64,000 nt of DNA from Burkholderiales bacterium (lineage in GTDB: Bacteria; Pseudomonadota; Gammaproteobacteria; Burkholderiales; SHXO01), in assembly GCA_046160525.1 (NCBI GenBank), contig JBJXGQ010000160.1:9096-73095 (forward strand), given 5' to 3'. The first letter of the stretch is position 1; every line of letters begins with the position of its first letter. Below are positions 1 to 64,000 of this stretch, one piece after another. Below the pieces are notes generated by a model. The model searched no databases. It was not told the DNA's origin and saw only the letters and a program-made list of their open reading frames with translations. The position numbers were made by a program, and so were the translations under genes.

Positions 1-2186
1 ATGGCGCCCACGCCACTGTGCACCACGTTCACCTTCACTTCGGCGTTGGTGAGTTTTTGCAGCGCATGCACCAAGGCTTCCTGGGAACCTTGCACGTCGG
101 CCTTCACGATCAAGGCCAGGGTCTTGATTTCGCCGGCGGCCATTTGGTCCAGCACACCGTCAAGCTTGGCTGCCTGCTTCTTGGCCAATTGCACGTCGCG
201 GAACTTACCTTGCCGGAAGAGCGCGATTTCGCGCGCCTTGCGTTCATCCCCCAGGACAATGAGTTCCTCACCCGCGGCCGGCAAATCCGCCAGGCCCTGA
301 ATCTCCACGGGAATGGATGGCCCGGCTTCTTGAATGTTGCGGCCAGTCTCGTCCAGCATGGCCCGCACGCGGCCAAAGGAAGCGCCCGCCAATACCACGT
401 CGCCGCGCTTCAAGGTGCCCGATTGCACCAGCACGGTGGCCACGGGCCCACGGCCTTTGTCCAAGCGCGATTCGATCACCACGCCCTTAGCCGCCGCCGC
501 ACGCGGGGCCTTCAATTCCATGACCTCGGCTTGCAACAGAATGGATTCGAGCAACCGGTCGATGCCCGCACCCGTTCGCGCGGAGACGTCCACGAAAATA
601 GTGTCGCCGCCCCAATCCTCGGGCACCACTGCGTGGGTGACCAATTCCTGGCGAATACGCTCGGGGTTGGCTTCGGGCTTGTCGATCTTGTTGACCGCCA
701 CCACTATGGACACCTTCGCCGCCTTGGCGTGATGCACCGCTTCGATGGTTTGGGGCATCACGCCGTCGTCGGCCGCCACCACCAGAATGACGATGTCAGT
801 GACCTTGGCCCCGCGCGCCCGCATGGCCGTGAAGGCCTCGTGGCCGGGCGTATCCAGAAAGGTGATCATGCCGCGCGGAGTTTCCACGTGGTAGGCCCCG
901 ATGTGCTGGGTAATGCCGCCCGCCTCGCCACTGGCCACGCGCGAGCTGCGAATGTGATCGAGCAAGGATGTCTTCCCATGGTCCACGTGGCCCATCACCG
1001 TTACCACCGGTGGGCGGTGTTCTCCGGTGGAGCGGGCATCCTGCTCCGCCAGGAAGGATTCGGGATCGTCGAGCTTGGCCCGCTTGGCGAGGTGGCCCAT
1101 TTCCTCCACCAGGATCATGGCGGTATCTTGGTCCAGCACCTGGTTGATGGTGACCATGGAGCCCATCTTCATGAGTTCCTTGATCACCTCGGCCGCCTTC
1201 ACGGACATCTTGTGCGCCAACTCGGCTACGGTAATGGTCTCGGGTACCAGCACTTCGTAGATCTTTTTCTCCACCACGACGGGCGCAACCGGCGCAGCCT
1301 CGGTCCGGTGTTTGCCGTGGCGGCTACGCGTATGCCAGCCCTGGGAGCCATCGTCTCCGCGCGTCTTGAGGGCGCGCCTGCGAGCGGCGTCGTCTTGCCA
1401 ACCTGTAGTCTTGGCGGGCGCTTTCTTCGCTGCTTTCTTGGCGTCGGCGGCGTCGGGCGCGCGCGCGCCCGCTGGGCGGTGCAAAGTGCCCTCGCCCACC
1501 ACCTTGGCTTCGGGCTTCGCCGGTTCAGCCACAACGGCGGGGGCCGGGGCGGGAGCGGCAGCCTGTACAGGGGCAGCCACCGCGGGAGTAGCTTCGGCCA
1601 CAACCTCTTTGGCCGGTACCTTAACCTTGCCCTTGGCGGGCTTTATCTCTTCGGCGGGTGCTTGTTCGGGTGGTGCTTCCACCGGCGCGACGGGGGCGGC
1701 TTCCGGCAGGGCTTCAACTACTTTCTTGCGCGGCTTCTTGTCCTCGACCTTCTTGGCGATCTCGGCGGCTTGGATGGCGCTCAACTCCGCATTCTTGCGG
1801 GCTTCCACTTCGCGCAGGGCCACTTCCTTGGGGTCGATCACGTGCACCACGGGCTTGGCTTCGGGTACCTCTTCCGGCGCATTCGGGTCGCGCTTGACCA
1901 GCACGCGCTTCTTGCGCACCTCGACTTGAATGGTGCGCGAGCGTCCCGAGGAATCGGCGCGCTTGATCTCCGTGGTCTGGCGCCGGGTCAGCGTGATTTT
2001 CTGCTGGCCTTCCTTATTGCCGTGCATGCGGCGCAAGTATTCGAGCAGTTGCGTCTTGTCCTGCTCGGTAAGAGGCGTGTCGGGGACCAGCTTCTTGCTT
2101 ACACCCGCGGCGCCGAGCTGTTCCAGCAGTACGTGCGGGGCAATGCCCAACTCGGTGGCAAATTGCGAAACATTCGATTGAGGCAT
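1..2186 (-). CDS. infB: Translation initiation factor IF-2 (5' portion; gene continues past the left edge)
   Basis: Not in the ORF track because there is no in-window stop. Manual minus-strand translation from ATG 2186..2184 gives [32 protein letters not shown]... Further in, it gives G-domain motifs [16 protein letters not shown] and DTPGHEAF. It lies 19 nt downstream of nusA, the canonical nusA-infB order. Confidence 0.93.
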
Positions 2187-2205
2187 CCAGATCTCCGGCG
2201 ATAAT

Positions 2206-3678
2206 TCAGACGAACCACGGTGCGCGGGCGGTCATGATCAACTGCTTGGCCCGCTCCGCATCCATCGCGGTCAGCTCCACCAGATCGTCCGCCGCGAGTT
2301 CGGCTAAGTCTTCCTGTGTATTGATTCCCTTGGTGGCGAGCAAGCGCGCCATTTGCTCGTCCATGCCCTCCATGCTTTGTAGGTCGGTGGCCACGTTTTC
2401 CACTTTTTCTTCCGTGGCGATTTCTTGTTTCAGCAGCGAATTGCGCGCACGGCTGCGCAGCTCGGTGATGGTGTCCGCGTCGAACTGTTCGATTTCCTGC
2501 AATTCGCTCAAGGGTAAGTAAGCGATATGCTCCAGGGTGGTGAAGCCCGCGTCCACCAAGATTTGCGCGACTTCTTCGTCCACGTCCAATTTGTCCATGA
2601 ACAAGCCGCGTACGCTGGCCGATTCCTTCTCGTGCTTGGTGGAGGATTCCTCCTCCGTCATGATATTGAGTACCCAGCCCGTGAGTTCGCTCGCGAGGCG
2701 CACATTCTGCCCGCTGCGGCCGATGGCTTGCGCCAAGTTCTCGTCATCGACCACGATGTCCATGCTGTGGGTCTCCTCGTCCACCAGGATGCTGGCCACT
2801 TCGGCCGGCGCCAAGGCGTTGATCACGAACTGCGCGGGATCTTGCGCCCACAGAATGATGTCCACGCGCTCGCCGGCCAGTTCGCCGGTGACCGCTTGCA
2901 CGCGCGAACCGCGCATGCCCACGCAGGTGCCGATGGGATCGATGCGCGGCTCGTTGGATTTCACCGCGATCTTGGCGCGCGAGCCTGGGTCGCGCGCGGC
3001 GGCTTTGATCTCCAGCAATCCCTCTTCGATTTCCGGTACTTCCAACTCGAAGAGCTTCACCAGAAATTCGGGCGCGATGCGCGAGAGCACCAACTGCGGC
3101 CCCCTGCTCACTCTGTCCACGCGCAGGAGGTAGCCGCGAACGCGATCGCCCACGCGAAGATTCTCTTTCGGGATCATTTGATCGCGAGGCAACGCGGCTT
3201 CAATGCGCCCGATTTCTATGATGGCGCTACCGCGCTCGATGCGCTTGATGGTGCCCGATACGAGGTGTTCCTTGCGCGCCAGGAAGTCGTTGAGGATTTG
3301 CTCGCGTTCCGCGTCGCGAATCTTTTGCAGAATGACTTGCTTGGCGGCCTGGGCGCCGATACGGCCAAACTCGATGGGCTCAAGGGGCTCCTCGATAATA
3401 TCGCCCAACTGTGCCTCGGGATTGTTTTCCCGGGCCTCGTCCAAGGTAAGCTGGGCGGCTGGCAGCTCGAAGGCGTCGTCGGCCACGACCTGCCACCGGC
3501 GAAAGGACTGATAATCCCCCGTCGCACGGTCCACGGAAACACGCACGTCGGCGTCATCCTTGAAGCGGCGCTTGGTAGCCGAGGCCAAGGCGAGTTCCAG
3601 CGCGCCGAAGACGATTTCCTTCTCGACGTTCTTCTCTCGCGCCAGGGCGTCCACCAACAATAAAATCTCTTTGCTCAT
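2206..3678 (-). CDS. nusA: Transcription termination/antitermination factor NusA
   Basis: 490-aa ORF starting [28 protein letters not shown], with S1/KH-like regions and C-terminal acidic repeats. It sits between rimP and infB. Confidence 0.97.
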
Positions 3679-3692
3679 CGTCTAAATCCTCG

Positions 3693-4121
3693 CTAAATCT
3701 TGGGCACCAGCCGTGCCTTGTCCAAATCGGCCACCTGCAAAGGCAGCAGCGCGCCTTCCACCTCGAGCAACACCGCCTGATCCGCTACGCCCTTGAGCGT
3801 GCCGACGAATCGCTTGCGTCCGTTGAGCGGGAGACGTAGTTTCAATTCGGCTTGCTGGCCCGCGAAGCGCTCGAAATCCCGCAGGGATTTCAGTGGCCGG
3901 TCCAACCCGGGTGAGGATACTTCCAGCCGGTCGTAATCGATATTTTCCACCGCGAGCACACGGCTCAAATGGTGGCTCACAAAAGCACAGTCGTCCACGG
4001 TGATGCCACCGGAACGATCAATGAAGAGGCGAATCAGCCTCCCTCGCCCTGGCAATTCGACATCCACCAATTCAAAACCCAATCCGGTGATGGTCGTATC
4101 CAGTAACTGTGCTAATGCCAT
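3693..4121 (-). CDS. rimP: Ribosome maturation factor RimP
   Basis: The track ORF is 3693..4220. The family-typical N-terminus MALAQLLDTTITGLGFELVDVE starts at ATG 4121. The extra 33 codons contain an intrinsic terminator hairpin, so the shorter start is preferred. Confidence 0.85.
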   Translation of the reverse strand: MALAQLLDTTITGLGFELVDVELPGRGRLIRLFIDRSGGITVDDCAFVSHHLSRVLAVENIDYDRLEVSSPGLDRPLKSLRDFERFAGQQAELKLRLPLNGRKRFVGTLKGVADQAVLLEVEGALLPLQVADLDKARLVPKI

Positions 4122-4169
4122 GCCTTGCTTGAACCCCAATCCTTGAACCCGCGACACTAATAAACGGTA

Positions 4170-4205
4170 CAAATAAAAAATGGGCATCCCGCCCATTTCT
4201 TTTTT
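4170..4205 (-). terminator. Intrinsic terminator-like hairpin in the rimP-nusA-infB leader (candidate attenuator)
   Basis: 8-bp stem AAATGGGC / GCCCATTT (4178-4185 pairs with 4191-4198) with a 5-nt loop. On the minus strand it is followed by TTTATTTG, and on the plus strand by CTTTTTT. It lies about 55 nt upstream of the rimP ATG. Confidence 0.5.
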
Positions 4206-4218
4206 CCGAAGTCGCTGC

Positions 4219-4247
4219 ATATTACCAGAATGTCTTTGAAGTTTGAA
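4219..4247 (-). promoter_or_regulatory. Candidate sigma70 promoter for rimP-nusA-infB
   Basis: Minus-strand reading is TTCAAA (4247..4242), a 17-nt spacer, then TAATAT (4224..4219). Each hexamer matches consensus at 4/6. Confidence 0.3.
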
Positions 4248-4287
4248 TCAGTTAGAGCCCACTATTCTGGTGGCATGGCGTGACAAA

Positions 4288-5466
4288 ATGCGCTCCATGA
4301 CCTCATCCCTCCCCGTTTTCGATTTTGACCAGCCCGCCGACCGGCGGGCCACCGGCAGTAGCAAGTGGGACAAGTACGCGGGTCGCGACATCCTTCCGCT
4401 GTGGGTGGCGGACATGGACTTTCGCTCCCCTCCTTGCGTCACCGCGGCTCTGCATGCCCGGGTGGATCACGGCATCTTCGGGTACACGGACCCCACGGAC
4501 GAACTGGCGCAGACTCTCATCGCGCACTTGGAAGACCAGTATCGCTGGCAGATCAAGAAGGAGTGGATCGTCTGGCTCCCCGGCTTGGTGACGGGTTTGA
4601 ACTTGGCCGCCCGCGCCTTTTGCGATCCCGGCCAGCAGGCCATTACGGCTACCCCTGTCTATCCACCCTTCCTTTCCGCACCCCTTAACCAGGGGCGAGA
4701 AGTCTTGCGGGTTCCCATGGCCTTGAATGGGAACCGCTGGGCTTGGGATATGGACCAGTTGGACTCCATGCTCACTCCCCAAACCAGTATGCTTTCCCTT
4801 TGCAACCCCCACAATCCCGTGGGCCGTGTGTTTACCCAGGACGAGTTGCACGATCTGGCCAGCCGCTGCGCCCGCCACAAGCTCGTCCTATGCTCCGACG
4901 AGATTCACTGCGGGCTCATTCTGGATGCCTCCAAGAAGCACATCCCCATCGCCAGCCTTTCCCCCGAGATCTGCGCCTCAACCGTAACCCTGATGGCACC
5001 CAGCAAAACTTTTAACCTGCCCGGCCTGGGCTGTGCCTTCGCCATCGTCTCCAATGCGCAGCTGAGGGCGCGCATGAAGCGGGCGGCGGCGGGGGTCGTC
5101 CCCAGGGTGAACGCCTTGGGATTCACGGCCGCCCAGGCCGCCTACGGCGATGGCGAACCGTGGCGCGCGGCACTGCTCGCCTACCTGCGCGGCAATCGCG
5201 ATCTGGTGCTCGAAGCCATCGGTACCATGCCGGGTCTGCGGGTTTTCCCCATGGAGGCAACCTACCTGGCGTGGATCGACGCGCGTGCCTTGGGCCAGCC
5301 CAACCCAACGAAATTTTTCGAGGAGGCCGGCGTGGGGCTCTCCGACGGCGCGGAGTTCGGCGCGCCTGGGTATGTGCGGTTGAACTTCGGCTGCACGCGT
5401 ACCCTGCTGCGCCAAGGGCTGGCGCGCATGGCGAGCGCTATCGCCAAGCTCAAAATTTCAGGTTGA
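4288..5466 (+). CDS. PLP-dependent C-S lyase / aminotransferase, MalY/PatB family (cystathionine beta-lyase-like)
   Basis: N-terminal FDFDQPADRRATGSSKWDKY and the PLP-lysine context APSKTFNLPGLG are typical of PatB/MalY. The track ORF starts at TTG 4243. ATG 4288 or 4297 fits the family N-terminus better, so the start is uncertain. Confidence 0.85.
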   Translation: MRSMTSSLPVFDFDQPADRRATGSSKWDKYAGRDILPLWVADMDFRSPPCVTAALHARVDHGIFGYTDPTDELAQTLIAHLEDQYRWQIKKEWIVWLPGLVTGLNLAARAFCDPGQQAITATPVYPPFLSAPLNQGREVLRVPMALNGNRWAWDMDQLDSMLTPQTSMLSLCNPHNPVGRVFTQDELHDLASRCARHKLVLCSDEIHCGLILDASKKHIPIASLSPEICASTVTLMAPSKTFNLPGLGCAFAIVSNAQLRARMKRAAAGVVPRVNALGFTAAQAAYGDGEPWRAALLAYLRGNRDLVLEAIGTMPGLRVFPMEATYLAWIDARALGQPNPTKFFEEAGVGLSDGAEFGAPGYVRLNFGCTRTLLRQGLARMASAIAKLKISG

Positions 5467-7558
5467 GCGCCAAGCGAAACTGCCTGGGTTCCACGGGATG
5501 AAAGTGAATGCCGTCCACACCGGCGGATCCATCCGCACACACGCCTGGAGTCTCTCCGGCCAGCCGCGAGCAGTAGTAGTACTCCACGTCGCTGTCCCGG
5601 CGGCCGAAAAGATTGAGAACGTCGAATCGAAGCTGCAGCTTGTCTATCTCATAGACTAGGCGCAGGTTAGTAAGTGTCGTGGAACCCGAGCGCACACTGT
5701 TATCCTCGATGAGAGGGCGCGGCCCAAAGTGACGAACCTGCAGCGCGGCCGACCAAGGGCCCAGATCCTCCACGTAGAAACCCACTTGCAAGGTGCGTTC
5801 GGGGGAACCCGGAATGTAACCGCCGGCCGGATCGGCACCGGTAAAGCGCGACTTCGACAATGCCAGGTCCACTTCCACCGACAACCACTGTGCCGCGCGC
5901 CACGAGGTGATCCATTCGGCGCCCTGCCGCGTGCTAGGCCGGCTGGCGAGCGTCGCACCGGCGTCGCCAACGAATAGCAACTCGGATGCGGAGTCCAACC
6001 TCCATAGCGCCAGCGAACTTTGCACGCCTTGGATGAATTGGGTTCTGGCGCCTAATTCACCACCTTTGGTTCGCACCAGCGGGGTGACCCTTTGCACGGG
6101 CGTGAGGCCATCGGATGGGTCCACCGTGATCACCGTGCCGCGGGCATCGTTACTATGAAAACCCTGCCCGTAGTTCACGAAGAACTCCGTGTTGGACCAC
6201 GGCCCGAGGACAACCGCGAGCTTGGGGGAAGCGATATGGTCGCTCAGCGACCCGGAGTTCGCGGCATTATTGCTTACGACATCAAACTGGTAGAAATCCG
6301 CGCGTAGGCCCAACACGGTACGCAACCACGGCTTCCATTGCGCGAAATTCTCCGCAAAGAGGCCAGCGCTACCTTCGTTGACCGCGTCTTCGCGAGTAAG
6401 GGAAAGAAACTGGCGGTTACGCGTCTTGTACAGCCCCACCTTGCCAATATCGTCGTAACGTAACTGCAAGCCGGCCCTGTTCTCCATATCGGCGCCGCCC
6501 CATCGCGTGGCCCAGCGGTAGTCTGCTTGGCCGCCGTAAACCCTGCGCTGGTCCGTCTGCTGAAATTGGTCTGCGTTGACAGGGTCGCTCAAGAAGTAAG
6601 TAAAGTTGGACCACAAGCCCAGGGAGTATTGAATGAAATACGCGCTGGCATTCCATTGCCCTGCGCCCGAGGCACGGCGCAAGTTCGCCGAGAGGCTATA
6701 GCGTTCGCTCTCGCCTCCGTCGCTGGGATCCACGGCGCCAAAACGGTCTAATAGACCCGAAGCCACCGCGCGCTTGGGGATCTGGTCGGTGGCGTCCCAA
6801 TTGGCCCGGTAGGCCATTGCGGTCAAACTCCAAGTGCCGCCACCTTCACCTTGGCTGTAACGCAGGACGCCATTTAACTTGCGCAAGTTCTCCGGGTTCA
6901 CCCACGGCCCTTCGTTTTCGTTCCACTCCATGGCGTAGAGCCACTTGCCAGGGCCCGCGGGAGTGGAGTCCACCACCAATCCTCTTAAATAGCGGTCAGT
7001 TCCCAAGGTAAGACCACCTAAACCATGTTTCACTTGATCGAAGAGGCGAAAGTGGGCCGCGCCGGCCGAGGCGAAGTCGCCCTCTTCCGCGAAGTAGGGC
7101 CCCTTGTGGAAATCGACGCGCGCAACCAACTCCGGAATCATGAAGTTGATATCAGCGTAGCCTTGCCCATGGCCGTGGCTGCGCATGTTGGCGGGCATGC
7201 CATCCAGGTGCACCGCGAAATCGGTGCCGTGATCCAGATTGAACCCGCGAAGGTAGTACTGATTCGCCTTACCGCTCCCGCTGTGCTGGGTCACGGTCAT
7301 CCCCGGCACCAACTCCAATACCTCACCCGTTCCGAGGGTGGGGCGCTGCATGAGTTGCTTGGAGTTGACGCTGCCTTGGCTGGACGCATCGGAGGTGCCT
7401 ATGCCACTTTCGTAATGGCCAATCACCTCCACCGTTGGAGCTTCGATTTCAGCCTGTGCCGCTGCGCTCGGGATGTAGCCACTCACCGCGAACACCAGCA
7501 TGCTTGGCAGCCAGGCAAGGAAAGGTCTTGCCCCGAAAAGGGTACTTAAAGCATGCAT
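5450..7558 (-). CDS. TonB-dependent outer-membrane receptor
   Basis: 702 aa. It has a signal peptide ending AAAQA, a plug region (VLELVPGMTVTQHSGSGKANQYYLRGF), a beta-barrel-type sequence and a terminal aromatic residue (LNLKF). Confidence 0.9.
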   Translation of the reverse strand: MHALSTLFGARPFLAWLPSMLVFAVSGYIPSAAAQAEIEAPTVEVIGHYESGIGTSDASSQGSVNSKQLMQRPTLGTGEVLELVPGMTVTQHSGSGKANQYYLRGFNLDHGTDFAVHLDGMPANMRSHGHGQGYADINFMIPELVARVDFHKGPYFAEEGDFASAGAAHFRLFDQVKHGLGGLTLGTDRYLRGLVVDSTPAGPGKWLYAMEWNENEGPWVNPENLRKLNGVLRYSQGEGGGTWSLTAMAYRANWDATDQIPKRAVASGLLDRFGAVDPSDGGESERYSLSANLRRASGAGQWNASAYFIQYSLGLWSNFTYFLSDPVNADQFQQTDQRRVYGGQADYRWATRWGGADMENRAGLQLRYDDIGKVGLYKTRNRQFLSLTREDAVNEGSAGLFAENFAQWKPWLRTVLGLRADFYQFDVVSNNAANSGSLSDHIASPKLAVVLGPWSNTEFFVNYGQGFHSNDARGTVITVDPSDGLTPVQRVTPLVRTKGGELGARTQFIQGVQSSLALWRLDSASELLFVGDAGATLASRPSTRQGAEWITSWRAAQWLSVEVDLALSKSRFTGADPAGGYIPGSPERTLQVGFYVEDLGPWSAALQVRHFGPRPLIEDNSVRSGSTTLTNLRLVYEIDKLQLRFDVLNLFGRRDSDVEYYYCSRLAGETPGVCADGSAGVDGIHFHPVEPRQFRLALNLKF

Positions 7559-7729
7559 GGACCGCGTAGTTATTTCTGCCGCAGAGTTCTAACACTCTGC
7601 CATATTGAGTTGGTTTGCGCCGGATATTAAAGCGAAATCCCGCCGCACACCTTGCTCGCCCTAGCGCCAGGATGTACCAGGTCAAGATTCCGTTAAGATT
7701 CTCTCGAACTCGTATGAAACGGAGACCCC

Positions 7730-8116
7730 ATGGCAATCGACGGTATGAATCACTTCACCGTGCTCACCAGCGATCTGGACAAGTGCAAGGCCTTTTATAT
7801 GGGCATTCTCGGATTGTCGGAAGGATACCGTCCGCCCCTCAGTTTCCCCGGGGCGTGGCTGTATTCGGGAAAGCAAGCCGTGCTGCACGTCATTGCAGGC
7901 AGGCCTCTACCGGCCGAGGCACAAGGTGTCATCGATCACATGGCCTTTACCGCGTCCAACCTTCAGTCCGTCGTGGATATCCTGAAAAAACACGGCATCC
8001 AATTCGAATTACGGCGGCAAAAGGGACCGGAAACCTGGCAACTCTTCTGCTATGACCCGGATGGCGCGCGGGTGGAACTGGATTTTGTAGCTAGCGAACC
8101 GGAGCCTGTTCGCTAG
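7730..8116 (+). CDS. VOC/glyoxalase-bleomycin resistance family protein
   Basis: 128 aa. MNHFTVLTSDLDKCKAFYMGILGL and DPDGARVELDF are typical VOC-fold motifs. Confidence 0.85.
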   Translation: MAIDGMNHFTVLTSDLDKCKAFYMGILGLSEGYRPPLSFPGAWLYSGKQAVLHVIAGRPLPAEAQGVIDHMAFTASNLQSVVDILKKHGIQFELRRQKGPETWQLFCYDPDGARVELDFVASEPEPVR

Positions 8117-8354
8117 GTTTTGGCGTGACGGTGGGAGACGGCGTCTCGGGGTGTTCCTCGGAAGGTGGCCGTTCCTGCTTAATATTCTCCGCCGGAAAAC
8201 CACGCTCGCGCTTGTAATAGTCCATCCAGTTGGCCACACTACCCTCTTGCACCCGCTCGGCGGCGTCCTTGGGCTGATTTGCCATCGCAAATCCGCCGGC
8301 AAGGACGGCACCTATCGCGAAGCTCGCTGCAACCGCTGCCGTAGAACACCGCAT
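8091..8354 (-). CDS. Small hypothetical exported protein
   Basis: 87 aa with a hydrophobic N-terminus (AAVAASFAIGAVLAGGFAMA) and a Pro/Glu-rich tail. The SD is weak and I recognise no family. Confidence 0.4.
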   Translation of the reverse strand: MRCSTAAVAASFAIGAVLAGGFAMANQPKDAAERVQEGSVANWMDYYKRERGFPAENIKQERPPSEEHPETPSPTVTPKPSEQAPVR

Positions 8355-8424
8355 CCGAATAGTTCCCGCCTAAAGAATACGAGGGTACACGAAGAATGTT
8401 TTTGCACCCCCTTATGCGGCCTCG

Positions 8425-8445
8425 TTATACTTGATGGGAATATAA
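8425..8445. promoter_or_regulatory. LysR-type T-N11-A box
   Basis: TTATA-N11-TATAA dyad (ttatacttgatgggaatataa), ending 20 nt upstream of the CysB-family gene start and lying between divergent genes. Confidence 0.4.
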
Positions 8446-8464
8446 CCATCGCCGGTCATAAGTC

Positions 8465-9385
8465 ATGAATCTCCAACAACTGCGTTGCATCTGCGAGGTC
8501 GCCCAGCAAGGTCTCAATCTCTCCCGGGCCGCGAAAACGCTTTTCACATCGCAGCCGGGCATTAGCCGCCAGATCTTGCAGTTGGAGGAAGAACTCGGAG
8601 TGAAAGTTTTCGAGCGCAGCGGAAAACGACTCGTGGCGGTGACCGAGCCAGGCCAGGAAATTCTGCGTATCGCCCAGCGTGTGCTGCTCGATGCTCGCAG
8701 CCTCAAGGAAGTCGGGCAGGAGTTTAGCCAGGCGGCCAGCGGCGAACTGACGATCGCCACTACACACACGCAGGCGCGCTACGTTTTGCCGCAGGTTATC
8801 AAGCGCTTCATGAAGCGCTACCCCAAAGTCAAGCTATCGTTACGCCAGGGGAACCCCAACGAGATCGCGCAGATGGCCATCAACGGCCAGGCCGACTTCG
8901 CCATCGCAACGGAAGCCATCGCCCGCTACGAACAACTCGTGTCCTTCGAGTGCTACCAATGGAACCGCTGCATCCTGGTGCTGCCAGGGCATCCGCTGCT
9001 GAAGGAGAAACCCGTCACGCTCGAAGCCTTGGCGCGTTACCCCATCATCACCTATGACTTGAATTTCGCCGGGCGCTCGTTGATGAACAAGGCCTTCGAG
9101 GCCAAGGGATTGACGCCTAACGTCGCGCTCGCGGCCATCGATGCCGATGTGATCAAGACTTATGTGGGCCTGGGCCTGGGAATAGGTATCGTGGCGGCCA
9201 TGGCCTACGACAAGGCCCAGGACCGCGCCTTTCGCATGATGGACGCCTCGCATCTCTTCGAGCCCAGCATCACTCGCCTCGGGATACGGCGCCATGGTTA
9301 TCTGCGGGCCTACGCCTACGACTTCATCGAAATGTTCGCGCCGCACTTGAACCACCGGACCATCGCGGACGCCTTGCATCAATAA
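8465..9385 (+). CDS. cysB: LysR-family transcriptional regulator, CysB/Cbl subfamily
   Basis: MNLQQLRCICEVAQQGLNLSRAAKTLFTSQPGISRQILQLEEELG and IATTHTQARYVLPQVIKRF closely follow the E. coli CysB pattern. CysB versus Cbl/SsuR cannot be resolved by eye. Confidence 0.88.
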   Translation: MNLQQLRCICEVAQQGLNLSRAAKTLFTSQPGISRQILQLEEELGVKVFERSGKRLVAVTEPGQEILRIAQRVLLDARSLKEVGQEFSQAASGELTIATTHTQARYVLPQVIKRFMKRYPKVKLSLRQGNPNEIAQMAINGQADFAIATEAIARYEQLVSFECYQWNRCILVLPGHPLLKEKPVTLEALARYPIITYDLNFAGRSLMNKAFEAKGLTPNVALAAIDADVIKTYVGLGLGIGIVAAMAYDKAQDRAFRMMDASHLFEPSITRLGIRRHGYLRAYAYDFIEMFAPHLNHRTIADALHQ

Positions 9386-9404
9386 GCAGTCATCCGCCAT
9401 TTGA

Positions 9405-9974
9405 CTAGCACTCCGGTGGCGAACCTGCCTTCTCCAGCATCTGAACGGCCGCGGTGAAATTGCTTTGTTTCGCCAGGCACAAGGCCGTCAATCCTTCGCC
9501 GGTGCGCATGCCCACGTCGGCGCCAGCGTTAACGAGAAGAGCGATCAGTTCGGCATTGCCCCTGCGCGCGGCCTGGGTGAGTGGCGTATCGCCAGCCGGG
9601 TCCTGGGCGTTGACTTGGGCGCCAGCACCTAGTAACAAGATCACCATGTCGCGGTTTTCGTTGAAGGCCGCGATCATCAAGGGTGTCTGCTTGGTCTCGG
9701 GCGCGCCTAGATCCACCGTGGCGCCTTTCTCCAGGAGCTTCTTGGCGATTTCCGTGTAGCCGAATACGGCCGCGTGATACAAGGCGGTGCGCGCGTCCTT
9801 CAGATCGCTATCCTTGGAATTGGGATCTACTCCCTGGGCGAGCAGTTTGTCTACTTCGCTCATCTTGTTATCGCGCACCGCTTGCACCAAACGCACTCCG
9901 GGCGGGTCTTTTTTCCCGCAACCCAGCGCGCCTAACATCACCATCGCGGCCAGAAGGCATGCAAGCAGACGCAT
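9405..9974 (-). CDS. Ankyrin-repeat lipoprotein
   Basis: The track ORF (to 10439) overlaps the upstream ACAD gene in another frame. The real start is ATG 9974, giving MRLLACLLAAMVMLGALGCGKK (lipobox), followed by at least 3 ANK repeats (TPLMIAAFNENRDMVILLLGAGAQVNAQD...). Confidence 0.85.
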   Translation of the reverse strand: MRLLACLLAAMVMLGALGCGKKDPPGVRLVQAVRDNKMSEVDKLLAQGVDPNSKDSDLKDARTALYHAAVFGYTEIAKKLLEKGATVDLGAPETKQTPLMIAAFNENRDMVILLLGAGAQVNAQDPAGDTPLTQAARRGNAELIALLVNAGADVGMRTGEGLTALCLAKQSNFTAAVQMLEKAGSPPEC

Positions 9975-9982
9975 GGGCGCCC

Positions 9983-11170
9983 TTATATTTTTTTCCACCG
10001 GGATTTGAGCCGTACCGGAACCTCCACTGCCGCCGCGTTTTCCGCCGACAGGAATTGGTCGAGGTGATGATCGCTGGGACCGAATTGGGTATCGATGGCG
10101 GTCAGGCGTTTGAAGTAATGCCCCGCGGGCAACTCGTTGGTCATGCCCATGCCACCATGTAATTGGATCGCTTGCTGGCTTACGAATCTCGCTGCCCTTC
10201 CGATACGCTCCTTGGCCGCCGACACAGCACGGCGGCGCTCCACGGGATCGGCGCTTTCCACTTTCACGGCCGCCAGGATGGCCATGGACTTCGCCATCTC
10301 GTATTCCATGCGGATATCCACCATGCGATGTTGCAGCGCCTGGAATTTGCCGATGGGTACGCCGAATTGCTGGCGCGTCTTCAAGTACTCCAGGGTTTGG
10401 GTATTGAGCGCATCCATGCATCCCACGGCTTCGGCGCATAGGGCCGCGATGGCGCGGTCCACAACGGTTTCCAGCAAAAGGTATCCGCCATCGAGCGCAC
10501 CCAGTAAGGATTCCGCTCCGATGCGCACGTTGTTGAAACTTACCTCCGCCGCACGCATACCGTCATAGGTAGGGTAATCGCGGCCTTCAACGCCTTCTTC
10601 GGCGGGATTCACGAAAAACAGCGAGATGCCCAGACGATCAGCCACCGCGCCGCTGGTGCGCGCGGGCACGATGAGCAGATCGGCGGCTGCGCCATGGATC
10701 ACCACGGACTTCTTGCCATGAATGACCCACTGCCCGGCCTCTTGGCGAGCCGTGGTTTCCACGTGGGCAAGATTGAAGCGCGCGGCCGGCTCCGCGTGGG
10801 CCAGCGCGAATTTCATGGAGCCATCGGCGATGCGCGGCAGCAAAACTCGTTTCTGTTCTTCATCTCCGGCGAGATGTATGGCACTGGCGCAGGCCACCAC
10901 CGTGGGCCAGTAAGGTTCGAGCACGAGATGGCGGCCAAAGGCTTCCATCACGATCATCGTTTCGATACTGGAGCCGCCGTACCCGCCGTAGTCCGGGGAA
11001 AAGGTCAGGCCGAGCAATCCCAGGGATGCCAATCCTTCCCAGGCGGTCGTACTCATGCCTTGGCGGCCTTCCACGATGGCGCGGCGCTGCTCGAAGCTGT
11101 AGTTCTTCTCCAAGAAGCGCTCGACGGAATCGCGCAACAGGCTTTGTTCTTCGGTATAGGAGAAATCCAT
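9983..11170 (-). CDS. Acyl-CoA dehydrogenase family protein (second subunit of a tandem pair)
   Basis: 395 aa starting MDFSYTEEQSLLRDSVERFLEKNY, with C-terminal QLHGGMGMTNE, the ACAD fold. It begins 2 nt after the stop of the upstream ACAD. Confidence 0.92.
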   Translation of the reverse strand: MDFSYTEEQSLLRDSVERFLEKNYSFEQRRAIVEGRQGMSTTAWEGLASLGLLGLTFSPDYGGYGGSSIETMIVMEAFGRHLVLEPYWPTVVACASAIHLAGDEEQKRVLLPRIADGSMKFALAHAEPAARFNLAHVETTARQEAGQWVIHGKKSVVIHGAAADLLIVPARTSGAVADRLGISLFFVNPAEEGVEGRDYPTYDGMRAAEVSFNNVRIGAESLLGALDGGYLLLETVVDRAIAALCAEAVGCMDALNTQTLEYLKTRQQFGVPIGKFQALQHRMVDIRMEYEMAKSMAILAAVKVESADPVERRRAVSAAKERIGRAARFVSQQAIQLHGGMGMTNELPAGHYFKRLTAIDTQFGPSDHHLDQFLSAENAAAVEVPVRLKSRWKKI

Positions 11171-11172
11171 GA

Positions 11173-12369
11173 TTACAGTCCGAGAATCATTTGGCTGACA
11201 ATGTTGCGCTGGATTTCATTGGTCCCGCCGTAGATGGAGACTTTGCGGTAATTGAAGTAGCGCGCGGCAAGCGGAGCGGCGTACTCCGGCCCGGCATACT
11301 CCCCGAGCCAATGATCGCCCCAAGCCATGGGAAGGTGGGGCAGACCCATATAGCCCACGGCATCCATCATCAATTCGGTGAGGGCCTGCTGAATCTCCGT
11401 GCCCTTGATCTTGAGAATGGAGGCTTCGGGTCCAGGCGGGCGGCCCTGCGATTCGGAGGCCAATACACGCAGCACGGTAATCTCCAGCGCCCAGATGTCG
11501 ATCTCCAGGCGCGTGATCTTGTCGCGGAAGCGTGCATCGTTCAGCAACGCATGCCCGTCTATTTGCTCTTGGGCCGCGATGTTCTTGAGTAAACGTAGTT
11601 CGCGTTTCGAGCGCCCCACCGCCGCGATGCCCGTGCGCTCGTGCGAGAGCAGGAACTTAGCGTAGGTCCAGCCACGCCCTTCCTCACCGATGAGATTTTC
11701 CACGGGCACTTCGACTTCGTCGAAAAATACCTCGTTCACCTCGTGTTCGCCGTCGAACATGATAATGGGCCGCACGGTGACGCCGGGCGCATGCATATCG
11801 ATGAGAAGAAAGGAGATGCCTTCCTGCTTTTTTCCATCGCTCGACGTGCGAACCAGGCAGAAAATCTTGTCGGCCCAATGGGCCATGGTGGTCCAAGTCT
11901 TCTGGCCGCTGACGACGTAATGAGCGCCTTTGCGCAGCGCGCGCGTTTTCAACGACGCGAGATCGGAACCCGACCCAGGCTCTGAATACCCTTGGCACCA
12001 GAAATCCTCGCTCGATGCAATTCTAGGAAGGTAGTAACTCTTCTGCGCGGCGTTACCGAAGGCCATGATGACAGGTGCCACCATGTGCACTCCGAAGGCC
12101 ACAACGGGCGGCGCGCCCGCCTCGGCGCATACCTCATCGAAGATATGCCGCTCGACGGGATTCCACGCGCATCCCCCGTAATCCTTAGGCCAAGCGGGCG
12201 CGATCCAACCTTGCTTGTGCAGAATTTTCTGCCAGCGGACGTAATCCTCTTTCCCCAGCCGCTTGTGCTCCAACACTTTGCGAGAAATATCGCCGGGGAG
12301 GTTAGCCCGAACGAAGGCGGACACTTGCTCGCGAAAAGCAAGCTCTTGGGCGTTGTAATTTAGATCCAT
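11173..12369 (-). CDS. Acyl-CoA dehydrogenase family protein (first subunit of a tandem pair)
   Basis: The family N-terminus MDLNYNAQELAFREQV starts at ATG 12369 (track ORF to 12420). YSEPGSGSDLASL, GQKTWTT and IYGGTNEIQRNI are ACAD motifs. Confidence 0.92.
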   Translation of the reverse strand: MDLNYNAQELAFREQVSAFVRANLPGDISRKVLEHKRLGKEDYVRWQKILHKQGWIAPAWPKDYGGCAWNPVERHIFDEVCAEAGAPPVVAFGVHMVAPVIMAFGNAAQKSYYLPRIASSEDFWCQGYSEPGSGSDLASLKTRALRKGAHYVVSGQKTWTTMAHWADKIFCLVRTSSDGKKQEGISFLLIDMHAPGVTVRPIIMFDGEHEVNEVFFDEVEVPVENLIGEEGRGWTYAKFLLSHERTGIAAVGRSKRELRLLKNIAAQEQIDGHALLNDARFRDKITRLEIDIWALEITVLRVLASESQGRPPGPEASILKIKGTEIQQALTELMMDAVGYMGLPHLPMAWGDHWLGEYAGPEYAAPLAARYFNYRKVSIYGGTNEIQRNIVSQMILGL

Positions 12370-12552
12370 GGCTCTCTCATTTGCGCGGCGAAGCTTACGG
12401 GATTGACCCCAGACGGGCAACCACGGCGGGCGTTATTTCACGGCCTTATGTTAACGGCACATTGCACCGAATATGCAACGGCGGGGGTCTATAATCCCCG
12501 CTCTGCCCTTTCCGCTCCGCGCGCTTGCGCCCATCATTCAGGAGATACCACC

Positions 12553-13890
12553 ATGGGAACCCGAGAACAAGATCTGCTCGCCCAACTCAACCTCACGCCC
12601 CTTTGGATGCCTTTCACCGCGAACCGGCAGTTCAAGGCGTCTCCCCGCCTGCTGGTAGCCGCAAAGGACATGCACTACACCGATCACACCGGGCGCCAGA
12701 TACTCGATGGCATCGCCGGGCTGTGGGCAGTGAATGCGGGACATTGCAGAGCGCCCATTGTGGAGGCCATCAAGAAACAAGCGGAGAGTCTGGACTACGC
12801 CACGGGTTTTCAACTGCATAGCCCCATGCCCTTCATGGCGGCGGAGCGCATTATCTCCATCGCACCCAAGGGAATGACCCAGGTCTTCTTCACCAACTCC
12901 GGCTCCGAAGCAGTCGACACGGCACTGAAGATCGCCCTGGCCTATCACCGAGCCAAAGGCGAGGCCAGCCGTCGCATGCTGATCGGCCGCGAGCGCGGTT
13001 ATCACGGTGTGGGATTCGGTGGTATATCGGTGGGGGGCATGACGGCCAACCGCAAGGTATTCAACACGAGCCTGCTGCCCAATGTGGATCACCTGCCCCA
13101 CACTCATCTCCCTCAGCAGAACGCCTACTCTCGCGGCCAGCCGGAACACGGCGCCCACCTCGCCGATGAATTGGAAAACCGCCTGATTCCGCTGCACGAT
13201 GCCTCCAACATCGCGGCGGTGATCGTGGAACCCATGGCGGGCTCCACCGGCGTACTCATTCCACCCAAGGGTTATCTACAACGGCTTCGCCAAATCTGCG
13301 ATAAGCATGGGATTCTGCTGATATTCGACGAGGTGATCACGGGTTTTGGCCGCACCGGGAACGCCTTCGGCTCCCACACCTTCGGGGTGGTGCCGGACAT
13401 GATCACCTTCGCCAAGGGCGTGACCAACGCCGCCGTGCCCATGGGGGGCGTGATCGTACGCAAGGAGATCTACGACGCCTTCATGAACGGTCCGGATGGC
13501 ATCGAGTTCTATCACGGTTACACCTACTCCGGACACCCGCTGGCTTCGGCCGCCGCCATCGCCACTCTCGATCTGTTGAAGGAAGAAAAACTGTTCGAAC
13601 GCGCGGCATCGCTCGCCCCCTATTTGGAGAACGCGGTACATGCCTTGAAAGGACTGCCCCACGTAATCGATGTTCGCAACATTGGCATGGTGGCAGGTGT
13701 CGAACTCGAACCCATCGCCGGCAAGCCCACGGCACGGGCCATGAGCGTATTCAACCGCTGCTGGGAGAAAGGCGTGCTCATCCGGACCACGGGAGATACG
13801 ATAGCTTTCTCGCCGCCTCTCATCGCCGAGAGGGCGCATTTAGACCAGATCGTGGGAACGGTGGCGGATGCCCTGAAACAACTTGGGTGA
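12553..13890 (+). CDS. Class-III (omega) aminotransferase, beta-alanine/omega-amino acid:pyruvate type
   Basis: ATG 12553 is preceded by GGAGA (12541-12545). LWMPFTANRQFK, GLWAVNAGHCR and FDEVITGFGRTG are typical. The track ORF start at 12403 is an upstream extension. Confidence 0.92.
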   Translation: MGTREQDLLAQLNLTPLWMPFTANRQFKASPRLLVAAKDMHYTDHTGRQILDGIAGLWAVNAGHCRAPIVEAIKKQAESLDYATGFQLHSPMPFMAAERIISIAPKGMTQVFFTNSGSEAVDTALKIALAYHRAKGEASRRMLIGRERGYHGVGFGGISVGGMTANRKVFNTSLLPNVDHLPHTHLPQQNAYSRGQPEHGAHLADELENRLIPLHDASNIAAVIVEPMAGSTGVLIPPKGYLQRLRQICDKHGILLIFDEVITGFGRTGNAFGSHTFGVVPDMITFAKGVTNAAVPMGGVIVRKEIYDAFMNGPDGIEFYHGYTYSGHPLASAAAIATLDLLKEEKLFERAASLAPYLENAVHALKGLPHVIDVRNIGMVAGVELEPIAGKPTARAMSVFNRCWEKGVLIRTTGDTIAFSPPLIAERAHLDQIVGTVADALKQLG

Positions 13891-13957
13891 GGCGTGAGCC
13901 GATAGGCGTGAGGCGTAAAACCCCTCACACTTCACTCTTCACGCTTCACTTCTCACG
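13887..13957. repeat. Heptad-periodic inverted repeat array (GTGARNN units)
   Basis: Four heptads on the plus strand (GTGAGGC GTGAGCC GATAGGC GTGAGGC) face five on the minus strand (GTGAGAA GTGAAGC GTGAAGA GTGAAGT GTGAGGG). The core hairpin is GTGAGG/CCTCAC. It fills the 79-nt gap between the aminotransferase stop and the M81 peptidase start. Confidence 0.55.
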
Positions 13958-13969
13958 TTTCAGGCCCAC

Positions 13970-15466
13970 ATGAAATTCGTTATCGCCCAAATGCAGCACG
14001 AAACCAACACCTTCTCGCCGGTGGCCACACCGTGGGAGGTGTTCGGTGGCCTTGATGGTCCTTATCTTGGCGAGGCCGCCTATAAGGCTATGAAGGGGAC
14101 ACGTTTGCCCATGGCGGCGTTTCTCGATTTGGCGGAAGCGGCTGGTGCACAGATCGTCACGCCCATCGCGGCTTGGGCAAACCCGAGCGGACCGGTGGAT
14201 GGTAAGGCTTATGAGCGCATCTGCAATGTGATTTGCGAGGCCGTAGCGGCCGGATGCGATGCGGTGTTTCTCGATCTGCATGGAGCGATGGTGGTAGCGG
14301 AGCGTACCGACGACGGTGAAGGCACGTTGCTGGAGAAAATTCGCGCCATCGCACCCAAGGTTCCCATCGCCGTATCGCTGGACCTGCACGCCAACCTTAC
14401 GGAACGCATGGTGCGCCACTGCACCGTGATCGCGGGCTACAAGACCTACCCTCACGTTGACCAATACGAGGCCGGGCACTTAGCCGGGAGCATACTGCTG
14501 CGCCACTTGAAGGGAGAAGTGAACCCAGTCATGGCCTGGGGAAATATTCCGCTGTTGGCGCAAACCCTCAAACAGAATACGGGTGAAAGCCCCATGAAAG
14601 ACTGTGTGGATGCAACGCGAGCAGCGGAAGCATCGGGGTTACTCGCCGCGACGGTTTTTGGTGGCTTTCAGCAGGCCGATATTCGCGATGCGGGTTTGAG
14701 TGCCGTGACCGTCGCGGACGGAAATTTGCAAGCCGCGCAGTCCGCCTGCCAAGACATTCTCGATGTGGCCTGGCAGCACAGGGAAGCATTCATTTATCGC
14801 GGCGAGCCCATGACGGCGGCGATCGCGCGCGCGAAAAAACTTGCGGACGAAACCGGAGGGCCCATCCTCCTTTTGGACCACGCCGATAACTGCGCCTCCG
14901 GTGCCACCCAAGACACCATGTACGTGCTGAAGGAGGCTCTTCGCCAAGGACTCACGGGGATCGCCGTGGGCCCGGTGCGTGACGAACAAGCGGTTGCAAC
15001 CATGATCGCCGCGGGCGTTGGCGCGAAAGTCACGGTGAAGATCGGAGGCAAGATGGACATGCCTTCCATCAAGGTCAAGGGCGAACCTTTGGAGCTGTCC
15101 GGGACCGTGAGAGCCATCACCGACGGCGAGTACACCATCACCGGCCCGCAGTTTCACGGCATGCGATGCTTCATGGGAAAAGCGGCGGTGCTGGACACGG
15201 GCGCCGCTGAGATCGTTGTAACAGAACGCAATCAGGAACCCTGGGATCTCGGCGTATTCACCAGCGTGGGAATCGACCCCGCGCGCAAGCGCTTTCTACT
15301 GCTCAAATCGCGAATGTATTTTCGGCCAGTGTTTCTGCCCATCGCCAAGGGACATGTGTTCTGCGACAGTATCGGAGTAGGGTCCTCCGACTGGGCGCTG
15401 TTCGATTACAGGAAAATTCGCCGCCCTATCTACCCTCTGGACAGCGAACTAGGCCTGCATCGCTAA
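13970..15466 (+). CDS. M81 family metallopeptidase (MlrC-like)
   Basis: 498 aa. MKFVIAQMQHETNTFSP is the hallmark N-terminus of the MlrC/DUF1485 family. Confidence 0.9.
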   Translation: MKFVIAQMQHETNTFSPVATPWEVFGGLDGPYLGEAAYKAMKGTRLPMAAFLDLAEAAGAQIVTPIAAWANPSGPVDGKAYERICNVICEAVAAGCDAVFLDLHGAMVVAERTDDGEGTLLEKIRAIAPKVPIAVSLDLHANLTERMVRHCTVIAGYKTYPHVDQYEAGHLAGSILLRHLKGEVNPVMAWGNIPLLAQTLKQNTGESPMKDCVDATRAAEASGLLAATVFGGFQQADIRDAGLSAVTVADGNLQAAQSACQDILDVAWQHREAFIYRGEPMTAAIARAKKLADETGGPILLLDHADNCASGATQDTMYVLKEALRQGLTGIAVGPVRDEQAVATMIAAGVGAKVTVKIGGKMDMPSIKVKGEPLELSGTVRAITDGEYTITGPQFHGMRCFMGKAAVLDTGAAEIVVTERNQEPWDLGVFTSVGIDPARKRFLLLKSRMYFRPVFLPIAKGHVFCDSIGVGSSDWALFDYRKIRRPIYPLDSELGLHR

Positions 15467-16194
15467 TGGGGCGAGAGTTTGGCGCGCAGGCGAGCTTGGC
15501 AGTGGGCCGCGACACGCAACCAATGATGCTCCACGCGCATGGCGTAAGCCGAGGTTTCCGCATCCCGCACCATCAAATTGAAGACTTGGTGCGCGCGGTC
15601 GATCTCGCCTTCTCGCATGAGCAGTAGGCCGAAGCGGCAACGCGCTTCCAATCCCACGTAGGCCGAGGTCAGGCAATCGTAGGCCGACAAAGCCGCCTGA
15701 ATGTTTCCTTGGCCTTCCAATATACGAGCGTGCAACAACTTGGTTTCCTCGGGACGGTAACGTGCGTGATCGCGCGTAAGCCGGGCTACACACGCGCTCG
15801 CGCCAGCCGGATCGTTGGCTTCAATTTGTGCGTGCGCGAGTTTGAAGAGAAAGTCCGGCTCGTTTGCATAAATACCTGTCAACGCGCTTTGATATAGCGG
15901 AACCGCATCGGCATGACGGCCACTACGCATGAGTTCATCGGCGGCGGTAATCTTGTTAGCGACGCTCGGACAAGCGGCGAGCGCGGCGAGTTTGCGCTCC
16001 AGCTCGCCAGGCGCCTCTTGCTCGGCGGTTTCTACAACGGGCGGCACTTGCTCCTTGGACTTCAATAACAGGAAGAACGCGAGAAAAGGCACGGACATCG
16101 CCGCCACCCGCCAAAGAACGTCGTTCCCGCCGTGAAGAATTTGAAGCAATGCGAAAGCTTCGAGTAACGCGCTGCCTAGTATCAAAGTGCCCAC
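15463..16194 (-). CDS. Membrane-anchored TPR-like protein (hypothetical)
   Basis: GTG start 16194 is preceded by AAGGGAG at 6-nt spacing. Two N-terminal hydrophobic helices are followed by TPR-like helical repeats. Confidence 0.7.
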   Translation of the reverse strand: MGTLILGSALLEAFALLQILHGGNDVLWRVAAMSVPFLAFFLLLKSKEQVPPVVETAEQEAPGELERKLAALAACPSVANKITAADELMRSGRHADAVPLYQSALTGIYANEPDFLFKLAHAQIEANDPAGASACVARLTRDHARYRPEETKLLHARILEGQGNIQAALSAYDCLTSAYVGLEARCRFGLLLMREGEIDRAHQVFNLMVRDAETSAYAMRVEHHWLRVAAHCQARLRAKLSPH

Positions 16195-16315
16195 GGCACA
16201 CTCCCTTCTTATCGATGGGTTTTCCTAGGATTGCGAGTGTCAAAATGCAGCGCTCTCAAGAAGAAAAACCGAGTATCCGTGGAAACGCAAGGAGTATGCC
16301 GTTGAACCTTTCGCG

Positions 16316-17131
16316 CTAACCCGCTAAAGTGATTCGGTGCATGACGCGCCGGTAGCCGTGATAGTCGTTAATGGGGTTGTGTTGCGCGCAGCGATTGTCC
16401 CAAAAAGCTAACGAACCCGGCTCCCAACGAAAGCGGCAAGTAAATTCCGGCTTGGTCTGGTGGGCGAACAAGTACGCCAAGAGCGGGGCACTCTCCTCTT
16501 CCGTCATATTTCGAAAGCACTGCGTGTGCGCGACGTTGACGTAAAGCGCCTTGCGTCCCGTCTCGGGATGCACCCGCACCACCGGATGTTCTGCCACGTA
16601 CTCTTGCCGTGCATCATCGCGCGCATCGCTTCGAATACGGTCTTCTCGCGTGCGAGAAACATCCGCCTTGGAGGAGGTGTTGAGGGCGGTTAGCCCATCG
16701 AGAATCCGGCGCAGGCCTTCGGAGAGCGCTTCATAAGCGAGATATTGATTGGCGAACAAGGTATCTCCGCCAACGGGCGGCACCTCGCGCGCCAACAGCA
16801 TGGACCCCATGGGAGGGCGCTCCAGATAAGCCGTGTCGCTGTGCCAGATGCCCCCAAAATTGGTGCGCTCGTGCTCCAGCTTCTTCACTTCGATAATGAC
16901 AGGATAGTCCGGCAGCCCCTTTACAAAGGGATACTCCACGGGCTTGCCCATGGCTTGGGCGAAGGCGAGAAACTGAGCGGGCGTAAGGGACTGGTTGCGA
17001 AAAAAGATGACGAGATGATCGAGAAAGGCTTGCCGGATCTGCGTGATAATCTCGCTCGGCAGCGGGCGGGAAAGATCGGCCCCGTCGATCTGCGCTCCCA
17101 AGGCCCCCGCCACTTTTTTGATTTCGATCAT
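16316..17131 (-). CDS. TauD/TfdA family Fe(II)/2-oxoglutarate dioxygenase
   Basis: The family N-terminus MIEIKKVAGALGAQIDGADLSRPL starts at ATG 17131. WHSDTAY (the HxD iron site), GGDTLFAN and DNRCAQH are TauD motifs. Confidence 0.9.
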   Translation of the reverse strand: MIEIKKVAGALGAQIDGADLSRPLPSEIITQIRQAFLDHLVIFFRNQSLTPAQFLAFAQAMGKPVEYPFVKGLPDYPVIIEVKKLEHERTNFGGIWHSDTAYLERPPMGSMLLAREVPPVGGDTLFANQYLAYEALSEGLRRILDGLTALNTSSKADVSRTREDRIRSDARDDARQEYVAEHPVVRVHPETGRKALYVNVAHTQCFRNMTEEESAPLLAYLFAHQTKPEFTCRFRWEPGSLAFWDNRCAQHNPINDYHGYRRVMHRITLAG

Positions 17132-17216
17132 AACGCAATCCTTTCCATGAGTACCCAGCGTAACGGTAAATGCTGGCGTTGAGCAAGCGCACCGATAGCC
17201 ACCACCGGAGAACCTT

Positions 17217-18335
17217 ATGACTTTACGCACTCAAGCCCCCTTCCGCGCGGATCATGTAGGGAGCTTTCTGCGGCCCCGGCACTTGCTAGAGGCACGCGCG
17301 CAGTATAAGGAGGGCAAGATCCCCAAGGATGCTCTACGCCAAGAGGAAGACCGCGCCATCACCCAGATCGTCCGCTTTCAAGAAGACCTCGGCTTCCAGG
17401 GCATTACCGACGGCGAGTTTCGCCGCACCTATTTTCACATCGACTTTCTGGAACAACTGGCCGGCGTGGAGACCAAGGGCGGCATCGCCGTCAGTTTTCG
17501 CAGCAATGCGGGGAGCGTGGATTTTTCTCCTCCAGTGATGCATGTGACAGGAAAAGTCCGGCATGCCAAACCCATTCAGCTCGCTGACTTCCAATACCTC
17601 AAGTCCGCCACGGCACGCACTCCCAAGGTCACCATCCCCTCCCCCACCATGCTGCACTTTCGCGGCGGGCGTAACGCCATCAGCACGGAGGCCTACCCGG
17701 ATCTGGACGCGTTCTACTCCGATGTGGCGAGCGCCTACCGCGCCGAGCTTAAAAGTCTCGCGGATGCAGGTTGCCGCTACGTTCAAATGGACGATACCAA
17801 TTTGGCCTATCTGTGCGACGAGAAGATGCGCGCGGGCGCCCGCCAGCGCGGCGACGATCCGGACGAATTGCCACGCCGCTACGCGCGCCTCATCAACGCC
17901 GCCATCGCGCAGCGCCCGAAAGACATGATCGTATGCATGCACTTATGCCGCGGTAACTTCAAAAGTGGCTGGGCGGCAGAGGGCGGTTACGAACCCGTGG
18001 CGCAAGTGCTGCTCTCGGAAATGGATATCGACGGTTATTTCTTGGAGTATGACGATGCCCGTTCGGGCGATTTCGCGCCGCTACGCTTCTTGCCCAAGCA
18101 CAAGTTCGTGGTACTCGGATTGGTGACCACCAAGTTGGGTGAACTGGAGCCCAAGGACACCATCAAGCGCCGCATCGATGAAGCGGCACGCTTCGCCCCG
18201 CTTGAAAACTTGTGCCTTTCCCCGCAGTGCGGATTTTCCAGTACCGTGCACGGCAACGATATCGCGGCGCAGGCCCAGAGGGCTAAATTGCAGTTGGTCG
18301 TGGAGACGGCGCGCGAGGTGTGGGGAGACAAATAG
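17217..18335 (+). CDS. Cobalamin-independent methionine synthase II family protein (MetE C-terminal-domain-like)
   Basis: 372 aa. FRADHVGSFLRP, ITDGEFRR and a C-terminal LSPQCGFSS match the single-domain MetE-like (YxjG/YxjH-type) family. Confidence 0.88.
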   Translation: MTLRTQAPFRADHVGSFLRPRHLLEARAQYKEGKIPKDALRQEEDRAITQIVRFQEDLGFQGITDGEFRRTYFHIDFLEQLAGVETKGGIAVSFRSNAGSVDFSPPVMHVTGKVRHAKPIQLADFQYLKSATARTPKVTIPSPTMLHFRGGRNAISTEAYPDLDAFYSDVASAYRAELKSLADAGCRYVQMDDTNLAYLCDEKMRAGARQRGDDPDELPRRYARLINAAIAQRPKDMIVCMHLCRGNFKSGWAAEGGYEPVAQVLLSEMDIDGYFLEYDDARSGDFAPLRFLPKHKFVVLGLVTTKLGELEPKDTIKRRIDEAARFAPLENLCLSPQCGFSSTVHGNDIAAQAQRAKLQLVVETAREVWGDK

Positions 18336-18349
18336 GCTTGGGAGGCGTG

Positions 18350-19651
18350 ATGAAAAATATCTTCGTGACCGCGTTGATGGCCGCTGTGGTGTGCGCCGGT
18401 GCAAACGCGCAAACCACCCCCTCGGAATCGGTACTCCCAAGGCTCGCAAAGGTATTGAATCTGATCGATTCCAAGTATGTGAAGCCCGTGGACGAAGGCA
18501 AGTTGTTCACCGATGCCGTCAACGGACTGCTGAAGGGACTGGACCCGTACTCCACCTACTTGGACCCCGAGGCCTACCGCAAATTACAACAAGACGTTCA
18601 AGGCAAGTATGGCGGGCTCGGTATCGAGATGCGCAAGGACGGCGGTTTCTTCCGCGTCGTTTCCGTTATCGAGGACACTCCCGCCCATCGCGCCGGGCTC
18701 ATGCCGGGAGACCTAATCACGCGGCTGGACGATTCCAGCACCACCGATATGACGCTCGAACAAGCCGTGCGCCACACCCGTGGAACGCCCAATACGACCC
18801 TTACGCTCACCTTCTTGCGTGAAGGAGACTCCACGCCTCGTGTCCTTGAGTTGGAGCGCGAGCAAATCAAGGATCCCAGTGTACGGGCCGGCTTGATCGC
18901 GCCGCGCACCGCTTACTTGCGCCTCTCGCAATTTCACCGGCGCACGCCCGAGGAGATGGCACTAGCCCTTGAGAAACTCTCTCAGTCAACTCCCGGGGGT
19001 GTTACGGGAATCGTCCTCGATCTTCGGGACAATCTCGGTGGCAACTTGATCGCGGCAGTCGCCGTGGCCGGCGCGTTTCTCTCCAACGGAACCCTGGTCG
19101 TATACACCGAGGGCCTGTCGGAGGATTCCAAGCGCAAGTACCCGGTGCGTGCTCATCTGGGCCCCAAAAACACCGAGACCATTCCTCTCGTGGTGCTGGT
19201 CAACCAGCGCTCCGCGTCGGCATCTGAAATCGTCGCCGGTGCCCTGCAAGACCACCGCCGCGCCATCGTGCTGGGTACCCGCACCTACGGCAAAGGTTCC
19301 ATCCAGACGATCCTTCCCCTGGGGGATGGCGCCGCCGTGAAGCTCACGACCGCCCACTACTTCACACCCAACGGGCGCTCCATCGACAAACAAGGCGTCA
19401 CACCGGACCAGATAGTGGAGCAAGCGCCACCGGGTGGCAGCGAGGCCAGCGCCCAGAGCATTGCTCGCGGGCATCTGGCCTTCGAAAGCGAAGGGGATTC
19501 GGCTTCCAGCCGCATCGTCTGCGGCCTAGATCCATCTGCGCACCCTTCCGCCACAGCCCCCGCTATGCCACAAGAACCTGACCTTATCGACTGCCAGCTG
19601 CACCGCGCCTTGCAGGCTCTCACCAGGCAAAGCGTTTCGCGCGCACCGTAG
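18350..19651 (+). CDS. S41 family C-terminal processing peptidase
   Basis: ATG 18350 is preceded by GGAGG (18341-18345). Signal peptide MKNIFVTALMAAVVCAGANA, a PDZ region (GLGIEM...GDLITRLDD), and SASASEIVAGALQD / YGKGSIQ catalytic motifs. Confidence 0.9.
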   Translation: MKNIFVTALMAAVVCAGANAQTTPSESVLPRLAKVLNLIDSKYVKPVDEGKLFTDAVNGLLKGLDPYSTYLDPEAYRKLQQDVQGKYGGLGIEMRKDGGFFRVVSVIEDTPAHRAGLMPGDLITRLDDSSTTDMTLEQAVRHTRGTPNTTLTLTFLREGDSTPRVLELEREQIKDPSVRAGLIAPRTAYLRLSQFHRRTPEEMALALEKLSQSTPGGVTGIVLDLRDNLGGNLIAAVAVAGAFLSNGTLVVYTEGLSEDSKRKYPVRAHLGPKNTETIPLVVLVNQRSASASEIVAGALQDHRRAIVLGTRTYGKGSIQTILPLGDGAAVKLTTAHYFTPNGRSIDKQGVTPDQIVEQAPPGGSEASAQSIARGHLAFESEGDSASSRIVCGLDPSAHPSATAPAMPQEPDLIDCQLHRALQALTRQSVSRAP

Positions 19652-19663
19652 CGACCGGCTTGC

Positions 19664-20362
19664 CTATACCTTTACCAACCTGGCCAATTGCGGAAACATG
19701 AAGCGCTTTGCCTCGGCGTCCATTTCGGCCTTGAAGGTGTGCTTGCGCTTTAACTCCTCCACCCGCGCGACCGCGGGGCGCGCATTGATTTCGTCCAGGA
19801 GGCGCTTGAGGTTGGGAAGCTTCGCCCAATTTTCCTCGCCCCCCAGCACCAGCGGTACCAAGCGCGCCCATCCCCAGACCGCCATGTCGGCGATCGTATA
19901 AGTGGCACCCAGCATGTAGCGCCCCTTTCCAAGGCGCTCATCGATGATCTTCCAGTGGCGCTCGGCCTCGAAGTCGTAACGGTTGAGGGCATACTCCTTG
20001 GGTTCGGGCGCGTAATGGCGAAAATGCACCGCTTGGCCTGAGTAGGGGCCGATGCCGCTCGCCACGAACATGAGCCAAGAAAGCAGTTGCCCGCGCACTT
20101 CAGGGCGATCATTGTCCGCCGGAAGAAAGCGCTTGGTCTTGTCCGCCAGGTAGAGCAGGATCGCATTGCTATCGAACACCACGGCATCGCCATCCACGAT
20201 GGCGGGAACCTTGGCATTAGGGTTAACCGCCAGGTACTGCGCCTTGAACTGCTCTCCCTTGCGTGTATCCACGGGAATAGGCGTGTATTCGAGACCCGCC
20301 TCCTCCAGGAAGAGGGCAACCTTCATGGGATTGGGGGCGGCGTTGAAATAGAACTTGATCAA
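19664..20362 (-). CDS. Glutathione S-transferase, Nu class (YfcG-like)
   Basis: TTG start 20362 is preceded by GAGGAG at 7-nt spacing. MIKFYFNAAPNPMKVALFLEEAGLEY parallels E. coli YfcG. The zeta-class (MaiA) SSxxxRxRIAL motif is absent. Confidence 0.85.
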   Translation of the reverse strand: MIKFYFNAAPNPMKVALFLEEAGLEYTPIPVDTRKGEQFKAQYLAVNPNAKVPAIVDGDAVVFDSNAILLYLADKTKRFLPADNDRPEVRGQLLSWLMFVASGIGPYSGQAVHFRHYAPEPKEYALNRYDFEAERHWKIIDERLGKGRYMLGATYTIADMAVWGWARLVPLVLGGEENWAKLPNLKRLLDEINARPAVARVEELKRKHTFKAEMDAEAKRFMFPQLARLVKV

Positions 20363-20469
20363 TTTAAGTCTCCTCGTCGGTTGGTAGCTTGGTGATGCCC
20401 AAAGCGTGATGCACAATACACCACAAGACAGCCTATGTTTAGTCACCCCGATCTGGTTTTCCGAATGCC

Positions 20470-21786
20470 ATGACACTCGATGCCCAAGCCAATCTTTCCT
20501 ACCAAACGGGGTTCGGAAACGAATTCGCATCCGAGGCCTTGCCCGGCGCACTTCCCATTGGCCGCAACTCTCCGCAGAAGTGCCCCTATGGCCTGTATGC
20601 CGAGCAAATTTCGGGAACCGCTTTTACCGCGCCGCGCCACGACAACCGCCGCACCTGGCTCTATCGAATCCTTCCCGCCGCCAAGCACTCACCTTTCGAG
20701 CGCATAGACAATGGGCGCTGGACCAGCGATTTCTCCGTGCTTGGCGCGACCCCCAATCGATTGCGCTGGGAGCCGCTGCCTTCACCAGCGGTATCCGCGG
20801 ACTTCGTCGGTGGCATGATCACCATGGCGGGCAACGGGGACCCTCACACGCAAACAGGGTGCGGGATTCACCTCTACGCCATCAATCGCTCTATGACGGA
20901 CCGCTTTTTCTACAACGCCGACGGCGAAATGCTGGTGGTTCCGCAAGCCGGCGGATTGCGCTTCGCCACGGAATTGGGCGTGATCGATGTGCAACCCCAG
21001 GAAATCGTGGTCATTCCGCGCGGTATCCGATTCAGGGTTGAACTCCTGGAAGCCGAAGCCCGTGGCTATGTTTGCGAAAATTTTGGAGCGCCATTTCGCT
21101 TACCGGATTTGGGCCCCATCGGTTCCAACGGGCTCGCCAACCCGCGCGATTTTCTCTCGCCCACCGCGTGCTACGAAGACAGGGACGGGGATTTTTCTCT
21201 GACGACCAAATTCATGGGAAATCTGTGGTCCGCCCGCATCGGTCATTCACCGCTGGATGTGGTGGCATGGCATGGTAATCACGTCCCTTACAAGTACGAC
21301 TTGCGGCACTTCAACGTGTTGGGATCCACCAGCTTCGATCATCCGGACCCCTCGATATTCCTGGTGCTGCAATCAGTAAGCGATACGCCAGGCGTGGACA
21401 TGATCGATTTCGTTATTTTTCCGCCGCGCATCCTCGCCATGGAAAACACCTTGCGCCCGCCCTGGTTCCACCGCAATATCGCGAGCGAGTTCATGGGGCT
21501 CATCCACGGGGTCTACGACGCCAAGGCGCAAGGCTTCAACCCTGGAGGCGCCAGCCTGCACAATTGCATGAGCGGGCACGGGCCCGATGCGCAAACCTTC
21601 GAGAAAGGCTCCAACGCGGACACCAGCAAGCCCCAATACCTACGCGACACCATGGCCTTCATGTTCGAGACTCGCTACGCCATCCGGCCCACCCGATTTG
21701 CCATGGAATCGCCCCAATTACAAGCAGACTATCACCTCAGCTGGCAAAGTTTGCGCAAGCACTTCGATGCTGCCCGCCGCGGTTAG
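20470..21786 (+). CDS. hmgA: Homogentisate 1,2-dioxygenase
   Basis: 438 aa. [48 protein letters not shown] is the canonical HmgA N-terminus. Confidence 0.96.
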
Positions 21787-21818
21787 ACTAAGAGCGAAGA
21801 AAACTCCCCTGGCCTGAG

Positions 21819-23138
21819 ATGTACAAAACCAACGAAACGCACGACGCAAATTTGAGAAGCTGGGTCGAATCCGCCAACGAGCCCGGTTGCGACTTTCCCC
21901 TTCAGAACTTACCCTTCGGAGTCTTCCGGCGACAAGGGAGCAACGAGGATTTTCGCGGCGGGGTAGCCATTGGACGGGAGATTCTCGATCTCAAGGCTGC
22001 CTCCCACGCAGGTGTGTTCTCGGGCATGGCGGCGCGCGCGGTGCTTCAGTGCAGCCAGGCAACGCTCAACGCATTCTTCACCATGGGACCCCAGCCCTGG
22101 TCCGCACTGCGAGGAGCGCTCTCGCAAGCCCTGCGCGTGGGATCCAGTCACGCCGGTAAGTTGCGTGCATGCATGATCGAACAGGCGGAGGCCGAGTACG
22201 CCCTTCCCGCGACTATCGGGAACTACACGGACTTCTACGCGTCCGTTCATCACGCCACCAATGTCGGAAAACTCATGCGCCCGGACAATCCTTTGCTGCC
22301 CAATTACAAATGGGTCCCCATTGGATATCACGGGCGCGGCTCATCCCTGCGCGTCGCCGGGCGCGATTTCCACCGCCCCTGGGGCCAGACCATTCCCCCC
22401 GGAGCGGACAAACCCACCCTTGGTCCCTCCAAGCGGCTGGATTACGAACTGGAGGTGGGGATCTACGTCGGATGCGGTAATGAACTCGGACAACGCGTGC
22501 CTATCGAGAAAGCCGAACAGCACGTCTTCGGCCTTTGCCTGCTCAACGATTGGTCGGCGCGGGACATCCAGGCTTGGGAATACCAACCCTTGGGGCCATT
22601 TCTGGCGAAGAGTTTCGCCACCACGGTTTCACCGTGGATCGTGACGCTGGAGGCCCTGGCCCCCTACCGTCTGGCATGGACACGGCCAGAGCAAGATCCC
22701 CAGCCCCTGCCCTACCTCGACTCCAAGGTTAACCGCGACTTCGGTGCCATCGACCTGAAGCTCGAAGCCTGGTTGGAGACGCAAAAGATGCGCTCAGCAG
22801 GACATCCGCCCAGCCGCCTGTCACAAACGAGTTTCAAGCATTCCTACTGGACCATGGCGCAATTAGTGGCCCACCATACCGTCAATGGATGCGATCTTCA
22901 CCCAGGAGATCTATTGGGCAGCGGCACTCAATCCGGGCCCACGGCGGAAGAACTCGGATCTTTGCTGGAGATTACCCAAGGCGGCAAACAGCCGCTGAAG
23001 CTCGGGAATGACGAGGCGCGCACTTTTCTTGAGGACGCAGACCGCGTCATTCTTCGGGGCTGGTGCGAGCGCGCTGGCTTCGCACGCATCGGTTTCGGAG
23101 AATGCAGCGCCACGGTGCTTCCCGCCCTCCCCTCGTGA
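21819..23138 (+). CDS. fahA: Fumarylacetoacetase
   Basis: 439 aa. FPLQNLPFGVF, GYHGRGSS and LLNDWSARDIQAWEYQPLGPF are FAH motifs. It follows hmgA by 32 nt. Confidence 0.95.
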   Translation: MYKTNETHDANLRSWVESANEPGCDFPLQNLPFGVFRRQGSNEDFRGGVAIGREILDLKAASHAGVFSGMAARAVLQCSQATLNAFFTMGPQPWSALRGALSQALRVGSSHAGKLRACMIEQAEAEYALPATIGNYTDFYASVHHATNVGKLMRPDNPLLPNYKWVPIGYHGRGSSLRVAGRDFHRPWGQTIPPGADKPTLGPSKRLDYELEVGIYVGCGNELGQRVPIEKAEQHVFGLCLLNDWSARDIQAWEYQPLGPFLAKSFATTVSPWIVTLEALAPYRLAWTRPEQDPQPLPYLDSKVNRDFGAIDLKLEAWLETQKMRSAGHPPSRLSQTSFKHSYWTMAQLVAHHTVNGCDLHPGDLLGSGTQSGPTAEELGSLLEITQGGKQPLKLGNDEARTFLEDADRVILRGWCERAGFARIGFGECSATVLPALPS

Positions 23139-23253
23139 AACCAGCCTCCTCAAAAGAGTTCCTACAGATTCATTTACCGCTGCCGATGTCCCGGCAAGGA
23201 TCCCCACATCTCGGCGCGGCGGCCTATGCCAGCGGCGCACAAGGAGGTTGATC

Positions 23254-24129
23254 ATGACTGTTGAACGATGCCGCAATGCCTTGGCCCTCGCCGCGTTAGC
23301 GAGTCTTGTGAGTCCTTGCGTTACCGTGCTCGCGGCCTGCCCGACCCACATGGAAGTCCTGGCCATTGTTACGGCCTACACCAACAAGACCCCCATCGAG
23401 TCATTGACACGGCTGCGCGATATGGACGATGCCTATTGCGCGCAAGGCCTAATAGCCGCTGAAATTGGGCGAAGCATGGGGGTCATGACTGGATACAAGG
23501 CAGCATTCACCAGCGATAGCGTGCAGGCCCAATACCACACTGGCGAACCCCGGCGCGGATTTCTGTACGAAAAGATGTTCTTGAAGAACGGCGTGACGGT
23601 AGCCGCCGATTTCGGTGCCCGCCCCCAATTCGCGGCCGACTTGATCATGGTGGTCAAGGATTACAACCTGCACGACGCCCGCACACCTCTGCAAGCGCTT
23701 TCCCATCTCTCCCATGTTGTCCCCTTCATAGAGCTGTCTGACCTCATGATCGGGCATGACCAGACCGTGACCGCCTTGAATCTGGTCGCCACGAACATGG
23801 GCACTCGCATGGGGGTGCTGGGCACGCCTATTCCCGTGCAAGCGACACAAGAGTTTCTCGATCGGCTCGCCAACATGGTGGTCATCATGCGCGACCATGA
23901 AGACAACGAGCTGGGCCGCGCCCGCGGTAGTGAAATGCTGGGCAACCCGGTAGCAGCCCTTCTGTGGCTCGCCAAGGATCTTGCCGACAACGGGCAGCGC
24001 ATCCAGATGAGTGATCGCATCAGCGTGGGCGCATTCTTCCCCGGCGGCACACCCAAACCGGGCCTCGCCATCAACGTGCAATACCAAGGCCTTCCCGGCG
24101 ATCCGAGCGTAGCGGTGAAGTTTCGCTAG
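23254..24129 (+). CDS. 2-keto-4-pentenoate hydratase / 4-oxalocrotonate decarboxylase family protein with an N-terminal signal/lipoprotein-like extension
   Basis: ATG 23254 is preceded by AAGGAGG (23241-23247). GYKAAFTSDSVQAQYHTGEPRRGFLY fits the MhpD-type G-[YW]-K-x-G-x-TS motif. The first ~30 aa (ALALAALASLVSPCVTVLAAC) look like an export signal. Confidence 0.8.
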   Translation: MTVERCRNALALAALASLVSPCVTVLAACPTHMEVLAIVTAYTNKTPIESLTRLRDMDDAYCAQGLIAAEIGRSMGVMTGYKAAFTSDSVQAQYHTGEPRRGFLYEKMFLKNGVTVAADFGARPQFAADLIMVVKDYNLHDARTPLQALSHLSHVVPFIELSDLMIGHDQTVTALNLVATNMGTRMGVLGTPIPVQATQEFLDRLANMVVIMRDHEDNELGRARGSEMLGNPVAALLWLAKDLADNGQRIQMSDRISVGAFFPGGTPKPGLAINVQYQGLPGDPSVAVKFR

Positions 24130-24137
24130 CTTAGGCA

Positions 24138-25181
24138 ATGGACAAAAAACTTCTCGGCGAACTGCGCGCTCGTTACGCAGGCGGGAAGGGCGGGGAATTA
24201 TTCGATCCCGAGTTCAAACGGGTGGCCGATGCCCAATTCCAAAACGGCGAGAAACGCAAGTTGCCCTATGCCGATCCGGCCACCTTTCTGGGCCTGCCCT
24301 TCATCCCGCAGAGTGCGCAAGGCAATGGGATTGCCGGTCTAGACGTAGCTGTCATAGGCGTGCCCATGGATTTGGGCGTGACCAACCGGGCGGGCGCCCG
24401 CTTGGGACCCCGAGCGGTGCGCGCGGTGGAGCGCATCGGCCCCTACGAACACGTACTGCGTGCGGCACCCGCGGCTGAAGTGCGGGCGGCGGACATCGGC
24501 GATGTTCCTTTTCGCAGCCGCTTTGACTTGGAGTCTTGCCACCAAGATATCGAAGCGTTTTTCAGCGCTATCCACGCGAGCAAGGTGATCCCGCTGGCCG
24601 TCGGAGGCGATCACTCCATCAGCTATTCGATCTTGCGTGCCTTGGGCCGCGAGCGGCCCGTGGGGATGATTCACCTGGATGCCCATTGCGATACGGGCGG
24701 TGTCTACGAGGGCTCGAAGTTTCACCATGGCGGCCCCTTTCGCCAAGCGGTGTTGGATGGCGTGCTGGATCCCGCACGCACCATACAGATCGGCATTCGC
24801 GGGGGGGCGGAGTATCTATGGGAATTCTCCTACGCATCCGGCATGACGGTCATTCACGCCGAGGAAATGGTGGAAATGGGATTGGGCGCCGTCATCGCCA
24901 AGGCGCGCGCAGTCGCGGGAGACGGCCCGGTCTATCTGTCCTTCGACGTGGATTGCCTGGACCCCGCCTTCGCGCCGGGAACGGGAACGCCCGAGGTGGG
25001 CGGCCTCAGCTCGCGCGAGGCGCTCACCATCGTGCGCGGCATGAATGGCATTGATCTGGTGGGTGCGGATGTCGTGGAGGTCGCCCCGCAATACGACGGC
25101 ACCACCAATACCGCTCACATCGCCGCGCAGATACTGTTCACCGAACTGTGCCTGGCGGCAACGGCAATCAAGGCGCGATAG
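24138..25181 (+). CDS. Ureohydrolase (agmatinase / guanidino-acid hydrolase family)
   Basis: 347 aa with Mn-site motifs GGDHSISY, LDAHCDTGG and SFDVDCLDPAFAPGTGTPE. It starts 8 nt after the preceding gene. Confidence 0.9.
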   Translation: MDKKLLGELRARYAGGKGGELFDPEFKRVADAQFQNGEKRKLPYADPATFLGLPFIPQSAQGNGIAGLDVAVIGVPMDLGVTNRAGARLGPRAVRAVERIGPYEHVLRAAPAAEVRAADIGDVPFRSRFDLESCHQDIEAFFSAIHASKVIPLAVGGDHSISYSILRALGRERPVGMIHLDAHCDTGGVYEGSKFHHGGPFRQAVLDGVLDPARTIQIGIRGGAEYLWEFSYASGMTVIHAEEMVEMGLGAVIAKARAVAGDGPVYLSFDVDCLDPAFAPGTGTPEVGGLSSREALTIVRGMNGIDLVGADVVEVAPQYDGTTNTAHIAAQILFTELCLAATAIKAR

Positions 25182-26227
25182 TGTTCGGCCATCCCGATTA
25201 CGACGGGCATGAATGCGTCATCCATGTGCGCGACGCGCGCAGCGGGCTGCGAGCCATCATCGCCATTCACGACACCACCCTTGGCCCGGCCTTCGGAGGC
25301 TGCCGCATGCGCGTCTATGCGAACGATGCGGACGCCCTCGCGGACGCTTTGCGCTTGTCGCGCGGAATGACCTTTAAGTCCGCGATCTGCAATCTTCCTT
25401 ATGGAGGCGGAAAGTCCGTCATCATAGGCGACCCGGTGCGGGATAAAACACCGGAGCTTCTGCGCGCCATGGGGCGCGCGGTGGAGGATCTCGCAGGGCG
25501 TTACATCATCGCCGATGACGTGGGTACCACCTTGGCCGACCTCGCGCTCATGCGCCAAGCCACGACTCACACCGCGGCCGCTACGCAATCCGCGCAACAG
25601 CCTTTGGGGGTCACGGCCCACGGCGTGTTCAACGCCATGCTGGCGGCCATCGAACATGTTTATGGCCGCACGAGCTGCCAAGGCTTGCGCGTCGCGGTGC
25701 AAGGGCTCGGAAATGTTGGCGGGCCCCTGTGCGAACTACTGAGGGCGCAAGGTGCGCAACTCATCGTGTGCGACACGGACGCCGGGCGTGCCACCAGGGC
25801 CACGCAGGATTGGCAGGCCATCGTGGTTCCTCCGGAGGATATTTACCATCAGGAAGCCGATATCTTCGCGCCTTGTGCCCTGGGCGGCATATTGAACAGC
25901 GAGACACTGCCGCGCCTCAAAGCACGCGTAGTGTGCGGCGGGGCCAACAACCAGCTTGCGGACAGTTCCCATGCGCGGCAACTGCACGCGCGCGGCATCC
26001 TCTATGTGCCGGATTATCTCGCCAGCGCTGGGGGCGTGATCGATTTTCACCAGGAAAGCATCGACGATTCCCCCAGGGCCGTGCTCCTGGCCGTGGAGCG
26101 TATCCGGGGGATCACCGCCAGTGTCTTGCAGGACGCCCGCGATACCGGTGTCACGCCACTTCAGGCCGCAAACGATCGCGTTCGCAGACGCCTCGCTCAA
26201 GTCTCGCCAGCGTTCTCCACGGCGTGA
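25181..26227 (+). CDS. Glu/Leu/Phe/Val dehydrogenase family protein (Leu/Phe-dehydrogenase-like)
   Basis: GTG 25181 overlaps the ureohydrolase TAG stop (TAGTG). GLRAIIAIHDTTLGPAFGGCRM, catalytic-Lys motif LPYGGGKSVI and NAD-binding fold VQGLGNVGG are present. The track start 25148 lies inside the previous gene. Confidence 0.88.
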   Translation: MFGHPDYDGHECVIHVRDARSGLRAIIAIHDTTLGPAFGGCRMRVYANDADALADALRLSRGMTFKSAICNLPYGGGKSVIIGDPVRDKTPELLRAMGRAVEDLAGRYIIADDVGTTLADLALMRQATTHTAAATQSAQQPLGVTAHGVFNAMLAAIEHVYGRTSCQGLRVAVQGLGNVGGPLCELLRAQGAQLIVCDTDAGRATRATQDWQAIVVPPEDIYHQEADIFAPCALGGILNSETLPRLKARVVCGGANNQLADSSHARQLHARGILYVPDYLASAGGVIDFHQESIDDSPRAVLLAVERIRGITASVLQDARDTGVTPLQAANDRVRRRLAQVSPAFSTA

Positions 26228-26934
26228 ACAACGGGCTTACGCCAGAGGCTGGGGCCTTTGCGCCCTTTTTCGATGTCGTCAAGCATCCGCTCGTGAGCGT
26301 GTAACTCCTCCTCGGTAGCCAGGATCAAGGGAAGATCGAGAACAGCGTTGGCCGCCAGCTCTCTCGCCTCTCCAGATGCGGGGGCCACCACGTCCATGAC
26401 CAAGGAGTCCTGTCCCCGGGTCATGGCGAGAAACACTTCCGCCAGCAGCCGCGCGTCGAGCAACGCACCGTGTACAGTGCGATGGGAGTTGTCGATTTGA
26501 TAGCGCTCGCATAGGGCATCGAGATTCGCGCGCTTGCCGGGATTGAGATCCTTGGCGATGCGCAGCGTGTCGGTCACTTTGCTGCAATAGTCCTTGAGAG
26601 CGCCGTGGCCCGCCAGCGCGAATTCCGCGTTGAGAAATCCTACGTCGAAAGGTGCGTTATGGATGACCAACTCGGCGCCACGGATGAATTCGATAAACTC
26701 CGTGGCGACATCCTTGAAGTGCGGTTTGTCCTGGAGAAACTCGATGCCGATGCCGTGCACGTCACGTGCGCCGGCGTCGATATCGCGATCCGGATTCAAG
26801 TAACGCTGAAAGCTGTTACCAGTGAGACGGCGGTCGATGATCTCAACGGCCGCCACTTCGATGATGCGATGGCCCTGGGACACTTCCAGGCCCGTGGTCT
26901 CCGTATCGAGCACCACTTGGCGTAGCGCACTCAT
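26197..26934 (-). CDS. dnaQ: DNA polymerase III epsilon subunit (3'-5' exonuclease)
   Basis: The family N-terminus [16 protein letters not shown] starts at ATG 26934, in an ATGA overlap with the rnhA stop. Exo motifs [10 protein letters not shown] and HGALLDA are present. Confidence 0.93.
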
Positions 26935-27371
26935 GGGTTCAGAGACTCCACGCCCAAGTTCGCCAACTGGTCCGCGCGTTCGTTTCCAGCGTGGCCCGCG
27001 TGCCCTTTCACCCAAATCCACTCGGTGTCGTGGCCCGCGGCAAGCTCGTCGAGCTGTTTCCACAGATCCTCGTTCTTGACTGGCTTCTTATCCGCCGTGC
27101 GCCATCCCCGCCGCTTCCAGTTGTGAATCCACTGCGTGATGCCTAGCTGAACGTATTGCGAATCGGTGTGTATTCGAACCTTGCAACGCCGCTTGAGCGC
27201 CATGAGACCCTGAATCACGGCGGTAAGCTCCATTCTGTTATTCGTCGTCTTGGCTTCGCCTCCGTGTAGCTCGCGAGTGTTTTCGCCGCGAGCCAGTATG
27301 ACGCCCCAACCACCGGGACCTGGATTGCCCTTGCAGGCGCCATCGGTAAACATGTCGACGGTCTCGCTCAC
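26931..27371 (-). CDS. rnhA: Ribonuclease HI
   Basis: GTG 27371 overlaps the upstream methyltransferase stop (GTGA). (M)[29 protein letters not shown] and [14 protein letters not shown] are present. The track ORF is over-extended to 27758. Confidence 0.93.
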
Positions 27372-28132
27372 CGCTCTTGCTCCTGCGTATCTTTCTGAGT
27401 CATGGAGGCTCCGCCCACGCGGCGGGGTACGGCGGCGAGCGCCTTGCTCTTTAGCCCGGAGCGCTTCCACTTGGGCATGATCAAGCGCATGCCATGCACG
27501 CGCTTGATGCCATGGAGCACGTAAACGCCTCCCATGAAAGGCCACCAGCGGTCTCCCGCCGCATCCAGGAATCCGAAGCGTTGCAGCCACTCTTCGCGCC
27601 GCACGGGTGGCAAGTAACAACGCATGCGTCCCGCCGCCAGTTCGACCCCCAATAGCTTCATCCAATCCTTCAGGCGCGGCAAGTTGATGAATTCGCCGCA
27701 CCAGGGAAAGCGGGCCGTCTTGGATTCGAACATCTGGCGCACACCCCACAGGCTCCACGGGTTAAACCCGGTGATGACCACATGCCCGTCGGGCATGAGC
27801 ACGCGAGCCACCTCTCGCAACACCTCGTGGGGATTGGTACTGAACTCCAATACGTGGGGCATCACCACCAAATCGACGCTTTGGGAGAGCAAAGGCAGTG
27901 CTTCAAAGTCTCCAGTTATCTCGCCCCCGCCCTCGGGATCCAAGTGGTAGCGGTAGGGAATTCGGTTGCTCTTCAGGAAGTCCATCCCTGGCAGCCCCAA
28001 TTGCAGGGAGTGGAATCCGAAGACATCCGCGACCTCGTGATCGATACAAGCCTGCTCGGACTTCAACAAATACTGCCCTAACGGGGTAGACAACCACTGG
28101 CCTAGGCTATCGGCTAAGGCTTCATCGTGCAT
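27368..28132 (-). CDS. Class I SAM-dependent methyltransferase (YafS-like, rnhA-linked)
   Basis: Start at ATG 28132 ([14 protein letters not shown]...). [12 protein letters not shown] and [19 protein letters not shown] are present. The position next to rnhA-dnaQ matches the enterobacterial yafS neighbourhood. Confidence 0.85.
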
Positions 28133-28340
28133 TGCAAGTTTCCATTGGCATAACCAAGCGTGGATATTCGCCTTTCCAGCACCTAAAAACAACTCCCTCG
28201 TTTCGTTCTCACGCCATCCACCGGAGGGGGCTCGCGGTATAGCGCAATGCGAAAAATCTATCCATGGGAGCTATTGGGCGCGGCCCTTGCTGGCTAAGCC
28301 TAGACATTCAATACCTCTCTGAGGTATTCCCTCTAAGTTA

Positions 28341-28370
28341 TTGACTAACCGAAGATTACTCGGTTAACAT
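28341..28370 (+). promoter_or_regulatory. Candidate mltD promoter with embedded dyad operator
   Basis: TTGACT (28341-28346), an 18-nt spacer, then TAACAT (28365-28370). A perfect dyad TAACCGA-N7-TCGGTTA (28346-28366) fills the spacer. Confidence 0.3.
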
Positions 28371-28398
28371 TGTTACCAATTACCGCAACCGGCGTCGC

Positions 28399-29886
28399 AT
28401 GAGAACAACAACCCCCCGTTTTTTTGCATTTCCCCTCGCATCATTCCTCTGGTTTTCGCTCTCGTCCGCCCATGGCGGGGATGGAACGCTGTTTCCTCCA
28501 GGAGCCGCCCAAGCTCCCGACCGCCCCGCCTTCGCGGCCGAAGTACCCAGCGCGCCGCGCCCGAATGCCTTGCCTGCGCCCGCCTTCATGCCCAACCTGA
28601 TGGCCCCGGTGGAGATCGCGGCCCCGCAACTGCTGGACCCAACGCAGATCTCCGAGGAGGAAGCGTCCGATGTCTGGGCCCGCATTCGCCAAGGTTTCGC
28701 AATGCCAGATATCGAAGGGCCGTTGGTGGAAAAACACGAGGACTGGTATTCCGACCGGCCCGATTACATGGCGCGCATGCTAGATCGCAGCCGCCGTTAC
28801 TTGTTCTTCATCGTCGCGGAAATCGAGAAGCGCGATATGCCCATGGAGATCGCCCTGCTCCCCATGATTGAGAGCGCCTACAACCCGCGCGCGGACTCGC
28901 GAATGAAGGCGGCAGGCATGTGGCAGTTCATTCCATCGACGGGAAAACGCTACGGGCTCAAACAAAATTTTTGGTACGACGGTAGGCGCGACGTGATGGA
29001 CGCCACGCGCGCCGCGCTGGACTACTTGCAAACCTTGCACGCGATGTTCGGCGATTGGCAATTAGCACTCGCTGCCTATAATTGGGGGGAAGGAGCAGTA
29101 TCCCGCGCCATCGCCAAGAATCGCGCGGCCGGTAAGCCCACGGACTACGCTAGCTTGACGATGCCGGCGGAAACGCGCAATTACCTTCCCAAGTTGCAGG
29201 CGGTGAAAAATCTCATTGCCGATCCTGAGTCATTTGGGTTCACCATCGAGTCCGTGCCCAATGAGCCTTACTTCACCACGGTGAAGGTGCCAGGGCAGAT
29301 CGATGTCAAGCTGGCGGCGAAGCTCGCCAACATGTCCGTCGAGGAATTTCGTTACTTGAATCCCGCTCACAGCCGCCCTGTAATCCTGCCGGGCGCGGGG
29401 AAACAGCTCCTGGTTCCAGCGGATAAGGCCGATCTTTTCCACGAAAACCTGGAGAACTTCGAAGAACCCCTGGTCACTTGGCAGTCCCACCGGGTACAAA
29501 GGAAAGAGCGCCTTCGCAACGTCGCGCAAAAGTATGGAGTCAGCGTTGAACTCCTGTGCGAAGCGAACGGACTGACTTTGAAATCGCGCCTGCGTCCTGG
29601 GCAATTGGTGCTGGTGCCCGCGAGAAATCCCGCGCGGGCCACCGCCCTTCCGACCCATGCCGACCACGCGGACTTCGCACCCGCCAATAGCGTCGTCCCG
29701 CAGAGAAGGAAGGGACTGTACCGGGTGAAGCGCGGCGAAACGCTGTTCGCTATCGCACGTAAGCATGCGGTTAGCGTGGCTCAATTAAAGTCCTGGAACC
29801 GGCTAAAAGCCAACACCGTGCGGGCGGGCCAGCTCCTTGTGGTCGGGCCGCACCGGGCCCGCGGCCAGAAACTGGCGATGAGCTAG
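28399..29886 (+). CDS. mltD: Membrane-bound lytic murein transglycosylase D-like (SLT domain plus LysM repeats)
   Basis: 495 aa with a signal peptide, a Pro/Ala-rich linker, the SLT catalytic region (LPMIESAYNPRADSRMKAAGMWQFIPSTG...AYNWGEG) and C-terminal LysM repeats (YRVKRGETLFAIARKHAVSVAQLKSWN). Confidence 0.9.
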   Translation: MRTTTPRFFAFPLASFLWFSLSSAHGGDGTLFPPGAAQAPDRPAFAAEVPSAPRPNALPAPAFMPNLMAPVEIAAPQLLDPTQISEEEASDVWARIRQGFAMPDIEGPLVEKHEDWYSDRPDYMARMLDRSRRYLFFIVAEIEKRDMPMEIALLPMIESAYNPRADSRMKAAGMWQFIPSTGKRYGLKQNFWYDGRRDVMDATRAALDYLQTLHAMFGDWQLALAAYNWGEGAVSRAIAKNRAAGKPTDYASLTMPAETRNYLPKLQAVKNLIADPESFGFTIESVPNEPYFTTVKVPGQIDVKLAAKLANMSVEEFRYLNPAHSRPVILPGAGKQLLVPADKADLFHENLENFEEPLVTWQSHRVQRKERLRNVAQKYGVSVELLCEANGLTLKSRLRPGQLVLVPARNPARATALPTHADHADFAPANSVVPQRRKGLYRVKRGETLFAIARKHAVSVAQLKSWNRLKANTVRAGQLLVVGPHRARGQKLAMS

Positions 29887-31886
29887 ATCTCTTTCCCTCC
29901 GTATAGGTGGCACTTGACCACGTGTGTGGATGTCACCTTTACAGCGCCCGGATAGTGCACCCGGCACTGCGCTTCAACCTTCGGACAGCGGGGCGCGAAA
30001 TGACATCCTTGAGGCGGATTGCTAGGCGAGGGTAATTCTCCTTGAAGGCGCACCACCTCGCGCTTAGTGGCCGGGTCGATTCGTGGAACCGCCGATAGCA
30101 AGGCCTGCGTATAAGGGTGTTTAGGCGACCTCAACACCTCCTCCACGGTTCCTGTTTCGACGATGCGTCCCAGATACATCACCGCCACGTGGTGGGCCAA
30201 ATAATCCACCACGGAGATGTTGTGAGTGATGAACAGATAGGCCAACCCCAAGCGTTGTTGTAGGTCACGCAATAGATTGAGGATCTGCGCCTGCACCGAT
30301 ACGTCCAGGGCTGAGGTCGGTTCGTCGCACACAATCAGTTGTGGTTCCACCGCGAGCGCGCGCGCGATGGCAATGCGCTGGCGTTGCCCGCCGGAAAATT
30401 CATGGGGATAGCGGTAGCGCATCTCGGGCGACAGACCCACTTGTTCGAGGAGTTCGTCCACGCGCCGCTCACGCTCTTGCGCTTCGCCTCCAACGCCAAG
30501 CGCCTGCATTCCCTCTTGCACGATATCCATCACCCGCATGCGCGGGTTGAGCGAACTATAGGGATCCTGAAAAATGATCTGCAGCGCCTTGCGGTGCTTG
30601 CGCATGCCTTCGTAGGACAGCGCACTCAATTCGCTTCCCGCGAACTCGATGCTGCCACCCGTCAGTGGGAGAAGTCTCAACAATCCCTTGCCGAGAGTCG
30701 TTTTACCGCACCCGGACTCGCCCACCAAGGCCAAAGTGCGATGAGATGGAATCTCCAGGCCGACGCCGTCCACGGCGCGCACATAACCCACGACGGAACG
30801 CAACACGCCCTTGCGAATTGGGAAATGGATCTCTAGATCCTTGACCGACAGCAGGGGGGCGCCAGCGTTATCTTGCGAGGCTTCTCCTGCCGCCACGGCA
30901 CCCTGGGCAAGCGCCTTCCCTTCGAAGGGAAGATGACACCGCACGCGCTGGCCATGATTCAGATCAACCCACGGCGGCAAGGAGGTGCGGCAATGGGGCA
31001 TCACGTGCTCGCAGCGGTCCGCAAAGCGGCAACCGGAGAATACTTGCGACAGGGATGGCACTACGCCCGGAATCACGGCAAGCGCTTCGCCGCGTCCGCC
31101 GCCGCGCGGCACAGCCTCGAACAATTTGCGGGAATAAGGATGCGCGGGCCGGCTGAAAAATGTCTCGCGCGCTGCGATCTCAACCAATTCACCCGCGTAC
31201 ATCACCCCTACGCGATGCGCCATCTCAGCCACCACGCCAAGATCGTGGGTGATGAGCAAGACCGCCATGCCGCGCTCTTTCTGCATGCCACGTAACAACT
31301 CCAGCACTTGTGCCTGAATGGTGACGTCCAGCGCTGTGGTAGGTTCATCGGCCACCAACAGGCTAGGGTCGCAAGCGAGCGCCATGGCAATCATCACACG
31401 CTGCTTCATGCCGCCCGACATCTGGAAAGGGTATTCCCCCATGCGCCTTGCGGCATCGGGAATACCCACCGCACCCAGCAGTTCGGTGCAGCGGGTGCGC
31501 GCCGCGGAACCACGCAATGGCGTGTGCTGTACCAGCACCTCCTCAATTTGCGCTCCCACACTCATCACGGCATTCAAACTGGCGGCGGGCTCCTGGAAAA
31601 TCATCGCCATGCGATCGCCCCGTACGGCGCGCATGGCGGATTCCGGCAATGCCAGAATATCGAGTCCATTCAGGCATACCTGGCCCGAAACGATGCGGGC
31701 TGCGTCGGGTAACAGACGCATGAGGGACAACGCGGTCATGGACTTGCCGCAACCGGATTCCCCGAGTAATGCAAAGGTTTCGGCGGGCTCAATGGTGAAG
31801 GACACGCCATCCACGGCTCGCAGGGGTGCCGCCCCCGCATCGATCCAGGTGACCAGATCTATAACCTCAAGCAGCGGCGCGCTCAT
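29883..31886 (-). CDS. yejF: ABC transporter ATP-binding protein with two fused ATPase domains (YejF-type)
   Basis: Start at ATG 31886 (MSAPLLEVIDL...), in an ATGA overlap with the yejE stop. Two Walker A sites (GESGCGKS twice) and two signature motifs (MSGGMKQR, FSGGQRQR) are present. The track ORF is over-extended to 32354. Confidence 0.92.
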   Translation of the reverse strand: MSAPLLEVIDLVTWIDAGAAPLRAVDGVSFTIEPAETFALLGESGCGKSMTALSLMRLLPDAARIVSGQVCLNGLDILALPESAMRAVRGDRMAMIFQEPAASLNAVMSVGAQIEEVLVQHTPLRGSAARTRCTELLGAVGIPDAARRMGEYPFQMSGGMKQRVMIAMALACDPSLLVADEPTTALDVTIQAQVLELLRGMQKERGMAVLLITHDLGVVAEMAHRVGVMYAGELVEIAARETFFSRPAHPYSRKLFEAVPRGGGRGEALAVIPGVVPSLSQVFSGCRFADRCEHVMPHCRTSLPPWVDLNHGQRVRCHLPFEGKALAQGAVAAGEASQDNAGAPLLSVKDLEIHFPIRKGVLRSVVGYVRAVDGVGLEIPSHRTLALVGESGCGKTTLGKGLLRLLPLTGGSIEFAGSELSALSYEGMRKHRKALQIIFQDPYSSLNPRMRVMDIVQEGMQALGVGGEAQERERRVDELLEQVGLSPEMRYRYPHEFSGGQRQRIAIARALAVEPQLIVCDEPTSALDVSVQAQILNLLRDLQQRLGLAYLFITHNISVVDYLAHHVAVMYLGRIVETGTVEEVLRSPKHPYTQALLSAVPRIDPATKREVVRLQGELPSPSNPPQGCHFAPRCPKVEAQCRVHYPGAVKVTSTHVVKCHLYGGKEI

Positions 31887-33343
31887 CGTGGTGGCGCGGC
31901 CAGAGCCAAGCGGCGCCTGAAAGACAATGACCATCCCGAGCGCATGCGCGGATCGAAGGCATCTCGCACACAATCGGCAAACAGGTTCGCGGATAGCACC
32001 AGTAAAAACATGAACACGAATGCGGCGGCAAGCGACCACCACACGGCAGGCTCGCGCGCCAGCTCCAGCCTGGCATTGTTGATCATGGTGCCGAAGCTGA
32101 TCATGGACGGATCCACTCCGACGCCCACATAGGACAGCACTGCCTCGGCCAGCACCAATCCGCTGAAGTCCATCACGATGGATATCAGAACGATGTGCAT
32201 GAGGTTGGGCAACAGGTGCCGCACCATGACACGCCAGTGACTCACTCCCAGCGCGTGAGCGGCCTGGACGTAATCGGACTCGCGGAGCTTCAAGGCTTCC
32301 CCCCGAAGAAGGCGGCACAACCCTGTCCAGGAAGTGATACCGAGGATGACGCACAGGAGCAACAGCCGCACGTCGGCCCGTTCGGTGAGCGTTTCGAATA
32401 ATTCTGGATGGCGGTCCATCCAGACTTGGCTCAACAACACCGAAGCCGCGATGAGCAAGACCCCGGGGATCGAATTAAGTGTGGTGTAAACGTACTGGAT
32501 GATATCGTCCACCCAGCCGCGTAAGTACCCCGCCATGACACCGAGCGCGAGTGCAAACGGCAACACGATAAGCGTGGTGAGCGTGCCGATGACCAGGCCA
32601 GTGCGAATGCTTTTCAGCGTTTGGTAAAGCACGTCCTGGCCTACCTTGTCGGTGCCAAAGACGTGGTAGCGCACACTTAGCATGAGGACAGGGCAGACCA
32701 CCAACAAGAGCAAGCCCAGCGTGATAAGCATGGCCCGCCATGGAACTTCCGATTCACCGCGGATCATCTGCGTCACGATCGCGCCGAACGAAGCGTTCCG
32801 GCCTTGGGCAATCCATGCCGCCACTGCCATGGAAATCGCAATCCATAGCCCGATGGCCAATCCGGCCCCGCCCATGACGCGGCGAGCTATGTCGGCATGG
32901 CGTTGCTCTTGCGGATCATTGAGATGCGCCCCTGCGTGCCTAAGTCTTGGAAACTCGCGCGACTGCGTACCATCGGCCTTTGTGACGGTTTCCTTGGCGA
33001 AGGAGTACACCGCCAGGGGCTCCGAGTAGGTCTTCTCCGTACGGGTGCGCACAGGCGCGGTAAACACGTCGAGCACACTGAGCACTTCGGCCGCGTAATT
33101 GGCACGGCCTTGGTTATCCTTGCTGTCCAGGCGCGCGCGAAAATGCATTGAGTCCAGCATGCCTACCAGCACGAAACACAACAAGACGACCAAGGCGCAC
33201 ATTCCATAGGCACTTCGGGCCACCTTACGCCAGGGCGCCAGGAGATGCTCGCGGCGCCTCACATAGGAAATGAAGACCACTACCGACACCAATAGCACAT
33301 AGACCAGCAAGTCCGTCCAAAGAAATACGGGTTTGAAGGGCAT
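31883..33343 (-). CDS. yejE: ABC transporter permease (YejE-type) with a long N-terminal extension
   Basis: Start at ATG 33343 (MPFKPVFLWTDLL...), in a TAATG overlap with the yejB stop. The C-terminal half is a BPD-type permease core. The track ORF is over-extended to 33871. Confidence 0.88.
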   Translation of the reverse strand: MPFKPVFLWTDLLVYVLLVSVVVFISYVRRREHLLAPWRKVARSAYGMCALVVLLCFVLVGMLDSMHFRARLDSKDNQGRANYAAEVLSVLDVFTAPVRTRTEKTYSEPLAVYSFAKETVTKADGTQSREFPRLRHAGAHLNDPQEQRHADIARRVMGGAGLAIGLWIAISMAVAAWIAQGRNASFGAIVTQMIRGESEVPWRAMLITLGLLLLVVCPVLMLSVRYHVFGTDKVGQDVLYQTLKSIRTGLVIGTLTTLIVLPFALALGVMAGYLRGWVDDIIQYVYTTLNSIPGVLLIAASVLLSQVWMDRHPELFETLTERADVRLLLLCVILGITSWTGLCRLLRGEALKLRESDYVQAAHALGVSHWRVMVRHLLPNLMHIVLISIVMDFSGLVLAEAVLSYVGVGVDPSMISFGTMINNARLELAREPAVWWSLAAAFVFMFLLVLSANLFADCVRDAFDPRMRSGWSLSFRRRLALAAPPR

Positions 33344-34320
33344 TAGCGCAGCCTCACCCGCGGGTCGGCGAGAGTGTATGAAATGTCCGTCAACATGAGA
33401 CCGAGGATGTAGAGGAACGAACCGAGAAATACCATGGATCGAACGATCTGAAAATCTTGCGACTGGATCGCATCGATGGTGTAACTCCCCAGGCCCGGGA
33501 TACCGAAGAAGGATTCCATGACCAAGCTGCCGATGAACAAGCTGGGGATCGCCACAACTACTCCGGTGAGTATGGGAATCATGCCATTGCGCAGAACATG
33601 ACCGAACAGCACCTTCGCCTCGGACAATCCCTTCGCCCGCGCGGTGCGCACATAGTCCTTGCCCATCTCTTCCAGAAAGATCGTGCGATACAGCCGTGCG
33701 CTCGCACCGATTCCTCCAACCACGCCAATGAGCACAGGCAGCACGACGAAGCGCCAGCCTTCCGAACCACCCGTATAACCTGAAATGGGTACCCAGTGCC
33801 ACAGTTTGCTGACTAGCCACTGGCCGCCGATGATGTAGAACAATCCGGAAACCGACATGGCTGCCACGCACAATACGACGCCCCAGAAATCCACTTGCGT
33901 CGCCCGAAAGAAAGCGAGCACCAGGGCAATGCTGATGTAGCAGGCCAACCCAGCGAGGAAACTCGGCAGCGCAATCGCCAGGCTAGGCCACATGCGCTGC
34001 TCGATCTCGTACCCGATATCGCGCCCGTCATCGGAGGTACCGAAATCGAAATAAAACAAGCTGGCGGATTTCTGAAAAAACACCGTATCGGTGAGTGTCG
34101 TGAGCCCTTCCGCCCGCTCATTCACGAACATGGGCTTGTTGTAGCCACGCTCGGCCTTCCACTTTTCTATGGCTTCCGGAGTAACGCGTTTTTGTCCCAA
34201 TTGCATTTGGGCCATGTCGTCCGGCGAGTTCACGTAAAAAAACAGCGCGAAGGTAAACAGATTGACCCCGATTAATACGGGAATCGCGTAAAGAACCCGG
34301 CGGATGAGATACGCGAACAT
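33343..34320 (-). CDS. yejB: ABC transporter permease (YejB-type)
   Basis: Start at ATG 34320; MFAYLIRRVLYAIPVLIGVNLFTF is the typical DppB/YejB N-terminus. It begins 4 nt after the yejA stop. Confidence 0.9.
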   Translation of the reverse strand: MFAYLIRRVLYAIPVLIGVNLFTFALFFYVNSPDDMAQMQLGQKRVTPEAIEKWKAERGYNKPMFVNERAEGLTTLTDTVFFQKSASLFYFDFGTSDDGRDIGYEIEQRMWPSLAIALPSFLAGLACYISIALVLAFFRATQVDFWGVVLCVAAMSVSGLFYIIGGQWLVSKLWHWVPISGYTGGSEGWRFVVLPVLIGVVGGIGASARLYRTIFLEEMGKDYVRTARAKGLSEAKVLFGHVLRNGMIPILTGVVVAIPSLFIGSLVMESFFGIPGLGSYTIDAIQSQDFQIVRSMVFLGSFLYILGLMLTDISYTLADPRVRLR

Positions 34321-34324
34321 CGCC

Positions 34325-36481
34325 TTACACCGCCCCCAGCGCCGCGGCCCGCTCCCGGCGGCGGTAGAGGACAACTCCAGAACTGGCCACTGCCGCAAGC
34401 ACGCAAACTAGCAATACCGCGGGCCAAATTACGGGACGATTCCATCGCTCGCGCAATACATCGCGTTGTTGTGCGTCCACGCGCAGGTATTTAAGGCTAT
34501 TGTTGGCCATCTTGTTGGGCTTGCGATTGGCGATCCACTTATGGCCCAACCCATATTCCTTGGGATGCAGCCCCCAGATCCAAGGCGAATCGCTGCGCGC
34601 AATGGCAAGCATCTTGTCCACGACGGCTTGGCGCTCGGGCCCATTTTCCATCTCTCGCATCTGCTCGAACAAGCGGTCGTATTCGGGATTGGCGTAGTTG
34701 GAGGCATTTTGCCCGCTGCTCTTCACCTTGCCTTGCGGGCCGTATAGCAAGAACAGAAAGTTTTCCGGATCGGGATAATCGGCGTTCCATCCCCAGCGAT
34801 AAATCTGCGCGGTGCCTTTACGCATTTTCTCTTGAAACCGGTTGTAGTCCGTATTGCGCACTACCAGTTCGATATCGACCTTCTTAAATTGCTTCACCAA
34901 CCAGTCCACCATGGGTTTGCCCTGCGCACCAACCAATGTCGTATCGAAATGTAGAGTGAGTGGTTTTCCCGTGCGCGCATCGATTCCGTTGCCGTACCCC
35001 GCCTGGCTAAGTAACTGTTTCGCCTCATCCAGCGAACGGCGCTGCGGTTCATTGTTGCGCCATTGGTAAACGATGGGATTCATCCCCGCCTGGCCCTCCA
35101 AGTAGCCGAAGATTCCAGGCGCGAGAGGCCCTTGCCCTGCGACGCCACGCCCATTCATGAAAATGGCGATATATTCCTCGACGTCAAAGGCAATGGAAAT
35201 GGCCTGGCGGAGTTTGCGCGCGGATTCTCCGTCACCCCCCACCACCGGGTCGAGCATATTGAATCCGTAATAGCTGATGGATGGCGCCACTCCCGTGCGA
35301 AGTTCGATGCCCTGCGCAAGCATCTCCTCCGTCAATTGAGCGTCACCCGTGCCGGAAACCTCGATCACGCGGTCAAAGTTATCCGAGGAAATTCCCGAGC
35401 TGTCGTAATAGCCTTGCAGAAACTTATTCCAGCCTGGGATCGCTTCCTTCTCCAAACTGTAGATCACCTTCTCAATGAATGGTAGAGGCTTGCCCGCGCC
35501 GGCGAGCATGCCCGAGGCCATGTCCTCCGGCTCTCCTTCCGATGGATAAGTCTCCACAAAATAATTGGGATTGCGTTCCATCACCATTTGCCGGTTGGGA
35601 TTGTTCACCGACAGCATGTAGGGGCCGCTACCCACCGGATACCAGTCGAAATTCAAATTGCGTTTCTCCATGCCCGCTTGCGAATAAAAGCGGCCGGCTT
35701 CCGCGGGGATGGGCGCGAAAAAGGGCATGGCCAGCCAATAGACAAACTGGGGATACTTTCCCTTCACCTTGATGGTGTAGGTGTAGCGATCCGTCGCGTA
35801 GGCCCCAGCCAGCGCATGACGGTTTAGATCCAAGTAACCCTGGGCGGCGAGCCCTTTTGCATCCTCCTTCAGCAATTGCGCATACTCATTCAACCCGGCG
35901 ATGTACTCGCTCATCAAGCCAAAGATGGGGGAATGCAGGCGCGGATGGGCCAGGCGTTTAATCTGGTAGACGAAATCCTCCGCCACCACCTCCCTGGAAC
36001 CGGTGCTTTTGAAATCCCGCAGTTCGTGTACCTCTGCAAGGTCCGCTTCAGACAACGCCAGATATTTGGGTTGGCCCGAGGCGTTGAGCGCAAAAGCCGG
36101 GTGCGGCTGGTAATGCATTCCGGGCTTGATCTTGATCTCATACAAGCTGTAGGAGATATCGCGTGCGTTGGCATCCTTGGGTAGCTCGCGATCATGGGCA
36201 TCGAAGTACCGCGGTTGGGGCACAGACTCCGCGGCGAAGGGAATCAGTTCGTAGGGCCGTTTTAGATAATGGTATTGAAGCGGAGGCGTATAGATCTGGG
36301 CGATGAACAAATACTCATTCTCGGAATAGGATTGCACCGGGTCCAAGTGCTTAGGCCGCTCGGAGAAAGTCGAGTAGAAAATATTCTGGCCGCCCTGCTC
36401 CGCTGGATAGGGGTTGTTCCATGGCCGCTCACAGGCACCAAGCAACGCGGTAATGGCCAAGCACGCCAGTCGAATATTCAT
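34325..36481 (-). CDS. yejA: ABC transporter family-5 substrate-binding lipoprotein (YejA-type) with a C-terminal hydrophobic anchor
   Basis: Start at ATG 36481; MNIRLACLAITALLGAC is a lipobox. It has a family-5 SBP body (MERNPNYF) and ends with VIWPAVLLVCVLAAVASSGVVLYRRRER. Confidence 0.88.
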   Translation of the reverse strand: MNIRLACLAITALLGACERPWNNPYPAEQGGQNIFYSTFSERPKHLDPVQSYSENEYLFIAQIYTPPLQYHYLKRPYELIPFAAESVPQPRYFDAHDRELPKDANARDISYSLYEIKIKPGMHYQPHPAFALNASGQPKYLALSEADLAEVHELRDFKSTGSREVVAEDFVYQIKRLAHPRLHSPIFGLMSEYIAGLNEYAQLLKEDAKGLAAQGYLDLNRHALAGAYATDRYTYTIKVKGKYPQFVYWLAMPFFAPIPAEAGRFYSQAGMEKRNLNFDWYPVGSGPYMLSVNNPNRQMVMERNPNYFVETYPSEGEPEDMASGMLAGAGKPLPFIEKVIYSLEKEAIPGWNKFLQGYYDSSGISSDNFDRVIEVSGTGDAQLTEEMLAQGIELRTGVAPSISYYGFNMLDPVVGGDGESARKLRQAISIAFDVEEYIAIFMNGRGVAGQGPLAPGIFGYLEGQAGMNPIVYQWRNNEPQRRSLDEAKQLLSQAGYGNGIDARTGKPLTLHFDTTLVGAQGKPMVDWLVKQFKKVDIELVVRNTDYNRFQEKMRKGTAQIYRWGWNADYPDPENFLFLLYGPQGKVKSSGQNASNYANPEYDRLFEQMREMENGPERQAVVDKMLAIARSDSPWIWGLHPKEYGLGHKWIANRKPNKMANNSLKYLRVDAQQRDVLRERWNRPVIWPAVLLVCVLAAVASSGVVLYRRRERAAALGAV

Positions 36482-36589
36482 GGTGTTTCGAGTGTACCGG
36501 AAAGCGGGCGCGGGATAGACCACCGCGAACACAACGGTATGCCAATAGGCTATTGGCTATAATCGCCGCGCCTTCAACGGGAGCCATTC

Positions 36590-37381
36590 ATGGGATTTCT
36601 CAACGATAAAAAAATTCTGATCACCGGTTTATTAAGCAACCGCTCCATCGCTTACGGCATCGCCCAGGCGGCCCGCCGTGAGGGTGCGCAGCTTGCCTTC
36701 ACCTACCAAGGCGAGCGGGTGAGAGACCGCGTGTTGGAACTCGCCGCGGAGTTCGAGTCATCCTTGGTGTTTCCTTGCGATGTTGCCTTGGACGAGGAAA
36801 TCGCCACCTTATTTTCCGGCTTAGGTAAGAGCTGGGATGGGCTAGATGGGCTCGTGCACTCCATCGCATTCGCGCCACGCGAGGCGCTGGCGGCCGATTT
36901 CGTGGATGGCACCACGCGCGAAGCCTTTCGCATCGCCCATGACATCAGTTCCTACAGCTTCACCGCGCTTGCGCGCGCGGCACTGCCCATGATGGAGGGA
37001 CGCAAGGCTTCCCTCATCTGCCTCACGTACTTGGGGGCCGAACGCGCCATGCCGAACTACAACGTGATGGGCTTGGCCAAAGCGAGTCTGGAAGCCAATA
37101 CCCGTTACATGGCCTTTAGCCTGGGGCCTCGCGGGATTCGCGTGAACGCGATATCGGCGGGCCCCATCAAGACCCTCGCCGCCGCGGGCATCAGCGGTTT
37201 TGGGAAAATGCTCGGTGTAACGGAAAAATCCGCGCCACTACGGCGCAACACCACGATAGAGGATGTGGGAAACGCCGCTGCATTTCTTTTGGCGGACCTC
37301 TCCGCCGGTATTACCGGGGAAGTCGTGCACGTCGACTGTGGATTCCACGTGACCGCGTTCGCGGGTGCCCTTGGGGACTAG
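36590..37381 (+). CDS. fabI: Enoyl-[acyl-carrier-protein] reductase (NADH)
   Basis: 263 aa. [25 protein letters not shown] and [17 protein letters not shown] are the canonical FabI Y-x6-K region. Confidence 0.96.
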
Positions 37382-37397
37382 AGTAGCCATCATGCTT

Positions 37398-37420
37398 GGG
37401 TAGGGCGCGCGGCCCTACCC
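37398..37420. terminator. GC-rich hairpin between convergent fabI and ppiD (bidirectional terminator candidate)
   Basis: 9-bp stem GGGTAGGGC / GCCCTACCC with a 5-nt loop. It lies 17 nt after the fabI stop and 5 nt before the ppiD stop. The U-tract is weak. Confidence 0.5.
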
Positions 37421-37424
37421 CGCC

Positions 37425-39323
37425 TTAGCTTTTGTCGAAGCGGTCCTTATTGATCGTGACCTTAGCCTTCGATCTTAGGCTTTGCACGCGTGCAGCTTGG
37501 GCTTCCCTGGCCGCCATGGAGGCCACCTGCTTGGCCAAGGCCGTATCGGCTTCCACGCTCGTGGCGGCGGATTCCTCTACCTTGCTCACGCGGAAAAGCA
37601 CATAACGCCCATCCGCCCCGCCAAATCCCGCGTAGGCGGGTAGCTTCGACACGTCAGCCTGAAAAACCAATTGCGCGGCTTCCGGCGAGAGCCCTTGGGG
37701 TTTCTCCCGTGAAATGGTTTGGCCGGCAGACCACTGTAGTGAGAGGGATTCGCCTTTCTTCAAGCGCGCCAGTTTTTCTTCTCCGTCCTTCTTCGCCAAC
37801 TCCGCCGCGTTCCTGGCCTTGAGTTGCTCCACGATGATTTCCTTGACCACATCGTAGGGCTGCCGCGCGGGCGGTATATGCTCCACGATTCTCGCCGACA
37901 CGAGGGTACTGGGCGCCACCTCCACGGCCTCGGTATTACGCTTGCTCTTGACCGCATCCTCGGAAAAGATGGCCTTGAGCAATTTCTCGTTGTTCAACAC
38001 GGGGATTTCCGCACGGTCCCGTGTTATCCATCCACTTTGATCGATAGCCAGCTTGAGGGTTTCGGAAGCGGTCTTAAGACTATCGGACTGTTCGTAGACC
38101 AGCGTACTGAGTTGCTCGGCCTTTTCGGCGAACTCCCGGTTCGCCACGTTCTTCTTTACTTCCTCCTCAATCTGCGCACGCACCTCCTCCAAAGGCTGGC
38201 GTTTACCCGCGTTGATTTCTTCCAAGCGAATGACGTGGTATCCGTACTGGGTTTCCACGGGCCCCACAACATCCCCAGCCTTCATGGCGAACACAGCTTC
38301 ATCGAATGGCTTGGCCATGCGCCCCTTCGCGAAAAAACCCAGATCGCCCCCTTCCGTCGCCGAGCCGGGGTCCTGCGAATTTTTCTTGGCTAACTCCGCG
38401 AAATTAACGCCGTCCTTCTTCGCCTCTGCAAGCAACGCCGCCGCCTGGGACTTGGCTTTAGTTCTAACCTCGTCGCTAGCCTTTGCATCCACGGCAAGCA
38501 GGATATGCCGTGCACGCCTTTCTTCAGGCTGTTCAAACTGGCTAGCATTATCCTGGTAGTACTTTCGAACGTCCTCGTCCTTGACCGCCACTTGTTTTTG
38601 CATCGCCTCCAAGGACAGCACGACATACTCCACGCGCGCTCGTTCCGGCAAGGTATAAGCCGTGGGATTCTTATCGTAGTATTGCTTGGCTTCATCATCC
38701 GCCAGTTTCGCCTGCGCCAGGAAACTCACGGGGGAGACGATTACTTGGCTCACTTCGCGCTGCTGCCCGCGTATCTTGGCAAGACGCTCGGTGATCGCCT
38801 TGGGCAAGAAACCGGTGGCTGCGACCGATTCCCGCACTTGAGAAATGAGAGCATCCCTACGCAAATCCGCCTCGAATGAACTGGGCTCCAAGCCTCTCGT
38901 TTGCAGCAATAACTCGTAGCGCTCCTTGGAGAATTTTCCCGTCACATCGTCCTTGAAGGCGGGAATTTGCTGAATCAGATCGCGAAGCTGTAAATCCGAC
39001 ACGCCCAATCTCGCGTTGGCCGCGCTTGCCAGCAGTAGCCTTTGCTCGACCAGTTGTTCCACTACTTGGTTCTTGATTTCCGGGCCATTCAGAATCTCGG
39101 AGTTCGCCTTGCCCTGCATCATCTGCCGCACTTGATCTTGGCGGTCGCGCAACGCGCGGCCGAACTCGCCAGGAGTAATGGCATCGCCGCCCACGACAGC
39201 CACATGATCGCCTTGATTCACACCTCGAGAGTAGAAGTCGATGCCGAAGAACGCGAACGGCAGCATGATCAGGGCGATAACGAACTGAACGATTCGTTTT
39301 CGGTTTGCGACAAAATCAAACAT
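37425..39323 (-). CDS. ppiD: Periplasmic chaperone / peptidyl-prolyl isomerase PpiD
   Basis: Start at ATG 39323; MFDFVANRKRIVQFVIALIMLPFAFFG is an N-terminal anchor. A parvulin domain (RHILLAV...GGDLGFFAKGRMAKPFDEAVF...GYHVIRL) is present, and the gene has the canonical position after hupB. Confidence 0.9.
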   Translation of the reverse strand: MFDFVANRKRIVQFVIALIMLPFAFFGIDFYSRGVNQGDHVAVVGGDAITPGEFGRALRDRQDQVRQMMQGKANSEILNGPEIKNQVVEQLVEQRLLLASAANARLGVSDLQLRDLIQQIPAFKDDVTGKFSKERYELLLQTRGLEPSSFEADLRRDALISQVRESVAATGFLPKAITERLAKIRGQQREVSQVIVSPVSFLAQAKLADDEAKQYYDKNPTAYTLPERARVEYVVLSLEAMQKQVAVKDEDVRKYYQDNASQFEQPEERRARHILLAVDAKASDEVRTKAKSQAAALLAEAKKDGVNFAELAKKNSQDPGSATEGGDLGFFAKGRMAKPFDEAVFAMKAGDVVGPVETQYGYHVIRLEEINAGKRQPLEEVRAQIEEEVKKNVANREFAEKAEQLSTLVYEQSDSLKTASETLKLAIDQSGWITRDRAEIPVLNNEKLLKAIFSEDAVKSKRNTEAVEVAPSTLVSARIVEHIPPARQPYDVVKEIIVEQLKARNAAELAKKDGEEKLARLKKGESLSLQWSAGQTISREKPQGLSPEAAQLVFQADVSKLPAYAGFGGADGRYVLFRVSKVEESAATSVEADTALAKQVASMAAREAQAARVQSLRSKAKVTINKDRFDKS

Positions 39324-39390
39324 CGAACCGGTCCTTTCCCCCGCGGGGCGTGTGAGATAAAAACAGGTGGCTTGCGCTACACAGCCCCTA

Positions 39391-39420
39391 AACAAAAAAG
39401 GCGAACTTGCGTTCGCCTTT
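39391..39420 (-). terminator. Rho-independent terminator after tRNA-Asp
   Basis: Perfect 10-bp stem AAAGGCGAAC / GTTCGCCTTT (39397-39420) with loop TTGC. On the minus strand the stem's own terminal UUU is followed by UUUGUUU, giving a long U-rich tail. Confidence 0.75.
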
Positions 39421-39431
39421 CTTGTGATGCT

Positions 39432-39508
39432 TGGCGGAGTGGACGGGACTCGAACCCGCGACCCCCGGCGTGACAGGCCGGTATTCTAACCGACTGAACT
39501 ACCACTCC
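39432..39508 (-). tRNA. tRNA-Asp (GTC)
   Basis: Reverse complement is GGAGTGGTAGTTCAGTCGGTTAGAATACCGGCCTGTCACGCCGGGGGTCGCGGGTTCGAGTCCCGTCCACTCCGCCA. The full cloverleaf folds, the anticodon loop is CTGTCAC, and CCA is encoded. It is near-identical in pattern to E. coli tRNA-Asp. Confidence 0.95.
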
Positions 39509-39521
39509 CTATCAGTTCTGC

Positions 39522-39597
39522 TGGTGGGTGCTGAGAGGCTCGAACTCCCGACATTCGCCTTGTAAGGGCGACGCTCTACCAACTGAGCTAAGCACCC
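39522..39597 (-). tRNA. tRNA-Val (TAC)
   Basis: Reverse complement is GGGTGCTTAGCTCAGTTGGTAGAGCGTCGCCCTTACAAGGCGAATGTCGGGAGTTCGAGCCTCTCAGCACCCACCA. All four stems pair and the anticodon is TAC. Confidence 0.95.
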
Positions 39598-39649
39598 TGG
39601 ATTTGCCTCAACAACTCGTCCTGAGTGCATACACCGAACTGAAGATCCA

Positions 39650-39922
39650 TCAGTTTACAGCGTCCTTCAACGCTTTTCCAGCCCTGAACTTCACAACCTT
39701 CGCGGCCTTGATCTTGATAGCAGCGCCCGTTTGAGGATTGCGGCCTGCACGCGCGGCGCGTTTACCCACATGAAAGGTTCCGAATCCCACGAGCGTAACC
39801 ATTCCGCCCTTCTTCAAGGACTGCCTTATGGAACCGATGGCGGCATCCAACGCCCTACCTGCTGCCGCCTTGGAAATATCGGCTTGTTTCGCGATCGCTT
39901 CTATCAGATCTTGTTTATTCAT
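39650..39922 (-). CDS. hupB: DNA-binding protein HU-beta
   Basis: 90 aa. [27 protein letters not shown]...[21 protein letters not shown] is the canonical HU sequence. It lies downstream of lon. Confidence 0.95.
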
Positions 39923-40055
39923 GTGCGTCCCCTTTCGTTATAAGTTAGTTAGATTAGCTGTGTCACCGTCAATCGTGCTAGTCCAATTCCCAAACCCTCT
40001 CCCCGTACCGCAAATGGAGCGCCCCGTCGGATTCCCTCATAGGCGGCAGCGCGGT

Positions 40056-40085
40056 TTTATATCAAGTGGCAAAAGAGTGTGTCAA
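40056..40085 (-). promoter_or_regulatory. Candidate sigma70 promoter for hupB
   Basis: Minus-strand reading is TTGACA (40085..40080), an 18-nt spacer, then TATAAA (40061..40056). This implies a 5' UTR of about 125 nt. Confidence 0.5.
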
Positions 40086-40102
40086 GCGAAACGCGGAAAG
40101 GA

Positions 40103-40165
40103 GTAGCCGCCTCGCGCAGCCAGTCGCCTGGCTGAGACATCACACCGTCATGATGTCCCGGCTAC
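40103..40165 (-). other. Y-shaped (three-way junction) RNA structure candidate immediately 3' of lon
   Basis: Minus-strand reading has outer stem GTAGCCG / CGGCTAC enclosing hairpin GACATCA-N8-TGATGTC and hairpin CAGCCAG-GCGA-CTGGCTG. All three stems are perfect 7-bp. It is followed by the pyrimidine-rich UCCUUUCC and starts 10 nt after the lon stop. Confidence 0.35.
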
Positions 40166-40174
40166 TGCCTTGGA

Positions 40175-42583
40175 TCAATGCTTGAACGCAGGGGTGGGAT
40201 TCTCAACGGGAGCGGGCGGTAAGGCCACCGGTTCTTTTTTCTCCGGCAGAGGCACCGGCTTTCGCTCCAGAGCGAGTTCTAGAACCTGGTCGAACCACTT
40301 GACTGGATGAATATCCAGGCGGTTCTTGATGTTTTCCGGAATCTCCACCAAATCCTTGGTGTTCTCCTGCGGGATGAGGACCACTTTTATTCCGCCGCGA
40401 TGAGCCGCAAGCAGCTTTTCCTTCAGTCCGCCGATGGGTAACACCTCGCCGCGCAGTGTGATTTCTCCCGTCATCGCGACATCAGCCCGAACGGGAATGC
40501 CGGTGAGCACGGACACCATGGCGGTACATATGCCGATTCCGGCGCTCGGCCCGTCTTTCGGTGTCGCGCCTTCGGGAAGGTGAATGTGGATATCGTTCTT
40601 CTGGTAGAAGTCCTCGGCAATCCCTAACCGCTCCGAACGGCTTCTCACGACCGTCATGGCCGCCTGAATAGACTCTTGCATCACTTCACCGAGCTTTCCG
40701 GTGGAGACCACCTTGCCCTTGCCGGGCATTACCGCGCTCTCGATGGTAAGCAGTTCTCCACCCACCTCGGTCCAAGCCAAGCCCGTGACCTGCCCGATCT
40801 GGTTATTCTTCTCGGCTATGCCATATGAGTAGCGGCGCACGCCCAAATAGGACTCGAGGTTCTTCGCCGACACGGCCGTCTTGCGCTGGCGCTTCCGCAT
40901 GATGAGCGCCTTCACTACCTTGCGGCAGATCTTGGACAAATCCCTTTCGAGGGCGCGCACACCCGCCTCCCGGGTATGGTAGCGAATGATGTCGCGAACG
41001 GCACTCTCGGAAATGGAAATTTCCTCGGGTTTCAGCCCGTGGTTTTTCAACTGTTTAGGAATCAGATGCCGAAGGGCGATATTCACCTTCTCGTCTTCCG
41101 TATACCCCGAAAGACGGATGACCTCCATGCGGTCGAGCAGCGCTGGCGGAATATTCATGGTGTTGGCAGTCGCCACGAACATCACGTCGGACAAGTCGTA
41201 CTCCACCTCCACATAGTGGTCCACGAAGGTGCTGTTTTGCTCGGGATCTAGAACTTCCAGCAATGCCGAGGATGGATCTCCCCGAAAATCCATGCCCATC
41301 TTATCCACTTCGTCAAGAAGGAATAGGGGGTTGCGCACACTCACTTTGGACAAGTTCTGCAAGATCTTGCCGGGCATGGACCCAATGTACGTACGGCGGT
41401 GACCCCGGATCTCCGCCTCATCGCGCACGCCGCCCAGGGACATCCGGCTAAATTTCCTGTTGGTCGCACGTGCGATGGATTGGCCAAGCGAAGTCTTACC
41501 TACTCCGGGCGGACCCACCAGGCATAGGATCGGCGCCTTCACCTTATCGACTCTTTGCTGGACCGCCAGGTACTCGACGATTCGTTCCTTGACTTTCTCC
41601 AGCCCGTAATGGTCTTCGTCGAGAATGCGTTCCGCATGGGATAGATCCGAATTGATCTTGCTCTTCTTTTTCCACGGCAAGCCAATCAGGGTTTCAATGT
41701 AATTTCTCACCACGGTCGCTTCCGCGGACATGGGAGACATGAGTTTGAGTTTCTTCAACTCCGACTCCGCCTTTAGCCGGGCTTCCTTGGGCATGTGAGC
41801 GGTGCGGATGCGTTTTTCCATTTCCTCCAAGTCCGCGCCTTCCTCAAGATCACCCAATTCCTTCTGAATGGCCTTGACTTGCTCATTGAGGTAATACTCG
41901 CGCTGGCTCTTTTCCATCTGTTTCTTGACACGCCCGCGGATGCGCTTCTCGACTTGAAGAATGTCGAGTTCGGTCTCCATCAACGACAGCAAATGCTCCA
42001 AACGATGGCGCACGTCGAGCATTTCGAGGACTTGTTGTTTCTGATCCAACTTCAAAGGAAGATGCGCCGCGACCGTATCCCCGAGACGCCCCGCTTCGTC
42101 GATGCTGGCGAGGGACGTCAGGATTTCGGGCGGAATCTTCTTGTTGAGTTTTACGTACTGGTCGAACTGCGCAATCATCGCACGGCGCATCGCTTCGAGT
42201 TCCGTGCCCTCTCCTATGGAACCATGTACGGGAACCGCCTCGGCGGCGTAATGGGTACGTAGATCATGCACAAGACGCACTCTGGCTCGTTGCACGCCCT
42301 CCACCAATACTTTCACCGTGCCATCGGGTAGCTTGAGCATCTGCAGGATGTTGGAGATGGTACCCGTGGAATATAGGTCTTCCTCGGAGGGCTCGTCCTT
42401 CGCGGCGGACTTCTGGGCAACGAGCAGGATGCTCTTGCCAGCTTCCATGGCGGTCTCAAGCGCCTTGATGGACTTCGGCCGGCCCACGAACAGGGGGATG
42501 ACCATGTGCGGGAACACCACCACATCCCGTAAAGGAAGAAGAGGGAGCGTGACCGCATCCGAATAGGATTCTTGGTTAGACAT
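40175..42583 (-). CDS. lon: ATP-dependent Lon protease
   Basis: 802 aa. [23 protein letters not shown], Walker [10 protein letters not shown] and catalytic PKDGPSAG are present. Confidence 0.98.
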
Positions 42584-42678
42584 TCACTTTCACCTGGTTA
42601 GGCCAGCATCGGCCTGGTTGTAATTGGGGAGGAATATCGGTATTGCAATGCTGGGGTCGTGCCCTGCAAGGGCGCCCG

Positions 42679-43944
42679 TCAAGCGGAGCCCGCGACCTTG
42701 GGCTGGTCAGCATAGATTAATAATGGCTTTACATCGCTGACAATAGTACCTTCGTCGATCACGGCCTTCCTGACGTTCTTGGAGGAAGGTAAATCGAACA
42801 TGGTGTCAAGCAGAGAATGTTCGAGAATGGACCGAAGCCCGCGCGCACCGGTCTTGCGAGCCAGGGCTTTACGGGCAATGGCTTTCAGTGCCTCGGTGCG
42901 CACTTCCAACTCGACACCTTCCATGGCGAAAAGTTTCTGAAATTGTTTGAGCAAAGCGTTCTTGGGTTCAGTCAAGATTTGAATCAAGGCTTCTTCATCC
43001 AACTCATCAAGAGTGGCCACCACGGGTAGCCGCCCCACGAACTCGGGGATGAGCCCATACTTGATGAGATCCTCCGGCTCCACGTCCTTCAGCACGATGC
43101 CGATATCCTTACGGCTATCCTTGCTGCGAACTTGTGCCCCGAATCCGATCCCGCCTTTGTCCGAGCGGTTGCGGATGATGCGGTCCAAGCCATCGAAGGC
43201 CCCCCCGCACACAAAAAGGATGTTGGTGGTGTCCACCTGCACGAATTCTTGGTTGGGGTGCTTACGCCCGCCTTGGGGCGGAACGGACGCGATGGTCCCT
43301 TCAATGAGCTTGAGCAAGGCTTGTTGCACGCCCTCTCCGGACACGTCCCGGGTAATAGACGGGTTTTCGGATTTTCGGGAAATCTTGTCGATCTCATCGA
43401 TGTAGACAATGCCTCTTTGCGCTTTCTCCACATCGTAGTCGCACTTTTGAAGCAACTTCTGGATGATATTCTCGACGTCTTCTCCAACGTAGCCGGCCTC
43501 GGTCAAAGTCGTGGCGTCCGCCATGACAAAGGGAACGTTCAGCAGGCGCGCCAGGGTTTGAGCCAGCAATGTCTTACCGGAGCCCGTGGGCCCGATGAGC
43601 AGAATGTTGCTCTTGGAAAGTTCGATTTCGTCTTTCTTGCCAAGATTCTTCAAGCGCTTGTAATGGTTGTAGACCGCTACAGAAAGAATCTTCTTGGCGT
43701 GGGCCTGGCCGATCACATACTGGTCGAGAATATTCTGAATTTCTTGTGGGACTGGCAAATCCGACTTGCCCGCCTTCGCCGTCGTGTCGCTTTGGCTCTC
43801 TTCGCGGATGATATCGTTGCAAAGCTCGATACATTCGTCGCAAATGAACACCGATGGGCCCGCGATCAACTTGCGAACTTCGTGCTGGCTCTTTCCGCAA
43901 AAAGAGCAATAAAGTAATTTTTCCGACCCCGGCTTCTCAGACAT
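42679..43944 (-). CDS. clpX: ATP-dependent Clp protease ATP-binding subunit ClpX
   Basis: 421 aa with the zinc-binding N-terminus [33 protein letters not shown] and Walker A GPTGSGKT. Confidence 0.98.
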
Positions 43945-44014
43945 ACGCTAGGCCTCCCGGCTGTGTGTTGGTCGTATCGCGGGCAACTTCATAGGGCGAA
44001 GGCGTGCTCAATTC

Positions 44015-44644
44015 TTAGGCCGCCGCATCGCGTTGCGATAGTACTTTATCGATCAGCCCGTATTTCACCGCTTCCTCGGCCGCCATGAAATTGTCCCGGT
44101 CCGTGTCTTTCTCTATGCTCTTGATATCCTGCCCCGTATGGGACGCCAGTATCTCATTAAGCCGTTGGCGCAGATAGAGTATTTCTCGGGCGTGAATCTC
44201 GATATCGGAGGCCTGTCCTTGGTAGCCACCCATGGGTTGGTGAATCATAACCCTTGAGTTCGGAAGGCAAAAACGCTTGTCCTTGGCCCCAGCTGCGAGG
44301 AGCAATGCACCCATGCTGGCCGCCTGCCCAATGCAAAGAGTGCTGACGCTGGGCTTGATGAATTGCATGGTGTCGTAAATCGCGAGTCCCGCGGAAACCG
44401 ATCCGCCTGGCGAGTTGATGTAGAAGAACACATCCTTGTCCGGATTCTCCGATTCCAGAAATAACAACTGGGCAACGATTAGATTCGCCGACACCTCGTT
44501 CACGGGCCCAACAAGAAAAATGACCCGCTCCTTCAACAACCTCGAGTAGATGTCATAGGCACGCTCCCCGCGCCCGCTCTGCTCGACCACCATGGGGACG
44601 AGACCCAGTCCTTGGGGCTCCTGGTACTGCCCATATTTTGTCAT
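44015..44644 (-). CDS. clpP: ATP-dependent Clp protease proteolytic subunit ClpP
   Basis: [30 protein letters not shown], active-site GQAASMGA and MIHQP are present. ATG 44644 overlaps the tig stop (TGATG). The alternative GTG 44647 is used by the track. Confidence 0.96.
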
Positions 44645-45948
44645 CACGTGCGATTCCCCATCAGTTCATCGAATTCCACGGCTACATCCTCGACCTTGGC
44701 AACACTGAGTATCCATTGAACCACGTTATTTTCCAGTGCCAAGGATTCCACTTCCCTCAATCTATCGGGCGATTGGTAGTACCACTGAACCACTTCGCTC
44801 GGGTTTTCGTAGCTTTGCGCGTGCTGTGCCACCAATTCTTTCAATTGCTCGGGTTTCGCCTGTAAATCCTGCGTCCTTACCAACTCAGCAATAATCAACC
44901 CAAGGGTCACCCGGCGCCTGGCATCTGTTTCGAAGAGTTCTCGTGGCAGTTGCGTCTCCTGCTTCATGCCGCGGGACTTAAGGTTTTCCAGCATTTCGCC
45001 CACCAGCCGGTTAATTTCCATTTCCACCAAGGTCTTGGGAACCTCGATTTGCGCGCAATCATGCAATAGCCGCATGACTTGGTCCTTGACTCGCGCTTGA
45101 ATCCGCCGCTCGACCTCGCGGGTAAGGTTTGTCTTCACGTCCTCCTTCAAACGCGCCAAGTCGCCGTCCGGAATACCCAGAGCCTTGGCAAATTCCGCAT
45201 CCAAGGCAGGAAGATTGGCTTGCGCTACCTCCTTGACGTTTACGTCGAAGGACACCAGCTTGCCCGCCAGTTCCGCGGAATGGTAGTCGGCGGGGAAAGT
45301 CACATCAAAATGTTTATGATCACCCTTCTTAAGCCCTACAAGATTGTTCTCGAACTCTTCGACGTAGCGCTTCTCGCCGATGAGGGCCATATGATCCTTG
45401 CCCGTTGCCCCCGCGAAGGTTTGTCCGTCCCGCTTACCCTCGAAGTCAAGTAATACCCGGTCCCCTTTCGCCGCGGGGCGCTCCACAGGTTCGTAGGTAA
45501 CTCGCTGCTTACGCAGAACTTCGACGGTTTTGCCGATCTCGGCATCCCCAATTACCAAGGACGGCCGTTTGATGCCCGTGCTCGCCAACTCGCCGATTTT
45601 GACCTCGGGATAGATCTCGAAGATCGCGCTGTATTCGAACGTCTCATCGCCCTTGGGTTCAGCGCTAGGCTCGAAGCGCGGTAACCCCGCCACTCGTAAA
45701 TTCTTTTGGCGAACGGCCTCCCCGAAGGTTTTTTGCAAGATGTCGCCCAAGACTTCCTGGCGAATTTGCCCGCCGTACTGCTGCTGTACGAGTTTGTAGG
45801 GAACCTTGCCGGGGCGAAAGCCGTGTATTTTCGCGGTGCGCGCCATACGTCGCAGCCGGCTATCGACCTCGCTGTTGACATCTTGCATGGGGAGCGACAC
45901 TTTGAGACGCCGTTCCAGGGTGCTGATAGTTTCAAGTGTTGCTTGCAT
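44644..45948 (-). CDS. tig: Trigger factor
   Basis: 434 aa. [20 protein letters not shown] and GFRPGKVP are the trigger-factor signature. It lies upstream of clpP-clpX-lon. Confidence 0.96.
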
Positions 45949-46064
45949 TGCTGTTCCTTACCGTTCCGGGACCACTGTCCCCTTATCATTTTCCATTGCC
46001 TGAAGAGCGCGCATCACGAAAAGAGCAGCCCTACCTCGAGGACGATGACCAGACAAAACGCCGT

Positions 46065-46149
46065 TGGTGCGAAAGGAGAGACTCGAACTCTCACGCCTTT
46101 CGGCGCCAGAACCTAAATCTGGTGCGTCTACCAATTTCGCCACTTTCGC
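46065..46149 (-). tRNA. tRNA-Leu (TAG)
   Basis: Reverse complement is GCGAAAGTGGCGAAATTGGTAGACGCACCAGATTTAGGTTCTGGCGCCGAAAGGCGTGAGAGTTCGAGTCTCTCCTTTCGCACCA. It is 85 nt with a long variable arm and the anticodon loop TTTAGGT. Confidence 0.93.
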
Positions 46150-46277
46150 CCAAAACCGATTCTAATATAATGCGTTGCGACACTGCCACCGCACGCTCAA
46201 GGCTTCCCAGAGCGCAACGCGGACCATAATTCCCTGTCATCTGAGTGGCTTGAGAAAATAAAGCGGATATTCGAGCG

Positions 46278-47105
46278 GTGTTCACTAGCGCCAATCATTA
46301 CGAAAATTTCCCAGTCGCATCGGTCTTATTGCCCGCAAGGCTGCGTTTTCCTGTTCAAGCGATATACCGCTTTGCGCGTTCGGCCGACGATATTGCCGAC
46401 GAAGGCGATGCGGATGCACCTACACGGCTTGCACAGCTTGCACAATACCGCGATGAGTTGGCGAATCTATCGCAAGCAATAGGATCCAGTGGCATCTTTG
46501 GTGATTTGGCCCGGGCGGTCGCCCAGCACAAGCTACCCCTGCAGCTCTTCTACGATCTTCTAGACGCCTTCGCCCAGGACGTTAGGCAAAAACGCTATGC
46601 CAGTTTTTTAGATGTCATGGACTATTGCCGCCGCTCCGCAAATCCCATTGGGCGGTTACTCCTGCACCTGTTCGGAAGAACGCAACCCCATTTACTGGAG
46701 TGCTCGGATCGCATTTGCTCCAGCCTCCAACTCATCAACTTTCTGCAAGACGTGGCGATCGATTACCGCAAGGACCGTATCTACCTTCCCATGGATGAAA
46801 TCGCCCGCTTTGGCGTGTCCGAGCACCAGATCGCCAGTGCCAGTGTTGCAGGTGGCTGGCCTAGCCTGATGCATTATCAGATTGCCCGGGCACGCGCCAT
46901 GTTGAATGGCGGTGCAAGTCTTGGCCACGAGTTACCAGGCAGAATGGGCCTTGAGTTGCGCATGATCGTGGCCGGAGGCAGGCGCATATTGGACAAATTG
47001 GAAGCGGTCAATGGCGACATATTCAAGCACCGCCCAGTTCTCAAAGCATGGGACTGGCCCATCATGTTTCTTCGTGCCGCACTCCCGTTTCGATCCCAGT
47101 CATGA
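46278..47105 (+). CDS. hpnC: Hydroxysqualene synthase HpnC (squalene/phytoene synthase family)
   Basis: GTG start. HYENFPVAS, RFARSADDIADEG and FLQDVAIDYRKDRIYLP are present. It is the first of three consecutive hpnC/D/E-type genes. Confidence 0.88.
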   Translation: MFTSANHYENFPVASVLLPARLRFPVQAIYRFARSADDIADEGDADAPTRLAQLAQYRDELANLSQAIGSSGIFGDLARAVAQHKLPLQLFYDLLDAFAQDVRQKRYASFLDVMDYCRRSANPIGRLLLHLFGRTQPHLLECSDRICSSLQLINFLQDVAIDYRKDRIYLPMDEIARFGVSEHQIASASVAGGWPSLMHYQIARARAMLNGGASLGHELPGRMGLELRMIVAGGRRILDKLEAVNGDIFKHRPVLKAWDWPIMFLRAALPFRSQS

Positions 47106-47938
47106 CCCCGGACCAGTACTGCAAAAACCGCGTTCTGCGCAGCGGATCGAGTTTTTACTACAGCTTTCTTTTCCTACCCAAGGAGCAGCGCCGGGCCATA
47201 CACGCTCTTTACGCCTTTTGCCGGGAAGTCGATGATGTGGTCGATGAATGCCCTGACCCGGGCATCGCGCGCGCGAAGCTTCAATGGTGGCGGAGCGAAG
47301 TCGGCAATATGCTGCAGGGGAATCCGCAACACCCGGTCTCGAAGGCCCTGCTACCTGCCATTACCAACTTCAAACTGCCCTCCGCGTACTTTTTCGAGAT
47401 CATCGAGGGCATGCAAATGGATCTCGACTATAACCGTTATCCCGATTTCGCAACCCTGGAACTGTATTGTTACCGCGTGGCGGGCGTGGTTGGCCTGCTT
47501 GCCGCCGAGATCTTCGGGTATGAGAACCTCAGGACGCGCGAATTCGCCCGCCAGTTGGGAATTGCCCTACAACTCACCAATATCATTCGCGACGTACGGG
47601 AGGACATTGGGCGCAACCGGGTCTACATTCCCTTAAAGGACTTGGAGCATTTCGGCGTTCCGGTGGATGACATCGTGCTCTACCGCGAAACCGATGCCTT
47701 TAAGAACTTAATCTCACACCAGATCACGCGCGCCATCGCCCACTACGACCGTGCGGAGTCGAGCCTTCCCGCCCAGGACCGCCGGTCCCAGCGCGCCAGT
47801 CTCATCATGGGCAACATCTATCGCACCTTGCTCAGAGAAATTCAGCAAGGCGGATGTAACGTGCTAAGCGAGCGCACGGCACTCACCCCCTTGAGAAAAT
47901 TCTGGATTGCCTGGAAGACCTGGGCCACCTCCACATAG
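47102..47938 (+). CDS. hpnD: Presqualene diphosphate synthase HpnD (squalene/phytoene synthase family)
   Basis: ATG 47102 overlaps the hpnC stop (ATGA). SGSSFYYSFLFLP, YAFCREVDDVVDE and NIIRDVREDIGRNRVYIP are present. Confidence 0.88.
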   Translation: MTPDQYCKNRVLRSGSSFYYSFLFLPKEQRRAIHALYAFCREVDDVVDECPDPGIARAKLQWWRSEVGNMLQGNPQHPVSKALLPAITNFKLPSAYFFEIIEGMQMDLDYNRYPDFATLELYCYRVAGVVGLLAAEIFGYENLRTREFARQLGIALQLTNIIRDVREDIGRNRVYIPLKDLEHFGVPVDDIVLYRETDAFKNLISHQITRAIAHYDRAESSLPAQDRRSQRASLIMGNIYRTLLREIQQGGCNVLSERTALTPLRKFWIAWKTWATST

Positions 47939-47952
47939 GGCGTCCCCGCGAC

Positions 47953-49263
47953 ATGGGATCCGCGCAAATCGCGATCATCGGAGGCGGCTATGCGGGCATG
48001 GCAGCAGCGGTCGAGCTCGCACGGCGGGGCATACCTTCGTGCGTGTTCGAGGCTGGTGCCACGCTAGGAGGGCGGGCGCGCCGGGTGGAGGCAGGTGGCA
48101 CACCCTTGGATAACGGCCTGCACATTCTCATTGGCGCCTATGACGAAACGCAACGGCTTGTATCCATCGTGGGCGATTCCGCCGAAAAGCCAAGACTGCT
48201 ACGAATTCCCCTCGAACTTGGCATTCACTCGCGCTTTAACCTACGCGCGCCACCACTGCCCTGGCCCTTTAATCTCACTCTAGGTTTGCTCTGCGCCTCG
48301 GGAATTGGAGTACGGGACAAGATTCGCATCATTACGATGCTCGCTGCTCTACGCGCACGCCGCTTCTTGTTGAATACGGACATAAGCGTCACGCATTTGC
48401 TCGCCGCCCACCATCAAACCCAAGCGGCGAACCGCTACCTCTGGTATCCACTTTGTATCTCCGCCTTGAACACCGCACCCGAGGAAGCTTCCGCGCAAAT
48501 CTTCTGCAACGTCTTGCGCGACACCTTCAGTTTCCCTGCGAGCAACAGCGATCTGCTTCTCCCCACCACGGATCTGTCGCGGTTGTTCCCCGAGAGTGCC
48601 GCCGAATTCGTAAAAAAGGCAGGGGGCGAGGTGCGCCTGAACAACCGGGTTACCCGTGTCATGTTCAACGAGAAGTCCATGGACATCAGTACCCGGGACG
48701 GAGACGAGAATTTCAAGGCCTGCATTCTGGCGGTGGCGCCCCAGCATCTATGCGCGTTGATTGAAGACACTCCGGCTCTTTCGGAAGTGGCGGCACAAGT
48801 CTTAGCGCTGCAATACCGCCCCATCTATTCGGTGTACCTTGGCTATCCTGAAAATATCCGGCTGCCCAGAGCGATGGTGGGATTGGACGCTACCTATAGC
48901 CAATGGGTGTTCGACCGGGGTGTTCTTTGCGATCAACCCGGAGTTCTCGGCGTGGTGATCTCCGCCGCCGGTGCACACCAGGATCTCGCCAGGGATGAGC
49001 TGGCAAACCGGGTGCATCTGGAACTTCAAGCCGCCTTTCCCTACTTGCCAACACCTCTATGGCACCGCGTCATCGCCGAAAAGCGCGCGACCTTCGCTTG
49101 CACCGTTGGGATCAAGCGGCCCTCTACATCCACTCCCATCCCCGGCCTCTTCCTTGCCGGGGATTATGTGCGCAGCGATTATCCCGCGACCATCGAGGCG
49201 GCCGTGCGTAGCGGCCTTGCGGCAGCTCATCACGCCGCACTGCACTTGGAGAGCAATTCATGA
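47953..49263 (+). CDS. hpnE: Hydroxysqualene dehydroxylase HpnE (FAD-dependent amine-oxidase fold)
   Basis: 436 aa with the dinucleotide fold IAIIGGGYAGMAAAVEL and C-terminal LAGDYVRSDYPATIEAAVRSG. It follows hpnD by 14 nt. Confidence 0.85.
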   Translation: MGSAQIAIIGGGYAGMAAAVELARRGIPSCVFEAGATLGGRARRVEAGGTPLDNGLHILIGAYDETQRLVSIVGDSAEKPRLLRIPLELGIHSRFNLRAPPLPWPFNLTLGLLCASGIGVRDKIRIITMLAALRARRFLLNTDISVTHLLAAHHQTQAANRYLWYPLCISALNTAPEEASAQIFCNVLRDTFSFPASNSDLLLPTTDLSRLFPESAAEFVKKAGGEVRLNNRVTRVMFNEKSMDISTRDGDENFKACILAVAPQHLCALIEDTPALSEVAAQVLALQYRPIYSVYLGYPENIRLPRAMVGLDATYSQWVFDRGVLCDQPGVLGVVISAAGAHQDLARDELANRVHLELQAAFPYLPTPLWHRVIAEKRATFACTVGIKRPSTSTPIPGLFLAGDYVRSDYPATIEAAVRSGLAAAHHAALHLESNS

Positions 49264-50009
49264 TCCGTTCCCTCCTCACCTACCAGGCGCCGCTCGATTT
49301 GCTCGCCGGGCGCGTCATCCTAGTAACCGGCGCGGGCCAAGGTTTAGGCCATGCCGTGGCGCTCGGCGCCGCGCGTTGCGGCGCGACCGTCATACTGCAT
49401 GGCAGGAGTGTGGCCAAGCTGGAGACCCTCTACGACCAAATCATGCGCGAAGGATATCCCGAGCCCATGATCCTGCCCCTTGATCTCGCGCAGGCGAGCG
49501 ACCGGGATTTCGACCAAATGGCGGGCGCGATCGAATCTGAGCTAGGAAGCTTGTCGGGCATCGTTCACTGCGCCGCGGAGTTACTCCCGCCCGCCCCCAT
49601 CGAGCAACAGCGGTTGGACGATTGGATGCGGGTACTGCGGATCAATCTCGCCGCGCCCATGGCGCTGACACGCGCCTGCTCGCGGCTTCTGCGGGCCGCG
49701 CCCAGCGCTTCGGTCATCTTCACCGGAGAGACTCATGGCTTGCATCCGGCGGCCTTTTGGGGCGGGTTTGCCGCGTCCAAGGGCGCCCTGGTGACGCTCA
49801 CCCAAATATTGGCCCAAGAGTGGGAACACCTCCCGAATCTGCGCGCCAACATGCTCGTGCCGGGGAAGATCGATTCACCGCAACGCGGCCAATCCCACCC
49901 GGGAGAGCATGCCACGCAACGCTCGCCATTGTCGTCCGTGTTACCTGCCTATCTGTATCTACTGGGGCAAGACAGCCTGGGTACAACAGGACGCATCTTC
50001 GAGCTATGA
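49260..50009 (+). CDS. SDR family oxidoreductase (YciK-like)
   Basis: ATG 49260 overlaps the hpnE stop (ATGA). Cofactor motif VTGAGQGLG is present, and the catalytic Y-x3-K is replaced here by FAASKGAL. Confidence 0.85.
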   Translation: MIRSLLTYQAPLDLLAGRVILVTGAGQGLGHAVALGAARCGATVILHGRSVAKLETLYDQIMREGYPEPMILPLDLAQASDRDFDQMAGAIESELGSLSGIVHCAAELLPPAPIEQQRLDDWMRVLRINLAAPMALTRACSRLLRAAPSASVIFTGETHGLHPAAFWGGFAASKGALVTLTQILAQEWEHLPNLRANMLVPGKIDSPQRGQSHPGEHATQRSPLSSVLPAYLYLLGQDSLGTTGRIFEL

Positions 50010-50462
50010 ATGGCCGGGTTCCGCGAGAGCGCGCAACCACTCAGGAAGGGGACGCGACTTTCCTTCCTTTAGGTTGATCCAAACCATCATGGCTTCGGCG
50101 GTCGCGTATATGCGCGCGGGGTCGGACTCTTCGTATATCTCGCTGTTCAGGGGGAAACTGCTCTTCCTCACGGGCCCCAGATGGAGCGTTATGCAAAGAT
50201 TGGCGGGATAGACGATGGGGATGCGATAACGGCAGGTGATGCTCCCCAGGACGGGACCCTCGGCGTGGGTTCTATAGTCCACCTGCATGCTGTCGAACCA
50301 AGAGATGCGCGCCTGCTCAAGGCAGCGCAGATACACCGTGTTGTTCATGTGCCCCAGGGCATCCATGTCCGCCCAGCGCATGCGGAATTTCTCCACGTGT
50401 ACCAACTTTCCGCGCGATTCCATATCCACTTTGGTAGTCACTTCAGTAAAAGACGATAACAT
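50004..50462 (-). CDS. Acyl-CoA thioesterase, YbgC/4HBT family
   Basis: FRMRWADMDALGHMNNTVYLRCLEQARISWF is the hot-dog thioesterase motif. The start is uncertain (ATG 50462 or 50423). The track start 50591 would overlap the divergent ETF-QO gene. Confidence 0.8.
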   Translation of the reverse strand: MLSSFTEVTTKVDMESRGKLVHVEKFRMRWADMDALGHMNNTVYLRCLEQARISWFDSMQVDYRTHAEGPVLGSITCRYRIPIVYPANLCITLHLGPVRKSSFPLNSEIYEESDPARIYATAEAMMVWINLKEGKSRPLPEWLRALAEPGHS

Positions 50463-50508
50463 CGCAAAGTCTAACAGCCCAACCTTCCCGTAAGAAAAGG
50501 AGCACAGC

Positions 50509-52152
50509 TTGGCGCAACGCGAATCCATGGAATACGACGTCGTGATTGTTGGCGCGGGGCCGGCGGGCCTTGCAGCCGCCATCCGGCTCAAGCAACTCGC
50601 CTCCCAGCATCAACATGAAGCCAGTGTCTGTATCTTGGAAAAAGGCTCGGAGGTGGGTGCCCATATTCTGAGTGGAGCGGTGATGGACCCGCGCGCCTTG
50701 GCCGAACTTCTCCCGGACTGGAAAGCGCAAGGGGCTCCGCTTCTAACACCCGTTTGCGAGGACCGCTTTTTATTCTTGAGCGAAAGCAGCGCCTTCAAAA
50801 CTCCCAACTGGATGCTACCGGCTTGCTTCCAGAACCACGGTAACTACGTCACCAGCCTCGCAAACCTGTGCCGGTGGCTGGCCACTCAAGCAGAGGGCTT
50901 GGGTGTGGAGATTTTTCCCGGTTTCGCGGCGGCCGAAGTGTTGTACGACCAGCGCGGGCGCGTCAAAGGCGTTGCCACGGGCGACATGGGGATCGGCAAG
51001 GATGGCAAACCCACGGGCGCGCATCAACCCGGCATGGAACTCCTCGCCAAATACACTTTCTTCGCCGAGGGCTGCCGCGGCCATCTAGGCAAACAGATTC
51101 AAAAGCGCTTTCACTTGGCTGATGATCGCGACCCGCAGGTCTACGGTATCGGACTGAAGGAACTCTGGGAGATCAAGCCCGAAAAACACGTGCCGGGCTT
51201 GGTGATTCACACAGCGGGCTGGCCTTTGCAACAGGATACCTACGGCGGTTCGTTTCTGTATCACATGGAGAACAATCTGGTCTCCATCGGATTCGTGGTC
51301 GGCCTGGGATATAGCAATCCCTACTTGAATCCCTACGAAGAGTTTCAACGCTACAAGACACATCCAAGCATTCGCGGCTATCTCGAAGGCGGCAAGCGGC
51401 TCGCCTATGGCGCAAGAGCCATCACTGCCGGTGGCTTGCAGTCCTTACCCGAGATCGTCTTCCCAGGCGGGTGCCTGATAGGAGACGACGCGGGCTTTCT
51501 CAACGCATCGCGCATCAAGGGAAGTCACGCCGCCATCAAATCCGGCATGCTGGCCGCGGATGCCGCCTTCGAGGCGTTGAAAGACGGGCGCTCCCACGAC
51601 GAACTCGCCGCCTATCCCGAGGAATTTCGCAAGAGCTGGTTGCACGATGAGCTGCACCGCGCGCGCAATTTCAAGCCGTGGATGAGCAAGGGTTTGTACT
51701 TGGGCACCTTGATGGTAGGCATTGACCAGATCGTCTTCGGCGGTAAAGCCCCTTGGACTCTTCATCACCGCCATGCCGATCACGAAACCTTGGCCGTTAA
51801 ATCCGCCGCCCGGCCCATCCCCTATCCCAAACCTGACGGCGTGCTTACCTTCGACCGCCTGTCATCGGTGTTCATCTCCAACACCAACCACACGGAAGAC
51901 CAACCGGCCCACCTAACGCTAAGAGATCATAGCGTTCCCGTTGCCGTCAACTTGGAGAAATTCGATGCGCCGGAACAACGCTACTGCCCCGCGGGAGTTT
52001 ATGAAATCGTGAAGGACGAGAGCGGACCGCGCCTGCAAATCAACGCGCAGAACTGCGTGCATTGCAAGACCTGCGACATCAAGGACCCTACCCAGAACAT
52101 CACCTGGGTAACCCCCGAAGGCGGCGGCGGCCCCAACTACCCGAATATGTGA
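50509..52152 (+). CDS. Electron transfer flavoprotein-ubiquinone oxidoreductase
   Basis: TTG start 50509 is preceded by AAGGAG at 6-nt spacing. YDVVIVGAGPAGLAAAIRL and the C-terminal 4Fe-4S region INAQNCVHCKTCDIKDP...PEGGGGPNY are present. Confidence 0.95.
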   Translation: MAQRESMEYDVVIVGAGPAGLAAAIRLKQLASQHQHEASVCILEKGSEVGAHILSGAVMDPRALAELLPDWKAQGAPLLTPVCEDRFLFLSESSAFKTPNWMLPACFQNHGNYVTSLANLCRWLATQAEGLGVEIFPGFAAAEVLYDQRGRVKGVATGDMGIGKDGKPTGAHQPGMELLAKYTFFAEGCRGHLGKQIQKRFHLADDRDPQVYGIGLKELWEIKPEKHVPGLVIHTAGWPLQQDTYGGSFLYHMENNLVSIGFVVGLGYSNPYLNPYEEFQRYKTHPSIRGYLEGGKRLAYGARAITAGGLQSLPEIVFPGGCLIGDDAGFLNASRIKGSHAAIKSGMLAADAAFEALKDGRSHDELAAYPEEFRKSWLHDELHRARNFKPWMSKGLYLGTLMVGIDQIVFGGKAPWTLHHRHADHETLAVKSAARPIPYPKPDGVLTFDRLSSVFISNTNHTEDQPAHLTLRDHSVPVAVNLEKFDAPEQRYCPAGVYEIVKDESGPRLQINAQNCVHCKTCDIKDPTQNITWVTPEGGGGPNYPNM

Positions 52153-53193
52153 CTAAGGCTCTTTTCCGCTTGTGACGGGATAACCTACTTCACGCCAAGT
52201 GGTCATCCCGCCATCGAGGGCAACGGCACGTTGGAATCCCATCTGGTGCAAGGTCGCCGCCGCCAGCGTCGAAATGCGGCCGAAATCGCAGTAGGTCACG
52301 ATACGGCGTGTGGGATCGGGCAACTCCTGGTTCACCCGCAATTCCAATTGTCCGCGCGGCAGCAGGCGCGCCCCCGGAATATGCGCGGCTTCGTAAGCAT
52401 CGCGCTCGCGCACATCGAGCACCGTCAGACTCTCATCGGCCGCTTCCACCCTCGCCTTCAACTCTTCCATGGACATGAAGGGCACCATGGCTCCGGCCTC
52501 CGAGAGCATTTGCGCCACGGTCTTGCCTCCGCTCATGTTGGTCCTCAGCGCCTCGGTGATATGCGAGGGCATCGTGAGATTAAGACTGTTCATCATCTCC
52601 ACGAACTTGGCCCGGTCTCGTTCCCGCAGGCGCGGGTTCTCCGCTAGTTCGCGCCCAATCGTGGAGTGGCCGCGCCCCTTGTAATCGTGGGCCGGATAGA
52701 TGCTCAGCGAAGGGTCCAGCCGGAGCACATGGTTGAACAAGCTGTCGTAGAGGGCTTCGGGATCCCCGCTGGGCAAGTCTGTGCGGCCGGTCCCGCCGAT
52801 GAGCAAAGTATCCCCGGTGAACACACGGTCCTCGGCCACCAGGCACATGGAGTTGTTCGTATGTCCCGGTGTGTGCATCACCTTCAGGCGCAGCTTTCCA
52901 ACAACCAGCATTTCTCCGCCCCCCACGCGCAAATCCACGAAGGGTGCCGGGCTATCCCGGTGCATCACCACCGGCACCTTTAATTGCTGGCCCATTTGCT
53001 GAGTCGCTGAAAAATGATCGGCATGCGTGTGCGTATCGATCAAGTAACGGATGCGCAGGCCGTCACGTGCAGCCAGCGTTAAGTACCGGTCCACTTGGCT
53101 GATCTCGGGATCGATCAGCGCTGCCGCACAGGTATCGGCGCAGCCGATCAGATAGGATTGGCACCCGCCTGTGGCAATTTGCTCGAAGACCAT
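52153..53193 (-). CDS. MBL-fold persulfide dioxygenase (ETHE1-like) fused to a C-terminal rhodanese domain
   Basis: 346 aa with metal motif DTHTHADH plus HTPGHT. The C-terminal rhodanese has the active-site loop YCDFGRIS. Confidence 0.88.
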   Translation of the reverse strand: MVFEQIATGGCQSYLIGCADTCAAALIDPEISQVDRYLTLAARDGLRIRYLIDTHTHADHFSATQQMGQQLKVPVVMHRDSPAPFVDLRVGGGEMLVVGKLRLKVMHTPGHTNNSMCLVAEDRVFTGDTLLIGGTGRTDLPSGDPEALYDSLFNHVLRLDPSLSIYPAHDYKGRGHSTIGRELAENPRLRERDRAKFVEMMNSLNLTMPSHITEALRTNMSGGKTVAQMLSEAGAMVPFMSMEELKARVEAADESLTVLDVRERDAYEAAHIPGARLLPRGQLELRVNQELPDPTRRIVTYCDFGRISTLAAATLHQMGFQRAVALDGGMTTWREVGYPVTSGKEP

Positions 53194-53237
53194 GACTGAA
53201 TCCCTCGGATATTGGCTCGAACCATACTACTGCAAAG

Positions 53238-54830
53238 TTAGGGAAGCGGATCGATCAGGACTCCGGGATTCATCATCCCCGAAGGATCCAGAGATTTCTT
53301 GGCCGCGCGCAATGCCTCCGCGAAAAGCGCGGGCCGCTGCTTGTCGTACCAACGCCGGTGATCGCGTCCCACCGCGTGGTGGTGGGTAATCGTCCCGCCC
53401 AGGGAATTCAACAGATCCGCCGTCGCGCTCTTGATGGCCCAGCACTGCTCCACCAACCGGCTCTTGTCGCCCAAGGCGTGGTAGGTGAAGTACGGAGCCG
53501 GACCATCCGGGTAGACATGGGTGAAGCGGCAACTCACGATGCCTTGACGCCCCGTCACCTCTTTGATGACGCGCACGGTTTCCGCCATGATCTTGCGGTG
53601 AAACTCGGGGAAGCGTTCCCAGGTGATGGCCGTCTCGAAGGTCTCCACAATGATGCCGCGTGGCGTGAGCACCTCGCGGAAGTACGGCATGCGAAGAAAG
53701 GCATCGCGCCACTGCCCTGCCGCGCCTTGCCGTTGCCCGCCCTCCCCCGCGGGTTCGCCATACTCGCCGCCGTGTTCCCGAACGATCTCCAAGGCGCGTT
53801 GTAGGTTGCTTTCTTGCGGCCGGTCCGCGGATTCGAAGTTCAGAACAATGATGCTGCGAGTGCCATCGCCCGCCCCGTTGACGTAGGCCTCCGTGGCGTC
53901 GAGCAGCCGCGTGTTGGCGGGATAAAGATGGGCTTGGCTGATGGCCCGCACACATTGCGCGGCTTGATAAAAATCCTTGAACCGAACACTCGTTCCTGCG
54001 CGGTAAATGGGCCTGGGCCGCAACCGCATCCAGGCCTCGGTGATGATGCCCAACGTGCCTTCGGAACCGATGAACATCCGGTCTGGGCTCGGCCCTGCTC
54101 CTGAACCTGGCAAGCGCAAGGATTCGCACACACCGCGCGGTGTGACCACGCGCAGGCTTTCCACGAAATCGTCGATGTGCGTATAGAGCGTGGCGTAATG
54201 CCCTCCCCCGCGCGTGGCGATCCAGCCGCCCAGAGTGGAGTACTCGAAGGATTGCGGAAAATGCCGCAGCGTCAAGCCGCTTGGTTTGAGTTGCGATTCC
54301 AGTGCCGGGCCGTAGATACCACCTTGAATGCGCGCAGCCTGCGATTGGCTGTCGATTTCCAATACGCGATTGAAGTGTTGCAAGTCTACGGTCACCACGG
54401 GGCGATCTGACTTTGGAGGCTCGACTCCCGCCACCACGCTGGAGCCCCCGCCCCAGGGAATCACGATGGCATTCTTCGATGCGCACCAATCCAACGTGGC
54501 AATCAGTTCGGCTTCCGTGCGAGGAAAAGAGACGATGTCGGGCGGATTGGAAAAATCTCGCGCGAATATGCGCGCGCTGTCGAAGAACGAGCGGCCGTAA
54601 CTATGCAACAGCCTTTCGTAGTGGCCAGTGGAACACACGGCACGCAAACTGTCCGGCGGCGCTAGGCGCGCGGGCCGTAGGCTGATGTCTTCGGCACGTG
54701 GAGCGGGCGTGACCTCGAAGCCACTTACGCTGAAGTGTTTGGCGTAGGCTCCTTCGAGCAGAGCAATCTCTTGTGCGCTTGCCCCATCTCCCTCCAGGCC
54801 CCAGCCCCAAAACTTGCGCCTAGCGGCCAT
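53238..54830 (-). CDS. FAD-linked oxidase, alkyldihydroxyacetonephosphate-synthase-like
   Basis: Start at ATG 54830; MAARRKFWGWGLEG is the ADPS-type WGWG N-terminus. The PCMH FAD domain IVIPWGGGSSVV is present. The track start 54959 overlaps the upstream DUF2147 gene. Confidence 0.85.
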   Translation of the reverse strand: MAARRKFWGWGLEGDGASAQEIALLEGAYAKHFSVSGFEVTPAPRAEDISLRPARLAPPDSLRAVCSTGHYERLLHSYGRSFFDSARIFARDFSNPPDIVSFPRTEAELIATLDWCASKNAIVIPWGGGSSVVAGVEPPKSDRPVVTVDLQHFNRVLEIDSQSQAARIQGGIYGPALESQLKPSGLTLRHFPQSFEYSTLGGWIATRGGGHYATLYTHIDDFVESLRVVTPRGVCESLRLPGSGAGPSPDRMFIGSEGTLGIITEAWMRLRPRPIYRAGTSVRFKDFYQAAQCVRAISQAHLYPANTRLLDATEAYVNGAGDGTRSIIVLNFESADRPQESNLQRALEIVREHGGEYGEPAGEGGQRQGAAGQWRDAFLRMPYFREVLTPRGIIVETFETAITWERFPEFHRKIMAETVRVIKEVTGRQGIVSCRFTHVYPDGPAPYFTYHALGDKSRLVEQCWAIKSATADLLNSLGGTITHHHAVGRDHRRWYDKQRPALFAEALRAAKKSLDPSGMMNPGVLIDPLP

Positions 54831-54840
54831 GGTAGGCTTG

Positions 54841-55278
54841 CTAGTCCTCGCGCAACCAGACCTGCGAGCGGCCGATGAGGGAAACCCCGATATAGCCTCG
54901 CACTTCCAGCTTTTTGCCTTGTTCGATGAGTTTGAGTTTGCAGCGGTAGGTCTTGCCATTGTTGGGATCCATGATCTGGCCGCCGGCGTATTCGCTATCG
55001 CTCTTCTTCTTAAGACCCCACAGGATGGCCATGCCGATCACGGGTTTGTCTTTGCGATCGCCCTCGCATTTCTTGCACAGATGAGCGGGATCGTCGCCAG
55101 GCCGGTCGATGATCTTTTCCACCACGCCTTGGAGCTCGCCATTGACTACGGAGACACGGATGAAGGAGCGCTCCTTACCGGTCTCATCGTCGATCGTGCG
55201 CCAAAGCCCCTCGGGGCTCTGCGAGGCCCCGGCCATCACGGACCATAGGAACCCCACTGCCAGCAGCCAGTGTTTCAT
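54841..55278 (-). CDS. DUF2147 domain-containing exported protein
   Basis: 145 aa with a signal peptide, then GLWRTIDDETGKERSFIRVSVVNGELQGVVEKII and NGKTYRCKLKL, typical of DUF2147. Confidence 0.8.
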   Translation of the reverse strand: MKHWLLAVGFLWSVMAGASQSPEGLWRTIDDETGKERSFIRVSVVNGELQGVVEKIIDRPGDDPAHLCKKCEGDRKDKPVIGMAILWGLKKKSDSEYAGGQIMDPNNGKTYRCKLKLIEQGKKLEVRGYIGVSLIGRSQVWLRED

Positions 55279-55319
55279 GGTGCCTCCTCCCCGTTATTGG
55301 TGGAGGCATTCTAGATCAA

Positions 55320-55718
55320 CTAGTAGCGCGTATCGTTCTCCAAGGCGGCCGCTTGGTACGAGGTCCAACCTGTTTTCCATCGCGAACTGCCGCAGTTTTC
55401 CGAGGCACCGTCGAGAGCCGCCTGGTGCACACTGGATTCGTAGCGGGGATCGGACACCATGGTGAACAAGGCGTGCTTGCCGCGTTCGCTCAGATGAGCG
55501 GCGAGAAATCGCAAGGAGAATTGTTTGAAGCGTGCCGAATCTTCCTCGCTCGCCCATCCGCATAAGGCCGCGGTATCGGCCAGCCAATAGAGCTGGGTAA
55601 TCTCTTGGGCGGCGGATTCGATTCGGTATTCAGCGGAATCTTGGGCCAGTGCCGTGACGGGAAGAAACATCAAGGCCGCGAGGCCTAGGGCACGGCGAAC
55701 ATAGAGCGAAGGGCACAT
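55320..55718 (-). CDS. Hypothetical exported protein
   Basis: 132 aa. ATG 55718 is preceded by AAGGAGG. The signal peptide ends TALAQD. I recognise no family. Confidence 0.6.
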   Translation of the reverse strand: MCPSLYVRRALGLAALMFLPVTALAQDSAEYRIESAAQEITQLYWLADTAALCGWASEEDSARFKQFSLRFLAAHLSERGKHALFTMVSDPRYESSVHQAALDGASENCGSSRWKTGWTSYQAAALENDTRY

Positions 55719-55827
55719 GGAACCTCCTTGTGAGAGGACGGCCGGGACTTGATTGCCAGGGCCTATTTCTCACTACGGCAGCCTTCCCAATCCCTTGAGC
55801 CAGGATTTGCCTCGCGGCAGTGCAGCA

Positions 55828-57252
55828 CTAGTGCGGCAGCGCGCGCACCGCTTTGCCAGGCACCGCGCCCGCCACGGGCTGCCCCTCGCGCACGACAAAT
55901 TCGCCCGAGACCAAAACATGCCGCATGCCTTCGGGGTATTCCGCCGGCGACTCGAATGTTGCGCGATCAGTGAGGCGCTGGGCATCGAACACCACGATGT
56001 CGGCATCGGCACCCACCTGTAACCGGCCCTTGCGCCGCATCGGCGGGACACGCGCTTCGAGCCGTTGCGCTGGCATCAAGGTCATCTTGCGCAGCCCCTC
56101 CATGAGCGTTAATAGATTCTGATCCCGTGCGTAGCGCCCCAAGGTGCGCGAGAAAGTCCCCGCCGAGCGCGGATGGCTGCTCCGGCCCGTGACGTCAAAG
56201 CCGTCGCTGGCGATCATGGTCAGTGGATGTGCGATTGCGGTGCGAATCACATCCTCCGTATTGGCGTGGATAAACACCAGGCCGCCTTGCTTGCGGTAGC
56301 GTAGGAAGCTCTCGCGCGTCAAACGCTCGCCCGTGAGCGCCCATTGCAGCTTGCGATATTCAGCCTCCGGCTTGTCCATCCAACTGTCGAACAGGAAAGA
56401 CTCGATGCGCGTGGCCCCGGCCGTATAGGGGTAGCACTCCGTTGAAATGTCCACCCCGCGCTGGCGCGCATCGCTGATGATGTCCAGCATGCGCCCGGTG
56501 GATTGCTGCCCGCTGCTATTGATATGGGCAACATGCACCGGCGCGCCGCTGGTCGCACTGTGCGCGATAACTTCCAGCAAACCTTGCTCGCGGTCGGCGC
56601 TGCCCGCGCTGGACGCGCCGCGAATGTGCACGAAGGCGGCCGCGTTGTAGCGAGCGGCGATACGAAACATTTCGAGAATTTCCCAGTGCGAGGCAGCCGG
56701 CGTATAGGCCAAGCCGAACCCCACGCCCACGGCGCCGCGTTGCAGCCCTTTCTCGATACGCTGCTTGATCAACGCCAACTCTTCTGAATCCGCAGCCCTG
56801 CGAGCCGCATCCCCAGAGGGCAAGAAATCCCCTGGATCCGCCATCACGGCCATGCGCACCGGGGCATGGCCGACTGCCACGCCGTAGTGGATAGGCATCT
56901 TGCCATCGCGTTCGCTGTACCAACGATCCACATCGGCCACACCCACCTCCAACTCGAAAGTGGCCGTCACTCCATCCATGGCTTCGTAGTAATTGCTCTG
57001 CGGGTTGGTACCGTGCCAATGCAAGTTGATGAACCCCGGTGCCACCACCAAGCCCCTCGCATCCACGATGGTTTTGGCCGCCATGGGAACCTCGCTGATT
57101 TCAGCAATGACGCCTTGCCGGATGCCGATATGCCTTACGGCATCGAGCCCCGTCTGCGGATCCATCACCCGCCCGTGATTGATGGCGAGGTCAAAATCCT
57201 CCGCATGGGCCACCGCCATCAGAAAAACCGCGCTCAGAAAAATTTTCCACAT
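55828..57252 (-). CDS. N-acyl-D-amino-acid deacylase (D-aminoacylase) family amidohydrolase, exported
   Basis: Start at ATG 57252; MWKIFLSAVFLMAVAHAEDFDL is a signal peptide. GLVVAPGFINLHWHG is the amidohydrolase HxH metal site. It begins 4 nt after the upstream gene's stop. Confidence 0.88.
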   Translation of the reverse strand: MWKIFLSAVFLMAVAHAEDFDLAINHGRVMDPQTGLDAVRHIGIRQGVIAEISEVPMAAKTIVDARGLVVAPGFINLHWHGTNPQSNYYEAMDGVTATFELEVGVADVDRWYSERDGKMPIHYGVAVGHAPVRMAVMADPGDFLPSGDAARRAADSEELALIKQRIEKGLQRGAVGVGFGLAYTPAASHWEILEMFRIAARYNAAAFVHIRGASSAGSADREQGLLEVIAHSATSGAPVHVAHINSSGQQSTGRMLDIISDARQRGVDISTECYPYTAGATRIESFLFDSWMDKPEAEYRKLQWALTGERLTRESFLRYRKQGGLVFIHANTEDVIRTAIAHPLTMIASDGFDVTGRSSHPRSAGTFSRTLGRYARDQNLLTLMEGLRKMTLMPAQRLEARVPPMRRKGRLQVGADADIVVFDAQRLTDRATFESPAEYPEGMRHVLVSGEFVVREGQPVAGAVPGKAVRALPH

Positions 57253-57256
57253 GAGA

Positions 57257-58846
57257 TTAGTACAGCGGCTTGTAGCCTGCCTCCAGGTGTACATCCAGTA
57301 GTATTGGAGAACTCCCCGCGAAAGCGGTACGTAGTGCCGGTAGGACATCCTGCACCCGGTTGACCACCCGGCCCTCGACCCCGAAGCCACGCGCGATATC
57401 CACGAAATTCATTCCGCTCACCTCTTGCCCTGGGGCCCCTGAAATCTTCAAGGCGTCGCTGAAGGCCTTGAGCGCGGCATAACCGCGGTTATTGAAGACG
57501 ATGAAAGTGATGGGTAGCTTTGCTTGCGCGGCATTCCACAGCGCTTGTATGGAGTAAAGGGCGGAGCCATCGCCCACAATGCAAATGACCTTTCGCTTGG
57601 GCTGCGCCAGCGAGACGCCAATGGCACCCGGCAAAGCCCAGCCCAATCCGCCACTACCCTCGGTGTAAAAGCTCCCGCTGCTCGCGATGGGCAAATAGTC
57701 GTGCAACGCATTACGGTGGCTCGGTGCTTCTTCCACCACGATGGCGTCCCCAGGCATGGCTTGCGCGATGGCGGCCATGAGGTATTCGCCCGGAATTGGG
57801 TCTTTGGGCTCTGGGGCAGGCAGCGGCCTGCGGCCTTTACCGGCATTACGCTCGCCACGCGGCAGTTGTTCTATTAATTGCCTTAGCCCAACCGCGAGAC
57901 TACACACGATGCTCGTTCCCACCGGGCTGCGCGCCGCCTGTTGAGGATCTTCGGTCATGTGATACAGCGTGGCGCTGGACGGAATATAAGGACCTTCCGT
58001 ATGTACGTGATAGGTGAACGCGGGTGCGCCGATCACGAGGATTACGCCAGCACCCTCCAGGCAGCTGCGCAACTGGCTGCGCACGGGCGGCAAGAATCCA
58101 GCGAACAAACGGTGGTTCTCGGGAAAGCTGCAGCGCGCGGACATCGGGCTCGCCCATACGGGCGCCTCCAAGCGCTCGGCCAATTCAATGATCTCGTTCC
58201 ATGCACCGGCTTGGTCCACCGCGGCGCCTACGACAATCAACGGATTTTGGCTTTGGCTGAGCTTCGCCGCGAGGCCGCGCAAAGCCGTGGGATTGGGCGC
58301 TACTTCGTCGTCCACGATGCGAATTTCGGGCAGCGTGCATTCCACATCCCAATCGTCTTCCGGGACCGAAAGAAACACCGGCCCCCGCGGGCGTTGCATG
58401 GCCGTGTGATAGGCCCGCACCAGGGCTTGCGGAACGTCTTGCGCGCGCGCGGGTTCAACGGACCACTTGACGTAGGGCTTGGGAAGTTCCGCGGCGTCGG
58501 TCGAAAACAGGAAAGGTTCCGTCGGGAACATGGCGCGGGTTTGCTGGCCCGCCAATACGATGACCGGAGACTGGTTGCGATACGCATTGAAGATACTCGC
58601 CATGGCATGCCCCACCCCGGCGGCGCTATGCAGGTTGACGAAACTCGCATTACGGTTGACTTGCGCGAAGGCGTCGGCCATGGCGACACAACACGATTCG
58701 TTCAAGCCCAACACGTAGCGGAAATCCCGTGGCCAATCCCGGAACATCCTGAGTTCCGTGGAACCCGGATTACCGAACACGGTGGTGATTCCGTAGGCAC
58801 GCAAAAGGCCCATGGTGGCTTCGCGTACCGTCATAGTTTGGCTCAT
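57257..58846 (-). CDS. Thiamine-diphosphate-dependent 2-oxoacid decarboxylase, benzoylformate-decarboxylase-like
   Basis: Start at ATG 58846, in an ATGA overlap with the transporter stop. TTVFGNPGSTELRMFRDWPRDFRYVLGLNESCCVAMADAF...NLHSAAGVGHAM parallels MdlC. The TPP motif is GDGSALYSIQALWNAAQ...FIVFNN. Confidence 0.9.
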   Translation of the reverse strand: MSQTMTVREATMGLLRAYGITTVFGNPGSTELRMFRDWPRDFRYVLGLNESCCVAMADAFAQVNRNASFVNLHSAAGVGHAMASIFNAYRNQSPVIVLAGQQTRAMFPTEPFLFSTDAAELPKPYVKWSVEPARAQDVPQALVRAYHTAMQRPRGPVFLSVPEDDWDVECTLPEIRIVDDEVAPNPTALRGLAAKLSQSQNPLIVVGAAVDQAGAWNEIIELAERLEAPVWASPMSARCSFPENHRLFAGFLPPVRSQLRSCLEGAGVILVIGAPAFTYHVHTEGPYIPSSATLYHMTEDPQQAARSPVGTSIVCSLAVGLRQLIEQLPRGERNAGKGRRPLPAPEPKDPIPGEYLMAAIAQAMPGDAIVVEEAPSHRNALHDYLPIASSGSFYTEGSGGLGWALPGAIGVSLAQPKRKVICIVGDGSALYSIQALWNAAQAKLPITFIVFNNRGYAALKAFSDALKISGAPGQEVSGMNFVDIARGFGVEGRVVNRVQDVLPALRTAFAGSSPILLDVHLEAGYKPLY

Positions 58847-60072
58847 GGGGGATGATCCGGTTTGGTTTTGCCGTCGAGGATGCAGCTTACATTGACATCG
58901 CCCATGACGTTGATGGTGGTGCGGCAGCGGTCGAGAAACCAATCCACCGTAAACAGGATGGCGATGTATTCCACTGGGAGCCCAACGGCCTTGAACACCA
59001 AAGTCATGGTGACTAGCCCAGCCTCCGGAATCCCCGCTGCTCCAACCGACGCTGCCATGCTGGTGAGCACGACGAGCACTTGCTGCGTCAAAGTCAGCTC
59101 CATTCCCAGCATCTGGGCGATGAATAAAGCGGCCATTGCTTCATAAAGGGCAGTGCCGTCGTTGTTGAAATTGGCACCCACCAGGGACCCGAGGCTAGCT
59201 GATTGCTCGCGCAGACCCACTTTGTTCTTGAGGCAGGCGTAGGTCACCGGCATGGTCGCCGTGGAACTGGCGGTGGAAAACGCCATGACGAGGGCGTCTC
59301 GCATCCCGCGTATGACATGGCCAGGCCGTGCCCAAGACTTGAACCGAATCCTGCCCAGATACCACGCCGCTTGTAATAGCAAGGCGATCACCACCGCCAG
59401 GACAAAATAACCCAACGCCACAAAATCCGAGAATCCTTTGGTCCCGACGATGCTGGCGATGATGCCGAACACCCCTAGAGGTACGATTTCAATGATCCAG
59501 TAGAGCAAGCGCAGTACCGTTTGAAATCCCACCTCCACCAGATCACCCGCCGTCCTGACCGGATGCTCGCGCGAGGAACGCAGCGCCACGCCCACAGCCA
59601 ACGCGATCAAGATTACGCTGAGGACCTTGCCGTCATCCGTAAAAGGCCCTAGCAAGCTGCGCGGGATATTGTCGAGAAACTGCTCCAAGGGCGACAGTGC
59701 CGCCTTCGCTCCGGTAGCGGTCTCGTGGGGTGCGAGCGAGCCATGGGAGCCGGGTTGCAGCAGGTTGGCCACGGCTAGCCCAATAAAGATCGCCACAGTC
59801 GTATTGAGGGCCAGCAACCACAACAGGCGCAGCCCGCTGCCGCGCGCAAGCTGTGCCTGCATCAACGCCCGCACAATGGCAAGGAACACCAAGGGCGGCG
59901 CGATGGCCGACAACAACCGTAGGATGAGCTTAGCGGGAGTTGCAAAGCTGGCCGCCGCGGGGCCCAGGGCAATACCGGCCAATGCACCCAATACCAGGGC
60001 ACCCGCGATGCGCAGGTAAAGGGGCAGCGAGGTCCACCAGTTCATGGCGCCTGCGGGCGCGGGTACGCTCAC
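58843..60072 (-). CDS. Dicarboxylate/amino acid:cation symporter (DAACS family)
   Basis: AFSTASSTATMP, NNDGTALYEAM and DRCRTTINVMGD are DAACS signatures. The start is either GTG 60072 (GTGA overlap with the fdhD stop) or ATG 60045 (MNWWTSLPLYL). Confidence 0.88.
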   Translation of the reverse strand: MSVPAPAGAMNWWTSLPLYLRIAGALVLGALAGIALGPAAASFATPAKLILRLLSAIAPPLVFLAIVRALMQAQLARGSGLRLLWLLALNTTVAIFIGLAVANLLQPGSHGSLAPHETATGAKAALSPLEQFLDNIPRSLLGPFTDDGKVLSVILIALAVGVALRSSREHPVRTAGDLVEVGFQTVLRLLYWIIEIVPLGVFGIIASIVGTKGFSDFVALGYFVLAVVIALLLQAAWYLGRIRFKSWARPGHVIRGMRDALVMAFSTASSTATMPVTYACLKNKVGLREQSASLGSLVGANFNNDGTALYEAMAALFIAQMLGMELTLTQQVLVVLTSMAASVGAAGIPEAGLVTMTLVFKAVGLPVEYIAILFTVDWFLDRCRTTINVMGDVNVSCILDGKTKPDHPP

Positions 60073-60884
60073 GAGCTAATGCGCTGAGCGTTCGCGTAGA
60101 TATTGAAGCACCCCGCCCGGGAAAATCCGATGAGCGTGACACCGGTCTCTTGCGCAAGCCGTATGGCTAGCGCGGTGGGGGCGGAGATAGCGGCCAATAC
60201 CGTAATCCCCACGCTGGCGGCTTTTTGCACCATCTCGAAACTCGCGCGGCTGGTGATAAGCGCAAACCCTTCATCGAAACGCTGCCCTTTGTGGGTCATC
60301 GCACCGATCATCTTGTCCAGCGCATTGTGGCGGCCAACGTCCTCGCGGACGCATTGCACCTCGCCTTTTTCACTGGCCCATGCCGCGCCATGCACGGCAC
60401 CCGTGCGAGCATTAAGCGTTTGGTATTGCGCAATCGAGGCGAATGCGGCGTTGATGGTGTGGGCCGAGAGACGCGGCCCGGTACCCACCGGCGCGGGATG
60501 GCGAATGGCCTGCTCGAAAGTCTCCGCACCGCACAGGCCGCACCCTGTGCGGCCCGCAAGATTTCGCCGCTGCTCTTCCAGTGGCAAGTAGCGCATGAGA
60601 TCGATGTCCATGCGTATCTCGATCCCGCTGCTCACCGGGGTAGCTACCACGGAGTACATCTGCGATTTGTCTTGCAGAACGCCCTCGCTCAAGCTGAAGC
60701 CCAGGGCGAATTCCTCCAAATCCGACGGAGACGCCATCATCACTACGTGGGGTAGGCCGTTGTAGATCAGCGCAACGGGAATTTCCTCCGCCACGGACTC
60801 GTCGCGTTCGATGAGGCGGCCAGATTCCCAGCGCTTGGCGGCAAAGACGCTATGGGTAGGCAAAAAACGGTGGGCATCGTTCAT
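60069..60884 (-). CDS. fdhD: Formate dehydrogenase accessory sulfurtransferase FdhD
   Basis: 271 aa. EIPVALIYNG, GRTGCGLCG and EDVGRHNALDK are FdhD motifs. Confidence 0.92.
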   Translation of the reverse strand: MNDAHRFLPTHSVFAAKRWESGRLIERDESVAEEIPVALIYNGLPHVVMMASPSDLEEFALGFSLSEGVLQDKSQMYSVVATPVSSGIEIRMDIDLMRYLPLEEQRRNLAGRTGCGLCGAETFEQAIRHPAPVGTGPRLSAHTINAAFASIAQYQTLNARTGAVHGAAWASEKGEVQCVREDVGRHNALDKMIGAMTHKGQRFDEGFALITSRASFEMVQKAASVGITVLAAISAPTALAIRLAQETGVTLIGFSRAGCFNIYANAQRISS

Positions 60885-61007
60885 AGACAGTGCAAGTAAG
60901 AAAATCCGTAGCGGATGCTATCACTTGGTGAAACCGGCAATGCTCCGGCGCACTCCCTGGGCGGGCCCAGGGTAAACTCCGCAGCCTTTAATTACCGGAC
61001 CGAAAGA

Positions 61008-61367
61008 ATGCCGCACTCATCTGGATTATCCATGGCCTACCCGTTCATGGCGAGCCTACTGGCCATGTTCGCGCAGGCGCCCCTTGTTCACGCCGAAGAG
61101 GCAACTATCGTTTGGGAGCGCGATCGCTGCGAGTATGTGCTGATCGAGAAGGCCGACGGCTACGGGTTGATCATGCAATTCAGCGCGGAAAGACTCAAAC
61201 CCGGCGATGTGATCGAAAGCGAATTCCGCTTCTCGGTGAACTCCGGTAAGCAGTTCACCAACAAGCGTACGGGCGAAACCGGGATGCTACGTGGCGTTAA
61301 ATTCGGCCTGACGCGCAACCAAGCGCTGAAATCCTTCCCGAAGTCCTGCAAGGCACCGGCTGAATAG
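61008..61367 (+). CDS. Hypothetical small exported protein
   Basis: Signal-like MAYPFMASLLAMFAQAPLVHAEE. The start is ambiguous (ATG 61008 or 61032; the track uses 60915). No family recognised. Confidence 0.5.
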   Translation: MPHSSGLSMAYPFMASLLAMFAQAPLVHAEEATIVWERDRCEYVLIEKADGYGLIMQFSAERLKPGDVIESEFRFSVNSGKQFTNKRTGETGMLRGVKFGLTRNQALKSFPKSCKAPAE

Positions 61368-61421
61368 CCGCCCCTGGAACCTTCGCAGGAGCCCGCCAGG
61401 GGCGGGACTCCTGGCCTTTAC

Positions 61422-61646
61422 TTAGGCGCTATCGTGCGAACTGGATGCCGATCCCGCGCTGGCGGCGTCATCCTTGGCGACGTTCTTACTTCTGAAAGTG
61501 CCATTGCGCCGCCCTTGGTAACACGCCTCGCACATGGGAGTCGTGCGTTTGTTCCCGGCCAAGCGAAACTTGCCTTCCTTGTAGCCGTTGCAATAGGGAC
61601 AGAAACGACGTTCTGCTGGAGTTGTTGTGCTGGACAATTTGGTCAC
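61422..61646 (-). CDS. Hypothetical small zinc-ribbon-like protein
   Basis: 74 aa or fewer, with CPYC...N19...CEAC (two CxxC pairs) and a Ser/Ala-rich tail. The likely start is TTG 61637, 8 nt after AGAGGG, rather than GTG 61646. Confidence 0.4.
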   Translation of the reverse strand: MTKLSSTTTPAERRFCPYCNGYKEGKFRLAGNKRTTPMCEACYQGRRNGTFRSKNVAKDDAASAGSASSSHDSA

Positions 61647-61720
61647 CCTCTAAAGCCTGGGGTGGTATTTTCTCATATCTCCAGCCCGCTTGTCCCTACC
61701 TTGATAGGGGTTTGGCAAAC

Positions 61721-62140
61721 CTAGAGCCGGGACTCCCGCTCCACTGGAAGCGGCTCTACCGCGGGGGGCACGGGTGCGGGCACCAATTGCGTGGAATCCG
61801 TGCTCATACGCCCCACACAGGCATTGAGGAAGTCCGACTGGTGGATTTGCGGTGACCGGGGATCATCGAACACGTCCGCGGAGTGATGCACCAGGAAACG
61901 CTCGTCGTCCGCGTCTTGGGCAAACCACCGGTACTCGGGGGGAAACGATTGGATGGCCATCAGGTCGGCCTCCACCCGGCCCATGAAATCTTGCCGGGTC
62001 ATGCCATTGTCGCGGGACATGGCGGCGTGGAGGATGAATTCGCTGGCCTCCAAACACTCCTCGAAGGCTGGCGGGTGGGCGTAGGCCTTAAGCAGGAACA
62101 AGCCTAGGGTCACTATGAGGATAGCTCTTGCGAACTTCAT
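61721..62140 (-). CDS. Hypothetical exported protein
   Basis: 139 aa. ATG 62140 is preceded by AAAGGAGGG. Signal peptide MKFARAILIVTLGLFLLKAYA. No family recognised. Confidence 0.6.
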   Translation of the reverse strand: MKFARAILIVTLGLFLLKAYAHPPAFEECLEASEFILHAAMSRDNGMTRQDFMGRVEADLMAIQSFPPEYRWFAQDADDERFLVHHSADVFDDPRSPQIHQSDFLNACVGRMSTDSTQLVPAPVPPAVEPLPVERESRL

Positions 62141-62225
62141 ACAGCCCTCCTTTCAACGCAGGGCCACAAGAGGGGATTCGGCAGCCCTTAGCTGAAGATA
62201 ACGGCTGCGTGGTTACCGACTTAAG

Positions 62226-63536
62226 CTACTTCCTTTTGTCCACGACCCGTTTGGCTTTTCCCGCGGAGCGCTCTACCCGCCCAGGGGGAAGCAAACGCAC
62301 TTCGGTACTGACGCCCGCGTAGCTCTTTATGTGGTGTTGCAGCAATGTCGCGGCTTGAGCATGCGCATGGACACCCGATGCATAGAGCGCGGGTTGCATC
62401 TCCACGATCACCGCCAGAGCATCCAGATGCCCCTCACGCGTCACCTCCAGCTGGTAATGGGGGGCGAGTTCCGGTTGCTTGAAGATAAGTTCCTCGATCT
62501 GCGTGGGGAAGAGGTTCACGCCCCGAATGATCAGCATATCGTCCGAACGCCCGGTAATTTTGCCGATACGCCGCATGGAGCGCGCCGTGGGCGGCAACAA
62601 GCGCGTGAGATCGCGTGTCCGGTACCGAATGACCGGCAGCGCCTCCTTGGTGAGCGAAGTGATCACCAATTCGCCTTCCTGGCCCTCGGGCAGCACCGCT
62701 CCCGTGGCGGGGTCGATGATCTCCGGGTAGAAATGGTCTTCCCAGATCACGGGGCCATCCTTGGCTTCGATGCATTCGTTGGCCACCCCCGGCCCTAACA
62801 CCTCGGAGAGACCAAAAATATCCACGGCGTCGAGGCCCGCGCGCGATTCGATTTCGGTGCGCATGGCCTCGGTCCAGGGTTCCGCACCGAAAATTCCCAC
62901 TTTTAGGGAACATTGCACCGGATCCATGCCCTGCCTCACGAATTCCTCGATGATGTTCAGCATGTAAGAGGGCGTAACCATGATGATGTCGGGCTTGAAA
63001 TCTTGAATGAGCTGGACTTGCCGCTCCGTCATCCCTCCCGAGACGGGGATCACCGTGCACCCAAGGCGCTCCGCGCCGTAGTGGGCCCCTAGGCCCCCCG
63101 TGAACAGGCCGTAACCGTAGGCGACATGCACGATATCCCCTGCCCTGCCCCCGGCCGCGCGTATGGAGCGCGCCATAAGGTGGGCCCAGGTATCGATGTC
63201 CTTCGCCGTGTATCCCACGACGGTCGGTTTTCCCGTCGTGCCACTGGAGGCGTGTACCCGCACCACCTGCTCGCGGGGCACCGCGAACATCCCGAAGGGG
63301 TAGTTATCGCGGAAATCCTTCTTCATTGTGAAGGGGAAGTTGGCGATATCCGCCAAGGAGCGCAGATCCTCTGGGCGCACCGTGGCCGCATCGAAGGCAC
63401 GCCGGTAGTGTGGCGAATTGGTGTAGACGTGGTGCAAGGTCCAGCGCAGGCGGTCAAGCTGCAAGGACTCTATTTCATCGCGGCTCGCCAGTTCGATGGG
63501 TTCCAGTTCGCCAGGACGCGGGAGCCTAACGGGCAT
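62226..63536 (-). CDS. paaK: Phenylacetate-CoA ligase
   Basis: 436 aa. FPFTMKKDFRDNYPFGMFAVP, HASSGTTGKPTVVGYT and IRGVNLFPTQIE are PaaK motifs. Confidence 0.95.
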   Translation of the reverse strand: MPVRLPRPGELEPIELASRDEIESLQLDRLRWTLHHVYTNSPHYRRAFDAATVRPEDLRSLADIANFPFTMKKDFRDNYPFGMFAVPREQVVRVHASSGTTGKPTVVGYTAKDIDTWAHLMARSIRAAGGRAGDIVHVAYGYGLFTGGLGAHYGAERLGCTVIPVSGGMTERQVQLIQDFKPDIIMVTPSYMLNIIEEFVRQGMDPVQCSLKVGIFGAEPWTEAMRTEIESRAGLDAVDIFGLSEVLGPGVANECIEAKDGPVIWEDHFYPEIIDPATGAVLPEGQEGELVITSLTKEALPVIRYRTRDLTRLLPPTARSMRRIGKITGRSDDMLIIRGVNLFPTQIEELIFKQPELAPHYQLEVTREGHLDALAVIVEMQPALYASGVHAHAQAATLLQHHIKSYAGVSTEVRLLPPGRVERSAGKAKRVVDKRK

Positions 63537-63538
63537 GC

Positions 63539-63976
63539 TTAGGCACCTCCCGTTGCCGGAATGACCTCGCCCTTGATGCGATAGGAGCGCCCGCGAAATA
63601 CCGCCACTTTCTCTCCGCGCTGGTTGGTCACGGACACGTCGTAGACCCCCGTGCGGCCCGACAGGGATTGCTCTTGAGCCTCGGCCAAAAGCTCATCGCC
63701 CTCCCGCCCAGGTGCCAGGAAGTCCACGGTCGCACCCGAAGCCACGGTGTTTAGGTTGTAGCTGTTGCAGGCAAAGGCAAAGGCGCTATCGGCCAAAGTG
63801 AAGAGGAAACCTCCGTGACACACCTGGTGGCCGTTCAGCATCGCCGCCGTGACTACCATGCTCATGCGGGCATAACCGGCACGCACCTCCAAGATGCGCA
63901 TGCCAAGGCTTTGGGACGCGCTATCTCGTGCGAACATCGAACGCGCCACCGCTTGGGCCAATTCGTTGGGATCCAT
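63539..63976 (-). CDS. paaI: Hydroxyphenylacetyl-CoA thioesterase PaaI
   Basis: 145 aa. NGHQVCHGGFLFTLADSAFAFACNS is the PaaI hot-dog motif. It lies 2 nt upstream of paaK. Confidence 0.9.
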   Translation of the reverse strand: MDPNELAQAVARSMFARDSASQSLGMRILEVRAGYARMSMVVTAAMLNGHQVCHGGFLFTLADSAFAFACNSYNLNTVASGATVDFLAPGREGDELLAEAQEQSLSGRTGVYDVSVTNQRGEKVAVFRGRSYRIKGEVIPATGGA

Positions 63977-63978
63977 GG

Positions 63979-64000
63979 TCAGGCGTGTTGGTCGTAATCG
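63979..64000 (-). CDS. 3' end of an unidentified CDS continuing past the right edge
   Basis: The minus-strand frame ends ...DYDQHA-TGA, 2 nt before the paaI start. This is too short to identify, though the context suggests another paa gene. Confidence 0.25.

Follow-up and report, generated by a model that had tools for sequence, protein, structure and literature searches.

A gene trio behind hmgA-fahA as a candidate composite operon in an uncultured betaproteobacterial genus

Three tightly packed genes, encoding an exported MhpD-fold protein, an arginase-family ureohydrolase, and an amino-acid dehydrogenase of the ELFV superfamily, directly follow hmgA-fahA in the 64,000-nucleotide stretch of DNA analyzed here (the window, to which coordinates refer). 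With moderate confidence, we interpret this arrangement not as a conserved three-enzyme pathway but as a composite operon that was assembled in two steps in a single shallow lineage of an uncultured betaproteobacterial genus. In the first step, the gene of the exported protein would have been attached behind fahA, at the 3' end of the hmgA-fahA unit; in the second, a translationally coupled ureohydrolase-dehydrogenase pair of 2.1 kb would have entered the short convergent gap between the hydratase-like gene and dnaQ. The trio is most likely a co-expressed patchwork for nitrogen and amino-acid scavenging. If this main reading is true, then recent accretion can yield tight packing and stop/start overlaps without a pathway, and the trio provides a useful caution for function prediction from operons.

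Gene organization and order of accretion

The first gene of the unit is hmgA (homogentisate 1,2-dioxygenase; 20470..21786, + strand), which matched TIGR01015 (660 bits, cut-off 511) and the Pfam HgmA_N and HgmA_C domains, followed by fahA (fumarylacetoacetase; 21819..23138, +; TIGR01266, 542 bits, cut-off 375). These genes adjoin the upstream side of the hydratase-like gene (23254..24129, +; 291 residues), whose ATG at 23254 lies 6 nt 3' of the Shine-Dalgarno element AAGGAGG (23241..23247, +), as read from the sequence. A longer open reading frame from 23008 was rejected as the hydratase-like gene because its start falls within fahA. The TAG of the hydratase-like gene (24127-24129) is separated by 8 nt from the ATG (24138) of the ureohydrolase gene (24138..25181, +; 347 residues), and the G of the ureohydrolase TAG (25179-25181) doubles as the first base of the dehydrogenase GTG (25181-25183), giving a TAGTG overlap. 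The dehydrogenase gene (25181..26227, +; 348 residues) overlaps by 31 nt with the 3' end of convergent dnaQ (26197..27063, - strand; NF004316, 311 bits), which forms the right-hand boundary. The original prediction had described the boundaries, the ribosome-binding site, the gap, the overlap, and the position after hmgA-fahA, and the open-reading-frame list and the sequence agree with it on each. A terminator-like hairpin with a T run (26243..26266, +), weak evidence that comes from a pattern scan only, lies 16 nt past the dehydrogenase stop and within the 3' end of dnaQ; it was the sole + strand site of this kind outside a coding body from hmgA up to this point, and between hmgA and the dehydrogenase the same scan returned nothing but a weak hairpin (26025-26037) within the dehydrogenase coding sequence. 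The five genes from hmgA to the dehydrogenase gene are probably transcribed together from the hmgA promoter.

Of 28 genomes of the genus, the same four (G000, G001, G006, and G018) carried orthologs of all three genes, and the complete block hmgA-fahA-hydratase-ureohydrolase-dehydrogenase was found in these four and on contig L179, which together represent a shallow clade (contig L006 is a contig of G001 and thus the same genome). Gene junctions were tight in all copies. Beyond the clade, no dehydrogenase, hydratase, hmgA, or fahA gene was found within 8 kb of ureohydrolase orthologs at 80 genome loci, and at 80 metagenome loci, dehydrogenase relatives were never accompanied by the other trio genes or hmgA-fahA. 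A 65%-identical dehydrogenase stands alone on three long contigs, the genes around the next-closest ureohydrolase (75% identity) are unrelated to the trio, and homologs of the hydratase-like protein with 41-57% identity reside in unrelated gene contexts. The expectation that the trio would be co-conserved in other genomes was thus largely refuted. In G025, another genome of the genus, speA-speB and an ELFV gene lie directly after fahA.

The order of events was visible in sister contig L007, where hmgA-fahA-hydratase is followed by dnaQ 11 nt past the hydratase stop (the junction was read from the sequence, and L007 ORF 7913-8209 matches the dnaQ C-terminus). L007 fell outside the pair-bearing clade in the hmgA, fahA, and hydratase gene trees. 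Because dnaQ directly follows the hydratase gene in L007, the ureohydrolase-dehydrogenase pair is a separate 2.1-kb addition, and the hydratase gene joined hmgA-fahA earlier than the ureohydrolase and dehydrogenase genes did. The latter two appear to have come in as one insertion, perhaps from a donor that already had them as a unit, and this counts against the patchwork reading.

This pairing raises a rival explanation, which we regard as unlikely: the ureohydrolase and dehydrogenase might process a guanidino amino acid in two successive steps (the two-step route), with the hydratase-like protein taking no part. The pair was inherited as a unit within one clade, and translational coupling through the 1-nt stop/start overlap was retained in every intact copy even though the dehydrogenase had diverged to ~67-71% identity, which argues for selection on co-expression and counts against the patchwork reading. 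Against the two-step route, the linkage was seen nowhere else in either family (0/80 and 0/80 loci, plus the four further contexts given above), and the G018 ureohydrolase gene has lost its start codon and acquired a frameshift, whereas the hydratase and dehydrogenase frames are still open. This decay indicates that the pair is not obligatorily coupled, although the clade genomes are all fragmented MAGs and the G018 pseudogene could be an assembly error.

An exported protein with the MhpD fold

No Pfam model, PF01557 included, matched the hydratase-like protein, and its scores against the NCBIfam MhpD/HpaH models were far under every equivalog threshold (best 55.9 bits, cut-off 350). By contrast, its AF2 model (pLDDT 93.5, with low values for residues 1-30) matched 8IH6, 1SV6, 5D2F, and 2EB6 in Foldseek searches (E 2.5e-23, TM 0.85 by target). 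The fold of the whole domain resembles MhpD (1SV6/2WQT), HpcG (2EB4), and 4-oxalocrotonate decarboxylase (5D2F, 8IH6), with TM values of 0.84-0.87 by target and ~24% identity, and the protein retains the equivalent of the MhpD K60 lysine and two of three acidic metal-ligand positions. The triad positions are occupied by Ala127, Asp129, and Glu160 in place of a Glu-Glu-Glu triad that we take to be E106/E108/E139 in MhpD/HpcG numbering, and the first ligand glutamate is replaced by variable small residues throughout the branch of homologs at ≥47% identity. The protein therefore shares the fold of the MhpD/HpaH/XylJ group but has neither an equivalog-level score nor the full Glu triad, and it lies outside the cytoplasmic meta-cleavage setting, as its gene is beside hmgA-fahA and not in any meta-cleavage operon.

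Unlike MhpD and HpcG, the hydratase-like protein has a Sec-type signal peptide (approximately residues 1-28) and a conserved Cys29...Cys62 pair, and MhpD alignments begin only at residue 47. The export signal is family-wide: homologs conserve a signal peptide, then AxA-x-Cys-Pro, and a second invariant cysteine, a pattern less suggestive of lipidation than of signal peptidase I cleavage and disulfide formation in the periplasm. The protein is thus probably periplasmic. The hydrophobic N-terminal extension of the original prediction was confirmed by these results, but the proposed lipobox was not, as the LAAC motif is not conserved in homologs. Because the protein is exported, it shares no compartment with the NAD-dependent dehydrogenase, and the idea that all three proteins form a single guanidino-amino-acid module has no support from conservation, the hydratase gene having joined earlier. 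We suggest that the exported protein may work separately from the other two enzymes, either acting in the periplasm or binding a 2-oxo-acid-like ligand there. Its family, which comprises 333 clusters (50% identity clusters at E ≤ 1e-30) caught by no Pfam model, is of specialist interest.

A ureohydrolase related to guanidino-acid hydrolases

The ureohydrolase belongs to the arginase/ureohydrolase superfamily, with a PF00491 score of 290 bits (cut-off 22) and a full set of binuclear metal motifs (GGDHS, DAHCD, and SFDVDCLDP) that align with the GpuA and GbuA motifs. Among solved structures, GpuA (3nip, 300 bits) and GbuA (3nio, 244 bits) scored above the best 'agmatinase' (209 bits) and the arginases (≤114 bits); by sequence comparison, it is closer to the characterized guanidino-acid hydrolases than to agmatinases or arginases. 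The arginase fold and all metal motifs are shared with Pseudomonas aeruginosa GpuA (PDB 3NIP/3NIQ) and GbuA (3NIO), but the ureohydrolase is an ortholog of neither, being roughly half identical to GpuA by a rough reading of the alignment. Unlike these enzymes, it carries an N-terminal extension of ~37 residues, with alignments to GpuA/GbuA beginning at residues 38 and 44, and the claim that its N-terminus resembles guanidinobutyrase or guanidinopropionase was contradicted accordingly. Within the window, no LysR-type regulator or dedicated permease gene adjoins it. Its coupling to an ELFV dehydrogenase also differs from the Pseudomonas gpuPAR and gbuA-gbuR loci, where neither gpuA nor gbuA is known to be coupled in this way.

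Orthologs with 66-73% identity are found mostly in Alphaproteobacteria, where they are common, and their recurrent neighbors are ABC, MFS, and TRAP transporters, a setting that suits the uptake and breakdown of a guanidino compound. Ureohydrolases of the guanidino-acid type require an acidic head group in the substrate (PMC9772407). Under the composite-operon reading, the enzyme would release urea and an omega-amino acid from an imported linear guanidino acid, perhaps of the 3-guanidinopropionate, 4-guanidinobutyrate, or taurocyamine class, and the urease of the genome could then free ammonia from the urea; in G000, urease and HPPD genes are located elsewhere in the genome. The guanidino-acid type of the enzyme, with this requirement, also counts in favor of the two-step route.

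Might the pair instead be abutting housekeeping genes, a SpeB agmatinase for putrescine synthesis and an ordinary branched-chain leucine dehydrogenase (LeuDH)? The ureohydrolase does pass the NCBIfam agmatinase equivalog TIGR01230 (186.7 bits, cut-off 174.3), no other arginase-family gene was found in any of the four trio genomes, and G025 provides a precedent for speA-speB and an ELFV gene just past fahA. Nevertheless, this explanation is very improbable. The ureohydrolase failed the SpeB subfamily model PRK02190 (272 bits, cut-off 302), for which the G025 SpeB scored 384 bits; true SpeB of the genus is only 38-40% identical to it; GpuA and GbuA are its closest matches among solved structures; and G000, G001, G006, and G018, which are 88-97% complete, yielded no speA. 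We therefore rejected identity with SpeB, as the prediction of an enzyme distinct from the agmatinase of polyamine synthesis had anticipated. The lack of both speA and a second arginase-family gene in the trio genomes also speaks for the two-step route. As shown below, the dehydrogenase does not fit the housekeeping explanation either.

The dehydrogenase pocket and possible substrates

The dehydrogenase is a member of the Leu/Phe/Val branch of the ELFV superfamily, based upon both Pfam domains (PF02812, 92.6 bits; PF00208, 68.5 bits), a catalytic lysine (K78 in GGGK, aligned with K80 of 1LEH), and the dinucleotide-binding motif GLGNVG (GxGxxG). Thus, the predicted catalytic motifs of the ureohydrolase and dehydrogenase were both present, and the three family assignments (arginase family nearest GpuA/GbuA, Leu/Phe/Val branch, and MhpD/HpcG fold) were upheld. 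The two-domain fold is that of LeuDH (Lysinibacillus sphaericus 1LEH; 3VPX; 6ACF), with which the enzyme also shares the equivalents of K80, K68, and D115, the GxGxxG motif, and an aspartate typical of NAD use. Matches to the LeuDH structures 3vpx and 1leh had E-values of ~1e-90 (best 1.7e-91), compared with 5e-57 for phenylalanine dehydrogenase (PheDH, 1C1D).

The substrate pocket is distinct. LeuDH specificity residues are L40, A113, V291, and V294 (PMC2723916); the corresponding residues here are Phe, Ala, Val, and Phe, with Asp at 114 and 293, so that the enzyme differs from LeuDH by L40F, V294F, E114D, and N293D, and also by a loop near T134 that is three residues shorter. In each of the 149 subfamily members compared, phenylalanine filled two of the four positions that classically set specificity, and the pocket signature was invariant. 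In trees, the subfamily formed a separate clade (SH-aLRT 100) apart from sequences with a LeuDH signature, a LeuDH-like clade that was set by signature from the 1LEH alignment in a tree built without experimentally characterized LeuDH. Identity with LeuDH was rejected on these two grounds, which also count against the housekeeping explanation and bear out the prediction that the enzyme would not cluster with branched-chain LeuDH. Tryptophan dehydrogenase ScyB (NF035922) was likewise rejected (335.5 bits, cut-off 600). Our searches returned no characterized member of the subfamily.

A second alternative, which we consider quite doubtful, is that the dehydrogenase acts on phenylalanine or tyrosine and supplies the upstream-encoded homogentisate route with phenylpyruvate or 4-hydroxyphenylpyruvate, with the ureohydrolase as an unrelated passenger. 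The apparent transcription unit shared with hmgA-fahA, the HPPD gene elsewhere in the genome, and an aromatic-rich pocket (F38, Y74, and F289) fit this idea. However, the positions altered in PheDH are 113 and 291 (PMC2723916), which are Ala and Val here as in LeuDH, and PheDH structures matched far worse than LeuDH structures (order of 1e-57 versus 1e-91); on these findings, the enzyme is not identified as PheDH. Moreover, smaller residues at 113, 134, and 294 widen the cavity (PMC11200242), and Phe at 40 and 294 should therefore narrow it. Finally, subfamily members elsewhere (80 metagenome loci and three long contigs) never adjoined hmgA or fahA.

The same pocket bears on the two-step route. 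[quoted passage not shown] In one order, the dehydrogenase would produce a 2-oxo acid such as 2-ketoarginine, which the ureohydrolase would cleave to urea and a cyclizing amino-oxo acid; in the other, an amidino compound would be cleaved by the ureohydrolase to give an alpha-amino acid, which the dehydrogenase would then deaminate. The logic resembles Pseudomonas AruH-AruI-KauB-GbuA and DauA/DauB, which turn arginine into a 2-oxo acid and release urea from a guanidino acid. AruH is a transaminase, and DauB belongs to another protein family. Unlike the Aru and Dau routes, the trio has no conserved linkage backing a pathway and no 2-ketoarginine (ThDP) decarboxylase or aldehyde dehydrogenase gene in or beside the operon; no ThDP enzyme or aldehyde dehydrogenase was encoded between 17000 and 33000. 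A literature search found no ELFV enzyme acting on arginine. Furthermore, the trio dehydrogenase is nested in the stand-alone subfamily with a complete pocket signature, and many stand-alone relatives have the identical pocket, indicating that it was not adapted to partnership with the ureohydrolase.

In its boldest form, which seems improbable to us, this proposal would make the pair a self-contained route for a basic guanidino amino acid free of transaminase and oxidase. The ELFV subfamily with the Phe/Phe/Asp pocket would then be the first family of the Leu/Phe/Val type specific for cationic side chains (arginine, homoarginine, ornithine, or lysine), and the GpuA-like enzyme would split the resulting 2-oxo guanidino acid into urea and an amino-oxo acid that cyclizes. 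An independent part of the same bold reading is that the exported MhpD-fold proteins would represent a previously undescribed class of periplasmic enzymes. Under the composite-operon reading that we favor, the dehydrogenase would instead oxidatively deaminate an alpha-amino acid other than Leu, Ile, or Val, probably the substrate of its many stand-alone relatives. An ELFV subfamily with an invariant specificity pocket unlike that of LeuDH is of specialist interest, and amino-acid dehydrogenases of new specificity have biocatalytic value. Members of the subfamily abound in metagenomes from soil and groundwater.

Organization of the five-gene block

On the plus strand of the window, hmgA (20470-21786) and fahA (21819-23138) are followed, after a 115-nt spacer, by a trio of genes with near-zero spacing: a hydratase-like gene (23254-24129; 291 aa; AAGGAGG 6 nt 5' of the ATG), a ureohydrolase gene that begins after an 8-nt gap (24138-25181; 347 aa), and a dehydrogenase gene whose GTG start has one base in common with the ureohydrolase TAG (25181-26227; 348 aa). 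The gap, the stop/start overlap, and the ribosome-binding sequence were as originally predicted, and every motif listed in that prediction was found in the translated ureohydrolase and dehydrogenase. In its longest form, the open reading frame of the hydratase-like gene extends back to 23008, within the 3' end of fahA. An automatic caller could over-extend this gene by 82 codons (23008-23253); the Shine-Dalgarno sequence and homologue N-termini support a start at 23254.

The 3' ends of the dehydrogenase gene and convergent dnaQ overlap by 31 nt. In a pattern scan, the only terminator-like site on the plus strand between hmgA and the dehydrogenase stop was one weak hairpin in the dehydrogenase coding region (26025-26037), and a hairpin plus T run was found 16 nt past that stop. 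A sigma-70 promoter scan returned no site, and no Rfam match, to guanidine riboswitches or any other RNA element, was found in 19000-28500 at E<=0.1. GC3 of the ureohydrolase-dehydrogenase pair (0.74) resembled that of its neighbours (0.70-0.76), and composition thus gave no sign of recent transfer.

A glutathione S-transferase gene (19664-20362, minus strand) diverges from hmgA and was kept upstream of it in every relative seen (locus L005, contig L006, sister contig L007, and Logan contig L179). Its YfcG/Nu-class-like product scored 149 bits against a GSH-dependent disulfide oxidoreductase model and 54 bits against maiA (cut-off 171), and is a candidate non-zeta maleylacetoacetate isomerase. 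HPPD genes lie away from the operon, at contig ends (C253 and C302 of genome G000).

Predicted specificity of the ureohydrolase and dehydrogenase

The ureohydrolase belongs to the arginase family (PF00491, 290 bits). Its closest solved structures were Pseudomonas aeruginosa 3-guanidinopropionase (300 bits) and guanidinobutyrase (244 bits), with agmatinases and arginases scoring lower; its metal motifs all aligned with those of the first two enzymes, and residues ~1-37 form an N-terminal extension outside these alignments. Could it instead be a housekeeping SpeB, with a LeuDH as its partner? The protein passed a loose NCBIfam agmatinase model but failed the SpeB-type subfamily model (272 versus 302 bits; a true SpeB of a genus relative scored 384), and neither speA nor a second arginase-family gene was found in the four cluster-carrying genomes. 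Based upon these results, a role as a polyamine agmatinase appears unlikely.

Full-length orthologues (66-73% identity) were plentiful in Alphaproteobacteria, including Methylobacterium, Bosea, Ancylobacter, Thalassospira, Azospirillum, Rhizobium, and Brucella, and the window's clade nested among them in a tree. The outgroup branch that roots this tree is very long, and the tree carries no claim on transfer direction. ABC, MFS, and TRAP transporter genes recurred as neighbours in 80 orthologue loci (L014-L093), the alphaproteobacterial types being PotA-like ATPases with a TOBE domain, SBP_bac_3 proteins, DctP-type TRAP binding proteins, and MFS transporters. Such neighbours are consistent with breakdown of a guanidino compound that the cell takes up. 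For characterised enzymes of the GpuA/GbuA type, the substrate must carry an acidic head group (PMC9772407). The window enzyme would probably use a linear guanidino acid as its source of urea nitrogen, and urease genes are present in the genome. A link to the window's omega-aminotransferase or TauD genes was rejected, as an aminotransferase homologue lay nearby in just 3 of the 80 loci.

The dehydrogenase contains both ELFV domains and matched leucine dehydrogenases at ~1e-90, tryptophan dehydrogenase at 2.5e-81, and phenylalanine dehydrogenase at ~5e-57. Four positions set specificity in this family, L40, A113, V291, and V294 (PMC2723916), and E114, D115, and T134 are also part of the cavity (PMC11200242). 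When these positions were mapped by alignment to 1LEH, the window protein had Phe, Ala, Val, and Phe at 40, 113, 291, and 294, Asp in place of E114 and of N293, and a T134 loop shorter by three residues. Among 149 relatives with 58-70% identity, F38, C41, I69, C70, P73, D112, D288, and F289 were invariant or nearly so, and Y74 was present in 131; LeuDH residues prevailed in 40 relatives with less than 55% identity. The two groups split with support of 100 in a tree that held no characterised LeuDH or PheDH sequence, the LeuDH signature being read off the 1LEH alignment, and the window protein and its genus relatives formed one clade nested within the first group. Given the specificity residues and the separate clade, the dehydrogenase is, as judged from sequence, not a LeuDH. 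Phe at positions 40 and 294 and the clade apart, added to the SpeB-model and speA results, make the housekeeping SpeB-plus-LeuDH reading very improbable. Nor does the enzyme look PheDH-like, because the positions altered in PheDH, 113 and 291 (PMC2723916), are unchanged; by the same evidence, it is quite improbable that the dehydrogenase feeds the homogentisate route from Phe or Tyr. We propose that it would deaminate an amino acid other than Leu, Ile, or Val.

We found no characterised member of this subfamily in the literature, and an Atlas look-up returned generic Leu/Phe/Val dehydrogenase clusters only. The subfamily was frequent in metagenomes, with members on long contigs standing alone among unrelated neighbours, and none of 400 genomes sampled from the phylum, the set used for genome-level co-occurrence of the ureohydrolase and dehydrogenase families, carried it. 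On one contig only (L180, 44-2993), iolD, a gene of myo-inositol catabolism, is followed after 32 nt by a subfamily member with 68% identity; assignment of the ThDP enzyme 5' of this dehydrogenase as a 2-ketoarginine decarboxylase was rejected, as it is IolD (862 bits) at a single locus.

The exported hydratase-like protein

The hydratase-like protein had no Pfam match and reached only ~55 bits with the NCBIfam MhpD/HpaH models, whose cut-offs are near 350. Its predicted model (pLDDT 93.5) superposed over the whole domain on MhpD, HpcG, and 4-oxalocrotonate decarboxylase (TM 0.85). The family is small, with 333 clusters at E<=1e-30 among 1.84 billion representatives, and these exported MhpD-fold proteins constitute an undescribed family. 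Its members (window 23254-24129, P0004-P0123, and P0364-P0511; clusters at 50% identity) are missed by Pfam PF01557.

The original prediction of a hydrophobic, lipobox-like N-terminus held in part. A hydrophobic signal-like segment was found family-wide (93 of 120 and 101 of 119 members in two sets), but the LAAC "lipobox" was not kept among homologues, in several of which the Cys is preceded by Arg or Asp. For these reasons, cleavage by signal peptidase I, with a disulfide in the periplasm, seems a better reading than lipidation. The closer half of homologues have Cys-Pro after the site of predicted cleavage and share an invariant second Cys, and one family branch carries an invariant Cys pair. 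MhpD and HpcG have three acidic metal ligands. The first of these positions is Ala in the window protein, varies among small residues in all homologues with at least 47% identity, and is Glu in the 79 more distant ones; the other two positions and a conserved Lys are retained. If periplasmic, as predicted, this protein cannot share a substrate directly with the cytoplasmic NAD-dependent dehydrogenase.

Distribution and accretion of the block

A survey covered 28 genomes of the genus, each of them MAG-like. The three trio genes had orthologues in the same four of these and in no others, adjacent in every case, and the genomes of this clade are all fragmented MAGs (contig L006 and the G001 contig are one record). 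Logan contig L179 carries the same five-gene block, with mscL rather than dnaQ downstream. Beyond this one clade, no linkage was seen: other block genes were found at 0 of 80 ureohydrolase loci and 0 of 80 dehydrogenase loci, the next-closest ureohydrolase (75% identity) had unrelated neighbours, and hydratase homologues at 41-57% identity lay in unrelated contexts.

Sister contig L007 contains hmgA, fahA, and the hydratase-like gene (64% identity), with the convergent dnaQ stop 11 nt on, an arrangement equivalent to the window's without the 2.1-kb pair. In hmgA, fahA, and hydratase trees, L007 fell outside the pair-bearing clade. Based upon this arrangement and these tree positions, the simplest history has the hydratase-like gene joining before the pair did. 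The most economical reading is a composite operon, in which a homogentisate-ring-cleavage gene pair would have acquired an exported protein and, at a later stage, a cassette of two genes, with members that may retain the functions of their widespread, elsewhere unlinked families.

The narrower idea that ureohydrolase and dehydrogenase act on one guanidino amino acid is unlikely, but we retain it because translational coupling is conserved and the pair was inherited jointly, the strongest point against full independence. The junction was a 1-nt overlap in all intact copies but L179, where the genes directly abut. The ureohydrolase orthologue of genome G018 (L008, C24, 7213-8260, minus strand) carries ACG where its ATG would stand and a frameshift near SFDVDCLDP, between open flanking trio frames; it is probably a pseudogene, or else reflects a MAG assembly error. 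An apparent 698-aa ureohydrolase-dehydrogenase fusion in G018 was false, as the frameshift places the ureohydrolase 3' end in the dehydrogenase frame.

A similar-looking neighbourhood occurs in genome G025 (L174, C75:88000-104000; minus strand, 1573-12413), where hmgA-fahA is followed by speA, a true SpeB gene, a short GluDH-like ELFV dehydrogenase gene, and a three-gene 2-oxoacid:ferredoxin oxidoreductase. Identity to the window proteins was 38% for SpeB versus the ureohydrolase and 31-32% for the ELFV proteins, and G014 and G021 have speA-speB and lack the ELFV gene; we therefore rejected this gene order as a conserved theme and regard it as a coincidence of neighbourhood.
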